Source: Convolutriloba macropyga (Eukaryota). From it: a DNA stretch of 64,000 nt. The notes under the pieces are model-generated. The model did no database searches and was not told the origin of the DNA. It was given only the letters and a program-made list of their open reading frames with translations. Positions 1 through 64,000 of this stretch are shown piece after piece (positions within the stretch are counted from its first letter, which is position 1; the number at the start of each line of letters is the position of its first letter). A program made the translations under genes and the position numbers. Location of the stretch: positions 27,094,001 to 27,158,000 of the forward strand of contig NC_134476.1 in the NCBI RefSeq assembly GCF_964194025.1. Direction: 5' to 3'.

Positions 1-1556
1 CCTTGTTTTCACAAAACTCTCAAAGTTAGTATTTAAACACTACAGATGAGAGATGTCAGAATAGTATGTGTGAACCTCATCAGCGAACCTCCTTGTCGTT
101 TTTGTTCCAGATACTTGGATAGCTCTCTTTGGTTCCAGATGGTATCTCTGAGTAGGTCTAACTCTTCAGAGCATAATGGCCGGAGCAGTATTTCACAGAA
201 AGCAGAGCTAGCTTTTCAATCCCCAAAAGAAATTAAAGTAAATAAAACACCTAGCTCTACTCGTGGACAGAAAAAAATTCTTAGTTGACGCTAGATTGTC
301 ATTTATGGTAAGGCTGAGTCGCGAGAAGGGTTCCAAATCGCATGGTGGAGGGTGCACGGGGGAAGTTGGGGGAGGGGGGACTGAAGACGGACCAACTTCT
401 AAGACTAAGAACCCCCTCCACACAACGAAACTGCAAGAACTTTCTAAAAAGAGCCAAGCAGGTCAGCAACCACTTAGGATCTTAGAAGATACTCGTAAAA
501 AAAACATTAAAAAAATTATAGTAACACTTAGAAAAAAAACAGATAACCAAACAGTTTTTAAAATGAAAGATTCTAAGATAGATGGAACTACGAACAATAC
601 CAGCCATATCCTAGCACGCAAAATATATCAACCAGTACCTTCAAGCATCGAGTTCCTTCTCTCACTAGAAAGAAAATGAGCTCTTTACACGACTTAATTA
701 GAGCCTGCACGGCAGAGTTCGATTGGTGGAGAAAGTGTGAGGGTCTAAAACCACAAACAATTTTTCATATCATGAATTTAACTCATTTTATTCAATGACA
801 TTATTAGGGTATAGCAGGCCTCAGAGCACTGCTCGGCACCTAAATAACATTGTGTTATTCCAGTTTACACCGTTTCATAAGATGAATACTCAAACAAATG
901 GTCAGACGAAAAATCAGTTAAACAAAAAAATTGAGTGTAAAATTTTTTTAGAACTCCTATAGGTGGTTTCGTTTTTAGTTCAACCTATTATAAGAAGTTG
1001 GTTGCCACCGCACTATTTTTCAGCTCAAAGATTAAAATTTACTTTTGTCATTGCCTGCGCTTAACCAGTTTATCATGTCTTTTTCATTTTGGACAGACTT
1101 TGAACAGTTTCCAAGATTACTAGAACTGTTTTTCAAAAAGAAGATTGTCGGAAAAAATGAAAATGAATGTTGATTGGTGCAAAAACCAAAATATAAAAAA
1201 AATCGTTTTTATCTGAATTAATCTTAACTTAATTAACAACCGATAAAACAACATCCTTTGGTACCAAAAAAATAAAGATGTTCTTAATATAACCGCTATC
1301 TGTATAATTCCTGCTGCTTCTATTAGCTGCTCTCAAATAACCTTCAATTAGAGCGACTCGCTAAGTAAAGAGAAGTCATTTCGAAAGTAAGGAAGTCAAT
1401 TTTGAGCTAATTCACGTGTGACCAAAAAATTTTAAAAAGTCGCTCCACTAAGAGTGAAAAATGACGTCACGCATGCAATTCGGTAAAACTTCCGGAAATA
1501 ATGAACAAAAAGCCGACTTGAAGTGATCGTGACTTCATTTGGTTGTAACAAAAATC

Positions 1557-1719
1557 GGATCTATTCTGTTTTGCCCCCCCCCCAAGCTTAGTGAGCATAC
1601 ATTTTTTATGACCCCCAGGCGCACGTGTTATTTTCTTACATAGTAACGTGCTATATAACAACATATAATTTGTACTGGGAGTCATAAAAACACTGGGGGG
1701 GGGGGAACAGAATAGATCC
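1557..1719. mobile_element. MITE (~163 bp) with TIRs and 8-bp TSD
   Basis: TIR GGATCTATTCTGTT...AACAGAATAGATCC with inner C-run/G-run; perfect flanking direct repeat CAAAAATC (1549-1556, 1720-1727); related copy at 6431-6599. Confidence 0.8.
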
Positions 1720-3544
1720 CAAAAATCTTGAAAAAATAAGAGAAGGCCAATAATAGCCCCAGCCACCGCTTTCCGGAAAAAAAGACAGTTTTCTCAACCG
1801 ATATTCATTGGTCTAAAACATTGCCTGGGAATGATTGTGCTAATAGTAAAAATCGGAAACTCATATAAGATTAAGGTCAATATGACTGACATCGCTTATT
1901 ACGAAGAAATTGACACAAAAAATAGAAAAAGCCTTGTGAAAAACGTGAATTTTGGGAAATCAAGCTTCAAATGTTGAATGTTTACAAGCTCTCAACAGAA
2001 CTGGGAATAGTATTATTGGAGTATTGTCTGGGTGTTTTCTGCATATTTTATTGGACACTTTCACTCAATCGTAAATATATATAAAATTAATACAATTCTT
2101 CAAAAAATCGATCCAAAACCCAGTCACCATAGTCGGCTTCAAACACTTCAATATTATTTGGTTGATTTTACGAACAAAACATATCCCTAGAAGCCTTTTT
2201 TTACCGCAGCAAAAAGTTTTAGCTACTACGCAAGAAGTACGATTACTTGGAGTAAAACTTATACAATGCAGCAAAATTTTACAAAACATGAAAGTTGCTA
2301 CGTATGCTTGTCCAGACATTTAACAATAAACCTGAGATCCAATTGACAGTAAAAGCTGGCTGAAAACAAAACCAAGAACGGTTGAAAAACATTTCATTGA
2401 CAGGATGTAATTTTGCGTTACAAAACTGGTCTGCAAACTAGTCAACTTTAAATAAGCTATCCAAATTAATTAACTAGCAATTGGACAGGGGATTAAAGCC
2501 AACCTCGCTTTACAACTCAGTGTGGTTAAGTGCACTACAAAGCCTCATTAAAAACGTTTAAGAAAGCCTCATACCTCTTAAACAATATGAAGCTTTCAAC
2601 CAATTTATTGACGTCTAAAGTATCTTCAAAATAAGCTACAAAATCATAACAAAGCTTCACAGTTTCTCTTCATAGCTGAAAACATTTTTAATCGCTGATT
2701 CGAGAGGTCACAACTGAGCGTTAAAGCTTTTAATACTAAAAAATAATGAATGGTTCGAATCGAACTGACAGACTAGCGGGCGGGAGCTATGCTACTGTGT
2801 ACAGACCCGAGTACTACCAAGGGTTGTTCAGACATCATGACGACGTCATACAAAAGGTTCGTTTCTCAAAACATCCAACCCATTTACAGTCTCACATAAT
2901 CGAGCCAATATGAGCTGAGAAAATTAATGCCTTAATTTGATAATTAGGTATCTGCATATTGTAAGCTGAAAATTGCGGTCAGACCAGTTCAAAGGTTAAA
3001 AATTGGGTTGCAATTCGGACAAAATCAAATCCCAAAATTGCGAACAATACCGACTAATTGCTCTTAACCGACCGGCAAGTGTGACTTCGGTAGTAGCCAA
3101 CTGAGGCTTAGGGATGCCAGCTTTGGGGGAGTGGGATTGAACGAAGTGGGAATCACAGGGGGATCAAGAGTGCAGGATTAGAGATGGAATGAGACCGGGG
3201 GGGGGGGGGGGGGGGGGGCTGGATACGGGGAAATGTCAAACTCTTCAGATTAAGAACTGCCCTTCACACCATGAATTTGTCTCCTCAACAGTTACAGTGA
3301 AACGAAGACTTCGAGTCCAGGGCATAAGGCTCTAAGAGAGCTTCTCAGTCACTTACTCGCCCACCTGTTTTTGAGGACGAAAATTTAAAGCGTCAGACGA
3401 AAAATTGGTCAAGTGAAAATCCGCATAGAAACCACAGAACTAATATAATTGCTACAAACTTTGCTTGAGCGCCACTAAAAAGATGCTTCCTTCCATAGTG
3501 AACAATTTGACGGTTCATTCAGCTGAAAACTTTTACATGTTTAG

Positions 3545-3659
3545 GCAACCACAGCCTTAGAGAAGCAGGAAGAACATGCGAATGTTATAAAACGCGCGGT
3601 GCACAGCCAAGAAGTGTTCAATTACCAACTGAGGGATGCCACAGCGGGACTTTTCGAAA
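3545..3659 (+). CDS. Internal exon of a host coiled-coil protein gene
   Basis: tttag| acceptor and |gtaagt donor; open frame ATTALEKQEEHANVIKRAVHSQEVFNYQLRDATAGLFE; phase 1 matches the exon at 4780. Confidence 0.6.
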
Positions 3660-4079
3660 GTAAGTTCTGCTAAATTTTGGATTCAAAATTGCTTAAGAAT
3701 AATGGCTAGCCTATCTTTTTTTGACAAAAAATCTATTCACACGTTATAGTTACTGTTGGAACCTTGCCAGAAATTATAGACGGATCTTTATTCACGAACT
3801 GCTCTCAAGCGACCGGGAATTGAAGGGCTAAAAATTGTTAGAATTAGTTAAACATAGCCTACTAACACCGGAATACTCTCAAAGGACTGGCGTGAGGCTG
3901 GCTTTGGTTGGAGTTAGCTTAAGTATGGGAGGCCGGGGGGGGGGGGGTTGTGGAGTAGCTTAAATGGGTAACAGCTTAAATGGGTAACAGTCCATATATT
4001 AGGGTGTCTAAACCAACAAACTTAGATATAAAACATTTCTCAGTTCAATTTTGATCAATTTTAGCTCCAGAAAAGATAC

Positions 4080-4660
4080 AACAGACATAAACATAGCCGG
4101 CAGATTGCCGGAAAATAGCCACGATAGACGCTCGTGGCCTTCCAGGAATTGAAACACCTAAAGAAATAAGATAGACAGATCGACCACCAGTCCTTCAATA
4201 GACCACTAGACTTTTCGGGTTAGCTTCGGACTGTCAATTTTTGACACATACGTTCTATAAGGAAAACGCCCTTAAAGAGCTATTTCAAAATTGATATTCG
4301 AAATCAAAAACTCAAGACTAATAGTCACAAATTAGGGCATATAAGATTGGCACTACTTAGATGCACACTATTAACTAGTAAATCTTCATAAAAAATTAAA
4401 GTTCCATAAGTGAGTTCAGAAGTCAATTTTTTGAGTGAGGTAAGTCACGCAATTGACCTAAAAGCAGAAACAACGTCACGTACACAAATTTTAACTGCAA
4501 AGCAATAGAAGTCACTGAAGTAAATTCCAAGAAGTCAATTCCAAGAAGTCAATTCCAAGAAGTCAGGTCGTAAGAATCATCGATGGAGACGACGAATTAA
4601 TAAAAAAACCACGATGTCCCCAATAATAGCCGCTATCGCTTCGCGGCTATTAATAAGAAA
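4080..4660 (+). mobile_element. Dispersed repeat, possibly a non-autonomous Helitron/Helentron-like element (intronic)
   Basis: Inverted homology to ~37571-37620 and ~38310-38750; ends in stem-loop TAGCCGC...GCGGCTA followed by TAATAA. Confidence 0.4.
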
Positions 4661-4779
4661 AGACATAATAATCAAAAGGGTCAGGGTCTAGGCAATTTCA
4701 AAACACGACCTTTCAAAGCAAGACAACAATTTTGAACACTTCTGTCTAGCATATTACCATATTAATCTCTCTATTTCAG

Positions 4780-5456
4780 CTTACGAAGCTCTGAAAAAGA
4801 AAAATGCCGATTACAAGAAATACATTTCACTTCTCGAACGACACCAGAAGCTTCTCACAGAGCGTTTGAAAGAAGCTAATGAAAGAAAAGTTGATAGAGA
4901 GCATAGAACTACTAACGAACTTCTTGAAGCATCTCAAAAACGGGACGAGGTTGTGGAATCATTGCGGGACTTCAGAGAGCGATTTATGTCACTCGAGACA
5001 AAAATGAGCGAGCATGTAGACCTAAGAGGCGAACTGGAAAAAGACATTGCTCAAAAAAGTGACCAGGCTGAGAAACTTCTTGAGAAAGACAAATCAATCG
5101 CAGACCATAATACACAACTGAGAAAAGTTCTGAAGCTCGAACAAGAAGCGGTTCAGATGGCTGAAATGGCGGAACATCGGCGACTTGATCAGTTATCCCT
5201 TTTAGATCCAATTTACGCAGATTACCTGAAAAAAAGATGGGCTATAGATAGCGGTAGGACACTCTATGGTTGGGAACTATCGCGATTCGATCAGGTTCTC
5301 CCACCATTGGTCGACCCATCACTCAGTCAAAATGAAACTCGGCGGCATAAAATGGACAGAATAAAAGTTATGGACAGAATTAATTCCACAGACGCGAGTC
5401 CAACAACTGGAAAAGAAAGTCGGAAATCTTCCAGAAACGGCCTTCCCACGCAATAA
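4780..5456 (+). CDS. Terminal exon of a host coiled-coil protein gene (unknown function)
   Basis: ctatttcag| acceptor; frame is open from 4780 into the 4866-5456 ORF; E/K/L-rich heptad-like composition. Confidence 0.65.
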
Positions 5457-6430
5457 CTTTAAAGACAATGTTTCTTTATCATTTTCAAAAAGGAAGAATA
5501 TCAGGAATTTTAGCTGCTTGCAAAATTTTCTAAATTTGTTAATTGAAAAATTAAATCAAATCTGCAGTCAACTAAGGCTTGGAGGCCATGTTCACGTTTG
5601 CAATGTTAAGCAGGCACGCCCCATTCTATGATTATTTTGATTACAATTCAACTCAGGACGTGATTTGAAAAAATTGCGACCTTCGCTGTCGATTACAATT
5701 GCTAAGTTTTTCCAGTTTTTAGCAACTCTTATATTCAGTACTTAGAGTAATCACTTCTTGACACTTTTAATGCCACATCGGAACCAAGATATTTTGAAAA
5801 ATGTTCATTTTTCTCCAGAAACGTACTCAAAAACCTTTTTGATTTTTAGATCTCAATTGAGCTTTAAAAGGCTGTCAGGCCATGTAAATTTTTCATTTCA
5901 ATTCAAATTTGGATGTTCGTTGTTATAGAAAAAGCAAGAAAAATTGACGCCGTCTTCGATTACGTTATGAACACATTTAGATATGTCTTAGTTGCTCCCT
6001 TTGTCTTCAAAAGGGGATTTTTGTAGTTTTTCTGAATTTTTTTCAAATATTTAGTAATTATAAATTTCTTGATGCGTAAAATTCTGGAAACTATAAAAAC
6101 GAAAAATTGGATATAAAAAGACATACAGCATGCGTTCAATTTAATTCTAGCAAAATTCTTTAGGTCATTAGGTTGGGATGTGATTGTAGCCAGGTAAGAT
6201 ATCCTCAGAGCTTTTTAAATCACTACTTAGTTGGCGGAGTAAATTCGGAATGAGAGCAATTTAGATCTCACAAAAATTGAAACAAAACGAAATACGTTCG
6301 AAAGTCGATAAAACATCGATTTTGACGAAAATTACAAAAACTGCGCCAAACTTTGTTCAAGAGCATATTTTTTTTTACTTTTAGCTCCTATTTAGCTTGG
6401 ACATTTGTTTTCTAGTTGGTTACAATATAA

Positions 6431-6599
6431 GGATCTCTTCAGTTTGTGCCCCCCCCCCAGCTTAGTGACGGCATATTTGTACCCCCCCCCCTCCCGACGC
6501 AGGTGCCATTTTTCTACACGATGATTTAATATGTAATGACATGTGCTCTATAACTCGGGGGCGCAAAACGTATTCAGGGGGCACAAACGGAATAAATCA
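6431..6599. mobile_element. Older copy of the 1557-1719 MITE family
   Basis: GGATCTCTTCAGTTTGTGCCCC...GGGGGCACAAACGGAATAAATCA; shared internal AGCTTAGTGA; degenerate 8-bp TSD CAATATAA/CTATGTAA. Confidence 0.65.
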
Positions 6600-7530
6600 C
6601 TATGTAACTTAAAATTGAACCAGAATTGAGTTTCTCAAAAATCAATAATTCGGGAATTAAATTATTCAAAACCAAAAAATTTTTTTTGCAACCTTCTGAT
6701 TGACTTATTTGCAACCTTCTAATTGATTTCAACAGTTTAGTTTGGCTGAAACGGTTTACAATTGACCCCATAAAACTCTTTGATATCAAAACAACAGAAA
6801 AAACTGTTATCTGAGAAAGACCAACCAATAAAAAATAACAAGACATCTGCTTAATAGTAGTAGTAGTAGTAAAAGACTCAATTCACCTTTCGGGAAGTAC
6901 AAAGGATATAAAAAGACTGCAGTCAGACACATTGACTAATATTTTCCTTCGTTCCCTAGAATTTTCGCCAAATTTGAACATCATGACCGCTATTTGACTA
7001 AAAAAAACCTTCAATAGATTTAAACAATAGACAATTAATCGGCACTAAGACATTATAAAAGCCTGCAACAATTTGCAGGCGTAAATTTTCTGGCCTTTTA
7101 AATTCTCTTGGCTGAGCTGAAACCTTAAGCTGTATCTTTAAAAAATACATTAGGGTTTATACTTTCCGAATTTAAATTTGGCAGAACCAATATAAAGCGG
7201 ATAAGTATTAAATTCTTTCAAAAGAAAAAATTAAGGTTTGTAATTCAACATTGAGACACTTTTTGCAAAAAAATTTTCAATCAATCAAAAAGAAAATAAT
7301 TTCTAAACTTTATTTATCCTCCTATTTTTAGGTTAATACTGAATACTAAATTCTTTGAAGTACTCAGTGTTCAAATGGTGGTACAAATTTTATTAAAAAT
7401 AGGATAATATAATACTTTCTGTTACGAAAAGGGGATAACATTCCTGAACTCAAAAACAACTGCAATAGAAAACAATCGGCCCAGCGTATATTTATAGAAA
7501 AAAATTGACGGAGAAAATTTTAAAAATTCA

Positions 7531-7664
7531 TGTTGTGATAGTCGTTATAAATAATCTACCATTCCTTGTTGTTATTCCTGCATTTGTTTATGTGTTTGAT
7601 ATCGTGTATCTTTCAGAACCAACGTTGAGTTAAAGCTTTACGACAAAGCCTGTTTTCCAATACA
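7531..7664 (+). repeat. 5' LTR (134 bp)
   Basis: TGTTGTGATA...TTCCAATACA; 3 mismatches versus the 3' LTR. Confidence 0.97.
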
Positions 7665-7665
7665 A

Positions 7666-7680
7666 TTTAACTCAACGTTG
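7666..7680 (+). promoter_or_regulatory. Primer-binding site complementary to the element's own LTR (putative self-priming)
   Basis: TTTAACTCAACGTTG is the exact reverse complement of LTR 7620-7634 CAACGTTGAGTTAAA; no TGG tRNA-type PBS after the LTR. Confidence 0.8.
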
Positions 7681-7688
7681 TGAATGCC

Positions 7689-8930
7689 ATGAAGTTCAAG
7701 CCGCCACAACTTCCTTCAAGTCCGACTCCAGAACAATGGCGCAGGTGGAAAGACTGTTTCTCCAAGGGATTGGATATCAACGACATCACAGAAGACGAAC
7801 ACAAACTGACCTTTTTGATTTCGCATGTGGGTTCGGATTTTTTTGCCATTTTGGAACACGCTCCTTCATACAACGAGGCCATTTCCATACTGGACAAGCA
7901 CTTCAAGAAACCCACTAGGATCATATATGCCCGTCATCAGCTCCTCTCATGCCGTCAGAAATCGGATGAGTCTATTTCGGATTTTATCAATAGATTGAAA
8001 ATTCTACTGCAAAAGTGCGAATGCAAAGCCGTCAATATTCAGGAACATCAACAGCTCCTGTTTCGGGACGCCCTCGTTGCGGGCGTGAAATCGGATATCA
8101 ATCGCATGCGACTTCTGGAGCAAACGGACGAAGATGCAACTCTGGAGAATTGCATTTCACTTGCAAGCGCTATTGAACTGTCATCAGACTACAACCAAAG
8201 TTTTCGTGGAACTGAAGGACTGGACTCGTCTGTGCCATCTTCGGAGGCGGCATCAGAGTTGTGCGCCACAGGTCGACCGCCAACTAGTACTGTCAATGAA
8301 GGAGGACAAGTTCGAAATAAATGCCAGTTTTGTGGACTTCGTGGCCATCCGCGACGAAACTGCCCAGCTCGGAACGACAGTTGTCATAAATGCCAAAAGA
8401 AAGGACATTGGGCGACTGCTTGTCGGAGCCAACTGGCAGTAACACAACAAGCTCAGCCAGAAGAGTCATCCATTTCGGCACTGTCGTCGGTACTTCTCGC
8501 GGCCGGAGGAAGCTCCGATGCCTTCTACGCTTTGGTGAAGGTTGGGAAGAAGGAATTTCTCGGACTTGTTGACTCTGGAGCATCGGAGTCATTCATTTCC
8601 TACGAAACTGCACGTCAGTGTGACGGTAAAATAACTATGACAGCATCCGCTACTCAACTTGCAGACAAGACCAAATTACCAATACTTGGCCATATTGATC
8701 TGACGATGCAAGTGAACGCGGAAACCTACTCCATTCGTCTTAAAATTGCCAAGAGTCTTCTTGCAGATATCATAATCGGCATGGATCTTCTCGGGCAACA
8801 CTCAGTTGTACAGCTGGAAGCAAAGGGGGATCGTGGCCCCGTCTCATTCTCGAAAGCAGCTCAGGGCACACACGCTGCAGCTATTTTCCAGCATTGGACA
8901 TTGAACCACCGATTCTCTTCTCAACCATAA
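7689..8930 (+). CDS. gag: Gag + aspartic protease (5' part of gag-pol)
   Basis: Zinc knuckles CQFCGLRGHPRRNC and CHKCQKKGHWATAC; protease LVDSGAS and IIIGMDLL; apparent 1-nt deletion near 8885 shifts the frame from RT. Confidence 0.92.
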   Translation: MKFKPPQLPSSPTPEQWRRWKDCFSKGLDINDITEDEHKLTFLISHVGSDFFAILEHAPSYNEAISILDKHFKKPTRIIYARHQLLSCRQKSDESISDFINRLKILLQKCECKAVNIQEHQQLLFRDALVAGVKSDINRMRLLEQTDEDATLENCISLASAIELSSDYNQSFRGTEGLDSSVPSSEAASELCATGRPPTSTVNEGGQVRNKCQFCGLRGHPRRNCPARNDSCHKCQKKGHWATACRSQLAVTQQAQPEESSISALSSVLLAAGGSSDAFYALVKVGKKEFLGLVDSGASESFISYETARQCDGKITMTASATQLADKTKLPILGHIDLTMQVNAETYSIRLKIAKSLLADIIIGMDLLGQHSVVQLEAKGDRGPVSFSKAAQGTHAAAIFQHWTLNHRFSSQP

Positions 8931-9819
8931 CCAAGCAAAGGGCCAAACCAATCACAACTAAATCTCGCTATGCGAGTAAAGAGAACCAAGAATATCTTAC
9001 TCAAGAGATGGATCGCCTACTAGAAGCTGGCATCATAGAGCCTTCGTCGTCGCCATGGCGGGCCCAAGCAGTTGTGCCCAAGCTGAGGCCTCAACTAATG
9101 GCCCAAGCCTAATTGTTGTGATAAACTTATTAAATAGAACCAACGTTGAGTTAAATTGTAGTGGAAAACAGGCTTTGTCTTAAAGCTTTAACTCAGCTAA
9201 TTGAGGCCCAAGCACGCTCAACTGTAGACAGCAGCATCATCCCTGAGACTTTCGACGAAGACGAGATCATTTGGAAGTACGGGCCTAATTGTCTCCAATC
9301 CCGGAAGTGGAGACAATACTCGACGGAGCTGCACAGGACAAATATTTCTCTCGCGTGGACCTGAAATCTGCCTATCATCAAGTACCTATTCAGGAATCAG
9401 ATCGTTCATTCACAGCCTTCGAAGCAAATGGAGCGTTGTATCAGTTCACTCGACTTGCTTTTGGGCTAACTAACGCAGTTCCTGTTTTTCAACGAGTGAT
9501 CGATTCTATCATTCGCAAGGAGAAGCTAGAAAAGACACGAGCCTATCTGGATGATGTTATTATTTCGGGGGCAACTCAAGAGGAGCATGACCGTAATCTG
9601 GAGAGGTTTATATCAACAGTGAAGAAATACGGAATCACTCTCAACAAAGACAAGTGTCTGTTCAACGTACAACGAATTTCGTTGCTTGGCCATATTCTGG
9701 AAAAGGGTACAAAGCGGCCTGACCCTGAGAGACTCAAGACACTTATGGACTATCCGTTACCGGCCACTAAACAGGAACTCCACAGGCTCATTGGATTCTT
9801 TGCCTACAACGCGAAGTAG
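8894..9819 (+). pseudogene. pol: Reverse transcriptase, disrupted by a deletion/insertion (~9077-9293) and a TAG at 9817
   Basis: GIIEPSSSPWRAQ, VDLKSAYHQ, FTAF, FGLTNA, YLDD motifs; the usual R-x-x-x-D-Y segment is missing and replaced by patchwork DNA; NAK* where W is expected. Confidence 0.92.
9077..9293. other. Templated patchwork insertion in RT built from pieces of the same element
   Basis: 9114-9123 = LTR start; 9136-9155 = LTR 7615-7634; 9156-9195 = reverse complement of the LTR end; 9214-9281 = 11481-11548; joined by reiterated GCCCAAGC/CTAAT fragments. Confidence 0.9.
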
Positions 9820-11562
9820 ATTGCGCATTACTCGGACAAAGTCCAACCGCTCCTGGACGCTTTCAATGCAGGCCTTCTGCCTCTTCCAGAGTCTGCGGTC
9901 AAGGCTATAGGGAAACTGAAAGATGCTATAGCGAGGTCGATTTTGGCTGTTCCTAAATCTGGTTCGCCGCTCATTATGACGACAGACGCTTCAGGAACGG
10001 CGATAAGAGGAACGCTCACGCAAGACTCGCAGCCCATTGCTTTCTTTTCGCGCTCTCTCAGTTCTGGGGAACGTAAACAGTCAGCAGCGGAACGTGAAGC
10101 ATTGGCCATTGTAGAGTGTAGCCGTAAGTGGATGCCATACATGAGAGCTTACCATACCTCGATTCAAACGGACCAAGAGGATGTTGCTTTTATCTTCTCT
10201 CGCAATAAGTCCAAGGTTAAGAATGACAAGCTGATGCGGTGGCGATTAGAACTCTCCACACTGTCATATGGAATCGAGTTTAAGAAGGGGTCAGAGAACA
10301 TCGCAGCGGATGCAATCTCACGCATTGCGTCAATTGATAATTCCGGCACAGTGGACAACCTTCACAGACGCTTGTGCCATCCTGGAATTACAAGAATGTG
10401 GGAGTACGTCAGTCGACACAAATTACCATTTACTTTGAACGAAGTACGACAGTCTTGCTCTGAGTGTCCCACCTGCCTCGAATGGAAGCCTAAGTTCTAC
10501 CGTTCCGAGAAAGCTCATATTATAAAGGCTACTCGGCCGTTCGAACGTATTAGCATTGATTTGGTAGGACCAAAATCAATGTCCCCAGCTGGAAATCGCT
10601 ACCTTCTCACTGTAATTGATGAGTACAGTCGTTTTCCGTTCGCAATACCTTTAAAGGATATTTGTGCACAGTCAGTCATAAGGTCTCTCAAGTCAATCTT
10701 CTCACTTTGTGGAACACCGGGCTTCATTCACTCAGATAGGGGGACACAGTTTATGTCAGCCGACTTCGATAAATTCTGCGCCGATACGGGTATCGCACAC
10801 TCCCGAACCACACCGTATAACCCCAAAGGCAACGGCCAATGTGAGCGCCTTAATGGAACGGTTTGGAAGGGCGTCGTCTGTACACTCCATTCTCGCGGTC
10901 TGCAACCCGATCGGTGGGAAGATATACTGCCTGATGTGCTGGCGTCAATCCGAGCACTCATTTGTACATCTACACAAGAAACAGCTCACGAGCGGTTTTT
11001 TGGTTTCAAACGCAGGGCGCCTGCCAAATGGAATCTCCCTTCATGGCTGGCACCGGGTCACCCCGTGTATGTCAAGAGTTTTGTTCGCAACAAAGGCGAC
11101 CCTATAGTCCAGCCTGCAGAAGTTGTGGAGCCAATAAACAATCAATTTACGAGAATTAGGCGGCGTAATGGAGCAGTCGACACAGTTTCATCGTCCATGT
11201 TATCTCGCGGCAGCGTGGTGCCAAACCCTCGACGAAGATCCTCCCTGCCTCATCCCGTGAATGTCCTGGAAAAGCCACAGGAGGGAAGCGATGTAATAGC
11301 GGATACGTCGATTATGGACAACAATGCGCAAACGCTAGAAACGCTGGCTCCAGGATCGCAGCAAGATGTTTGCATGCCACGTACTGGTGAGGAGTCACCG
11401 CCCGTCATTTCCCAGCCAAGGAAGCCGGCAGGCCAGAGCACTCGTCGCAGTGGAAGAATAAGGCGTCTGCCAGAACGCCTACGCTCAACTGTAGACAGCA
11501 GCATCATCCCTGAGACTTTCGACGAAGACGAGATCATTTGGAAGTACGAGGAGCAACATTAG
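9820..11562 (+). CDS. pol: RT connection, RNase H and integrase (3' part of pol, in frame with RT across the TAG)
   Basis: RNase H TTDASG...EREALA...TDQ; integrase HHCC (HRRLCH...CSECPTC) and D-D-E (SIDLVG, HSDRG, CERLNG). Confidence 0.93.
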   Translation: MAHYSDKVQPLLDAFNAGLLPLPESAVKAIGKLKDAIARSILAVPKSGSPLIMTTDASGTAIRGTLTQDSQPIAFFSRSLSSGERKQSAAEREALAIVECSRKWMPYMRAYHTSIQTDQEDVAFIFSRNKSKVKNDKLMRWRLELSTLSYGIEFKKGSENIAADAISRIASIDNSGTVDNLHRRLCHPGITRMWEYVSRHKLPFTLNEVRQSCSECPTCLEWKPKFYRSEKAHIIKATRPFERISIDLVGPKSMSPAGNRYLLTVIDEYSRFPFAIPLKDICAQSVIRSLKSIFSLCGTPGFIHSDRGTQFMSADFDKFCADTGIAHSRTTPYNPKGNGQCERLNGTVWKGVVCTLHSRGLQPDRWEDILPDVLASIRALICTSTQETAHERFFGFKRRAPAKWNLPSWLAPGHPVYVKSFVRNKGDPIVQPAEVVEPINNQFTRIRRRNGAVDTVSSSMLSRGSVVPNPRRRSSLPHPVNVLEKPQEGSDVIADTSIMDNNAQTLETLAPGSQQDVCMPRTGEESPPVISQPRKPAGQSTRRSGRIRRLPERLRSTVDSSIIPETFDEDEIIWKYEEQH

Positions 11563-11572
11563 CGGGGGAGAA
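11561..11572 (+). promoter_or_regulatory. Polypurine tract
   Basis: AGCGGGGGAGAA immediately before the 3' LTR. Confidence 0.9.
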
Positions 11573-11706
11573 TGTTGTGATAGCCGTTATAAATAATCTA
11601 CCATTCCTTGTTGTTATTCCTGCATTTGTTTATGTGTTTGATATCGTGTATCTTTCAGAACCAACGTTGAGTTAAAGCTTTAAGACAAAGCCTGTTTTCC
11701 ACTACA
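11573..11706 (+). repeat. 3' LTR (134 bp)
   Basis: TGTTGTGATA...TTCCACTACA followed by TSD ATTCA. Confidence 0.97.
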
Positions 11707-12149
11707 ATTCATTTGACACTTTGAATCCTTATTTCTCGAATTTTTATTTGCTTATCACTGAAACAAAGTTTATCGGTTGACTTAGAAAGTAGATTACTCT
11801 CCAATTTCAAATAGATAAAGATAACCGCAATTGACCTGCAATCTTTTAATTAAATTGATCGAAAATAAATGATAAACTCGCTGCAATGAGAGAAAGTGAC
11901 GGCAAGCTCGACAATTGCAATTCAGTACAATTGCACGTATATGTGAACAAGAACTGATTTGAAGTGAGTGATTTCATTTGATGGTAACAATACCAATATC
12001 GATGGCAACATCGACGAAAAAAGAAGGCAAATAATAGCTCCCCACATCTAATAAACAAATTGAGGTCATAAATATAAAGAAGCACAGATTTCCCTGTAAA
12101 ACTTTAAAAGGAGATTTTGAGAAATGAGAAAGCAATAAATCAGATTCAA

Positions 12150-15100
12150 AATTTAGTGTGTTTTGACCGCTCATAGAGATGTCCAGATCGAACCAAAGTT
12201 GACATGGATCAACACCAGTGTACGTAGATTGTAGAAAAAAATAGTCCTTGCTATAGCTTGCCTACGAAGAAATTCAGTTTTTTTGTAAAGAAGCTTGTGA
12301 TTTATTCTAATGATAAACCTTGAATTAAATTATTTTCATCTAGGTCATAGAGTTGTCCAAACTGAATTATACTTCATAAGAAGTATCACCTGTGTACGTG
12401 ACCGTCTAACAGATATTTTGATATAGCTTGCCTGGAAAGAAAATTAATATTTCATAGGTTAATTTCCGATATTTCGAACAATCACTTTTGAAAAATTGCA
12501 TTTTCCAACGGGACAAGTGTCAAAAAGTTCTTCAAATTTATTTGAATTTATGTAGGGTATCCCTTGAGTACGTAGCGTGTAGAACAAAATAAGTTGTGCT
12601 ATATCTTGCCAGGGAATTTTAATTTTGTGTAGGAAAATTTGCCATCTTTCCCAATACTTAGTTTCGAAAAATAGTATTTTTCTGACGGCTGATAGAGTTG
12701 TCCAAATCAAGCTAAATTTGATATGGAGTATCCCTGGGTACGTAAAATGTGGAACAAAATGATTTTTAATTACAGCTTTTTTCGCAAAAAAGTCATTTAT
12801 TTGTGCAAAAATTTGCAAGTTATTCAATCATTCAATTTCTCAATATAGTGTTTTCTGACGGACCATTAGGTTGTTCAAATCAAACTCAAGTTGGCAAGGA
12901 GTATCACCTGTGTACGTACAGAGTAGAATAAAAAATTTTTGTTACAGCTTGCCTAGGGAAAAATTGAGTTTTTTTATACGTATGTTTGCGGTTTACTCGA
13001 TTAATGAATTTGAAGTTGGCAAGGAGTATCACCTGTGTACGTACGGTGTAGAATAAAAAAAAATTTATGGCAGCTTGCCAAGGGAGAAATTGAGTTTTTT
13101 AAACCTATCTTTTCGGTTTATTCGATTAAATAATTTGATAGTTTTTTTTTCTCGGTCATACAGTTTCTAAATTCCAACTAAACTTGGTATGGTGTATCCC
13201 TTGTAAGTATATTGTGGAACTAAAAAACTTTGCTAGAGCTTGCTTTCGAAAAAAAAATATTTTTTTTGTCAAAAATTTGCACCTTTTCGGATATTCAGTT
13301 TCTAAATAAACTATTTTTTTGACGGCTGATAGAGTTGTCTGAATCAAAAGAAATATGATATGGACTTTCCCTGTGTTTGTAAAAAGTGGAACAAAATGTG
13401 TTTTACTATAGGTTACTTTGGGAAAAGATTACTTATTTTTGCAAAATTTTGCGAATTATTCAAATATTTATTTTTTCAAATTTACTGTTGTTGACGGGTC
13501 ATTAGGTTGTTCAAACCAAACTAAAGTTGGCATGGAGTATCACCAGTGTACGTAAAATGTGGAACAAAATGGTTTTTTAGTGTAGCTTTTTTTGGATAAA
13601 AGTCATTTATTTGTACAAAAATTTGCCAGTTATTCGAAAAATTGATGTCATGAAGAACAATAATAATCTTTGCTAGGGCCTGCGTAGTAGGAAACTCAAT
13701 TATTTGAACGGAAGTGTGCGATTTTTTTAAAACAAAATATGTTGAATTAAAATATTTTCCTTCAAGTCATAGAGGTGTCCAAGTCGAAATATACTTGGTA
13801 AGAAGCATCACCTGTGTACGTGATTGTCGAACAGAGATGTTTTGCTATAGCTTCCCTGGGAAGGGCAGAAAGTTAAGATCTCCTAGGCTAATTTCCAATT
13901 ATTTGAATAATCAATTTCTAAATATAGCATTTTCGGACAGGGAAAGTTTGAAATAGTTCTTCTAGTAAAATCAGTTTGTTATAGAGTATCCCATGTGTAC
14001 GTAGAGTGTAGAACATCAAGTATTTTGTTATAGCTTGCCTGGGAAATAATAGTATTTTCTACGAAAATGTGCAATCTTTCCGAATGTTCAGTTTCGAATT
14101 ATAGTACTTTCCTGACGGCTAATAGAGTTGTCCAAAACAATTCAAATTTGATATGGAGTATCCCTGTGTACATTAAATGTAGACCAATTCTTTACTATAG
14201 CTTTCATTGGAAAAAGATTAACTATTTGTGTGAAAATCTGCAAATTATTCGAATAATCAATTCCGAAAGGTAGTGTTTTCTGACCGGTCGTAGAGATGTC
14301 CAGATCAAACCAAAGATAACAGGAATCAACACCATTGTACGCAGATTATAGAACAAAAATAAACCTTGCTATAGCTTGCCTAGGAGGAAGTTCAGTTCTT
14401 TTGTATAGAAGTTTTGGATTTATTCGAATGATAAATCTTGAATTAGAAAACTTTTTCTAGGTCATAGAGTTGTCTAAATTGAATTATACATTATGAGATG
14501 TAACACCTGTTTATGTGATTGTCTAACAGAGATATTTCCCTATAGCTTGCCTGGGAAGAAAATTAATATTTCCTAAGTTAATTTCCGATATTATGAATAC
14601 TCAATTTTGAAAAATCGCATTTTCTAACGGGACAAATGTCAACTAGTTCTTCAAATTTATTTAGGGTATCCCTGGTGTTCGCAACGTGTAGAACAAAATA
14701 AGTTGTGTAATAGCTTGCCTAAAAAAATTTAGTTTTTTTGTACGAAAATTTTTTGCAATCTTTTCAAAAATTTAGTTTTGAAAAATAGTTTTTTTTCTGA
14801 CGGCAAATAGAGTTGTCCATATCAAGCTAAATTTGAGATGGAGTATCCCTGTGTACGTAAAATGTGGAACAAATGGTTTTTAATTATACATTTTTTTTTT
14901 GGAAAAAAGTCATTTGTGCAAAAATTTGCCAGTTATTCGAAAAATCGATGTCGAAATTAGGTGTTTTTTGACAAATCATGAAATTGGTTAAATCGAACCA
15001 AAGTTGGCATGGAGTATCACCTGTGTACGTACAGTGCAGAATAAAAATAAATTTTGTACAGCTTGCTTAGGTAGAAATTGATTTTTTCATCCGTATTTTT

Positions 15101-18100
15101 GTGGTTTATTCGATTGTTTAATTTGGAATGATAGTATTTTTGTCTAGGTCATACGGTTTCTAAATTCCAACTAAACTTGGTGTGGTGTATCCCTTGTAAA
15201 TAGATTGTTGAACTAAAACACTTTGCTATGGCTCGCTTTGGAAAAAAATTAGTTTTTCGCAGAAAAATTTGCACTCTTTCGAATATTCAGTTTCGAAACA
15301 GAGTATTTTTCTGACGGCTGATAGAGTTGTCTAAATCAACACAAGAATGATATGGAGTTTCCCTGTGTTTGTAAAAAGTGGAACAAAACGTGTTTTTTAA
15401 TATAGCTGACTTTGGAAAAAGGTTACTTATATATGCAGAAAATTGCGAATTGTTCAAATAAATAACATTGAAGTATATTGTTGTTTTTGGGTCACTAAAA
15501 TGTTGAAATCGAACCAAAGTTGGCATGGAGTATCACCTGTGTGCGTACACTGTAGAACAAAATCATTTTTGCTATACCTTGCCTAGAAAAAAAAATAGTT
15601 TTTTTACAAAAATTTGTCAAAATCAAGCTAAATTTGATATGGAGTATCCCTGTGTATGTAAAATGTGGAGCAAAATTGGTTTTTTAGTAAAGTTTTTTGT
15701 AAAGAAGACATTTATTTGGGCAAAAATTTGCAGGTTATTTGAATAATCGATGTCGAAATATGGTGTTTTTTGACAAATCATGAAGTTGTTCAAATCGAAC
15801 CAAAGTTGGAATGGAGTATCACCTTTCTGCGTACAGTGAGGAACAAAACAAATTGTGCTATAGCCAGCCTAGGAAAAATATTAGATTTGTACAAAAATTT
15901 GCAGTTTTTTCGAATAATCAGTTTCAAAAATTGGATTTTTCTGACGACTGATAGAGTTGCCCAAATCAAACTAAATTTGATATGAAGTGTCCTGGTGACG
16001 TAAACTGTAGAATAAAGTTGTTTTCTAATATAGCGTTCTTTGGGTTACTCATTTGTGTGAAAACTTGCGAATTGTTTGAACAATCTTTTTTCGAAATATA
16101 GTGCTTTTCGGCCGGTCAAAGAAAAGTCCCAATCGAATCAGAGCTGACACGGAGCAGCGCCAGTGTACGTGTATTGAAGAACGAAAACAATTTTTGCTAG
16201 GGCCCGCATTGTAAAAAATTCAGTTTTTTGAACGGAAAATTGCAATTTTTTCGAACGACACATTTTGAATAAAAATGTTTTCATTCAGGTCAAAGAGTTG
16301 TCAAAATCGAATTATATTTGGTAAGAAGTATCATCGATGTACGTGATCGCCTAACAGAGATAATTTGCTATAGCTTGCCTGGGAAGATAATTGAGATTTC
16401 CTAGCCTAATTTCCGATTGTTCGAAAAATCAATTTTTAAATACAGCTTTTTTTGGACAAGACAAATTTGAAGTAGTTCGTCGAGTCAAATCAATTTGTTA
16501 TAGGGTATCCCTTGTGTACGTAGAGTGTAGAACAAAAAGTGTTTTGCTATAGCTTGCCTAGGAAATATTAATATTTTGTACGAAAATTTGCAATCTTATC
16601 GAATATTCAGTTTCAAAATATAGTACATTTCTGACGGCTAATGGAGTTGTCCCAAACAATTTAAATTTGATATGGAGTATCCCTGTGTACATAAAATGTA
16701 GACCAAGACGTTTTTTTTGTACTATAGTTTTCTTTGAAAAAAGGTTACTTATTTGTGTGAAAATGTGCGAATTGTTCGAATATTGAATTTCGAAAGGTAG
16801 TGTTTTCTGACCAGTCATAGAGGAAGAAATTCAGTTTTTTTGTACAGAAGCTACGATTTATTCGAAAAATAAATTTTCAATTAAAGTATTTTCATCTAGG
16901 TCACCGAGCTGATCAAATCGAATTAAACTTGGTTAGAAGTTTCGTGATTGTCCAAAAACAAGTGATTGTTCGTGTTTTATTTGATTGTCCAAAAGAAAAA
17001 CTTTTTTTGCTTGCTTGGAAAAACTTAATATTTCAGAAGCTAATTTCTGATTATTCGAATAATTAATTTCTAATTATAGCATTTTTGGACATGACAAATT
17101 TGAAATATTTCATCAAACCGAATCAGTCTGCTATAGTTTGCCTAAGACAAAATGGTGCTTTGTACAAAAACCGTCAACTTTTTTTCAAAATTTCGAACTT
17201 CAAATTAAATCAAAATTTGCTGCCAAAATGAACAATGAGAAGGATTGATTGGCTGGATTTGTACAGGTTTTCTATAAGCATTAGGTTTTGAATAATTTCA
17301 AAGGTTTTGTGCAGAGCTACAGATTCAAAAAAAACACAATCAAAACCCGAGCGCTAAACTATCTTGTCGATATCTCCAGCGCTTATTGCTGTCATCTTGT
17401 GCTAATGGTAGTGGTTCTGAAACAGAGAAGTATATTACAGTTGGGTTGATAGAGATTTGGTTGTCTGCAAAATTAAGTATTTATTGGAGTACGATGTGCG
17501 ATGTGGTATTTTGCAAAAAGCAGATGACGTGCAAAGTATTTTTTGGTCTTGATGTAAAAGATTAAGAAGTTACAGTTAAGTTACCACTCGCGTCTGTTCA
17601 AAATAAAATATTTAATCTTCCTTCAAAAGAAACGTGTATTTGTTATGTTTGATTAATTATAAGTGATTGATTTGATCTAATGATAGTTCTACGGGTTTGT
17701 CTGATTAATTGATTAAAGTTTAATTTTATTACAAATTTTTGTCTCGAATTTGTGCATAGGCCTAGGAAAGAACAAACGATTAAGTGGAAAAAAGTTCGTT
17801 TTCAAAAAAACTAATCTCCAAGGTGATAAATTTTTAAAATCAACTGAATTTTGATTTTAATGTCCCACTATGCATGACGGTTCTCAATCATCAAGAAAGT
17901 TTGGCGTAGCTTGGATAGAAAAAAATTAAGTTCGGACATTTTGATTATCCTAGTTTAAGAAGTTTTTAATGGACCAAACAGTTTACCAAAACAATTCCAT
18001 CTCAAGTTCAGAGTTCCGGCTGGCATAAGGCGTCTGAAGCGCCAAAAAAATTTTTTCAGCTTGCCTAGGAAAAACTTACATTTTCGTATGTATATTTGTG

Positions 18101-20900
18101 ATTTACTCGTGTAAGTAGTTTAAAAATAGGTTTTTTTTCGATCAGAACAAGCAATTATCCAAATCCATTCGGCGTCAAAAACAGATCTCTCCTAAGTATA
18201 AGGAATCTATAACGCCAAATATTTTTGACATGGGTTCCCATGGAAAAAATTGGTTTTTCATACGTAAATTTGTGGTTTACTCCAATAAATAATTTTAAAA
18301 ATAGGTTTTTGCGCTCGGACCAATTAATTTCTCAAATCAGTTCAAACTCTTAGACAGATCTCCCCGATGTGCAGCTTCCAGTCTCTGGTATTGCTTGCTT
18401 AGAAAATGTAGTTTTTCTTACGTAATTTTGGACGTTTTGATTTTGTCGTATTTTTAAAACAAGTTTTTCGATCGGTTCAAGCACTTGTCACAGTCGTATC
18501 AGACTAATAGTCCGAATTTGCATTTTTAGAGGGAGTTTAAAACGCAAATAATTTTAATTATAGTTTAAACAGAAAACAGTCAGATTTTGGAGAAAAATTT
18601 GCTCTCTAATCCAATAACTAATTTTGAAATATACTTTCTCACGGTCGAACAATTGTTGAAATCAAACCAAACCGGATATGGTGTATTTCTTGTGTGAGTA
18701 GAATGTAGAACAAAAACAATTTTTGGTATATCTACATTGCCTAGAAAGAAATTTATTTTTTATAGGGAAGTTTGCGATAAAATCCAATAATTATTTTTGA
18801 GATTTAGTAATTTTTGACGGGTCAAAAAGTTGTTCGAATCAATCCAAACTTGGTACTGAGTATCCCCTGTGTAGTAGAGCGCAGAAAAAAACAATTGTTG
18901 CCATATGAAGTACATCTGTTGAGTATCAAACTTTGTAGTATCCCCTATGTGCTTAGAGTAGAATTTAGAAGATAAAAATTTTTTGCCAGGGCTTCCTCAG
19001 GAAAAAAGTTGGGACTTCATAGGTTAATTTCCAATAATTCGAATAATCAATATTGGAAAGTAGCCTTTTCTGACGGGCCAGGGAGGGTGAAATAATTCTT
19101 CAAATCGAACCAAATATGTAGGGAGAAATATTTGGGTACGCAGAAAGTAGAACAAAAAGAATTTGGCTATGACTTGCCTTGTAAAAAAGTTTGTCTTTTT
19201 GTACAAAAACTTGCAGACTTTTTTGAATAATCAGTTTTGAAATATAGAATTGTTCTGATGGCTGATAGAATTGTCCAAATCAAATTTTATTTGATATGGA
19301 ATATTCCCTGTGTACATAATTTATAGAACAAATTGAATTTATTATATTGTTTTATTCTGAAAAAGTTTTGGTCGTTGTGCAAAAATTTGCGAATTATTCG
19401 AATAATCAGTTTTGAAATATAGTAATCTGTGGCGTGTCATAGATTTGTTCAAATCGAACCAAACTTGTTTCAGTTTTTTTGTACGGAAGTTTGCTATTCA
19501 TTCCAACAAAAAATTTTGAGTTCTAATAATTCTGACTGGGTCATAGAGTAGTCCTATTTGAACTAAATTTGCTATAGCTTGCCTAGTTGGGGCTGTTTTT
19601 GTGTGAGCTTTGTTTTGTTAAAAATTGTTATGTTTTGAAGAGCATTTTAGGCCAGGTTTTTCTTTACTTGTTGCTCTGCTCATTTCTCCTTTAGTTTTTT
19701 GGTAACTCGGCCACTGCCAGTTCTAAGCCCGGAATTAAATAGGAGGAGGGTGAAAAAATAATCACTCAGGAAATCCTCATTAGGTCGGTTTTTAGCATGA
19801 CTTTCAGGCTTTCCCGACGCTAAGTTAGCTATATTTTTATAGGGATTTTAAAACGCAAAAAATTATAGGTTTATTTTAACCAAAAACAAGTTAGATTTTG
19901 GAAAAGAATTTACCATCTAATTCAATAATTATCTTTGAAATGCAGTTTCTGACGGGTCGAACAATTGTTGAAATCGAACCAAACCGGGTATGGTGTATTT
20001 CTTGTGTGCTAAGATTATAGAACAAAAACAATTTTTGGTAAATTTGGATTGCCTAGAAATCTATTGAGTTTTTATAGGGAAGTTTGCGATATAATCCAAT
20101 AAATAATTTTGAGATGTAATAATTTGAACTTGTCAAAGAGCTGTTCGAATCAATCCAAATTTTGTATGGAGTATACCCTGTGTACGTAGAACGCAGAACA
20201 AAGCGATTACTGCCATTTGAAGAACATCTGTTGAGTAACAAACTTTGTATTATCCCCTGTGTGCGTAGAGTAGAATTTAGTACAAAAATAGTTTTTAATA
20301 TGGCTTCCTTAGGAAAAAATGGGATTTCATAGGTTAGTTTCCGATTTTTCGAATAATCAATTTTGAAATATAGCCATCTCTTACTGGTCAAGAAGGGTCA
20401 AATCAATCTTTAAAGCAAATCAAATTTGTAAGGAGCAACCCTTGGGTACGCAGAAAGTAGAAAAAAAATGCTATAGCTTGCCTAGGAAAAAAATTTGTAT
20501 TTTTGTACAAAAACTTGCATTCTTTTTCTTTTCAAGTAATCAGTTTTGAATAAAAAAATCGTTCTGATAGGTGATAGAATTGTCCAAAAGAAAATCAAGT
20601 TGATATGGAATATCCCCTGTGTACGTAAGTTATTAAACAAAAGGAATTTTTTATATAGTTTTATTCTGAAAAAGATTTGTTTTTTAAGCAAAACTTTGCG
20701 AATTATTCGAATAATCAATTTTTAAATAGATTAATCTGTGAAAAATCATAGATATTTTTTCAAATCAATAAAACGTGATTCAGTTCTTTTGTATGGAAGT
20801 TTGCTATTTATTCTAACAAATAATATTGAATTGTAGTATTACTGACGGGGTCATAGAGTTGTCCTATTTGAACTAAATTTGCTATAGTTTGCCTACATAG
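12150..20900. repeat. Diverged ~172-bp satellite with higher-order organisation (interrupted ~17200-18050)
   Basis: Recurring TCATAGAGTTGTCCAAATC...GGAGTATC(A/C)CCTGTGTACGT...GCTATAGCTTGCCT at ~170-175-bp spacing (12171, 12345, 12690); closer matches at ~2.0-2.1-kb and ~1.3-kb offsets. Confidence 0.85.
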
Positions 20901-21381
20901 TGTGTTTTTGTGAGAGTTTTTTTTATAACTTTTTATTATTTGGAGATTGTTTTAAGCCAGATTTTTGCTTAACTGTTGCTCTGCTCATTTCTCCATTAGT
21001 TTTTTTTCTAACTCCGCCACTGCCAGTTCTAAGACCTGAATTAAATAGGAGGAGGGTGAAGAAACTGATCATAAAGAAAAATTTCACTAAATTGGTTTTA
21101 AGCAGGAGTTTCAGGCTTGGCCGACGCAAGTTTAGTTTTTTTGTTCAAAAAAGCTCCTCTTGCGACCTATGATCAGGCCATAGTGCGACCATTAATCAGA
21201 TTTTTGTGCCACCAATGATCAAACTATAGTGACCTCTGATCGTAGTGTGACCATTGTCCACAGCATTCTCCAGACTTTGCCCTATGAACAGTGCTTAGTG
21301 CGATCATTTTCCTGACTTTCGTGCGGCCGAAAATAAACTATATTGCGACTTAGCCCTCTCATCTTATATTGCGACTTAGCC

Positions 21382-23563
21382 ATTATGTAAGATTGGCGTT
21401 GAATGCGTTGAATTTATGTAAGATCTACGCTTGAGCGTAGATCTTACATAAATTCAACGCATTCAACGTCAATCTTACATAATTTTGCGTTGAATTTTGG
21501 CGTAGATCTTACATATTTAGCGTTGAATTTTAGCGTAGATCTTACATATTTAGCGTTGAATTTAGGGTAGATCTTACATAAATTCAACGCATTCAACGCC
21601 AATCTTACATATTTTGCGTTGAAATTTGGCGTAGATCTTACATATTTAGCGTTGAATATTAGCGTAGATCTTACATATTTAGCGTTAAATTTAGCGTAGA
21701 TCTTACATGAATTCAACGCATTCAACGCCCATCTTACATAATTTTGCGTTGAATTTTGGCGTAGATCTTACATATTTAGCGTTGAATTTTAGCGTAGATC
21801 TTACATTTTTAGCGTTGAATTTTAGCGTAGATCTTACATATTTAGCGTTGAATTTAGCGTAGATCTTACATAAATTCAACGCATTCAACGACAATCTTAC
21901 ATATTTTGCGTTGAAATTTGGCGTAGATCTTACATATTTAGCGTTGAATTTTAGCGTAGATCTTACATATTTAGCGTTGAATTTTGGCGTAGATCTTACA
22001 TATTAAGCGTTGAATTTTAGCGTAGATCTTACATTCTTAGCGTTGTATTTAGCGTAGATCTCCCATAAATTCAACGCTTTCAACACCAATCTTACATATT
22101 TTGCGTAGAATTTTGGCCGAGATCTTACAAATTTAAGGTTGAATTTTTTGAATTCCATTTCAGACCACTTTATGATTTCAAAAATTTTTCAAGTTTTTTT
22201 TTCGAAAAGTCAATTTTTTCACTGTTTCGACCCCGATACTTCACAGGTGAGAAAAGCGAAGTCAGCAAAAAAACCACTTTTTAGTGCTCTTTTATAGTTC
22301 GAAATCCATTTGAGACCATTTTACGACTTCAGAACTTTTCCAGGTTTTTTTTCGAAAAATCATTTTCCCTGTTTTGACCCCTATGCTGCAAAGGTGAGAA
22401 ACGTGAAATCTGAGAAAAATCATTTTTAGTGCTCTTTTATAGTGCAAAATCCAATTGAATGTTCCAATAAGTTAATTTTTCAAAAAGTTAATTTTTTAAC
22501 TGTTTCGACCCTATACTGCACAGGTGAGAAAAATCACTTTTTAGTGCTCTTTTATAGTGCAAAATCCGTTTCAGACCATTTTACGATTTCAAAACTTTTT
22601 CAAGTTTTTCCTTCGAAAAATTAATTTTTTCACTATTTCGAACCCGATACTCCAAAGGTGAGTAACAGAAAGTCAGAAAAAATCTTTTTTAGTGCTCTTT
22701 TATAGTGCAAAATCCAATTCAAACCATTTGAAGATTTCAAATTTTTCAAGTTTTTTTTCGAAAAATTAATTTTTTACTGTTTCGACCCCTATGATGCACA
22801 ATTGAGAAGAATGAAGTCAGCAAAAAATAACCATATGCTCTCCTACGGTGCAAAAACCATTTCAGACCATTTTGGGAATTCAAATTTTTTTCAAAACTTA
22901 AAAAGAAATTAAACTTTTCCCAGTACTTCTCACATGATAAATGCGTTGAATACGTTGAAATTATGTAAGATCTCGGCTAAATTCAACGAAAAATATGTAA
23001 GATCTAGGCTGAATTCAACAAAATATATGCAAGTTCTACGCTAAATTCAATCCAAAATATGTAACGTCTACGCTAAAATCAACGCAAAATATGTGAGAGC
23101 TACGCTAAATTCAACGCAAAATATGTAAGATCTACGCTTTATAAGGATTGCGGCTCTTAAGGAAACCAAGGTACGGTGGCGCAAGGGTAGAAGAGGTGAC
23201 AAGTAAACAGGAGGTCAGTGGTTCGAGTCCCATACCCAGAGTTCTACGCGTTGATTTTTTGTAAGATCAACGCTAAATTCAACGCAAAAATATGTAAGAT
23301 CTACGCTAAATTCAACGCTAATTATGTAAGATCTACGCTAAATTCGACGCTAAATATGTAAGATCAGCGGCAACTAGCGTTGACAAGTTGGAAAATTCAC
23401 CGCCATTTCTTACATAATTTTGCGCTGAATGCGTTGAATTTTTGTCTTTAAATTCAACGCATTCAACGCAAAATTATGTAGGAAAATTGCGGTGAATTTT
23501 CCGACTTGTCAACGCTAGCTGCCGCTGATCTTATATAATTTTGGCCAAATTCCTCGGCCCGGG
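21382..23563 (-). mobile_element. Foldback-like non-autonomous element made of 32-33-bp repeats (left end not identified)
   Basis: Arrays of AGCGTAGATCTTACATATTTAGCGTTGAATTT(T) in both orientations; ends CCTCGGCCCGGG; inverted homologue of 27957-29611. Confidence 0.65.
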
Positions 23564-26500
23564 GTCTCTGTAGTGTCCCCGAGGTTTCGATGCAGATGAT
23601 GGATCTTTTCGGAAATCAAAACTGATCAACTGATCTTGGTCGTTAAGAAGATTTTAAAATTAGCTTAACTGTCTTCATTTATGTAGCTCCACAGATATTG
23701 ATAGAATTTCAAGAGCTGAAAAGCTAGAGGTTTCTCTCGTCCTGGGGATAATGAGCAAGCTCCACTTGATAATTAGTGGCTAAGGGCAATTTTTGATCTC
23801 GACACCATGACACACATCGGTTCGACGTATCACAGAAAGTCACTTTTTTCTCTTCGCCTCATTTTTGAGTAGAAAATTCTAACAAATATGCAGTTAATGC
23901 GTCACAGTAATTATTTCAAAACGAACACAGAAAACTACAATATTAATAAAATACTAGCGCTAGCAAAGTACATTATCATCAATTATCTTCAACTCAAAAA
24001 TAATTCGCTTCAAATGCAGAATTTTAAGCCATATATCTATACATCTTCTTCAATTTATCAATTAACAATTTCAATTAACTCTGGTTTGTATCTTTTTTCG
24101 TGCTGAAAATACAATCCTGATTATTTCTCAATCAGTTAAAAACAGCTTGTGAATTGCCTCAGCTTCAAATGTCAATGCCGATCAGGAACTCGGTAGCAGA
24201 GCTGATCTGCTCTAGTTGTTTTTTCGGTCTCCAGATTTTGAGATCCTTCAACAACATTACATTACCGGCTGTCAAAATTTTCTCTGTTTTCTGATTTGCA
24301 AAACCTTGTTTTTTAAATTTTCATAGCAGCAGCAATTTGTTTCTAATGAGAATTTTAACTGTGAAGAAGTGACGCCGGAAAAATCAATTTTTTGCTAGTG
24401 AAAATTTGGTATGATGGGCATCAGTATAAAGTTGGGGTTGATAAATTTTTCTCAAAAAAATTTTTCGAGAAAAATTGCGCATCTAGTCTATTATGATACT
24501 TATGAAAAAAGGTTACTTATTTGTGCGAAAATTTGCGAATTATTCGAATAATCGACTTTAAAAACTAGCATCTTCTGACGGGACAAGTGTCAAAAATTGC
24601 GCATCCGAGCCTATTATCATACCCAATTAGCCTAACACCGACAAAAATAATCTTTTAGCTATGTCGTGACTTATTAATCCGTGACGCAGTAATTTTGTTC
24701 GGTTAACTAGCAGGTAGACAATAGCATGCTTAATAAATTTCGAACCTTTCACAAACCTCTGGAAGATTATACGTGCACCCGGGCCGAGGAAATTGGCCAA
24801 AATCATGTAAGATCAGCGGCAACTAGCGTTGAAAAGTCGGAAAATTCACCGCAATTTTCTTACATAATTTTGCGTTGAATGTGTTGAATTCGAAGACAAA
24901 AATTCAACGCATTCAACGCAAAATTATGTAAGAAAATTGCGGTTAATTTTCCGACTTGTCAACTCTAGTTGCCGCTGATCTTACATATGTAGCGGTGAAT
25001 GTAGCGTAGATCTTACATAATTAGCGTTGAATTTAGCGTAGATCTTACATATTTTAGCGTTGAATTTAGCGTTGGTCTTACATAATTAGCGTTGAATTTA
25101 GCGTAGATCTTACATATTTAGCGTTGAATTTAGCGTAGATCTTACATAATTAGCGTTGAATTTAGCGTAGATCTTACATATTTTAGCGTTGAATTTAGCG
25201 TTGGTCTTACATTCTTAGCGTTGAATTTAGCGTAGATCTCCCATAAATTCAACGCTTTCAACACCAATCTTACATATTTTGCGTAGAATTTTGCCGAGAT
25301 CTTACAAATTTAAGGTTGAATTTTTTGAATTCCATTTCAGACCACCTAATGATTTCAAAAATTTTTCAAGTTTTTTTTTCGAAAAGTCAATTTTTTCACT
25401 GTTTCGACCCCGATACTTCACAGGTGAGAAAAGCGAAGTCAGCAAAAAAACCACTTTTTAGTGCTCTTTTATAGTTCGAAATCCATTTGAGACCATTTTA
25501 CGACTTCAGAACTTTTCCAGGTTTTTTTTTTCGAAAAATCATTTTCCCTGTTTCGACCCCTATGCTGCAATGGTGAGAAACGTGAAATCTGAGAAAAATC
25601 ATTTTTAGTGCTCTTTTATAGTGCAAAATCCAATTGAATGTTCCAATAAGTTAATTTTTCAAAAAGTTAATTTTTTAACTGTTTCGACCCTATACTGCAC
25701 AGGTGAGAAAAATCACTTTTTAGTGCTCTTTTATAGTGCAAAATCCGTTTCAGACCATTTTACGATTTCAAAACTTTTTCAAGTTTTTCTTTCGAAAAAT
25801 TAATTTTTTCACTATTTCGAACCCGATACTCCAAAGGTGAGTAACAGAAAGTCAGAAAAAATCTTTTTTAGTGCTCTTTTATAGTGCAAAATCCAATTCA
25901 AACCATTTGAAGATTTCAAATTTTTCAAGTTTTTTTTCGAAAAATTAATTTTTTACTGTTTCGACCCCTATGATGCACAATTGAGAAGAATGAAGTCAGC
26001 AAAAAATAACCATATGCTCTCCTACGGTGCAAAAACCATTTCAGACCATTTTGGGAATTCAAATTTTTTTCAAAACTTAAAAAGAAATTAAACTTTTCCC
26101 AGTACTTCTCACATGATAAATGCGTTGAATACGTTGAAATTATGTAAGATCTCGGCTAAATTCAACGAAAAATATGTAAGATCTAGGCTGAATTCAACAA
26201 AATATATGCAAGTTCTACGCTAAATTCAATCCAAAATATGTAACGTCTACGCTAAAATCAACGCAAAATATGTGAGAGCTACGCTAAATTCAACGCAAAA
26301 TATGTAAGATCTACGCTTTATAAGGATTGCGGCTCTTAAGGAAACCAAGGTACGGTGGCGCAAAGGTAGAAGAGGTGACAAGTAAACAGGAGGTCAGTGG
26401 TTCGAGTCCCATACCCAGAGTTCTACGCGTTGATTTTTTGTAAGATCAACGCTAAATTCAACGCAAAAATATGTAAGATCTACGCTAAATTCAACGCTAA

Positions 26501-28330
26501 TTATGTAAGATCTACGCTAAATTCAACGCTAAATATGTAAGATCAGCGGCAACTAGCGTTGACAAGTTGGAAAATTCACCGCCATTTCTTACATAATTTT
26601 GCGCTGAATGCGTTGAATTTTTGTCTTTAAATTCAACGCATTCAACGCAAAATTATGTAGGAAAATTGCGGTGAATTTTCCGACTTGTCAACGCTAGCTG
26701 CCGCTGATCTTATATAATTTTGGCCAAATTCCTCGGCCCGGGGTCTCTGTAGTGTCCCAGAGGTTTCGATGCAGATGATGGATCTTTTCGGAAATCAAAA
26801 CTGATCAACTGATCTTGGTCGTTAAGAAGATTTTAAAATTAGCTTAACTGTCTTCCTTTATGTAGCTCCACAGATATTGATAGAATTTCAAGAGCTGAAA
26901 AGCTAGAGGTTTCTCTCGTCCTGGGGATAATGAGCAAGCTCCACTTGATAATTAGTGGCTAAGGGCAATTTTTGATCTCGACACCATGACACACATCGGT
27001 TCGACGTATCACAGAAAGTCACTTTTTTCTCTTCGCCTCATTTTTGAGTAGAAAATTCTAACAAATATGCAGTTAATGCGTCACAGTAATTATTTCAAAA
27101 CGAACACAGAAACCTACAATATTAATAAAATACTAGCGCTAGCAAAGTACATTATCATCAATTATCTTCAACTCAAAAATAATTCGCTTCAAATGCAGAA
27201 TTTTAAGCCATATATCTATACATCTTCTTCAATTTATCAATTAACAATTTCAATTAACTCTGGTTTGTATCTTTTTTCGTGCTGAAAATACAATCCTGAT
27301 TATTTCTCAATCAGTTAAAAACAGCTTGTGAATTGCCTCAGCTTCAAATGTCAATGCCGATCAGGAACTCGGTAGCAGAGCTGATCTGCTCTAGTTGTTT
27401 TTTCGGTCTCCAGATTTTGAGATCCTTCAACAACATTACATTACCGGCTGTCAAAATTTTCTCTGTTTTCTGATTTGCAAAACCTTGTTTTTTAAATTTT
27501 CATAGCAGCAGCAATTTGTTTCTAATGAGAATTTTAACTGTGAAGAAGTGACGCCGGAAAAATCAATTTTTTGCTAGTGAAAATTTGGTATGATGGGCAT
27601 CAGTATAAAGTTGGGGTTGATAAATTTTTCTCAAAAAAATTTTTCGAGAAAAATTGCGCATCTAGTCTATTATGATACTTATGAAAAAAGGTTACTTATT
27701 TGTGCGAAAATTTGCGAATTATTCGAATAATCGACTTTAAAAACTAGCATCTTCTGACGGGACAAGTGTCAAAAATTGCGCATCCGAGCCTATTATGATA
27801 CCCAATTAGCCTAACACCGACAAAAATAATCTTTTAGCTATGTCGTGACTTATTAATCCGTGACGCAGTAATTTTGTTCGGTTAACTAGCAGGTAGACAA
27901 TAGCATGCTTAATAAATTTCGAACCTTTCACAAACCTCTGGAAGATTATACGTGCACCCGGGCCGAGGAAATTGGCCAAAATCATGTAAGATCAGCGGCA
28001 ACTAGCGTTGAAAAGTCGGAAAATTCACCGCAATTTTCTTACATAATTTTGCGTTGAATGTGTTGAATTCGAAGACAAAAATTCAACGCATTCAACGCAA
28101 AATTATGTAAGAAAATTGCGGTGAATTTTCCGACTTGTCAACGCTAGTTGCCGCTGATCTTACATATGTAGCGGTGAATGTAGCGTAGATCTTACATAAT
28201 TAGCGTTGAATTTAGCGTAGATCTTACATATTTTAGCGTTGAATTTAGCGTTGGTCTTACATAATTAGCGTTGAATTTAGCGTAGATCTTACATATTTAG
28301 CGTTGAATTTAGCGTAGACCTTACATATTT
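22027..28330 (+). repeat. Near-identical ~3.18-kb tandem duplication (~22027-25150 and ~25205-28330)
   Basis: Constant 3179-bp offset (22442/25621, 23888/27067); junction lies within the 33-bp array. Confidence 0.92.
23170..23236 (+). other. tRNA-derived (SINE-head-like) cassette; copies at 26349-26415 (+) and ~28462-28529 (-)
   Basis: A-box-like GGTGGCGCAAGGGTAG and B-box GGTTCGAGTCC at tRNA spacing; cloverleaf incomplete. Confidence 0.6.
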
Positions 28331-29611
28331 AGCGTTGAATTTACCGTAGATCTTATATAATTAGCGTTTAATGTAGCGTAGATTTTACATATTTTTGCGT
28401 TGAATTTAGCGTTGATCTTACAAAAAATCAAAGCGTCCACATGAACTATTAACCTCCAGTTGCGTATAGGACTCGAACTGCTGACTTCCTGTTTGCTTGT
28501 CGCCTCTTCTACCCTTGTGCCACAGTACCTTGGTATCCTTAAGAGCCGCAATTCTTATAAAGTGTAGATCTTACATATTTTGCGTTGAAATTAGCGTAGA
28601 TCTTACATATTTTGTGTAGATTTGCGTTGATTTTGTGTAGTTTATAACTTAGCATATTCAATGCATTTACCATGTGAGGCGCACTGGGAAAAATTTTTTT
28701 TAAAAGTTTTGAAATACTTTTAAAAGTTTTGAAAAAAATGATTTTTTTAAAATAATTTTTTCAAAACTTTTAAAATAGTTTTTTTAAAGGTTTTGAAAAA
28801 AATTTGAATTCCTAAAATGGTCTGAAATGGTTTTTGCACCGTAAGAGAGCACTCAAAGGTTATTTTTTGCTGACTTCATTTTTCTCTCCTGTGAAATATA
28901 GGGGTCGAAACAGTGAAAAAATTGACTTTTTGAAAAAAACTTGAAAAACTTTTGAAATAGTAAAGTGGTCTGAAATAAAATGGAAATATTAGCGTTGAAT
29001 GCGTTGAATTTATGTAAGATCAACGCTAAATTCACTGCTAAACAAGTAAGATCTACGCTAAAATTCAACGCTAAATATGTAAGATCTACGCCAAAAATCA
29101 ACGCAAAATTATGTAAGATTAGCGTTGAATGCGTTGAATTTGTGTAAGATCAACTCTAAATTCTACGCTAAATGTGTAAGGTCTACGCTAAAATTCAACG
29201 CTAATTATGTAATATCTACGCCAAAATTCAACACAAAATTATGTAAGATTAGCGTTGAATGCGTTGAATTTATGTAAGATCAATGCTAAAATTCAACGCT
29301 AAATATGTAAGATCTACGCCAAAATTCAACACAAAATTATGTATGACTAGCGTTGAACGCGTTGAATTTATGTAAGATCAACGCTAAATTCAACGCTAAA
29401 TATGTAAGATCTACGCTAAAATTCAACGGTAAAAATGTAAGATCTACGCCAAAATTTAACGCAAAATTATGTAAGATTAGCGTTGAATGCATTGAATTTA
29501 TGTAAAATATACGCTTACAGATCTTACGCTACAGATCTTACATAAATTCAACGCATTCAACACCAATCTTAATTAAATTTGCGTTTTTTAGCGTTGACAC
29601 CTCGGCCCGGG
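27957..29611 (+). mobile_element. Complete foldback-like element with 12-bp TIRs
   Basis: CCCGGGCCGAGG...CCTCGGCCCGGG; flanks TGCA/CGCA; internal 182-bp hairpin, opposed 33-bp arrays and tRNA-like cassette. Confidence 0.7.
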
Positions 29612-30544
29612 CGCATCCAAATAATAATTGTAATGATGCAATCACAAAAAACTGATTAATTATATTCAATACCAAATTTAATTGACAATATATCCCAACC
29701 AATAGAGAAAATGAGCGCAATGCAAAGGCCAGAAAATTTTAGCGTAACTAAGTCGGCAAACAAATAAGAATTTATTGAGTTTTATACTGATGAGACAGCC
29801 GACAAAACTCCTCAAAAAATGAAATTGACAGGCTACAAGGGCTAATTGCAACCTGCCTTGGCGTAAGCTGTAAACTTCTTCAAACAGCTTTAAGGAAATT
29901 CAGAATCTTCTATAAACAACTAATATCTTTCCAAAGAACTTGCAATTTTTAACTCACTTTCGGAACATATTTTAGAGCAGAATTTCTTGCAAAAATCAAA
30001 AAATCAAAAGCAAATAGGTATATCGATACCTCGGATCTCTCATGCAAAACGATTGCATGAAAAAATTTTGTTGGAAAGCAACTACACGATAGATGAATCG
30101 ATCGTGATAAAAAAAATGCGCAACTCTCTCAACCAACAAAACCTACTGCGCAAAAGATGAAAAGGAGTTTTGTAACCTCATATGAATGCCAAAAACAATT
30201 TCTGGACGAAAAAGAAGAAATCAATTACAATCCAAAAATTTTGAATTTGGACATATTTTTTTGGTCCTCGTCTTTAATTGCATCCCTTTTGGTATGCGCT
30301 TTTTTACGGCATTGATTCACATTGCATTGTTTTCAATGACTCTCTTTGAACTTGCAATTTGTCGGCATTGACCTTTTAAGAGAGCAAACTTCGGCCATTG
30401 GCGTCCCGATATCTATTCTCTTATTCGTGCTGCCCTGGATCTCTTAAACATACTCATCGAGAATTTTTTGAACATGATCGTCACTGGACTCATAAATCTG
30501 CATTTCGCCTTTCGATAAGCACAGTGCATTATAAACTGTCAGGA

Positions 30545-30548
<4 letters not shown>

Positions 30549-30600
<52 letters not shown>
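30549..30600. repeat. (TA)26 microsatellite
   Basis: Pure TA run. Confidence 0.98.
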
Positions 30601-30602
<2 letters not shown>

Positions 30603-32560
30603 CAAAATGATTTGATTCGGACGTAGCACAATTGAAAATCTAATGAAAACTATCAGAAGTCTTTGAATGTTCGTTAAAACACAATCTCTGTTGAAGTTTA
30701 GGAACATCTTTTTGAAGATAAACAGATATTTTAGATGTTTTATATCTAAACCAGTCTTTCTAACAATGACGTTTGTAACAAATTTTTTGCCTCAAACAAA
30801 TTTGTGGATGATCACCAACTAGAAGCAGATTTTTCAGCTGGTGTCCCAGTAGTGCATTGAAGAAATTGTAGCATAATTGATCGCCCAACTGAGCTTAGAA
30901 AAGACTCTCAATGAACATGAGTTAAGGGGATGAGAGAAAAGCGATTGTTTTGTTAATTTGTGTATTGCAGGTCTAACGGTAGTACTGCACAGATGATTTG
31001 AGGATGCTTTGAAAGAGATGAGAGGCCGTCGCCATTTTTGGCATCCAGGCCCAAATATTTGAAGGGCTAAGCTGATCAAACAATCACTGACAGCGGAACA
31101 TAATTTTTGACCTGTTGTTAGCACAGGAGACATATCAAACACCTCAGATACAGCACAGATATCACAAGAGTGGATATGAGGAGAAAAAAGTCTTAAGAGT
31201 CGGAATTTATGATACTTCGCCAAATGAAGTAAATGAGGACCCTCGTATTGACAAAAACAAGAAGGGTCACTCCAGAATTGATTGCCTGGGATATTTAATT
31301 TTGACTGGCCAAATTGAAAACCAAGATCGACAAAGCTACTGACCATTTATTAGCCGATAAGGCATCATTAATATGAAAAGAATTTTATTAAAAGAATTAT
31401 TATACAATTTTAGCAATATTATGATAACTTTAAGCCCTGAACTAACCAGAAGACTCTTGAGCAACTTTGATTTGTCAGATGTTTCTTATTACTGAAAGAG
31501 TATTCAGACGAAGAAATATTGAGAAATGTTTGCTCAATTTGCGGCAAGTTACTCTATAAAACCGGGTTAAGTTAATTTTACTTGAATTGTTTGGCCTTCG
31601 AATTTATTTCAGAAAAAAAACGACACTGCAATCGAAGAATCAATAAATTTAAGCAACAAAGGATGATCCGTTTTGACTCCTTTTAGATCAAAGAGGGACT
31701 CCCCTTGACGGTGACTTTTTATTACTCTTTCACTATTTGGTATCGTTTTGATAACTGCAGCCAGATTGTCGATGCCCAGATATTTTCTTTTTATCCAAGC
31801 AGTCATCAATAAACAAATAAAAGCAACTTATACTTTGTTTTGGTTTCAGACGTTGCTCAAATTTGGAATTCAAAAAGAATTTCTTTTACAGTTTCCGCTT
31901 AAATTTGCAGTTGCTGGTGTGTTGTTATTCATCTGACCACAGTTTTAAAGTTTTACAATTTTAATTAAAAATTCAAAGATGAAAGCTACAAGCAGCTGAT
32001 TTATTGTCATATCCTGCTTCACTTTATTACTCAGAAACCAAATCATACGAAAAAGTATTGGAACACCTTAATGAAGGTATCTTTGTTCATGTAAGATCAT
32101 AATACGTGTAGCTATAGTGAAGCTTGCTACCAGTTATTTGATATTTTGTTAGATCAGTTGCCTAGAAATATTTTTGCGCAGTTGTTTGTTTTAGAAAAGA
32201 AACGAAATCGCCATCTTATACGAAGTTGATTATGTTTTGGAAGATTATAAATCTTTTATGAAGAGTTTGTTTCCATCCTCTTTTTGTGTTCAGAAAATGT
32301 TAAATCCACAAATAGAGGCTCATTACTGCTAAAAAATAATTCAAACTTTCTTAAATATTATTACTTTTAACTTAATTATAAGTTATAAAGTTTCATTGTC
32401 GACATACTATAATTTGCGTCAAGAAGAATCACCGTTAATATTTTTTTCTATTCCCATTTCAAACGGATGATATTTTTTGTTCAGATTTATATATTTTTCG
32501 TTAAATGCGGTCTACATTTTCCACTTTTTCTTAGATTTTCGCTGGTTTTCAATTGATGAA

Positions 32561-32840
32561 ATGTGTGTAAACATCGTCAACATCGGACTTTTTCTGTTAT
32601 TTTATTCATTTAATCTCGCTTTTTCGAGTGAAGATTTCTTGCATTATTACATAACTCACACAAGCAGTGAAATCTTTGTGGACTTTATCAAGGACACAAT
32701 GTCAGCTGAGTCTGCGAGGTACTGTGGCCTCTACTGTATTCAGTTCACTTATTGCAAGTCATTCAACTACCACCTCAAGTTCCACATGTGTCATCTTCTG
32801 GTCACAGATTCCAGGCTACTTCAACAGGAAGATCAACTTG
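32561..32840 (+). CDS. Exon 1 of a secreted PAN/Apple-domain protein
   Basis: Hydrophobic signal-peptide-like N-terminus; CGLYCIQFTYCKSFNYHLKFHMCHLL fits the PAN Cys pattern; donor G|gttagt. Confidence 0.7.
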
Positions 32841-33123
32841 GTTAGTTCGTGGTTTTGGGTGTTGTTAATCGGCTCCCAGGTTGCGGTCAAAGTCTCAAAG
32901 GGATGCTCAAAGGGCATACTTTGTTGGATGGTTCAAAGAACAACTTAATGTAATTTGTAAATATAAAACTTGACAAGAAGCTGTGACTTCGCAGCGTAAT
33001 GTTGCTTTTATTTGATCAAATTTGCCTTCGGCTTTATGATAACGTGTACTGAACTTAAAGTTCAACTAAATAACGGTTGCTTTTGAGATATAAAATTCCA
33101 TATTGTCTCTAATCCTTTGACAG

Positions 33124-33371
33124 GTCCCTCGATCTATAAGAAGGGTCTGGACTGGAAACACGGTGAACCCCATCCCTCAGTTCAAGGCTGTGACTGGGAA
33201 GTGAGTGCGAGAGAGTGCTGCTTCATCTACCTCTATGGAAATGAGACTACACACAACCTTACCTCTCAGTGGAGTCTTCCCACGAACAACAACATAAGAT
33301 ACGCTGTTGATCTCGTCATAAGGACCACTAATGAGGCTAGCAGTTATTACCTTATTAAATATTTTTTATGA
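33124..33371 (+). CDS. Probable exon 2 of the PAN-domain gene (3' end uncertain)
   Basis: tttgacag| acceptor, phase-compatible (G+GT = Gly), Cys/Trp-containing open frame. Confidence 0.5.
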
Positions 33372-36300
33372 AACGTTAGTTTCTATATTAATGTTTTAAA
33401 TATGATCACAGCAGGTGGTTTTGTCCTGGGAGGCTCTGATCAGAGATGATTGTGGTCTGGCACCTCGTCCTGGGTAACCCAGGGTACCCCGAAAAAGCTT
33501 TGAGAACTTCTTTCAGACTTCTTTAAGGCAGCACAGCATAAAGTCGTTTGATTGTCTGAATTCCCTTTTAGATTAAATCGCTACTTGATAAATGAAAATG
33601 TCATGTTGATTTCTGCGAAGAAAATTCAGATAGGTATAGATGATAATATCTGTTTATACTTTGAATATATTATTTCAATGCTAGATGCACCTTAATTAAC
33701 TGAGAAATGTTTCCTTTCGATAACCGACCCGTTGTTCCGGATTACATCCCGCAACGAGTGAAAAGCATGGATACGGAGAGTGGTCGTCAATTGTCCACAT
33801 AAGTTTTTATTCCTGATCACAATTCAATGTATTTGAAATGTGTCCAGGCAAAGTCGTTTTTTGAGATCTGTTCACACATTTCCATGATATTTGAAATCAA
33901 ATTGAAGTGATTATTTCGTTCACGCCGAAACAGGAAGTGGAGCGAAAAAGAGAGTGATTTTGCGGCTTGAATTTTGTCAACCAATTTCAAGGTAGATCGA
34001 GAAAACGCTGTTAATGATTGAGTGGCTGGTTTTATCAGTACGTTTTCTTGTAGCTTTTTCTCCTACTGATATTTGTCGCACTTGTCTCGATGTTTAATAG
34101 TCACCCTCATCTTTCCAGCTGAAAATTTCGCGAGCTTTCTGAGGGTTCAAAGAATTTGAAATGCGTTTAAGGAATTGTCGTTTTTTCTTTTTCAAAAATC
34201 TGGTCACAATTTTGTTAATTTTGTGTTGCTGATGAGAAGTCAACATGAAGTAGTAATCATAGACACGCTGGTGTAGTAAAAAAGCAAATTTTTTCCGGAT
34301 TTATAATTTTGAAACGGCTTTTAGACCGAAAAAATGATGAACGAATAAAATTTTCATTTTTATCAATCTTCTTTTCACCTGCGGTACTTTGGCTTCTGTT
34401 TTCAATTTTTACTCCATGATTTTCTCTCAGCATGCATTTAAATGAGAAACGTTTGATCTACTTATGAATATTTGCAATGGATCAACAGCTGAAAACGCAA
34501 ATAATTGTTTTTTTTAAAAAAAAAAACTAGACGCTATTTGTTATCATGAAATAAAAACAATTTTTTGTTTTTGATTGTTCGTCACCAAGTCTTTTTTATG
34601 CGACATTTAGTTGGCTCCCTTATAAAACACAATTCAGCTTACTTAATGATTTGGACCACCTATATGCAATCATTATCAGTACTTTAACAAGTACAAAGCT
34701 CTAATGGTATTCTAAAGGGTTTGCCGTCTTCTGAGAGGAGTACTCAAAAAAAGATTCAAAAATGTTGGTGGGGAACTTTGTTAATTTAGTGCAGGGTATA
34801 ACTTTTGACTATTTCAACTTGACATTTTCGCAGGTATTAGCATTAACTAGCGCTTCACGTTGGGGTTTCTCCCTATACGTACTCGGTAAAATCATGAGGT
34901 AATAAAAATTTTCATAATCGAAAACAACTGAAAAATTCCAGAAATTTCGCATACTTAACAACATGCCTATCAAAAATGAAAGAAGTTCAAAATTCAAAAC
35001 GCAAAGTAAAATGCGTTCTTTTTGTGAAGCTGTACGTAGCATCTGTATTGGTGTAGTACAGTCCTAGAGATCAAAAATGAAAACTCACTCGGATTTTATG
35101 GTCCATAAACTGGCCATTAATTCAAAAAGCATTCCAAATTTTTTGTTTCGTCAATCAAAATTTATTATTCAATTAAGAAAAAAACTTAAGTCTGGAAAAA
35201 ATTGATGATTTTATAATACTCTATGAAACAGAATCTATAACACTTTTAAAAATATGAAGTTGTTCATTTTGTCTTTTTCTTTTACATGATACAAATTTCA
35301 AACTCTGATTCTTCTCTTTTATTTAAAGTACAGATTTGATTTATTGTGATGTTTTGAGCGCTGGTTCAATTTTTTGCTTAGAAAAATTTTGACCTCACAA
35401 AACAGTTTTTTTTTCAAAAATTGTCAAACTAATGGCTCTTCGAGAAGTCACCCTCTACGCCTTGTTTGGATCGGTTGGTCAACACAAGTAAAGAGCTACT
35501 TTCAAGACCACTTTGCTTAGTGACTGGCTTCATTTCGACTCGGTTTAACAACATCTCAACACTGCTTGCTAGACAATTTGAAATTAAAATCAAAATTGGT
35601 CTTCGAATTATTTCTTACATTCAATTTCACAACGTTGAGGCAATTTGGAAAATACTTTAGTAATTGTTAAGATTTGCCAATTTTATTAGCCGGTTTTTAG
35701 TTCCTTACCATAATCATGTACGTAACAGCGTTAGTTTTAAATACTGATTTAAAATCAAATCTTTCGGTTTTAATGAACTTCACACAATCCTTCAATTTTT
35801 AGATGAAATTCGCACGCTTTTCTACTAGATGTTTTGGCTCAGTGAATTTGTGTCAATAAACAATGGTCTGATTGGTATTCATTAGTTTTCTAATGAGACA
35901 ATTTTTAAATCATGTTATTATTTTTGTTCATATCTACCTGTTTTGACTACTTCTCGCACAGTAATTTTATTAAAGATATTTTAGTAAGTTTTTGGAATGT
36001 GCTCTCTTTTTCTGTGCTGTTTTCTTGTCTTGGCATTTTGCATTTCTAATGATAAGTCTCCTTGACTGCTAAGGGAGGCGTTTGTGAGCTTCCTTACTAA
36101 CTTTAATTTAATTGTGATGTTTTAAACCACTTTGAAGAAATTTGTATGCTAAAAGTATTGGCAGATATTTGGATTTTGCCGTTACGGTAGATAATTTTGT
36201 TGTTCTATCTTTTAGTGTACTAATCAAAGGTCACATTGATAAATTTTTTCATGTATTTCCTAAGGAAGAGAAGTTTAATGGGTACCAATGATTTCAAGTT

Positions 36301-37570
36301 CCAGTTGCCTGTCACAGATTCTCTGACGCCATTCATTAGAAGATCGATATGTTTTTTTCTGTAATTTCTCTTTTTGGTTTTATAAAAGTTTAAAAAAGGC
36401 AATAGTATGACATCTTTTTGACATGTCGGTTTTAAACCGTATGGCATTCACAACACTGTTTTCTTAAAAAAATTCGAAAAAAAATTAATGAATAGGTTTT
36501 TCTTTTCAGATTTTTGCTTGTTTTGTTTATTTTTCCGCGTATTGGTATATGATTTGCTGACTATCAAGTTCAAGATATGCCTTGTTATATTTTTATTCAT
36601 TTGTCCAAAAAATTGTGCTCTGTCCAATTTTTCCGCTTTTTCGGTATTTTTGGGCAATTTTTCCGAGTTTTCTCAGATAATTAATCTTTCATCGTCGTGA
36701 TTTTGTACACCAATGAACATCAGAACAATCTGAAATGAATTCAAAACTATTTTTAAAATAACCGAAAATAAAAACGGAATAAACCCATCAATCATTCATT
36801 CCAGTTGTAAAAATGAAATCATTGTAATGTTGAAAATCCAAAACCTATTTTCCAATTGTATTATTATAATAATTGTTTTTTTTAAAACCAGCGAAATTCA
36901 AGCGATTAGAGTCACTGCATTATAACTTTTGTTTTTTAATCTGGTCTTTTTACGTTTTTGTACGTCACCAAAGGTTAGTTTTGGAATTTTTGGAGCAACG
37001 CACAGAAATAGCCCAGCCCTCTTGTTTTATTATATAACCACCTTGCACATAATCCAGGGTGAGACCTCAGACCCTGAACTAGTATGGGTCAGATGGTGGC
37101 CGATTGGGGTTCGAGTGTCACCCGAGCTCATAGTGTGTTCAAATTTTTGGTTGCGCTTGGCCCATACCCTAGTTTGTTCTTGCCCATACCAGATTTGGCT
37201 GATTCCGGCCCGTGACAAATTTTGTCTACAATTTGGTCTCTTTGGTCTGGATGCCTTTTCTGGGTCTGTTCTGTCTGTCTTATACCAAACTTTGGTCTGT
37301 TTGTTCTGACCCTTGCCTATATTCAGATCTGTTTGGCAAGGCACAGACTCTACGCCAGGACCGAACAGGCAGAACAATGGGTATGCTATTTGCTAAACTT
37401 TCAGTTATTGTGTTCAGAACTCAGTGTGCATTACGGGAACATTTCCAGCAGAGACAAAATATGACGCAATAGAGAGCTCTCGAGTGAAGACGTACATAGC
37501 AGACTCACTCATTCCAGGAATCAACTACACATTCCAGTTATCGTTAGTTCGCAATTATTTACTGTTCTCG

Positions 37571-38750
37571 TTTCTTTATTACTAGCCGCGAAGTGATAGC
37601 GGCTATTATTGGGGACATCATGATTTTTTCACGACTAGTGAAAGTGAGTGAAATTGCCATGTGAACTAACTTTTTCTGAGCGAGAGCAAACTTTTGTTCA
37701 TGCGCTGCGTTCAATGAATGAATTTTTGACTTTGAAAAGAGTTTTTGAGAGATTAGTGCGTATAGATGACAGTTTTTAGCCGTGTTTTTGTCCATTTGGC
37801 CCAATTTTTTTTTATTGTAACTTGGTTTTTGTAGAAGTAAATTTTTCATCAATGCCGCATTAATATGCAACCATCTGAAATTGACACCACAATATTTCTG
37901 AGAGCGTAATAATGCAATTCAAGTGAAAAATTGAACCATATTTCCCATTTTTTGTTAATTTCAAGCTTTTTTTCATCAATTTCTTCGTTTTCGGCTCTTT
38001 GAGCGGATTTTTTTATACCAAATTAAAATTTGGCAAATTTTTTTTTATATTTCCTGAATTAGATGCCACTTTTCCACGTTTTGAAGTGAGGTGTTTTTGT
38101 TTTACACAATTGTACACAAACTATTCCGATTTTGGCGGTTTTTGTTACAGTCCTATAACTTTTTTTGTTTGTACTTTGAGTTCATTTACCATAAAAAGAC
38201 TTTTGGTGCACCATCGCTGTTTCGGTCTTGTTTTCTTGCTGATTGAATTGGTTTTTGCAATAACACTTTAAAATTCAGTCAAAATATTTGACTTTTTCAA
38301 TTTCTGTGATTTCTACTGCTTTGAAGTTACAATTTGTGCGCGTGACGTCATTTGTTCTGCTTTTATGTCAATTGCGTGTTTTACCTCAATCAAAAAATTA
38401 CTCCTCAACGAACTTCAAATTTTATGATAATTTGCTAATTAAAGGTCAATAGTGTGCATCTAAGTAGTGCCAAACGTATATGCCCCAATTCTTGAGTATT
38501 AGAGTCTTGAGTTTTTGATTTCGAATTTTAATTTTGAAAAAGTTCCACTAGGGTTTTCCCTTATAGAGCATGTGTGCCTCTTGAAAATCTCTTGAATCTA
38601 TCCAAAAAGTCTAATGGTGTATTAAAGGACTGGTGGTCAATCTGTCTCTCTTATTTCTTTAGGTTTTATCAATTCATGGAAAGCCACTATCGAATCGTCT
38701 ATCGCGGATGTTTTCCGGCCATCCGCCGGCTATTTTACAATGCACACGAA
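37571..38750 (-). mobile_element. Second, inverted copy of the 4080-4660 repeat family
   Basis: TTATTACTAGCCGCGAAGTGATAGCGGCTATTATTGGGGACATC matches the reverse complement of 4613-4656; 38310-38750 matches 4080-4500. Confidence 0.5.
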
Positions 38751-39736
38751 GCTAACGATAGTGTGCATTTTTTTCAAAATGAAACAAAAAATAACCCAGA
38801 TGAACCCTTTTATGGTTGCGGATTCATAGGATACTAAAGCATTCTGATATTTTCCGTTTGCCCCCCCCACCTTATTGTGTGTGTATAATTCGCACCCAAC
38901 AGACCCACATATCATATTTTTGCATAATGATTTACTATAAAAGGATCGCATTTTCATATGGACAAGGTAGGGATATCTTTTTGTCAATCAATATTGTTCG
39001 AGCGAATTAGAAACAAATATTTTGAATCTGATTTTCAACTGTAGTGGTTTGACTGCCAAAAAACAACAAAGAGTTGAGCAAGGAGAAAGTAGGCATTGTT
39101 CTTATCACTGTGACACAATTTTACTGTGACACAATTTGACTTCAAAAATCATGAAAACGTGTGAACAGATCTTAAAGAAAACAAAATATTGAATTTTGCT
39201 CAGGAAAAAAATAAATAAGGCATTGTTTCTTATAAAATGTCTCTAATAGATGTCTTAATTGCGCTCACCAAAAAATAATATAACATCAAACAAACGTCTC
39301 AAAAATTTGAGATAGTTATTGCACTTCAAAAAGATGTTATAGCTTGCTCTTTGAAGATCCAAATGACGCTGAATGCGATGAATGCGGTGAAGAAAAAACT
39401 TTAAGCAATGAATTTTTTTTCAGCACTTATGCGGTGAAAAAAAATCACGCTTAAATCGCAAATCTTACAATAATTCACCGCTAAATTCAACGTTATTCTT
39501 ACAAAAATTCACCACTATCAAAGCATTCAACCCTAAATGATGCTGGCGTTTTGCAGTGAAAAAAGTTTTTTTTCACCAATATTTATCGCTAATTTTACAT
39601 TATTTTTTTTACCAAACCTCGTTCTGGGAGGCTGCAACAGCATTGACAAAATGGTTTACAAAAATCATGTCGTAAATGTTGTTAAATTGTTTTTTCATCA
39701 GATGTTGACTCAAATTAGCTTGAATGTTGTAGTCTT

Positions 39737-40679
39737 CCCTGCTGATCAAAGAATTCAAAATCGTGCAGGAGTCTTGCAAGAAATATTGCATGATAATACT
39801 CTTCCATTTATCTTGTAAGATTCTTGCAAGAATCTTGCTAGATTTTACATTCTTCTTTCCAGATTCTTACAGGATTTTGAATTTTTTAGTTTCCTTAGTT
39901 ACCTGGCCGGATGATGAAGGCAGATGAGCTAAAAATGTCAATGTTAAACGTTAAATTGTTAATATTGTGTCGGATAACTTACTCAAGTAATGTTAAAAAC
40001 TGACTTTTTTTGAACTATTTCCAGTATGATTTGGCTTTTTCCCGGCTCTTTTTTCATTCCGGGCTTATGCTCGGCATGGGAGGAGTTACGAATAAATTTA
40101 TAGTAATACTGACATTACAGTATGAAAATAAAATAGCTAATAGTTTGTCGGAAGTTTTCTCAAGACAAGTTTTACTGCAATTTTAAAGACTTTTCCACTT
40201 CATATTTAGAGATTCTTCCTCCTTTTTAAATTTTGGGTTGCCTAATAAAAACAATGGATTTTTAAATACATATTTCTGGAAATTGGAAGTCTAGAGCAGG
40301 AATTCAAAACTTGCAATAATCTTGCAAGATTTTGCAAGATTTCCCTTCTCAACCGGATTTTACGAACCAGCGTTTAATGAGAACTATTTGCCATGGAAAT
40401 TTGCCAAGGAGTGAGTTATTAATTTTCATTTGTTTTCCACCTCAAAACTTTCAAATTTTTTTCTGAATTTAAAGTTTTGCTGGAGTCTTGCAAGATTCTT
40501 GCAAGTTCGGAAACATGTTCAAACGTATATAAAGTGATTTTAGTATTCTCTCTATGCCCCTTAAAAAGGTTTCTTGTTTTAGGCAAAATTCAAATCTTTG
40601 AAGATTCTTGCAAGAATGTTGCGAGGTTTGAATCATCTTTCAAGATTCTTGCAAGTTATAAATTCGCTCATCACTAGGG
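39737..40679. mobile_element. Putative MITE with clusters of palindromic TCTTGCAAGA repeats
   Basis: Imperfect TIR CCCTGCTGATCAAAGAATT / AATTCGCTCATCACTAGGG; TCTTGCAAGA clusters near both ends and centrally. Confidence 0.4.
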
Positions 40680-41074
40680 TTATTTACTTAGTTGTGGGTT
40701 CCGCAACTCGAAGCCTTAATGGTTGCGCGTTTCTAGCCTCTAAAGTTTCATCATTTTATATCTATAATTTCATCTTTTCTGTGCTAGAAACAAGATCCTA
40801 TCATGAAGAAAAAGTTATCAATTCGGGCATCTTTTTGAAAAATTTAAAGAACTAAATTCTGAGGATTTGCATACCAGCTATAAAAAACTATATCAAGAAG
40901 ATAGTAGGTTTCATAGACTTGAGTGGTTTTTTTAAGTAAAACCGACAAAACAGACATTTTTTAAGTTCAAGACTAAAGATTTATTTACTATAGGAGGAAA
41001 CCAATTTGTGCAAAGAAAATGATGTTTTCGTTCTAAACTGATATATATCTAAATGTGCTCCTTGTTATTAATAG

Positions 41075-41237
41075 AGCGTGGTATAAAAAGGAGTCTGGTT
41101 CAGAAGAGCATCAGGCCCAATCCAACATGTCGCACTCTGCGGCCACCCTCCCCGCAGCCCCTGTGGAAGTGACGTCACTAAGGGATGTACAAATACACTC
41201 TGTGGAAATCACCGTCACTGTCGAAGGATGCGCAGAG
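41075..41237 (+). CDS. Exon of a host fibronectin-type-III-repeat protein
   Basis: taatag| acceptor and GAG|gttag donor; TLPAAPVEVTSLRDVQIHSVEITV resembles an FN3 start; phase 0 joins 41556. Confidence 0.6.
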
Positions 41238-41555
41238 GTTAGAAAAAAATAAACTACATGTTTTAAATAAATTTCTATCAAATTTAAATAAAACAAGTGT
41301 AGATTACAATTGTTTGCTTCAAATCACCCCTCATCCAATTCCAGTAAATCTGTGAGACAATAGTCCGTGTGACACAATGTAAAGCGAGTTATTCTTGAAC
41401 TAATAATTATATTCGTAGCCACTAAGAACAAGGTTCTGCAATTATTTCTACGCATTATTAGGGTGAAAATTATCAACTATAGACAATTTACATCACCAAA
41501 TGAAATTGATAATATCTCCTTAACAATTTTTGAAAACTCTGTATTTTTATTGCAG

Positions 41556-41848
41556 AGTATTTTCTACTGGTACGAGCCAGGAACCTCCTGCACCAAAGCA
41601 TCCCCATGCACATTAACTGGCTCCAACCCTTACACCAATGAGTTCACGAACCTAACTGCAGGGCAGGACTACTTCTTCTACTTCCAGACCTTCTCAAATG
41701 GACACTATAGTGACAAATTAATTGTGAACCAACCCACGTATACAGATGTCATGATCAAGAATGAGATCCGCGCCGCGACGTCTGCGTTTGTGCTTGAGTT
41801 CAACTTTGAAGGTGGAGTTGGTTCAGTTGTCAACTTTTCGTACCTTGG
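41556..41848 (+). CDS. Exon of the host FN3-repeat protein (donor position uncertain)
   Basis: tttttattgcag| acceptor; FTNLTAGQDYFFYFQTFSNGHYS is the FN3 L-x-x-G-x-x-Y core. Confidence 0.7.
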
Positions 41849-44800
41849 GTACTTAGCAGTGGGTGCGGGCAGTGAGATACGACCTTTCAGGTTTGCACTA
41901 TAGGCTTTAATAAACTAGTTTGTGATTTATATGTTTTGAGCATTTCGTTTGCTCTATCAATTTTGACCATATGTCTAAGTTATCTATTGTGATTGAGTCA
42001 CTCCAAGTTAACTTTCACTACTAATGTTTTCCATTACTTTTTGCATTAGAGTTTAGGTACTGTAAGAAACACATTGGAAAATTTTATGCGATTTTAGTAG
42101 AGATGGAATCAAGTTCAACAAAAAATGTAACATTCTAACACGTTTAACAATTTGCAAAAGGAATTTTCGAGTTTATTTTTTGAAAAATTCTCGTCTGCGG
42201 TCAAGTAATGGTTACGTGACTCTCCTTGAAGTCAGTGAGAACTTCTGGAGATATTGGGTCAGAATTTCGAAGTGACTTCTGCAGAGTCACTTAACCTTGC
42301 TTAAAACACCTTGCGCACATTCTAAAATGACGAAAGTCAACGGAAGTCAACGGAAGTCAACTTCTGGCTAAGTAGCAACTTCTGGCATTTTAATTTCTGG
42401 CACTGCAGACTTTCGGCATTTTAAAATATGCACGTGAGTGTTCTAAGCAAAATTCGTAATAGGGCTTTTCAGGAAAAATTCTGAAAACTCTGAAAAATTC
42501 TGAGTCATCAACTCCTATTAAGGGTCAGCAATTGAAGTGGAACAAAGCCCATAACGTAGACATGCTGGCAATTTTTGCTGCTAAAAATTCTGCTTAAATT
42601 TTCTCAATACCAGAGTTAGGAAGACCTTTTTCTAGTAACCATGACATAGGGTAGTGGATAAAAAAACACAGCCATCAGAATAACCAAAACATTTAAACAT
42701 TTCCGCTTTCCATTGCAATTGGCCTGCAATTGGCATACAAATACGTCAAAACCCAATGGTCGGGGAATGAAAATTTTACTATAAATTGGTAGTTATTTTC
42801 AAATCACGCTTTTCCCGTCTAGGATAAAATTGCACAACAAGAACAGTTTCTACAATTTCTTTACACCAAAGATTGATAGTATTTAATTTTCGAAAAAGAA
42901 GCGACCTCACCACATTAAGAACTATTTCCAATTATTCGGCGCGTCTAAGAAGACCTTAAACCTTTTTCGCATTGTTTGTACAAAGATTTTTTATAAATTC
43001 ATGTTTGCCTTCACAGCAACCCTAATGCCAACAGTGCAATTAGTTTTGATCGATTCACATACTAATGAAACAAATTATTACAGTTCAAGCATACAGCTTT
43101 TCCAACTTTTCACTATCTCTCTCCAAATCGGATGATTATCAATTTGTAACCAACGGGGTCTAAAAATCAATCATTTTGATATATGCTGGGTTATTTTTTT
43201 GATATCCTTTATGTTATTGTTAAAAATTTTCTAAGATTTTTGTTGCATGGTTTTGGTAACATGAAGAATGGCACTATTTTAAAACTTCTAGTTAATATCT
43301 CCATTCGTTTTTTATTGTCATAAAAGTGTCAGATCCATTTAATAATTAACAGAAATGGTTGTAACCTTGCAATAACCAAAACTTTTGCTTCCAGTTCTTG
43401 CTTTTTAGGACTCAAATTACTTAAAATAGAAATTATCGTTTTACTGAGTTCAACCAGTTTTTTACTGAAACGCGTTTGTTAACATTTGAAACCTTGAGTT
43501 TTTTCTTCTCTTCTCGAACGCTGGACATTTAGAAAGCACTCTATAATTTTTTAATATACGGTAGTTCATAGTTGATAGCTTTTTCTAGGTTAAGAGGTTA
43601 GCTTGGGAAACTTTAACCACCCAATTTCTGGCTTCCCTCCACCTATGTGCATCTACCCCTACCCTTTGATATTAATAAAAAAAATTTGACTAAAAATTGG
43701 AGCACAAAATTTTAAAAATTGAACTGTAGCTTTTATCTTTGTTTTTTTGGAGGTCAAATTGTAAGTTGAGTGTAGCTAAAATGACATGTTCATGGTTTTC
43801 ACCGTTCAAAGAATTTGCATTGTAATGTGGCGAAGTTTTTTCTTACAAGGCTGTTCACTCATTGTCATGAGATTTGGAGTCAAATGCGAGAAGTGAAATT
43901 GGTCAGGCCAAAACAAGAAATTGAACAAAAACGCGAGTGGTTTTTGTGGCGTATTGGTTTTAAGCCAAGTTCAAAGTAGAATGAGAAAACAAAAAACAGT
44001 GTTTGAAAGAAATTCTGCTTTCTAGATTGGTTGGGATTTTTTTTTATCACATGTGGCAATTTAACTTTCAATTTTGCTTTTTTTTCAAATTTTTTCTTCG
44101 GATTTTTTTCTCAAAGGTTTTGCCAATTCATTTTTGTCCACTTTCTAGTCTATTGTTGAGTCTTTTAAATATTTTCAAGATATGTCCTGCTATGACGCTC
44201 TTGTTCTATTGTATGACGCTCTTTTTTCTTTTTACATTTGTTCACACAGAAATGTAGAAGAAATCAATTTTTCTCTGTGGCTTCTTCATTTCTATAACAG
44301 CGTTTGCGCGAGTAACGTCATGAGAAACCTCAGTATCTCACTCTCACTAAAAAAAGTTTTGAGGTCTTTCGCTTGATTAAATTTTGATCATACGTGATTT
44401 ACCTTACTAAAAAGATGAGTTTTGCCTTTTAAAATTCAGATTGTTTTCAACTTAGCTTACGTTCGAAGGAATTCATATGTGTAATAAAGATTCCTAATTA
44501 AAAGGCCATCTGCGGAATAAACTTTAATAGTTTTTCTATGATTATCGTCAATTGTTTTTCACACATAGTTTTTTGAGTTGTGTCGATAATTTTTTTTCAA
44601 CTTGCAGTCGTGTCAGTTTCTATCTGTATTACACGGCGCGCAAGTCTGCTGTAGTCAATGTTAGTTCTAGAACTCTATTAGAGAGAATCTTTGAATTGTT
44701 TCCGATAATCTGGCCTTTAAAAGTTTTAGGGGCAAAAATTTAGCTCAGCAAAACTTCTTGTGGAGACAGATTTTTTGGTATAATAATTTCACAAATTTGT

Positions 44801-45460
44801 AGCTTACGTTTTTGGTCTTCATAAAGTTTAAGCGTTCAATTATTTGGTAATTGAAATGAAAAAAGCAGATAATTATTGTTAATATTCTGCTTTAAGTAAA
44901 CTGCAAAATACTGATTGCATTGATAAAATGTCGAGAAATGACATCCGATTTTAATCAGACAATTCCAACGTGTTTTGTTTTTGCTATCTTTCAATACATT
45001 TTTTATTATTCCTTCGTGTATGAACAGATTTTTGCGTGTATGATGACTACTCTATTTCCTCCAAAATTTCAGACTGAAATAACTGAAACATCACATCGGA
45101 CTAAATGTCAGACAACTGGCTGGTGTTGAGAGTAGCCCATTTTGCTTTGGGATGGTAGATTTTCTAGGGCTTATAAATTTAATGTATCCAGTTTTTTTCT
45201 ACAAGGTCAAAAAGCTGAAGGAAAAGGCTTTAGCGCTTTTAATTAATATATCGGGTGATATATATTGTTTGACATCATTCATCTATTCATTATATGGTGC
45301 TTGGAATTAGTTTTCTGTATCCTTCGAAACTAAAAGTCAACACAAGGAGGTTTAATATAGTATTCATTTTTCATAGAGAGATTTTGAAGAAAGGAGATAA
45401 CTAAGCTTGTGAAGCATCGAGATACAGATCGAAAACAGTGCATATGTTTTCATGTGACCA

Positions 45461-45685
45461 AGTAGTAGTAGCTGAGCAGAGCTGGGGGGGGGGGGGGTAA
45501 AAGGACGTACCTATGTATAAAGATTACCTATAGCCTATTTTCATCAATTTTCCAAAGACGTACCTAAAAAGAGAGTGAGAACAATAGACCTGTCATCTTA
45601 TCGTAATTACCCAGGGATAATTATCTTAATTGCCCCAGTGAAATGCATTCGCTCTAATGCACTTCAGCTAATCTTATCTACTTAA
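45461..45685 (+). repeat. Maverick left TIR (225 bp)
   Basis: Reverse complement of 62843-63066 with about 4 substitutions and 2 homopolymer length differences. Confidence 0.96.
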
Positions 45686-46555
45686 CCTTTTTTTTGAAAG
45701 GAAATAATTATTTTTATGTTTTTTTTTATTTTTCTATTTTTCCACTTTTCAATTTTTGAAATTTTTCATGTAAATTTTTTTATTTTAAATTTATTTTTTT
45801 AATTTAATTAAATCAATTTTAGTTGAAAAATGTCTTTTTTTTCGTAAGGTTTTTGATGAAAAATGCATAATTTGAACTTTTCTTTTTTTTCCATTTGTTA
45901 GTTTTCGAAAAAAAATAGTTTTCATTTTTTTTTCGAATTTTTGAGTTTAATTTAAAAAAATAATTATTTTTATAGAACTGTTAATTTTTTTAGAATATTT
46001 TTTATTTAAAAAAAAGTTGTTTTTTACATAAGGTTTATAACAAAAAATGCAGATTTTTATGTTTTTTTATTTTTCTATTTTATCATTTTTCAGTTTTTGA
46101 AGTTTTTTTTTCATGTAAATTTTTATTATTTTTTTTTGAAAAGAATCGTTTTACTTAAAATAAATGTCTTTCAAAAATTTCGTTTTTTACATAAGGTTTT
46201 TAGCAAAAAATGCAGATTTTGATGTTTTTTATATTTCTCTTTTTCAGTTTTTGAAGTTTTTTTTATGTAATTTTTGTTTGAAAAAAAAATCGTTTTACTT
46301 AAAATAAATTTCTTTCAAATATGCGTTTTTTTACATAAGGTTTTTAACAGAAAATGCAAATTTTGCGGTTTTTTATTTTTCTTTTCCATTTTTCAATTTC
46401 TTTTCCATTTTTCAATTTTTTTATTTTTCTTTTCCATTTTTCAACATAAGGTTTTTAACAGAAAATGCAAATTTTGCGGTTTTTTATTTTTCTTTTCCAT
46501 TTTTCTCTGTTCATTTTGTGTTTTGTCTCAGTTGAATATCAGTGGTCTTAAAAAA

Positions 46556-47134
46556 ATGCAAAATACTCCAACACTTCCTTTTCTTCCTTCAACATCTTTT
46601 CTTTCGACATTTCATTCTGATCTAGATTTCGTTCCCAACAAAGAGGAATCGAAATTTAGAACAACAGTAACTGATAACAACATCGAATTATCCTTTGAGG
46701 TGGATTGCACAAGAGTAACAATAAAAACACAGACTACCAGCTTAACACTTCCGAATGATTTGTGGAGAACTTTAGAGGCTGCTAGACATCATAACCTCCA
46801 CTTAGCAGAAGAAAAAGTCAACAATTCAGTACTTTCTCTCCCCACTTATTTCCAGGCCATTGAGAGAATTCGAAAAGAACAAGGATTTCATCCACTGAAA
46901 GACTGCAAAGGTATTTTGTTCCCGTACTCTCGTGAAATAAATCACTACGGTGTATGGTGGGTAGAAGACATGTTCTCCAAACATGCTGATACAATTTCTA
47001 CAAAATCAGAAACCTTCGATCTTCCCAATTTCCGAGATCTTATTCTTCCTCCTATCCAAGAAAATGACAATGATGAGAACCAATCACTTCATCAAAATGT
47101 TTCTTTCTCGAACTTCAGGTGCTCTCCAATATAA
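46556..47134 (+). CDS. Maverick orphan ORF, copy 1
   Basis: ATG MQNTPT; 192 codons; no recognised motif. Confidence 0.6.
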   Translation: MQNTPTLPFLPSTSFLSTFHSDLDFVPNKEESKFRTTVTDNNIELSFEVDCTRVTIKTQTTSLTLPNDLWRTLEAARHHNLHLAEEKVNNSVLSLPTYFQAIERIRKEQGFHPLKDCKGILFPYSREINHYGVWWVEDMFSKHADTISTKSETFDLPNFRDLILPPIQENDNDENQSLHQNVSFSNFRCSPI

Positions 47135-47189
47135 GTTTTAACAGTTGCTTGTATTCTTTGCTAAATTCTCCCTCACGCGACAACATTTG

Positions 47190-47350
47190 TCACGTCACGT
47201 GATGTTACTAAAATTAGAAATGACATAACTATTACGTCATGATGAGCACTCAAATTTCATTGGTTACGACTGCTTTTACATGATCTCATTGGTTACGATG
47301 TCGCAATAATTCTCGTTCTTACTAAAATTTCATTGGTTCGATTTATGAAG
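47190..47350 (+). promoter_or_regulatory. Putative promoter: E-box, CRE-like site and three reverse CCAAT boxes (duplicated at ~50158-50318)
   Basis: TCACGTGA 47195; ATTACGTCAT 47231; CATTGGTT at ~47258, 47287, 47331. Confidence 0.5.
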
Positions 47351-47473
47351 CTCTTTCTTGAAGATAATTCATTCATTTGTTGCTTTTCGTTTTCAATATT
47401 AAGTTAGCTTATTTATTCAATTCTTCCTTTCTTGCTTTAAAAACTCATCTTTTACTTACTTCACACGCCACAG

Positions 47474-48223
47474 ATGGATCAAAGTTCAGTCTCAGCTGAC
47501 AGCAAAAAACCCTAGGCCTTCCCCTTCCGCAAACGAAACCATAAGGGAAGACCAGTTATTCCTTCCTCCCAGTTTGATTATCATAATGAAAGCATATATT
47601 CTTTGTTTACCGATACCAACGTGAAAGTTGAGGACACTGTTTGCAAACCAAATGAGGATCACCAAGGAAACAACAACCTTTGGTCTTTCCAAGAATACAG
47701 CAACCGGAAATTTCAAATCAGCATCCCAGAGGAGACTATCAACACAAGCTCGAATTGGACCCACTTGAAAGTCTTTCGCGAAAATGTCGAAGGTGAATTT
47801 GTTCCACATCAGTTTCTGAGGCTGTCGGTCTGGGAATTGAAAATTTTCATCCAAAAATTACCTGAGATGTTGAAAGAAGCACAACAATTTGAACCCACAG
47901 AAGTTACTGCAAAAGTGATGATTGACGAAACTTTGTTCCAGCCAACTGATGTGGAGGAAAAAGCAAAATTCGATGTGTTTTGGGAATTGAGTGAGACTGC
48001 TAGGCGAAAAGTATGTGTGACCAGAACATTTTACCAAGATGATCCGAATCGATGTTATTTCAGCATCAAGCTCTTCACTCGAGGGACTGAAAAGGACAGT
48101 TTTAGAAGGAAATGCTTCCTTTCTGTCAGAATTGGGGAGTTGCAGAAATTACATCGAATGAGCAATGAAATTATTTCAGTGCTGAACAAAGTCAAAAACC
48201 CGACAAAATCGCAAAGTGCATAG
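47474..48223 (+). pseudogene. Candidate tandem PC4-like ssDNA-binding protein, copy 1; in-frame TAG at 47513
   Basis: ATG 47474 is in frame with ORF 47603-48223; two similar halves with a beta-beta-beta-helix pattern (RKVCVT...FSIKLF...FLSVRIGELQKL). Confidence 0.5.
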
Positions 48224-48307
48224 AAGTAATTGTAAACTTTTATAATGTATGTGATGTCTTTATTTATTCACTTTTTGAATTAAATTCTTTCAGAACAGTT
48301 GCTTGAT

Positions 48308-48709
48308 ATGAATATTAAGGAAATTGTAGAGTTCGAAAAAGAAATCAGTCAACTTTTTGTTGGAAATACAAAAAGGAAAAATTATTTTTTGGCTGTCTGT
48401 CGAAGTTTTGACAAAAATGCAGATCTAGATAAAATTAACAGAGAAGCTCCATTTGGAGGTCTAATAGGAGTTGGTGATTCAAAGTTAGAAAAACTTTTGA
48501 ATTGGTCGAAAATTTTTCGTTTACATGCCACATTTCATGATGCAACGGGATACCTGAAAACAAATCTAAATATTGGTCCTGGGTACTGTTACCTGGTTCC
48601 ATTCCTTAATTCAGAATTTAACTTTTGTTTCTTGGGACATATAACAGGTCTAGCATATTGTTGTTTTCTGAAATTTTATTTTTCTATTTTTCCACTTTTC
48701 AATTTTTGA
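48308..48709 (+). CDS. HD-motif protein, copy 1 (C-terminus altered by the duplication junction)
   Basis: RLHATFHDATGY...GPGYCY; last residues differ from copy 2. Confidence 0.6.
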   Translation: MNIKEIVEFEKEISQLFVGNTKRKNYFLAVCRSFDKNADLDKINREAPFGGLIGVGDSKLEKLLNWSKIFRLHATFHDATGYLKTNLNIGPGYCYLVPFLNSEFNFCFLGHITGLAYCCFLKFYFSIFPLFNF

Positions 48710-49523
48710 AAATTTTCATGTAAATTTTTTTATTTTAAATTTATTTTTTTAAATTTAATTAAATCAATTTTAGTTGAAAAATGTCTTTTTTTTCGTAAGG
48801 TTTTTGATGAAAAATGCATAATTTGAACTTTTCTTTTTTTTCCATTTGTTAGTTTTCGAAAAAAAGTAGTTTTCATTTTTTTTCGAATTTTTGAGTTTAA
48901 TTTAAAAAAATAATTATTTTTATAGAACTGTTAATTTTTTTAGAATATTTTTTATTTAAAAAAAAGTTGTTTTTTACATAAGGTTTATAACAAAAAATGC
49001 AGATTTTTATGTTTTTTTATTTTTCTATTTTATCATTTTTCAGTTTTTGAAGTTTTTTTTTTCATGTAAATTTTTATTATTTTTTTTGAAAAGAATCGTT
49101 TTACTTAAAATAAATGTCTTTCAAAATTTTCGTTTTTTACATAAGGTTTTTAGCAAAAAATGCAGATTTTCATGTTTTTTATATTTCTCCTTTTCAGTTT
49201 TTGAAGTTTTTTATGTAATTTTTGTTTGAAAAAAAAATCGTTTTACTTAAAATAAATTTCTTTCAAATATGCGTTTTTTTACATAAGGTTTTTAACAGAA
49301 AATGCAAATTTTGCGGTTTTTTATTTTTCTTTTCCATTTTTCAATTTTTGAAGTTTTTTTATGTAAAAGTTTTACATTAATTTTTTTTTGAAAAATGTTT
49401 TACTATAATGAATTTTTTTAACCAATCATATCATTCGTAGAATCTATGTTAAAATAAGCTAGGACCGAGAAACTCTGTTCATTTTGTGTTTTGTCTCAGT
49501 TGAATATCAGTGGTCTTAAAAAA

Positions 49524-50102
49524 ATGCAAAATACTCCAACACTTCCTTTTCTTCCTTCAACATCTTTTCTTTCGACATTTCATTCTGATCTAGAATTCGT
49601 TCCCAACAAAGAGGAATCGAAATTTAGAACAACAGTAACTGATAACAACATCGAATTATCCTTTGAGGTGGATTGCACAAGAGTAACAATAAAAACACAG
49701 ACTACCAGCTTAACACTTCCGAAAGATTTGTGGAGAACTTTAGAGGCTGCTAGACATCATAACCTCCACTTAGCAGAAGAAAAAGTCAACAATTCAGTAC
49801 TTTCTCTCCCCACTTATTTCCAGGCCATTGAGAGAATTCGAAAAGAACAAGGATTTCATCCACTGAAAGACTGCAAAGGTATTTTGTTCCCGTACTCTCG
49901 TGAAATAAATCACTACGGTGTATGGTGGGTAGAAGACATGTTCTCCAAACATGCTGATACAAATTCTACAAAATCAGAAACCTTCGATCTTCCCAATTTC
50001 CGAGATCTTATTCTCCCTCCTATCCAAGAAAATGACAATGATGAGAACCAATCACTTCATCAAAATGTTTCTTTCTCGAACTTCAGGTGCTCTCCAATAT
50101 AA
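49524..50102 (+). CDS. Maverick orphan ORF, copy 2
   Basis: Near-identical to 46556-47134 (3 aa differences). Confidence 0.6.
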   Translation: MQNTPTLPFLPSTSFLSTFHSDLEFVPNKEESKFRTTVTDNNIELSFEVDCTRVTIKTQTTSLTLPKDLWRTLEAARHHNLHLAEEKVNNSVLSLPTYFQAIERIRKEQGFHPLKDCKGILFPYSREINHYGVWWVEDMFSKHADTNSTKSETFDLPNFRDLILPPIQENDNDENQSLHQNVSFSNFRCSPI

Positions 50103-50441
50103 GTTTTAACAGTTGCTTGTATTCTTTGCTAAATTCTCCCTCACGCGACAACATTTGTCACGTCACGTGATGTTACTAAAATTAGAAATGACATAACTAT
50201 TACGTCATGATGAGCACTCAAATTTCATTGGTTACGACTGCTTTTACATGATCTCATTGGTTACGATGTCGCAATAATTCTCGTTCTTACTAAAATTTCA
50301 TTGGTTCGATTTATGAAGCTCTTTCTTGAAGATAATTCATTCATTTGTTGCTTTTCGTTTTCAATATTAAGTTAGCTTATTTATTCAATTCTTCCTTTCT
50401 TGCTTTAAAAACTCATCTTTTACTTACTTCACACGCCACAG

Positions 50442-51191
50442 ATGGATCAAAGTTCAGTCTCAGCTGACAGCAAAAAACCCTAGGCCTTCCCCTTCCGCAA
50501 ACGAAACCATAAGGGAAGACCAGTTATTCCTTCCTCCCAGTTTGATTATCATAATGAAAGCATATATTCTTTGTTTACCGATACCAACGTGAAAGTTGAG
50601 GACACTGTTTGCAAACCAAATGAGGATCACCAAGGAAACAACAACCTTTGGTCTTTCCAAGAATACAGCAACCGGAAATTTCAAATCAGCATCCCAGAGG
50701 AGACTATCAACACAAGCTCGAATTGGACCCACTTGAAAGTCTTTCGCGAAAATGTCGAAGGTGAATTTGTTCCACATCAGTTTCTGAGGCTGTCGGTCTG
50801 GGAATTGAAAATTTTCATCCAAAAATTACCTGAGATGTTGAAAGAAGCACTACAATTTGAACCCACAGAAGTTACTGCAAAATTGATGATTGACGAAACT
50901 TTGTTCCAGCCAACTGATGTGGAGGAAAAAGCAAAATTCGATGTGTTTTGGGAATTGAGTGAGACTGCTAGGCGAAAAGTATGTGTGACCAGAACATTTT
51001 ACCAAGATGATCCGAATCGATGTTATTTCAGCATCAAGCTCTTCACTCGAGGGACTGAAAAGGACAGTTTTAGAAGGAAATGCTTCCTTTCTGTCAGAAT
51101 TGGGGAGTTGCAGAAATTACATCGAATGAGCAATGAAATTATTTCAGTGCTGAACAAAGTCAAAAACCCGACAAAATCGCAAAGTGCATAG
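50442..51191 (+). pseudogene. Candidate tandem PC4-like protein, copy 2; same TAG at 50481
   Basis: Duplicate of 47474-48223 with 2 aa differences. Confidence 0.5.
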
Positions 51192-51275
51192 AAGTAATTG
51201 TAAACTTTTATAATGTATGTGATGTCTTTATTTATTCACTTTTTGAATTAAATTCTTTCAGAACAGTTGCTTGAT

Positions 51276-51674
51276 ATGAATATTAAGGAAATTGTAGAGT
51301 TCGAAAAAGAAATCAGTCAACTTTTTGTTGGAAATACAAAAAGGAAAAATTATTTTTTGGCTGTCTGTCGAAGTTTTGACAAAAATGCAGATCTAGATAA
51401 AATTAACAGAGAAGCTCCATTTGGAGGTCTAATAGGAGTTGGTGATTCAAAGTTAGAAAAACTTTTGAATTGGTCGAAAATTTTTCGTTTACATGCCACA
51501 TTTCATGATGCAACGGGATACCTGAAAACAAATCTAAATATTGGTCCTGGGTACTGTTACCTGGTTCCATTCCTTAATTCAAAATTTAACTTTTGTTTCT
51601 TGGGACATATAACAGGTCTAGCATATTGTTGTTTTCTGAAATTTTCACCACGATTCCATTCAATCAAAGTGTGA
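51276..51674 (+). CDS. HD-motif protein (possibly phospholipase A2-like), intact copy
   Basis: LHATFHDATGY resembles the HDxxY catalytic helix of PLA2-type proteins; family call tentative. Confidence 0.55.
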   Translation: MNIKEIVEFEKEISQLFVGNTKRKNYFLAVCRSFDKNADLDKINREAPFGGLIGVGDSKLEKLLNWSKIFRLHATFHDATGYLKTNLNIGPGYCYLVPFLNSKFNFCFLGHITGLAYCCFLKFSPRFHSIKV

Positions 51675-51717
51675 ATCATTATTTCCTAAACACGAACAAA
51701 AATCAGTTGCACTCTAA

Positions 51718-51971
51718 TGACAGATCATAACAATCACGCAGCTGACTTTATTTTCGATAATAACAATCAGGAGCGACCTCCTTGGAAAATTTGCGGACGC
51801 ACTTGCTCTCGAACAGCTTTTTTGTCAATATTCCAGTGCTTAGTTGTATTAATACTTCTTCTTTTTTCAATTATCAACCTTATTTTTGCTAGAACTTGTG
51901 ACGAACGAACAGTTTGGATTGCTATTCTTTCAAGTGCTGTAGGTTACATACTTCCTAACCCCAGAGCATAA
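51718..51971 (+). CDS. Small two-transmembrane protein
   Basis: Two hydrophobic helices; C-terminal SSAVGYILPNP; directly upstream of the ATPase. Confidence 0.7.
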
Positions 51972-51972
51972 C

Positions 51973-52713
51973 ATGAACAAGATTATATCAACAAAGGAAC
52001 GCATTCTGATGTATCTTGTTGGGCCTTCCGGATCTGGGAAAACTGTTTTCATTAATGATATGCTGCAAATGAGAATTTTTCAACCCTCTTTTGATCGAAT
52101 TTTATACTTTTATAAGCACTTTCAGACAATTTACGATACAATGATGCAATCAATTGCAGGCATAGAATTCATCCAGGGTGTTGACTTTGAATTAATCGAG
52201 AACTTACCAGCTGACGGCACAAAATATTTACTTATATTCGATGACTCATTAGACATTCTTTCCAAGTCGGAAAAATTCAACGAAATTGCGACAGCCGGTA
52301 GACATCGAAATTTAAATTGTGTTTATATCAAACATAATCTCTTCCACAAAAATAAAACTGGACGTGACGCCGAGCTTCAGACTACTCACATTGTTTTGTT
52401 CAAATCACCCAGAGATGTGCAGCAAATTGATATATTGGGAAGACAACTGGGTCTGGGAAAACAACTAAAACAATGGTATGATGACGCTACACAACAACCA
52501 TATGGGCATCTTATGATTGATTTGAGACCATCTACACCTGATTTGTTAAGATATTGTTCAAATGTAACTTCATTTCCTTCAGAATTCTTCGTACCGAACA
52601 GTCGTGCTCGTATTAGTGATATTAATGATAAACGCACAGAATTATTATACTCTGAAGCTCTTTCGGAATCTCAACAAGAAATTTCAACCAGCTTTCCTTC
52701 TACATTATCCTAA
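51973..52713 (+). CDS. A32/FtsK-HerA-like genome-packaging ATPase
   Basis: Walker A GPSGSGKT, Walker B LLIFDD, arginine-finger GRHRNL, HIVLFKSPRD, PYGHLMID. Confidence 0.95.
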   Translation: MNKIISTKERILMYLVGPSGSGKTVFINDMLQMRIFQPSFDRILYFYKHFQTIYDTMMQSIAGIEFIQGVDFELIENLPADGTKYLLIFDDSLDILSKSEKFNEIATAGRHRNLNCVYIKHNLFHKNKTGRDAELQTTHIVLFKSPRDVQQIDILGRQLGLGKQLKQWYDDATQQPYGHLMIDLRPSTPDLLRYCSNVTSFPSEFFVPNSRARISDINDKRTELLYSEALSESQQEISTSFPSTLS

Positions 52714-52945
52714 GGAATTCATCAGATTTCTCTGTGAGTGTATTGTAAACTTGATTAAAGGAAACCTCACAGGATTAACAAGAAATCAGTTCACTCGCTT
52801 CCAAGAACAACTTAGAAAACTCACATCAAAATTAACAACCCTAAGTTCCAGAAGACTTATATTGGGCTCAAAAGCTGGAATAACAATATTAAGTTACATA
52901 TACCAACCTTGTATGAACAAATTTTCAACTTTCTTCAATGAGTGA
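52625..52945 (+). CDS. Conserved basic Maverick protein (putative core protein)
   Basis: FIRFLCECIVNLIKGNL motif followed by a K/R-rich helix; overlaps the ATPase 3' end. Confidence 0.75.
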   Translation: MINAQNYYTLKLFRNLNKKFQPAFLLHYPKEFIRFLCECIVNLIKGNLTGLTRNQFTRFQEQLRKLTSKLTTLSSRRLILGSKAGITILSYIYQPCMNKFSTFFNE

Positions 52946-53384
52946 GGTCAAAAAGTTTGTTCTTGTTCCAAAAGAACTGTGGGAGACCAGAAAAAGGAAA
53001 CCATCGGAACCCTACAGCGAGATCTATAAAAAAGAAGAAACAGTTTTCCCAGTTATCAAAAAAGTGAAAGAAGAACGTTCCGAAGAAACCAATCATCCAC
53101 CTAAAGAACTTAAGACAGACCTGGAATTTCACTATAAGAACTATCCTGAGACATTGAAAACTTTGAAAGAGATATACGAAAACAAACGGTTAAAAATTTC
53201 ACTTTCCAATACAATTATTGTCGACAACGTTGACACAGGAGTTGACATAAAAACATTCCTTCATTCAATTAAATTGAAGAACGCTCCAGTTGATCCAAAC
53301 TATTTCCTTATTCTTAAAGTTCTAAATCTGAGACCACATCTGGTTAAAAACAACATTTTGAGGACACAGTATGGCTCAGACTAG
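52938..53384 (+). CDS. Conserved uncharacterised Maverick protein
   Basis: N-terminal KKFVLVP and C-terminal LNLRPHLVKN; lies between the core gene and integrase with overlapping start/stop. Confidence 0.65.
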   Translation: MSEVKKFVLVPKELWETRKRKPSEPYSEIYKKEETVFPVIKKVKEERSEETNHPPKELKTDLEFHYKNYPETLKTLKEIYENKRLKISLSNTIIVDNVDTGVDIKTFLHSIKLKNAPVDPNYFLILKVLNLRPHLVKNNILRTQYGSD

Positions 53385-54316
53385 TTCAATTACAGTTTCA
53401 GATAGAATCAAATTGCAGAAGTTGTATAAAGGGAAGGGACCAACAGCTTTCGGTTCTATCAATAACCTAACAAAAGCAAGTGGAATCAGTCGCGAGAGAG
53501 TTACAGAATTTTTACAGTCAAAAGACTCTTATACGAAGTACAAAGGAATCAGACGAAAATTTCCCCGGCTAATTGCGCATGCTCGCTATATTGATGAGAT
53601 TTGGTGCTTGGATCTTGCGCAAATGGATAAACTATCACGATGGAATCGAGGTATCAACTTTTTACTCGTTACTGTAGATGTTTTTTCTCGATACCTGCGA
53701 GTAGAACCATTACGGAGAAAAAGAGCAGAGGCCGTAAAAGCAGCTTTTATCAAAATGTGTTCGAAAAAGAACGAAGTCAATTTCCCAACAAAAATTATGG
53801 CTAGATCAGGGAAAAGAGTTTTTCGGAGATATGGCCAATTTCTGCGAGGACGTGGGAATCAAATATTATCACACTTATAGTGAAACAAAAGTAGCTTTTG
53901 GCGAGAGAGCTATACGAACCCTGAAAGTTTTAATTTACTGCTACCTGGAAGAAAACGACACATTAACCTATATCAAAGAACTGCAAATGTTTGTTGACGT
54001 CATTAACTCAAGAATCAATCGGAATATTGGGTTGGCGCCCAAAGATGTAGTGAATGCTGACTTTTTGACTGTCATGTACAAGCGAATGAAGCTACGAAAA
54101 AATACAAAGCCCAAGTTTCAAGTAGGAGATAAAGTTAGGTTGGCATTAGCAGAGGGCAAATTTCAGAAAGGATATAAACCTCACTATACACATGAAATTT
54201 TCCTAGTTCGAAAAATAAATACTTCAGCGCCCTTCCCGACATATTTTGTTGTTGATCAGAAAGGAGAAAACATTGATGGAATCTTTTACGAACAAGAATT
54301 GTCAAAAGTTGCATAA
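53371..54316 (+). pseudogene. int: Retroviral-type (rve) integrase, split by a +1 frameshift at ~53790
   Basis: WCLDLAQM (D); alternate frame KLWLDQGKEF (D); GERAIRTLK (E); PKFQVGDKVR, FQKGY, FYEQEL; one extra A in ACAAAAATTA. Confidence 0.93.
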
Positions 54317-54343
54317 TCATTTTTCAATTAGTCGCGCTAGAAA

Positions 54344-54682
54344 ATGGACGGTTACAATCTACCTTATTTTAAAGGAGTTCCTCGTCAGAGGGGGCGTGGC
54401 TTTGGAGCCTTGGCTAGAACAGTCGCTAGGACAACTCTTCCCATTCTCAAGAAATACGTTTTACCTGCAGCAAAAAAAATTGGACGAGATGTAATCGAGT
54501 CAGCCATTCCCGAAATTGGTGGTGTTTTATCAGGACAGACTTCGATTAAAAAAGCAGTAAAGAAGACTGCAAAATCAACAATACAGAAACAAGTTGGTGG
54601 TGGTATGAAAAAGAGAAAAAACACTAGACAAAGTGTTACTCGACAAAAAATTCGCAAAGACTTTTTGAAGAATCTTGACTAA
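54344..54682 (+). CDS. Basic core/membrane-active virion protein
   Basis: FKGVPRQRGRGFGALAR amphipathic helix; K/R-rich tail; QxGxG and QxGG putative protease sites. Confidence 0.8.
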   Translation: MDGYNLPYFKGVPRQRGRGFGALARTVARTTLPILKKYVLPAAKKIGRDVIESAIPEIGGVLSGQTSIKKAVKKTAKSTIQKQVGGGMKKRKNTRQSVTRQKIRKDFLKNLD

Positions 54683-54723
54683 TCATTTTTCCAAACAAAC
54701 GTCACACAGAACAGTCAAACATC

Positions 54724-55527
54724 ATGAATTCGTTTTATCTAGAATTGGTATCCAACGCTTCCTCTCAAGTTTACCCTCAAAATGCAATGGCTTCGTTCAC
54801 CAATTTTCTTCCCGACAAAATTGAACTGGATGGATCATGGGAAGTAGCTTTAGTCGAAGTATCATATCCCGGTATATGTTATAACATTGAAGGAGGATTG
54901 ATGACATTTCACTATGATGAGAAATTTAAGCATGTATTCGCTATTCCACCAGCAGTTTTTAACTCTATGGACGAATTTGCGAAGAGTCTTACAGATATAC
55001 CCAAAAAAGCACGACATCCCAAAAACTTAGATCCTCAATTTTCTATCAACATCGACAAAAAAAGTCGAAGACTAACTTTTTGCAATAGAGGATCTCAAAA
55101 TGTATCCTTCAGCAAAAGTTTGGCTGTTAACTTGGGCGTTGAAGCTGACAAACCTGTTATGCCACCTGATTCTAAAGGATCATACAACACCAAGTCCTGG
55201 GCAACGGCAGATCTCCCTTTTGATATTACTGGAACACATACAGTTTTACTCTACTTGGATATATATGAACCCAATTCAGTCGGTGATGTGAAATGTCCTC
55301 TTCTGCGCTCGTCTCCGTTCAAACACCGAGAGTTCGACAATGATGAGAATTTTAAGAGATCTCAGGTTCTGAGTTATCGCAGTTTCGAACACTTGAGATT
55401 CCATAAAGTAATCAAATCCAACTTCCACAGTATCAATGTAGAATTAAGAAACGCTGCTGGGCACCTTGTTCCCTTCTTCCCTATTGGTCAAGTTCAACTT
55501 ACGTTATTATTCCAGAAAAAATCTTGA
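54724..55527 (+). CDS. Minor capsid protein (penton)
   Basis: FYLELVSNASSQVYPQNAMASFTNFLP...LDGSWEVALVEVSYP and C-terminal INVELRNAAGHLVPF. Confidence 0.9.
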   Translation: MNSFYLELVSNASSQVYPQNAMASFTNFLPDKIELDGSWEVALVEVSYPGICYNIEGGLMTFHYDEKFKHVFAIPPAVFNSMDEFAKSLTDIPKKARHPKNLDPQFSINIDKKSRRLTFCNRGSQNVSFSKSLAVNLGVEADKPVMPPDSKGSYNTKSWATADLPFDITGTHTVLLYLDIYEPNSVGDVKCPLLRSSPFKHREFDNDENFKRSQVLSYRSFEHLRFHKVIKSNFHSINVELRNAAGHLVPFFPIGQVQLTLLFQKKS

Positions 55528-55567
55528 TCATTTCCTCAATTATCATTATAAAAAACGGTCGGCTAAA

Positions 55568-56812
55568 ATGCAAATGAATTCCTTGTCTCACTCTATGCTA
55601 GACTTTTTTGGGAAAGTTCCACTTCTAGACCCCATTCTTTGGTCCAATGAACAGCAAATATTTCCAACAAATTCCTTAAACGAGTCAACAATCGAATTTC
55701 AATTGGAAACTGATCGTAATATTTTTACTGACTTGCGCTCTACTCGATTATTCATCAGAGGAAGGGTTATTAAAGGAGATCGAACACGTTTAGATAATGC
55801 CGAAGAAACATTATTGGTAAACAATGCTCTTCATTCTCTTTTCTCTAATTGCGAAGTATATCTTAACAATGAACAAGTTCACAGTGCCAATTCTCTTTAT
55901 GCTCATCAAGCTTTTGTCTCTGCTGAATTTTCAGGGACAAAAGGAACGAAGGAAAGCTTATCTCAATGCCAAGGATATCGATACGAGATTGAGCCAAACG
56001 ATTTTACAAAAAGAGCATTTACAGATACTGTTTTTAAAAAGGATAAAGATGATTTTACTTTTTACGGTCCGTTAGCAATAGGTCTATTTGCCTGTGAAAC
56101 TTTACTTCTCCCAAATGTCAACCTCAGACTGAAATTGATCCGGTCATCTCCAGCGTTCTATATGATCGATACTGGTGGGCTGAACTCTGAGGCTACAATT
56201 TTGGAAGCTTGCCTTTTTACTAGACAGGTAGCAATCTCAGATAACTGGATGAGAAGTTTCAAAAGCAGACTGCTGCGAGAACCTGCCATATTTTACTATA
56301 ATGAAGAACTTCCAAAAACGTTTATCATTCCAGCTGGACAGAATCAGTTTATACAAGAAAATATATTTTCAAACAAGCCAATTCGAATGATTGATATTGC
56401 TATGAATCTGAATAATGAGTTCAGTGGATTATACAACACGAATCCGTTCCATTTTCGTAAATTTGGTCTTCGACAAGTTAAAATTGTGCGTGGGAATCAA
56501 ACTATAGTTAACTTGCAAACGGAAAATCATGTGAGAGCTTATGCTGAAACGATGAAAGCACTCAAGTTTGATGATGACGGTCCTAACATTCAATACAAGG
56601 ATTTTGAAAACCATTTTCATTTATTTTTCGATCTTATTTCAACACAGGAGGCCAATGTCGAAATGCATTTTCCTGATGTAGTTGGAGCAGGAATTCGTTT
56701 AGAGCTCTACTTTGCTAACAATTTGGCTAATACTGTAGAATTATTTGTTAGTGGTGAACGTATAAGTTCAATTGCAATTGACAAAGAGGGATCAGTCACC
56801 AAAAATGGATAA
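55568..56812 (+). CDS. Major capsid protein (double jelly-roll)
   Basis: IEFQL...DLRSTRL, VNNALHSLFSNCEVYLN, LLLPNVNLRLKL, NPFHFRKF, LFFDL; intact 414 codons. Confidence 0.92.
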   Translation: MQMNSLSHSMLDFFGKVPLLDPILWSNEQQIFPTNSLNESTIEFQLETDRNIFTDLRSTRLFIRGRVIKGDRTRLDNAEETLLVNNALHSLFSNCEVYLNNEQVHSANSLYAHQAFVSAEFSGTKGTKESLSQCQGYRYEIEPNDFTKRAFTDTVFKKDKDDFTFYGPLAIGLFACETLLLPNVNLRLKLIRSSPAFYMIDTGGLNSEATILEACLFTRQVAISDNWMRSFKSRLLREPAIFYYNEELPKTFIIPAGQNQFIQENIFSNKPIRMIDIAMNLNNEFSGLYNTNPFHFRKFGLRQVKIVRGNQTIVNLQTENHVRAYAETMKALKFDDDGPNIQYKDFENHFHLFFDLISTQEANVEMHFPDVVGAGIRLELYFANNLANTVELFVSGERISSIAIDKEGSVTKNG

Positions 56813-57200
56813 TCAACAACTCTTACATGTTGTCAACAGGTTCCCACACCTAAAGTTCAAATATCTGGGTTCCTTCCCTGCAGATCTTCGACCAAAAAAT
56901 TTACCTACAAACACGTTTTGTATAATCAACACAGATCCATCTACTCAACCGGGCTCGCACTGGATTTTGCTAGCCAATAAAAATGGAAAGTTGTTCTACG
57001 GTGATTCGATGGGAGAAGTTTTGGAAAAATATGGCATCAGGACAAAAGCAAACTTTGGTTCATTAGTACAGGAAAAACTCCAAGATTCAGAATTGTGTGG
57101 TTTATATGCTATTTATTTTGCACATGTGTTATTTTCTAAAGTCTCGTCTAAATATTTAAATGATTTTCATATTTTGAAGTTCTTTGATGATGTTTTGTAA
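56805..57200 (+). CDS. Adenain-like cysteine maturation protease
   Basis: INTDPSTQPGSHW (His), YGDSMG (Asp), LQDSELCGLY (Gln, Cys). Confidence 0.93.
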   Translation: MDNQQLLHVVNRFPHLKFKYLGSFPADLRPKNLPTNTFCIINTDPSTQPGSHWILLANKNGKLFYGDSMGEVLEKYGIRTKANFGSLVQEKLQDSELCGLYAIYFAHVLFSKVSSKYLNDFHILKFFDDVL

Positions 57201-57443
57201 GTTTTGACAACCAAAATCTTTAATTGTTTAAACATTAATCCGTATAATGATGCAAATGGTTTTCAAAACTTTTTTTAAAAAATTTCAAATTTTGTACTTA
57301 ATTATTTGTATGTGTATTTGTATCTAATTTAGTTCTTATATACAATGATTTTTTTCAAAAGACATTTTGTATGGTAAACAGTGAATTAAAAAAGATATAA
57401 AACGAAAGAAGGCTAAAAATTTACAAAATCTAAAGAAAATGAC

Positions 57444-60400
57444 TTATATATCTAGAGGAGTAGTGTGAATTCTTTCTTCACAGACTTTACGCTTGGGATA
57501 AAAGTATGACAGTCCCACTTTTTTGAGTTCATATGTGCATACTTTCTTATTGTCGACTACGCGAAATCCCCTGTTCGTTGAATATACTCGCTCCTCATCA
57601 AACAATACTTTTCTGTATTTGGCTAAGGGTTCCTCGATGTTGTTTTTGTTGAGCCCCTTACTGGATAATTTTACAGTATCTGATTGCTCATCGTAGCAGC
57701 AATAAGTTTTTGAGCACAAAGCAATCATTTCTGAGCATCTAAATTCTTCTTTGAACAAGCCTGGAGTTCTCTTGTCAAAATTCGCATGCTTGTTGCAACA
57801 TTCACGTGGGAAAAAGTTGCTGCTTGAGTTTGCTGCAAAATTATCACTGCAGTCGCTCTGTCTCATCCAGTACCACAATGATTGCATTTCTGGTCGAATG
57901 ATTTTGTCAAGTCTTTCCTCACTGAGCGCCATGTACAGACTGTCGGTATCCATTTCAATGAGTTCGTACTTATTTTTGTCGCAGAAAGTGGAGAAGAAAT
58001 TGTACTTGAGTTGTAACATTGTAAGTTTAGCGTACTGCAGAATAAAAAAGCCAAAAATTATTGGTTCCTTGTGCTCGATACGTGTTTTGCTCATTTCTAC
58101 CTCATAAATTTCTTCTGGTAGTTCATTCATAGTCTAGAAAAATCTGTTGTTGATAAACTTATCAACTTGCGGCCCCTTGACATATTTTGTGGTCGTGTGC
58201 CGGCTACGATCCATTATCTGATACCCGTATAAGCTGTTACCTATCAATTTCATAGTTTCAGCAACGACTGTTGAGTCTTTGTTTCGGTCTCCTTCGCGGC
58301 GAGCATCAACAACGTTTTGCACAAAGGACTGGAAGCAGCGGCGGGGAGTGTATTGTAGGAACCAAAAAACGTCTCTTAGAATCACTCCTTTTTCCAGATA
58401 AAATAACAAAAGTGGAGTAATAATTGGTCCTCTGTCAAGCTTGAAACTAGAAATGAGCATTTTTCTTGGTTTTGACAATAACTTGTGTCGCTCAGCAAAT
58501 TCTTTCATGTGGACCCCAATGTTGTCTCGTCCAACTTCACAATTCTTAAAAATAGGAGGAAAGTCTTCAAAGTAAGGGAACAAGTGTTCGGGGACTTCAA
58601 GGCTGCAATCGACCACTCCAAACAAATCTCCTCGTTTTATTTTTTCAATAAGAGCATTTTTAGAAAGGGGTGGTTTAAATGGATATTTCTTGTTGACGAA
58701 CTCCTTTACTCCATTTATGTTTTCCCTCCTCCACTGTTTCCACTGACACTCCCAAATTTCAACAACTGTGTATCCTAATCCCTGCAGATACTCTCTTCGA
58801 TCACTATCTCGTTCCCGTGTCTTTAATCCGTTCTCTATATCTTCAAATAACAGCGGCTTTTCCTCCTGACAGGGACAAAAGTGAAAGTAGCATCCCATTG
58901 CCTCAAACACTGTGTTGCAATGAGAGCAGAAGCCATCGACGAGATAAGTTCCAATTTTTTTCTGTTTTTTGTGACTGAACTGTGACTGTATTAAACATTC
59001 TGGACGAGTGCTCTGCAAGTATTCGATTACCTGGTGCTCAAACAAACTCCTCCAATTCCTTTTTGGGTGAAACTTTGCAGTGTCGTCATTGAACTCCCAT
59101 TTTGTGTAGAGTCCCGTTGGCATTTCCCTGGTCATTGAGAATGGGTAGAGTTGACTCGCATCAATGCCCACAATAGACTTGCACACATTTTCGGACTCTC
59201 TAATCTTTGTTTCGCCAACTTTTGCATATCTGGTGAAGATAATCGAGGGTCCTCCTGTCAGCCAATTTCTGATATAGTTATCATATTCCTTGTCTTGCAC
59301 GCAGAATGGGAAAAATGCAGCATCTGTTGATGAATGGAGAAATCTGTTTGCCAAGTTGGGAAGCGTATAGCCCAGTTTCAACATATCAATTTGTTTTGAG
59401 TGGTAGAACTGAATCATCTTTGTCATCGTATCAAGAGTGGGCACGACGTCTTTGTTGTTATACCACTTGAGAAAATCACGAAAAGTGTTCATGTTCTCCT
59501 TTTCCCAAATGTTTTGAAGTTCCCGGTAGTTCTCTTCTGCATTTTTGGGAACTGTTTTTAATTTCAGCTTCTTTAAAGCTTCCTTTTCTTCAATTCCCCT
59601 TTTTTTGCAATCCATGAACTTATCGTAATCGACTGACAAGACGTTATGGTTTTTCAACTTACTCCAGAAACTTTCAATTGGTGGCAGTTGGGACTCATTC
59701 ATTTTGGCAGCACTGTCAAACCACTCATAAGGGAAAAAACCCTTCTCTTCACTGGCTCCATACGCTTTCAGAAAATTATCCAGAGTTGTAACTCCTCCCA
59801 GGAAGTTAAGAATGTCCAGAAATTGCAAGCCAAGAAAGTTCATTCCAATATATTTGTTCCCCGTACGAATCACTTTGGGAACAACGTTTTTCTCGATTAA
59901 CAGATGATGCAGAAGATATTCTTTTATCAGGTTCAAATCATACCGAGAGCTATTAAACCCAAAAACAGGAATGGTGCTGTAATAGTTCTCAAAGTCTTGT
60001 CTCAATTTTGATAACATCTTGAGCTCGCACCTCAGTCTCCTAATTTCAAGTTCTTCATCCTCCTCTTCGTCGGGTTCAGCTTCGTTGTCAAATAGGTCTT
60101 CCACGCCAGTGGGTACCTGCTTGTCTTTCACAGGAACCAATTGTTGAACTGCCCAATACTTTTCTTCCAATTCCAGCACGAAAGCATTGAGTTTTTCCCT
60201 CATTATAAGTGTGCTTTTTTCAGCTATATTAGTCAAGTTGGATACAAAATCACGGATTAGTTGATACGGATCTTCGTTGCAAATAAATATTGGGTCTTTA
60301 AGTAGGTTGGAAGCTATCGAAACGCTAATGGGAACATGTTTTCCAATCCACGAAGTCAAATCAGTGTTTCTGAGTGTATTGTCGGGGACGGTTATTGACT

Positions 60401-61772
60401 CAAAATCAAATACAATAAGATGAGAAAAAAGCCTGAGCTCTTGAGGTACATTAATTTTAATGTCATCCAAACGATCAAAAATAGTTTCTGATAACTGATA
60501 GGCTCCTGTTGGGTATTTGTGATGTATGTTGTCGGAGCAATTTTGCATGTGTCGCAATAGGTTGAACGATCTGTCGAAATACTGATCGCATACATAGCAC
60601 CGGAACTTTTTTAGGAATTTGTTGATGTCCGCTGTCCAACAGATATGATTTTCATATCTCAGCAACGAAGTTGTCTTTGTGCGTTTCTTCAAGGAGCGAC
60701 GAGTTAGTTCAGCAAACATTTCAGATTGTTCCTCAAAAAATATTGTATAAACTTGAGTATTTCTGTCAGTTATCTCTTCAAGTACAGGAATATCGTCTTC
60801 ATGTATTCCTGGAAAGGTTTCGTCATCTCTCTTTGTCGCTGAGAGAAACATCTGCATCAATTCCATTGTTTTATTTTGTAGCTCATCACTACCGTACAAA
60901 TCGTAAGCTAAAGCACGGAACATACACAGGTTGTCTTCATAGGGCTTTTTTTCACAATCCGAAACAAAACACTTAACGTAACCGTTCCTGAGCAAAATAG
61001 ATGGAATATTTTGAGTTATACAGCCTAAAGGAACACCACTGAGGAGAAATACAAAGAAAGTGACATTTGTTACACAATAAAACTTCCACTTCGTGTCTGG
61101 ACGTTGATTGATTAGATTGGGTAGAAAATCTTCACTTCTCAATTTCGATTTGATAAAATTGAGATCTGAGTCATCGGAGAGAACCATAGGATTTAAAAAA
61201 ATGGGGTTGTTGTCTGCCGCGTAAAAGTATCGAAATTCGTCCGAGTTATACACACTCTGCAGCACGAATCCAAAGGAAATGTTAATTTTCGCTGAACTGG
61301 GTAAGTCGTTGTAAACGGAATCCAATTTGTTGATCACTGTTTCGTGGCTGAGTTCGAATAACTTGAAGTTATGCACTTTCTTTCTAGACAATTCAAGCAG
61401 TGAGTCTTGTAAAAAGTGTTGAACCGTTTGAAGTTCACTATGAAGAGCGAAGGATTCTCCGTATATAGATAAGTCGACGTCATCGTAAGCCACTGGAGGA
61501 GAATGTAGATGATTGTTTCGTTTATGATGGAGAAGTTGATAATATGTGGAGAACGATAAATTGCAGCTTCTACATGAAAACTTTTTCTTGATAACCAGAG
61601 ACGGTGCATGTACAGAAGCAATGTGTTTCCGCAGTTTCTCGTCGTCCGGAAATGACTGGGAGCATTGTGAGCAAACTTTTGCGTGACGCTTCTGATGTCT
61701 GCTCATATTGGATTTCAAAATAAACTTATCGCAAGACTTGCAAATTTCTTTTTGGTCCGACTTTCGAGGCAT
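57444..61772 (-). pseudogene. polB: Protein-primed family B DNA polymerase with N-terminal C2H2 fingers and vOTU-like domain; single in-frame TAG at 58134-58136
   Basis: Exonuclease FDFES, FNSSRYDL, YNNKDV; polymerase DASQLYP, KLIGNSLYG, MDTDSLY; the two ORFs share a frame (NRFF*TMNEL). Confidence 0.96.
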
Positions 61773-61957
61773 CTCTGAAAATAAAATAAGTTGTAAGATT
61801 AGAAGTGAGAAAAGGAGGAGTAAAAAATTGTTAAAATGGAAGTTGCGATGAAATAAAATTTTTGTCAGAAGTTGTAAAGATTAGAGTTCTCAACTGTACT
61901 CAATTCTGTAAATCAGAAAAATGAAAATAAATGGAAATGAAAAGTTCTTTGTTGAAT

Positions 61958-62234
61958 ATGACGTAATTATGACCACATAATGACTTAATTGAGACGACAG
62001 AATGACGTAATTGTGACGTTATTATGACGTAATTATTACGACACTATGACGTAATTGTGAATTACAATGATGTAATCGTAATGTTATGAGTAATTGTGAC
62101 AATAATATAGTGACTAATTGTCTAATCACGTGAGAATTTTAGGCACATTAACAGATGACACAGTAAATTTATTATTAGGGACTTTACAAAGCAGAGGTCA
62201 TTTACCTCCAAGCAAAATTAATGGGATCACGTGA
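61958..62234 (-). promoter_or_regulatory. Putative pPolB promoter with clustered CRE/ATF-like sites and E-boxes
   Basis: ATGACGTAAT at 61958, 62002, 62024, 62046 plus degenerate copies; TCACGTGA at 62126 and 62227. Confidence 0.55.
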
Positions 62235-62399
62235 GAGATTTCTTTATTACATTAAAGCTTTTGAAACTTGTAAGGCTCCGAAATTACAAAATTGTGCTAA
62301 TAATGGGAGTACAGTAGATAAATTTGGGTAAATTTCTTTGAATTTTGGGTAATTTTTTGAAATGTGGTGATAAAACTGGGAATTTTCAGCTCAAACTTG

Positions 62400-62650
62400 T
62401 TAATTTTTGGCCACGAATTCGGTATTTTTGATAAGATTTGGGTAGATTTTGATAAGAATTGGGTATAATTTGCCACGAATTGGTTTTTTTTTTGGTAAGA
62501 TTTGGGAAGTTTTTGATAAGAATTGGGTATTATTTGCCACGAATTGGGTATTTTTCGGGAAGAATTGGGTATTTTTTGATAAGAATTGGGTATTTTTTGG
62601 GAGGAATTGGGTATTTTTGCCAAGAATTGGGTATTTTTTGGCAAAAAATG
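62400..62650. repeat. ~21-bp subterminal minisatellite of the Maverick
   Basis: Repeated (AA)GAATTGGGTATTTTT(T)G units. Confidence 0.9.
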
Positions 62651-62842
62651 GTAAAATTGTCAAAATTTAAGTATATCAGCCCAAAATCGGGTAAATTCAG
62701 TAAAAATTGACTGAATTGCAATGAAAAATGATAAAATAGTATTCTCCTTATGTAAATGAATGAAAGAAAGTTATAGTTGTGATAACTATGCGCGGATGAA
62801 TAAAATGTGAAAATGACTAAAAGTGAAAGTTCCGCAGATATA

Positions 62843-63066
62843 TTAAGTAGATAAGATTAGCTGAAGTGCATTAGAGCGGATGCATTTCCCTGGGGCAATT
62901 AAGATAATTACCCCTGGGTAATTACGATAAGATGACAGGTCTATTGTTCTCACTCTCTTTTTTAGGTACGTCTTTGGAAAATTGATGAAAATAGGCTATA
63001 GGTAACCTTTATACATAGGTACGTCCTTTTACCCCCCCCCCCCAGCTCTGCTCAGCTACTACTACT
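62843..63066 (-). repeat. Maverick right TIR (224 bp)
   Basis: Ends ...CTCAGCTACTACTACT followed by TSD TGACCA. Confidence 0.96.
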
Positions 63067-63088
63067 TGACCAATAGCATCTGTTTTAG

Positions 63089-63314
63089 CGTCGAAAATGA
63101 GGTTGAGTTTGAGGATCTAGAGCCGGGGGACAGATTTGACGCCACAATCAAAGCATACTCCAAAGGGAATGAAGACGTTCGACTTATGACAGAGTACACG
63201 AAATTCACCTTCCTTAAACCCCCTCCCCCTCTCATTGTGGAGGGAACCCTGGTCGCTGATTGGTCAGATTTCTCAATACATATGGAGCTGGACTTCACTT
63301 ACGGACACACTGCG
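63089..63314 (+). CDS. Downstream exon of the host FN3-repeat protein
   Basis: ctgttttag| acceptor; EVEFEDLEPGDRFDATIKAYS is the FN3 core. Confidence 0.65.
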
Positions 63315-64000
63315 GTCTGAATGAATTTTAAATTTTCAGATTAATTTTTTTCAGCTCATCCAGTCTGTGTTTTCAGGTCTCAAACTCATTTCTTATGTTT
63401 TTCTTGCAGCTCATTCTGTTCAAAAACGCTTTTATTTTCCTAGAATTTAGCTCCTTTCGCTCTCATTCCTTACACTTTTCTACAGTTTTTAATGTTTTTC
63501 AAAACTTCAGAAACCGTTTTCCAAGACAATTAATGTGTGGCAAAGTGGTTTACTTCCTCAATGTGATCAGTCCATGTAGCTGTGGTAAAAAAATTTATCG
63601 GTTACCTACCCTCTAGGCTTGAGTTTTAGGTAGTTTTGAGTTCACCGTTTGTTTCCTAACCTCAAATTGAAGCAGTTTGACTCTTTAAAGAAAAATTTTT
63701 AAATGTTCTGAATTTGCGTAATCAATAGAACCTTCAAATAAGTATTAAAGAGCATTTCGGAGCAATCACATCTGAGAAGAATCAATTCATACCCTTGTTA
63801 TGTGCGACCCTATCCCAAACACTGTCTAGAATTTAGTCGTCAAGACTTTTATTCACTCGACACGATCTCTGAACCAATCCAGCCAGTTTTTTTTCAAAAT
63901 TTTTCATTTTACAATGCATTAAATTTTATATATAAAATATGCATGTCTGCACAGAGCTAACTTCAACCTGGATTTGCTATCATAAAAGCTCATAACAAAC

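What the first reader, a model, noticed from the sequence alone, without database searches (positions are those of the whole stretch)
7611..7680. tRNA-independent, self-priming PBS in a Mag-like Gypsy element
Seen: one base after the 5' LTR comes TTTAACTCAACGTTG, a perfect 15-nt inverted copy of LTR 7620-7634, with a 31-nt loop; there is no TGG-type tRNA PBS. An Inr-like TCAG places a plausible +1 at A7615, so transcript nt 6-20 would fold back onto the PBS. Established: S. pombe Tf1 primes from its own transcript 5' end released by RNase H. Inference: this element, which looks Mag-like rather than chromoviral, uses an analogous mechanism, possibly evolved independently and with a longer (~20-nt) primer. 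I cannot tell whether this lineage has already been described.
Basis: partly seen in the sequence, partly recalled or inferred. Interest (0 to 1): 0.85.

Follow-up and report, generated by a model that had tools for sequence, protein, structure and literature searches.

The report
Self-priming compact Gypsy retrotransposon clade
A small jumping gene in this animal genome, and its relatives in insects, a nematode and a sea anemone, carries in place of the usual tRNA docking site a stretch that pairs perfectly with its own end repeat, so it most likely starts copying itself with a piece of its own RNA.

Summary
Window 7620-7634 and 7666-7680 are a perfect 15-nt inverted repeat with a 31-nt loop. 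The second arm starts one base after the 134-bp 5' LTR of a 4.2-kb single-ORF Ty3/gypsy element (7531-11706, TSD ATTCA).

No tRNA fits the site. The 15-mer occurs 45 times in the 1.18-Gb genome. Of these, 43 lie in this family and 2 are chance sites that are not tRNA genes.

The decisive evidence is comparative. Thirteen elements were examined, from at least four families in this genome, two unnamed public contigs, and Maniola, Ischnura, Macrosiphum, Nesidiocoris, Trichuris and Actinostola. All share one layout: LTR end, one A, then 12-19 nt that are the reverse complement of an LTR segment ending in the AAUAAA-like hexamer.
- 97% of cells are Watson-Crick over 12 positions.
- 9 of 12 positions show compensatory double changes.
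- No core G:U pairs occur.
- A small hairpin stacked on the LTR arm also covaries.

The best reading is Tf1-like self-priming in a non-chromodomain, Mag-like clade. Published Mag-lineage mosquito elements have TGG-type tRNA sites instead.

The transcription start, the RNase H cut and the exact clade name remain inferred. I found no paper describing this. First readers of this scan noted the same geometry in at least seven other windows of this genome.

The parts
7526..7530 (+). 5' target-site duplication ATTCA
   Evidence: Same 5 bases at 11707-11711.
7531..7664 (+). 5' LTR, 134 bp, TGTTG...ACA
   Evidence: Aligns to 11573-11706 with 3 differences. The boundaries are confirmed by the TSDs of nine of ten other copies.
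7613..7617 (+). Initiator-like TCAGA; proposed +1 at A7615 (inferred)
   Evidence: TCAG lies 0-14 nt upstream of, or at, the arm start in about 7 of 12 families. Sense homology in two rearranged copies begins at A7615. There are no RNA data.
7620..7634 (+). LTR arm (proposed primer 3' part), ending in the poly(A)-signal-like AGUUAAA
   Evidence: Perfect complement of 7666-7680. It covaries with the PBS across 13 elements.
7635..7649 (+). Small hairpin GCUUU-ACGAC-AAAGC stacked on the arm
   Evidence: Present in the MFE fold. Equivalent stems with different sequences occur in relatives: GCUUGA/UCAAGC, ACCAA/UUGGU, GCCUG/CGGGC.
7650..7664 (+). U-rich tail of the LTR (likely poly(A) downstream element / U5), inferred
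   Evidence: Read from the sequence. The role is assigned from general knowledge of poly(A) sites.
7665..7665 (+). Single spacer A between LTR and PBS
   Evidence: An A at this place in all 13 elements.
7666..7680 (+). Primer-binding site, complementary to the element's own LTR arm
   Evidence: The 15-mer is absent from host tRNA genes.
7689..11562 (+). gag-PR-RT-RNaseH-IN reading frame, broken in this copy (three pieces, plus a mosaic insertion)
   Evidence: ORFs and Pfam hits. One other copy has 1162 aa uninterrupted, with the same domain order and no chromodomain.
9077..9298 (+). 222-nt mosaic replacing 82 nt of RT. 9114-9123 = LTR nt 1-10; 9136-9155 = sense 7615-7634; 9156-9195 = antisense of 7665-7626; 9214-9281 = copy of 11481-11548.
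   Evidence: Comparison with another copy and with the element itself. The junction motif occurs only twice in the genome.
11564..11572 (+). Polypurine tract GGGGGAGAA
   Evidence: Abuts the 3' LTR. Similar tracts are found in relatives.
11573..11706 (+). 3' LTR (its copy of the arm is at 11662-11676)
11707..11711 (+). 3' target-site duplication ATTCA

Best explanation
The element belongs to a metazoan-wide clade of compact (about 4 kb), single-ORF, chromodomain-less Ty3/gypsy retrotransposons. These elements prime minus-strand DNA synthesis with their own RNA rather than with a tRNA.

Proposed cycle (only the pairing and its conservation are shown; every later step is inferred by analogy with Tf1):
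1. Transcription starts a few bases upstream of the arm, near A7615.
2. The first roughly 20 nt of the RNA fold back. Nt 7620-7634, which end in the AAUAAA-like hexamer, pair with the PBS 7666-7680. A small hairpin (7635-7649) stacks on this duplex.
3. The element's RNase H cuts after A7634.
4. The new 3'-OH is extended across the spacer A and the 30 nt of R/U5 to give a very short strong-stop DNA.
5. That DNA transfers to the 3' R.
6. Plus-strand synthesis later copies the RNA primer, so the PBS is rewritten from the arm in every cycle.

The same duplex would hide the poly(A) signal in the 5' copy of R but not in the 3' copy.
For: Shown:
- The inverted repeat is perfect and sits exactly where a PBS must be, one base after the LTR.
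- All 13 elements examined have the same geometry with different sequences. They include four families in this genome and elements from Lepidoptera, Odonata, two Hemiptera, a nematode and a cnidarian. Stems are 12-19 bp and loops 24-52 nt.
- Over 12 positions, 97.4% of cells are Watson-Crick and 9 positions carry compensatory double changes. Column permutation reaches 71% at most, and slid registers 39% at most.
- Mismatches occur only in decayed copies. No G:U pair occurs in the cores. This fits templated copying of the primer better than selection on RNA structure alone.
- There is no TGG. The 15-mer complement occurs only in this family plus 2 chance sites that are not tRNA genes. There is no Rfam or tRNA hit.
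- The leader is only 24 nt, which leaves no room for another PBS.
- The RNase H catalytic residues are conserved (invariant or nearly so) in 25 homologues.
- Two rearranged copies join the sense sequence AGAAC+arm directly to antisense U5, the junction predicted for a self-primed strong-stop DNA.

Established background: Tf1 primes this way, and self-priming is predicted for sushi, Tcn1 and TAR elements (PMC6317226, PMC6934838).
Against: - There are no RNA or cDNA data. No RNA run exists for this host, so the transcription start, the cut and the primer length are unproven.
- If transcription starts at A7615, the primer carries a 5-nt unpaired 5' flap (0-7 nt in relatives). If copied, this flap would mismatch at the second strand transfer. 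Tf1 has no such flap.
- In Actinostola and Maniola the TCAG lies inside the arm.
- After the cut, R would offer only about 14 nt of homology for the first transfer.
- The snap-back junction is sequence-identical to the reverse complement of the normal U5-PBS junction except for the 5 nt AGAAC. It could therefore also come from rearrangement mediated by the inverted repeat.
- The duplex could additionally, or instead, serve to occlude the poly(A) signal.
Confidence: 0.75

Rival explanations
1. The arm-PBS duplex is only a regulatory RNA structure. It would occlude the promoter-proximal poly(A) signal, or serve as a packaging or dimerisation signal. Reverse transcription would then be primed by some other, unidentified host RNA.
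For: The LTR arm always ends in the AAUAAA-like hexamer. Hiding that signal in the 5' R but not in the 3' R is a known need of retroelements with short R regions (general knowledge; HIV-1 poly(A) hairpin). The fold is stable.
Against: The paired segment occupies the PBS position exactly, one base after the LTR, and the leader has no room for another site. The PBS differs between families in the same genome, so a common host primer is excluded. There is no tRNA match. The absence of G:U pairs and the perfect stems fit templated copying. Occlusion and priming are not mutually exclusive.
Confidence: 0.1
2. Self-derived priming with a different donor. The primer would be the arm in the 3' R of the same RNA, or the arm of a co-packaged RNA, used in trans. 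It would not be the folded-back 5' end.
For: Both R copies carry the arm. A family-B locus (L062, positions 1849-2472) has a full sense LTR plus PBS that continues directly as antisense flap-U3-PPT-pol. This is expected if a long plus-sense strand ending at the arm had been extended from a PBS.
Against: Cutting the 3' R would remove the homology needed for the first strand transfer. The L062 structure can also be explained by recombination between the inverted repeats. In Tf1, priming is known to be intramolecular from the 5' end (literature knowledge).
Confidence: 0.1
3. Chance complementarity, or an assembly or annotation artefact.
For: None beyond the small size of the feature.
Against: 0 of 2000 shuffles reach the observed pairing. 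The feature is present in about 13 independent genomic copies. It is conserved with covariation across phyla.
Confidence: 0.01

Closest known systems
Tf1/Tf2 of Schizosaccharomyces pombe (experimentally shown self-priming), with sushi-ichi, Maggy, Skippy, Cft-1, Boty and plant Tcn1 (predicted)
   Same: There is no tRNA PBS. The PBS next to the 5' LTR is complementary to the element's own R region. A stem-loop adjoins the primer duplex. The RNase H domain is intact. The mechanism inferred here is the same kind.
   Different: This is a different lineage: it has no chromodomain, and RT-RNase H identity to Tf2 is 23-24% against 27-31% to insect non-chromoviral elements. The duplex is longer (12-19 bp against 11). 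The arm ends in the poly(A) hexamer and may start a few bases inside the RNA rather than at nt 1. The LTRs are far shorter (110-190 bp) and the predicted strong-stop DNA is only about 25-50 nt.
Mag lineage of Ty3/gypsy (Mag, Jule, SURL / 'Mag C'; mosquito cqgypsy_9, _37, _38)
   Same: The elements are compact with short LTRs, often a single gag-pol ORF and a 5-bp TSD. The LTR layout is AATAAAAGCT ... ACA followed by one or a few spacer bases (one A in cqgypsy_9; PMC3286476 table and File S1). The LTR end motifs are like those given for Mag C in PMC3601003. The host range spans Metazoa.
   Different: The published mosquito Mag elements carry TGG-type sites assigned to tRNA-Ser or tRNA-Leu. Here the site is complementary to the LTR itself. 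Membership was not tested with reference sequences.
TAR / Houba / Osr-1 Ty1/copia elements of plants (predicted self-priming)
   Same: A tRNA-independent PBS complementary to the element's own LTR transcript is predicted from sequence (PMC6317226).
   Different: They belong to a different superfamily (IN before RT) and have plant hosts.
Retroviral 5' poly(A)-signal hairpins (HIV-1) and U5-IR / U5-leader stems
   Same: The AAUAAA in the 5' R is sequestered in a helix, and a stem-loop lies next to the primer duplex.
   Different: In retroviruses the PBS itself binds a tRNA and the helices flank it. Here the PBS is one strand of the helix. This comparison comes from general knowledge and was not tested.

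Membership tests
Ty3/gypsy (Metaviridae) LTR retrotransposon | Two LTRs with TG..CA ends, a short TSD and a polypurine tract | tested here: met
   134-bp LTRs, a 5-bp TSD in 10 of 11 copies, and GGGGGAGAA before the 3' LTR.
Ty3/gypsy (Metaviridae) LTR retrotransposon | Domain order gag-PR-RT-RNaseH-IN | tested here: met
   Pfam on a 1162-aa uninterrupted frame gives gag/PNMA, Asp protease, RVT_1, RT_RNaseH and rve in that order. The closest solved structure is Ty3 (E = 8e-59).
Tf1-type self-priming (mechanism) | No PBS complementary to a tRNA | tested here: met
   No TGG follows the LTR. The 15-mer complement is found only in this family plus 2 chance sites that are not tRNA genes. No tRNA or Rfam hit.
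Tf1-type self-priming (mechanism) | The PBS next to the 5' LTR is complementary to the element's own R region, and this is conserved among relatives | tested here: met
   13 of 13 elements; 97.4% Watson-Crick; 9 of 12 positions with compensatory changes.
Tf1-type self-priming (mechanism) | The complementary segment is the very 5' end of the mRNA | tested here: inconclusive
   No RNA runs. An initiator-like TCAG lies 0-14 nt upstream in about 7 of 12 families. Two rearranged copies show sense homology starting at A7615, 5 nt before the arm.
Tf1-type self-priming (mechanism) | RNase H of the element cuts the RNA duplex to release the primer | not testable with these tools
   Only the conservation of the RNase H catalytic residues could be seen.
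Tf1-type self-priming (mechanism) | A stem-loop adjoining the primer-PBS duplex (U5-IR-like) | tested here: met
   A 3-6-bp hairpin directly 3' of the arm is predicted in most of the folded elements (9 of 11), with covarying stems. Equivalence to the Tf1 structure is an inference.
Tf1/sushi chromovirus clade (phylogenetic membership) | Chromodomain at the integrase C-terminus (most members), and closest relatives among Tf1/Tf2/sushi | tested here: not met
   No chromodomain in the query or in the Pfam lists of 120 homologues. RT-RNase H identity is 23-24% to Tf2 and 18-21% to RTL1, against 27-31% to opus, gypsy, 297, 17.6 and 412. This is a rough measure, not a tree.
Mag lineage (Mag A/B/C, incl. 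SURL, Jule) | Placement with Mag reference RT/RH/IN sequences in a tree | not tested
   No reference sequences could be brought into the tools. The alignment in PMC3286476 File S2 could only be read.
Mag lineage (Mag A/B/C, incl. SURL, Jule) | Compact element, short LTRs, often a single ORF, 5-bp TSD, LTR ends like TGTNATRT...AYANAACA | tested here: met
   About 4.03 kb, 110-190-bp LTRs and one ORF of about 1250 aa. L043 starts TGTTATAT and ends ATACAACA, matching the Mag C motifs in PMC3601003.
Mag lineage (Mag A/B/C, incl. SURL, Jule) | PBS complementary to tRNA-Ser or tRNA-Leu (as published for mosquito members) | tested here: not met
   cqgypsy_9, _37 and _38 show TGGC.ACGA-type sites. None of the 13 elements here does.

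The most novel reading that the evidence does not exclude
An ancient clade of compact, Mag-like Ty3/gypsy elements, shared by cnidarians and bilaterians, gave up tRNA priming independently of Tf1/sushi. The same 12-19-bp helix would do two jobs. It hides the 5' poly(A) signal, and after an RNase H cut right behind the AAUAAA hexamer it supplies the primer. The PBS is rewritten from R in each cycle, which would explain the perfect Watson-Crick stems without wobble pairs. Rare mis-jumps of the flap-bearing strong-stop DNA would leave the snap-back fossils seen in this genome.
Probability: 0.45. Interest if true: 0.75.

Novelty: new variant of a known kind. Interest (0 to 1): 0.66.

Why it matters
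Self-priming has been shown by experiment only for Tf1. Beyond that it has been predicted for the Tf1/sushi group, plant Tcn1 and some plant copia lineages.

If the reading holds, a second, unrelated and very widespread animal lineage uses the same trick. It occurs in insects, nematodes and cnidarians, and protein hits suggest sharks and rays as well.
- The helix that yields the primer would also mask the poly(A) signal.
- The findings bear on how often tRNA priming was lost during retroelement evolution.
- They also bear on how RNase H can cut RNA duplexes.
- LTR-finding software that demands a tRNA-complementary PBS will mis-score or mis-assign this clade. Published tables assign tRNA-Ser or tRNA-Leu to architecturally similar elements.
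- The short, well-defined RNA of about 75 nt makes the mechanism directly testable in vitro.

Tried and rejected
- **Covariation inside the family:** about 13 copies are 96-99% identical with invariant arms, so they are uninformative.
- **RNA evidence for the start site:** no RNA run is on record for this organism, and read laying was therefore not used.
- **tRNA priming:** rejected. Rfam gave nothing.
- **Loci that gave no usable 5' end:** L044 is cut at the contig end. L061 and L056 are decayed family-C copies.
- **Alignment for the count of structure pairs:** MAFFT (A2) put the arms of some rows one column out of register. Pair counts and controls were instead computed in an anchored register by script.
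- **Spacer in the two snap-back copies:** the 11-12-nt spacer (AACTTA[A/T]TAA[A]T) between LTR nt 1-10 and A7615 has no other match in the element or genome. It may be a diverged remnant of U3 nt 11-25 and remains unexplained.
- **RT tree with named references:** a tree with Mag, SURL, Tf1 and sushi could not be built, because the only reference alignment found is text in a paper supplement. A Foldseek comparison with reviewed proteins was used as a rough substitute.
- **Literature:** seven full-text searches found no description of self-priming in this clade. Subscription journals are not covered.

Full report
**1. The observation**

The repeat finder reports arms 7620-7634 (CAACGTTGAGTTAAA) and 7666-7680 (TTTAACTCAACGTTG), 15 nt, 100% complementary, 31 nt apart.

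The element is 7531-11706.
- The two LTRs are 134 bp (7531-7664 and 11573-11706), with TG..CA ends and 3 differences.
- The target-site duplication is ATTCA.
- A polypurine tract GGGGGAGAA abuts the 3' LTR.

A search of the whole 1.18-Gb genome found about 13 full copies at 96-99% identity. Typical length is 4024-4043 bp. Of ten fetched, nine have their own 5-bp duplication. This fixes the LTR end at CA7664, so one spacer A (7665) precedes the second arm and no TGG follows.

The coding region reads gag/PNMA-like, aspartic protease, RT, RNase H, integrase in a single frame, with no chromodomain. Every copy examined carries at least one frame break.

Chance is excluded. None of 2000 shuffles of the 25 nt after the LTR pairs as well. 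The RNA 7615-7690 folds at -21.3 kcal/mol, z = -4.85.

**2. Is it a tRNA site?**

No.
- The 15-mer occurs 45 times in the genome. Of these, 43 are LTR arms or PBSs of this family, including the copy inside the window's own insertion.
- The other two are isolated chance sites with no tRNA gene. The reversed control pattern gave 3-4 hits per strand.
- ARAGORN finds no tRNA in the window, and Rfam finds nothing in 7400-7800.

**3. Relatives**

Within the family both arms are invariant, so I looked further out. A protein search found about 1450 homologues. Most are about 1200 aa, sit on contigs of about 3.7-4.4 kb, and show 45-66% identity. Hosts include insects, Trichuris and Trichinella, a sea anemone, and sharks and rays. 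A search of the window's own genome found three more families at 41-54% identity.

I recovered LTR-PBS junctions for 13 elements:

| Element | Stem (bp) |
|---|---|
| The window | 15 |
| L043, unnamed ENA contig, 66% aa identity | 14 |
| L057, own genome | 15 |
| Family B, own genome | 13 |
| Family C, own genome, two decayed copies | 13, with mismatches |
| L065, Logan contig | 17 |
| Maniola jurtina | 13 |
| Ischnura elegans | 16 |
| Actinostola | 13 |
| Trichuris suis | 16 (perfect against its 3' LTR) |
| Macrosiphum euphorbiae | 19 |
| Nesidiocoris tenuis | 12 |

Every one has the same plan: LTR end, one A, then a segment beginning TTT(A/T) that is the reverse complement of an LTR segment ending in A(A/G/T)U(A/U)AAA. 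Loops are 24-52 nt.

In a register anchored at the spacer:
- 97.4% of 156 cells are Watson-Crick.
- 9 of 12 positions show compensatory double changes.
- Permuting the PBS letters among elements gives 60% on average and 71% at most (0 of 2000 reach the observed value).
- Sliding the partner by 1-3 positions gives at most 39%.

The few mismatches lie in decayed copies. No G:U pair occurs in the cores.

A small hairpin directly 3' of the arm is predicted in most families, with different, compensating stems. It is GCUUU/AAAGC in the window at 7635-7649. Elsewhere it is GCUUGA/UCAAGC, ACCAA/UUGGU or GCCUG/CGGGC.

**4. What it most likely does**

In an LTR element the minus-strand primer must sit directly next to U5. 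Here the leader from LTR end to the gag ATG (7689) is only 24 nt and holds nothing else.

Four families in one genome have four different sites, each matching its own LTR. A shared host primer is therefore excluded, and the primer must come from the element. This is the logic of Tf1 self-priming. That mechanism is shown by experiment for Tf1 and predicted for sushi, Tcn1 and some copia lineages (PMC6317226, PMC6934838).

I infer the following sequence of events:
- The 5' end of the RNA folds back.
- RNase H cuts after the last A of the hexamer. The catalytic residues are conserved in 25 homologues.
- The 3'-OH is extended over the spacer and about 30 nt of R/U5.

Because plus-strand synthesis copies the primer, the PBS is rewritten from the arm in each generation. 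That would explain perfect stems without wobble pairs and the easy co-variation.

The same helix would mask the poly(A) signal in the 5' R only. This may be a second function, and it is also the main rival reading.

**5. The start site**

There are no RNA runs for this organism. Indirect hints are as follows.
- TCAG lies 0-14 nt upstream of the arm, or at its start, in about 7 of 12 families.
- In Maniola the arm begins TCAGTT. A start at that A would give exactly 11 paired bases.
- In Actinostola, however, the TCAG lies inside the arm.

Two rearranged copies in this genome add a hint.
- **The window copy.** A 222-nt mosaic (9077-9298) has replaced 82 nt of RT. It contains LTR nt 1-10, a 12-nt spacer, then AGAAC+arm in sense (identical to 7615-7634). 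This is joined directly to the antisense of 7665-7626, followed by a sense copy of the pol 3' end.
- **A copy on another chromosome (L036).** Inside its target-site duplication it carries an extra left end with the same order of pieces.
- The junction motif occurs only at these two places in the genome.

Sense R from A7615 to the arm end, joined to antisense U5, is what a self-primed strong-stop DNA with its primer copied into DNA would look like. Both outer boundaries (LTR nt 1 and A7615) are natural ends of replication intermediates.

The caveat is that only the 5 nt AGAAC distinguish the junction from the plain reverse complement of U5-PBS. In addition, a family-B locus (L062) shows a long fold-back around the same axis, which recombination between the inverted repeats could also produce. 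I count these fossils as weak support.

**6. Which lineage**

- The closest solved structure is Ty3.
- A model of RT-RNase H (pLDDT 86) was compared with reviewed proteins. Identity is 31% to opus, 28% to gypsy, 297 and 17.6, 27% to 412, 26% to Ty3, 23-24% to Tf2 and 18-21% to RTL1.
- With the missing chromodomain, this argues against membership in the Tf1/sushi group.
- The architecture fits published descriptions of the Mag lineage, especially Mag C (PMC3601003, PMC3286476). It is about 4 kb with 110-190-bp LTRs, one ORF, a 5-bp duplication, and LTR ends such as TGTTATAT...ATACAACA.
- Mosquito Mag elements printed in File S1 of PMC3286476 have a very similar LTR tail (AATAAAAGCT ... ACA followed by one or a few spacer bases). 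It is followed, however, by TGGC.ACGA-type sites assigned to tRNA-Ser or tRNA-Leu.

So the clade here looks like a Mag-like branch that swapped primer type. I could not build a tree with reference sequences.

**7. Novelty**

Seven full-text searches found no description of self-priming in this clade. Subscription literature is not covered.

First readers of this scan noted the same geometry in at least seven other windows of this genome, so it is a recurrent feature here and not a one-off.

I rate it a new variant of a known kind. The mechanism is known from Tf1. What appears new is the lineage, the overlap with the poly(A) signal, the longer duplex, the possible 5' flap and the very short strong-stop.

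Noticed in passing
window 9077-9298: A 222-nt mosaic replaces 82 nt of the RT region of this copy. The pieces in order are: LTR nt 1-10, a 12-nt spacer of unknown origin, sense 7615-7634 joined to antisense 7665-7626, then a sense duplicate of 11481-11548 (pol 3' end). It looks like a product of several template switches during reverse transcription.
   Followed up: partly
L036 (G000:C15:14928945-14933405, element on minus strand), 66 nt upstream of its 5' LTR: Inside the GATAC target-site duplication the copy carries an extra left end. Its pieces are LTR nt 1-10, an 11-nt spacer, AGAAC+arm in sense, 18 nt of antisense U5 and CCAA, followed by the normal LTR. The order of pieces is the same as in the window's mosaic. 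The junction motif occurs only at these two places in the genome.
   Followed up: partly
L062 (G000:C4112:26000-31284), 1849-2472: A family-B copy has a complete 5' LTR plus PBS that runs straight into the antisense of flap-U3-PPT and about 400 nt of the pol 3' end. This is a long fold-back whose axis is the R/U5 loop between the arm and the PBS.
   Followed up: partly
L055:3316-3903 (family B, own genome): Family B has about 750 nt between the PBS and gag. This region holds an extra upstream ORF of about 196 aa with a weak GDSL/SGNH-hydrolase match (Lipase_GDSL_2, E = 6e-5, below Pfam's cut-off) and a GGND motif. The region is conserved in five copies.
   Followed up: partly
window 46274-56812 and 58134-61772: A cluster of plus-strand ORFs includes one with a Pox_A32-type packaging ATPase match (51973-52713, E = 1e-8) and two equal-length 206-aa ORFs about 3 kb apart. 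Next to it lies a 1212-aa minus-strand ORF with C2H2 fingers and a weak DUF559 match. This may be a Polinton/Maverick-like element.
   Followed up: no
window 12100-29500: There are large arrays of diverged tandem and interspersed repeats. Units are about 130, 32-33, 640-790 and 3179 nt, and some pairs are 99% identical. The arrays begin a few hundred bases downstream of the element.
   Followed up: no
L041 (G000:C6:27361729-27370144) and L042 (G000:C12:6322670-6332669): L041 holds three LTRs about 3.9 kb apart, meaning two copies in tandem sharing the middle LTR. L042 holds a truncated LTR (nt 1-60), a second partial one (nt 58-134) and a full one. Both are rearranged or nested copies of the same family.
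   Followed up: no
L069 (Trichuris suis), LTRs 2292-2481 and 7877-8066: The PBS matches the arm of the 3' LTR perfectly (16 of 16), but the 5' LTR arm has one G-to-A change. The called gene (1551 aa) fuses this element with extra RT and integrase pieces.
   Followed up: no

What the first reader, a model, noticed from the sequence alone, without database searches (positions are those of the whole stretch)
9136..9195. Possible genomic fossil of a self-primed minus-strand cDNA
Seen: inside the RT lesion, plus-strand LTR sequence AGAACCAACGTTGAGTTAAA (7615-7634) is fused directly to the minus-strand copy of the LTR end (TTGTAGTGGAAAACAGGC...AACTCA, reverse complement of 7626-7665). The leading AGAAC comes from the LTR, not from the PBS flank, and homology starts exactly at the A of the Inr-like TCAG. 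That is the predicted primer-plus-extension product of self-priming. Established: the Tf1 self-primer can remain on cDNA ends. The fragment carries the 3'-LTR alleles at both diagnostic sites. Alternative: a DNA-level template switch across the same inverted repeat would create the same junction.
Basis: partly seen in the sequence, partly recalled or inferred. Interest (0 to 1): 0.8.

Follow-up and report, generated by a model that had tools for sequence, protein, structure and literature searches.

The report
Spliced-leader self-primer cDNA relic
A broken jumping gene in this acoel worm genome holds a DNA copy of its own replication primer, which is the host's trans-spliced mRNA leader plus the element's first 18 bases, fused to the first stretch of copied DNA. 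This shows that the element primes its own copying and does so from a leader-spliced RNA.

Summary
Window 9106-9195 reads: the host's 31/32-nt spliced leader (SL, identical to the published Symsagittifera roscoffensis SL), then 18 nt of LTR (7617-7634), then 40 nt of inverted U5/R (reverse complement of 7626-7665).

The SL meets the LTR exactly at a ...TCTTTCAG|AACC acceptor. No DNA in the genome has SL next to this LTR with the normal continuation.

A second, independent relic of the same design sits on contig C15. It lies at the left end of another copy and inside that copy's 5-bp target-site duplication, so it was part of an integrated cDNA.

The 15-bp R/PBS pairing is kept by six compensatory changes across three related families.

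The relic lies in a 222-bp patchwork that replaces 82 bp of the RT gene. The patchwork most likely arose by serial template jumps during reverse transcription.

Public read contigs could neither confirm nor refute the junctions. No RNA data could be laid, so trans-splicing of the element RNA is inferred, not shown.

The scan had already noted SL-headed LINEs elsewhere in this genome. It had not noted this primer relic.

The parts
7526..7530 (+). Target-site duplication ATTCA, left copy. The right copy is at 11707-11711.
   Evidence: Read directly.
7531..7664 (+). 5' LTR (134 bp, TG...CA). It carries two private substitutions in U5, at 7641 and 7660.
   Evidence: searches (D15; 3/134 differences from the 3' LTR), and table 3.
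7603..7616 (+). Pyrimidine-rich tract ending in CAG. This is the inferred SL trans-splice acceptor, with the splice between 7616 and 7617.
   Evidence: The SL-to-LTR junction falls here in the window relic and in the C15 relic. A TTTCAG 2-3 nt upstream of the R complement is also present in two related families.
7620..7634 (+). Self-primer segment of R, 15 nt, complementary to the PBS.
   Evidence: duplex -19 kcal/mol; 15 pairs, 100% paired in 3 families, 6 pairs with compensatory changes.
7666..7680 (+). Primer-binding site, one base after the LTR end. It does not start with TGG, so it is not a tRNA 3'-end site.
9077..9298 (+). RT lesion: 222 bp of patchwork replacing 82 bp found in the other copies. 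It is unique to this copy.
   Evidence: table 5 ('skips 222, 82 letters between').
9106..9137 (+). Complete copy of the host spliced-leader exon: 31 nt as published, 32 nt matching the SL RNA gene.
   Evidence: 32/32 to the SL RNA gene in L063. (SL|GTAAGT genes in tandem arrays linked to 5S rRNA). (published SL in PMC9911081).
9138..9155 (+). The first 18 nt downstream of the acceptor (equal to 7617-7634), plus sense. Together with the SL this is the primer part.
9156..9195 (+). Minus-sense copy of 7665 down to 7626 (spacer, U5 and the start of R). This is the extension part. It is identical to the family-typical U5.
   Evidence: (I1, I2), and (55/55 to three other copies).
9196..9203 (+). Short fragment resembling the 5' start of the SL (GCTAATTG, one base missing).
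   Evidence: This is a weak match on its own.
9205..9213 (+). Copy of the 9-nt motif GGCCCAAGC from the left flank of the lesion (native at 9061-9069). Further copies lie at 9100-9108 and, partially, at 9076-9083.
9214..9281 (+). Exact 68-nt direct copy of 11481-11548, the end of the pol ORF, 24 nt upstream of the 3' LTR.
   Evidence: (D18).
9283..9292 (+). The first 10 nt of the SL again (GCCTAATTGT), preceded by an extra G.
9288..9297 (+). Inverted copy of the adjacent 9308-9317 (snap-back). It overlaps the SL fragment by 5 nt.
11573..11706 (+). 3' LTR.

Best explanation
The element (7531-11706) is a roughly 4-kb Ty3/gypsy retrotransposon that primes its own reverse transcription, in the manner of Tf1. 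A 15-nt stretch near the 5' end of its RNA pairs with the PBS just past the 5' LTR.

In this acoel host the element's RNA is first trans-spliced, and the host SL replaces everything upstream of 7617. The resulting 5' end (SL plus 18 nt) folds onto the PBS and is extended by RT into minus-strand DNA. When this RNA-DNA chimera is copied into the second strand, it gives a duplex reading SL - R(18) - inverted U5. Window 9106-9195 is such a molecule, with at least 40 nt of minus-strand DNA.

The molecule was stitched into the RT gene of this copy together with:
- 68 nt from the 3' end of pol,
- two more SL 5'-end fragments,
- three copies of a 9-nt flank motif.

The stitching most likely happened by serial template jumps of RT during the round of reverse transcription that produced this copy.

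What is shown: the sequence anatomy; the identity of the SL; the junction at an acceptor; the absence of any DNA template for that junction; a second relic inside a target-site duplication; and covariation of R and PBS.

What is inferred: that the genomic RNA is trans-spliced; where RNase H cuts; and that the patchwork arose inside the particle rather than in the chromosome.
For: 1. 9106-9137 is identical to the SL exon. SL RNA genes (SL|GTAAGT, linked to 5S rRNA) form arrays on C9. The sequence is the published S. roscoffensis SL (PMC9911081).

2. The SL abuts 7617 directly after TCTTTCAG.

3. The SL-R junction occurs only at this locus within 3 mismatches, so no copy continues with the normal R-U5. 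The junction therefore comes from RNA, not DNA.

4. There is a second relic at G000:C15:14933186-14933210. It reads SL(8-31) - R18 - inverted U5 (18 nt) - CCAA - 5' LTR. The 5-bp duplication GATAC flanks the whole unit, SL included. The relic was therefore the end of an integrated cDNA. It differs from the window relic in SL length, extension length and position, so the two events are independent.

5. The R/PBS helix has 15 pairs, 100% paired in three families, with 6 compensatory pairs. Versions slid by 1-3 columns are 26-47% paired.

6. Every identifiable filler piece comes from the element or the SL, and the lesion sits in a copy of the same family. That family has about 29 copies by contig depth, roughly 0.01% of the genome.

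7. Precedent in Tf1: the self-primer is cut from the RNA 5' end (PMC5341516), and about half of the cDNA keeps a copy of the primer at its end (PMC11042837).
Against: - No RNA data could be laid, so trans-splicing of this element is not directly seen.
- No read-level or second-assembly confirmation of the lesion junctions was obtained.
- The inverted part runs 9 nt beyond the expected primer cut (to 7626). The template was therefore not simply the cleaved RNA. This needs priming in trans or an extension after the first strand transfer.
- The thrice-repeated flank motif and the 10-nt snap-back are also typical of chromosomal alt-end-joining repair.
- No relics were found for two related families.
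- The RNA-DNA boundary itself cannot be placed within the 15-nt complementary stretch.
Confidence: 0.72

Rival explanations
1. Chromosomal repair. An already integrated copy suffered a double-strand break in its RT gene, and alt-end-joining (Pol-theta-like) patched it with templated snippets, including a captured cDNA or RNA fragment of the same family. The block would still be a self-priming product, but it would have been captured after integration.
For: GGCCCAAGC from the left flank is re-copied three times. A 10-nt snap-back copy of the right flank is present. Junctions carry 2-5 nt microhomologies. The filler pieces show no mutations, whereas the LTRs differ at 3/134 positions. That difference is not significant: about 1.7 changes would be expected in the filler.
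Against: The break would have had to fall in the same family, which makes up about 0.01% of the genome, that supplied all the filler. The templates include three RNA 5' ends (SL) and sequence 2.2 kb away. The C15 relic shows that such molecules end up in cDNA before integration.
Confidence: 0.17
2. The SL-R junction was made by RT jumping from the element RNA onto an SL RNA. The element's RNA is not actually trans-spliced.
For: The AG at the junction is shared by both sequences, giving 2-nt microhomology. The lesion shows that RT or a polymerase jumped onto SL 5' ends at least once more (9283-9292).
Against: Two independent relics have the identical junction, at the exact 3' end of the SL exon and directly after a pyrimidine tract plus CAG. 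The abundant SL RNA continues with GTAAGT, so its exon end is not a template end.
Confidence: 0.06
3. One reading: a DNA polymerase switched templates across the R/PBS inverted repeat in chromosomal DNA.
For: The flip at GAGTTAAA|TTGTAG is what such a switch would give (I1).
Against: It cannot explain a full SL fused to 7617, because no DNA template with that junction exists. It also cannot explain the C15 relic inside a target-site duplication.
Confidence: 0.02
4. An assembly or read chimera.
For: No independent reads cover the lesion-specific junctions. Public contigs show only the intact family form.
Against: Logan contigs drop rare variants by construction. The structure is biologically precise (exact SL, splice acceptor, PBS-defined flip). 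It recurs in a different form on another chromosome, with a matching target-site duplication.
Confidence: 0.03

Closest known systems
Tf1/Tf2 self-priming LTR retrotransposons of Schizosaccharomyces pombe
   Same: The 5' end of the element's own RNA pairs with a PBS just past the 5' LTR and primes minus-strand DNA. A copy of the primer can stay on cDNA ends (PMC5341516; PMC11042837).
   Different: In this element the primer's 5' part is a host spliced leader added by trans-splicing, giving about 49 nt in all with 15 nt paired. In Tf1 the primer is the first 11 nt of the primary transcript. The host is an acoel animal. No chromodomain was detected in the integrase. The evidence here is two genomic relics, not biochemistry.
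Spliced-leader relics in retroposed sequences
   Same: An SL in genomic DNA marks passage through a trans-spliced RNA.
   Different: Those are 5' ends of ordinary retrocopies. Here the SL is followed after 18 nt by a strand flip at the PBS-defined point, so it marks a priming intermediate of an LTR element.
Aberrant retroviral/retrotransposon DNA ends that keep primer or PBS sequence (2-LTR circle junctions, integrase-independent insertions)
   Same: Primer-derived sequence is retained at cDNA termini and carried into DNA (PMC11042837).
   Different: Those retain tRNA- or PBS-derived bases at the U5 end. Here an entire RNA primer plus nascent minus strand is embedded internally (window) or at the U3 end (C15).
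Templated insertions of alt-end-joining, and capture of Ty1 cDNA at chromosomal breaks (the latter from my own knowledge, not checked here)
   Same: A patchwork filler with microhomologies, re-copied flanks and snap-back segments.
   Different: All the templates are element RNA/cDNA or SL 5' ends, and the target is the same family. This fits template jumping by RT inside the particle better.
Cer1 of C. elegans (gypsy/Ty3)
   Same: An LTR element in a trans-splicing host, with an SL1 acceptor inside the element.
   Different: In Cer1 only a subgenomic spliced mRNA carries SL1. The 8-kb genomic RNA is not trans-spliced, and the PBS fits tRNA-Pro (PMC3315495).

Membership tests
Ty3/gypsy (Metaviridae) LTR retrotransposon | Two LTRs with TG...CA ends and a short target-site duplication | tested here: met
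   134-bp LTRs and a 5-bp ATTCA duplication.
Ty3/gypsy (Metaviridae) LTR retrotransposon | Domain order gag - protease - RT - RNase H - integrase | tested here: met
   Pfam hits in that order on the ORF pieces.
Self-priming LTR retrotransposons (Tf1-type mechanism) | A PBS next to the 5' LTR that is complementary to the 5' region of the element's own transcript | tested here: met
   15/15 complementarity between 7620-7634 and 7666-7680. It is kept by 6 compensatory pairs in 3 families.
Self-priming LTR retrotransposons (Tf1-type mechanism) | The PBS is not a tRNA 3'-end complement | tested here: inconclusive
   The PBS starts TTTAAC, not TGG, so it cannot pair with a CCA end (read directly). 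Host tRNAs and tRNA fragments were not scanned.
Self-priming LTR retrotransposons (Tf1-type mechanism) | Minus-strand DNA covalently continuous with the RNA 5' end | tested here: met
   Sequence-level relics exist at window 9106-9195 and on C15. This was not shown biochemically.
Self-priming LTR retrotransposons (Tf1-type mechanism) | RNase H cut that frees the primer 3' end | not testable with these tools
   The RNA-DNA boundary is ambiguous within the 15-nt complementary stretch.
Tf1/sushi chromovirus clade | Chromodomain at the integrase C-terminus | tested here: not met
   No chromodomain hit in 9943-11559 at E<=0.01. No RT phylogeny was done.
SL trans-spliced RNA | [quoted passage not shown] | tested here: met
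   32/32 to the SL RNA gene and identical to the published SL.
SL trans-spliced RNA | The junction falls at a pyrimidine-tract/AG acceptor in the genomic source | tested here: met
   TGTATCTTTCAG|AACC is present in all copies. Both relics share the same junction.
SL trans-spliced RNA | SL-bearing transcripts seen in RNA | not testable with these tools
   No RNA run of this organism was offered. The one read-laying run gave DNA contigs, plus an RNA-like run of another organism that holds only the SL.
Alt-end-joining templated insertion | Filler copied from sequence near the break, with microhomology at the joints | tested here: inconclusive
   A flank motif is copied 3 times and there is a 10-nt snap-back. 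However, the main pieces come from RNA 5' ends, from 1.5 kb upstream and from 2.2 kb downstream.

The most novel reading that the evidence does not exclude
In this acoel, a clade of gypsy elements depends on the host's SL trans-splicing to create the 5' end that serves as their self-primer. Self-priming in turn removes the SL from the template, so the leader never blocks strand transfer. In addition, the family's LTR terminus resembles SL nt 9-32, with its first 10 nt identical to the SL. This lets integrase process SL-tailed cDNA ends, as it did in the C15 copy.
Probability: 0.3. Interest if true: 0.85.

Novelty: new variant of a known kind. Interest (0 to 1): 0.7.

Why it matters
Self-priming has been shown biochemically only for the fission-yeast Tf elements. 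Elsewhere it is inferred from R/PBS complementarity alone. Here two genomic relics preserve the actual priming product in an animal, and they carry an RNA-only tag, the spliced leader.

This has three consequences:
- It gives sequence-level evidence that the pairing is used in vivo.
- It indicates that an LTR retrotransposon's template or primer RNA can be SL trans-spliced. I did not find this described in the papers I could search. Cer1 is the contrary case.
- It suggests why self-priming suits a trans-splicing host: cleaving off the primer also removes the foreign leader from the template.

It also offers a way to mine the several thousand SL relics in such genomes (about 3,600 hits; about 8,500 by contig depth) for reverse-transcription intermediates.

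Tried and rejected
- Read confirmation. The two run searches and the one read-laying run returned only Logan contigs. These collapse the family onto its intact form and do not cover the lesion-specific junctions, so there is no verdict.
- Second-assembly check. Exact ORF products across the junctions were looked up and none is on record.
- Transcript contigs. I searched for them through gag homologues. The contigs found are genomic, not RNA. They did yield two related families for the covariation test.
- Relics of the two related families in this genome: none.
- SL-U3 chimeras through the shared 10-mer: none. The hits were SL variants.
- An SL gene variant matching the C15 relic's SL: none. 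The variant form is unique to that locus, so its two differences are mutations or copying errors.
- A source elsewhere in the genome for the filler piece 9080-9102: none.
- The first idea that TGTTGTGATAAACTTA... was a mini-LTR of a related family was dropped once one search showed thousands of copies with unrelated flanks.

Full report
**The element.** Window 7531-11706 is a 4.2-kb LTR retrotransposon.
- It has 134-bp LTRs with TG...CA ends that differ at 3/134 positions.
- It is flanked by a 5-bp duplication, ATTCA.
- Its ORF pieces carry gag, protease, RT, RNase H and integrase in gypsy order.
- About 18 copies were located by similarity. Contig depth relative to the single-copy flank suggests about 29 copies.
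- A 15-nt stretch of the LTR (7620-7634) is perfectly complementary to 7666-7680, which lies one base after the LTR end.
- I found two related families through gag homologues. Their sequences differ, but the pairing is kept: 15 pairs, all paired in all three families, six with changes on both sides. Versions of the structure slid by 1-3 columns pair at only 26-47%.

This is the Tf1-type self-priming geometry (mechanism as summarised in PMC5341516).

**The observation.**
- 9136-9155 equals 7615-7634.
- 9156-9195 is the reverse complement of 7626-7665. It is exact against the 3' LTR and has two mismatches against the 5' LTR.

First, 9141-9195 is equally the plain reverse complement of U5+PBS (I1). 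The quoted junction is therefore present in every copy, and only the bases to the left of 9141 discriminate. Second, the '3'-LTR alleles' are carried by all nine other 5' LTRs I looked at and by the family contigs in public runs (table 3). This copy's 5' LTR simply acquired two private changes.

**What lies to the left.** The 20-mer starting at 9114 occurs about 3,600 times in the genome with unrelated flanks on both sides.
- Followed by GT, it forms large tandem arrays on contig C9. Each unit there reads leader|GTAAGT, followed by a stem-forming tail, and is linked to a 5S rRNA gene. This is the classical layout of spliced-leader RNA genes.
- The sequence is identical to the SL published for the acoel Symsagittifera roscoffensis, a 1.1-Gb genome in which 30% of genes are trans-spliced (PMC9911081).
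- Window 9106-9137 matches the SL gene over 32/32 bases.

The block therefore reads SL, then 7617-7634, then inverted 7665-7626. The SL ends in AG and the LTR reads TGTATCTTTCAG|AACC, so the join falls exactly at a pyrimidine-tract/AG acceptor.

**Why this matters for the interpretation.** A search for the SL-R junction with up to three mismatches finds only this locus, so no copy continues with normal R-U5. No DNA template exists for a DNA-level switch, and the SL can only have been joined to the LTR sequence in RNA. The strand flip 18 nt later lies where the RNA 5' end, paired to the PBS, would be extended. The block is what one expects if the RNA primer (SL + 18 nt) and the minus-strand DNA grown from it were copied into double-stranded DNA. 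It can equally be described as plus-strand strong-stop DNA that ran on through the retained primer to the RNA's capped end. For Tf1, about half of particle cDNA keeps a DNA copy of the primer at its end (PMC11042837).

**A second, independent relic.** The diagnostic 25-mer occurs at one other place, G000:C15:14933186-14933210.
- There, a 5'-truncated SL (from TGTTGTGATA on, with two differences found nowhere else) is followed by the same 18 nt, then 18 nt of inverted U5, then CCAA, then the 5' LTR of another copy.
- The 5-bp duplication of that copy, GATAC, lies immediately outside the SL fragment on the left and after the 3' LTR on the right.
- The extension was therefore the terminal part of the cDNA that integrated.
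- The first 10 nt of the LTR are identical to SL nt 9-18. Integrase evidently used the SL-internal copy as the end. This is an inference from the position of the duplication.
- The two relics differ in SL length, extension length (40 nt versus 18 nt) and location, so they are separate events sharing the same SL-R and R-U5 junctions.

**The lesion around the relic.** Other copies have 82 bp where this one has 222 bp, at 9077-9298. Besides the relic, the filler holds:
- an exact 68-nt copy of 11481-11548;
- the first 10 nt of the SL once more (9283-9292), and possibly a third time (9196-9203);
- three copies of GGCCCAAGC from the left flank;
- a 10-nt inverted copy of the adjacent right flank.

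One 23-nt piece has no source elsewhere in the genome.

Read in the direction of minus-strand synthesis, this looks like a chain of run-offs at RNA 5' ends, each followed by a jump to a new template. One of those templates is the primer-linked minus strand.

I favour an origin during the reverse transcription that made this copy, for two reasons. Every identifiable template is element RNA/cDNA or SL. The 'target' is a member of the same small family.

The re-copied flank motif and the snap-back are also hallmarks of chromosomal alt-end-joining. I cannot exclude capture at a break, or conversion of a resident copy by an aberrant cDNA. Either way the block itself remains a product of self-priming.

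**Open points.**
- No RNA data could be laid, so trans-splicing of the element RNA rests on the two relics.
- Public contigs neither confirm nor refute the lesion junctions. Look-ups of junction-spanning ORFs in other assemblies found nothing.
- The inverted part runs 9 nt past the expected primer cut. This implies priming on an uncut RNA, or extension after the first strand transfer.
- Relics of the two related families were not found.
- In C. elegans Cer1 the genomic RNA is not SL-spliced (PMC3315495). I found no description of an SL-bearing self-primer in the searchable literature. That search does not cover subscription journals.

**Verdict.** The finding is real and more informative than reported. 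It is a fossil of a self-priming intermediate that carries the host's spliced leader, and it occurs twice in this genome. It is a new variant of a known mechanism. It suggests that trans-splicing supplies the self-primer's 5' end, and that removing the primer also removes the leader from the template.

Noticed in passing
window 7531-7554 and 11573-11596, compared with window 9114-9137: The first 24 nt of the LTR resemble SL nt 9-32. The first 10 nt are identical and 20 of about 24 match. Only 24 of 20,000 shuffled SLs score as well anywhere in the LTR, and the real match sits exactly at the LTR terminus. A related family's LTR starts differently (TGTTATATAT). Origin unexplained.
   Followed up: partly
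G000:C9:23.14-23.78 Mb and 62.06-62.12 Mb (L061-L066): There are large tandem arrays (about 1.0-1.8 kb units) of SL RNA genes linked to 5S rRNA genes, on the same contig as the window and a few Mb away. More than 1,600 SL+GT sites exist genome-wide.
   Followed up: partly
L034/L035 (G000:C1:3264625 and 3269769, minus strand): Several partial and full SL copies lie in tandem within about 120 bp, duplicated 5 kb apart. They look like repeated rounds of trans-splicing and retro-copying.
   Followed up: no
L084:3660-3820: In a related family's contig, the LTR that follows integrase is followed directly by a PBS and the gag start. This is either a tandem element sharing one LTR or a collapsed assembly.
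   Followed up: no
window 12100-16000: A diverged satellite with units of about 170-176 bp and a higher-order spacing of about 690 bp begins 400 bp downstream of the element. The region has low GC (32%) and positive GC skew.
   Followed up: no
window 21434-23138: A tandem array of a 32-33-bp unit (with 129- and 195-bp higher periods), plus an inverted block of the same unit at 22958-23138.
   Followed up: no
run X6 (another organism, probably RNA): About 960 contigs of a different organism carry the same SL, often at a contig end, and nothing else of the element. This suggests the SL is shared with a related species.
   Followed up: no
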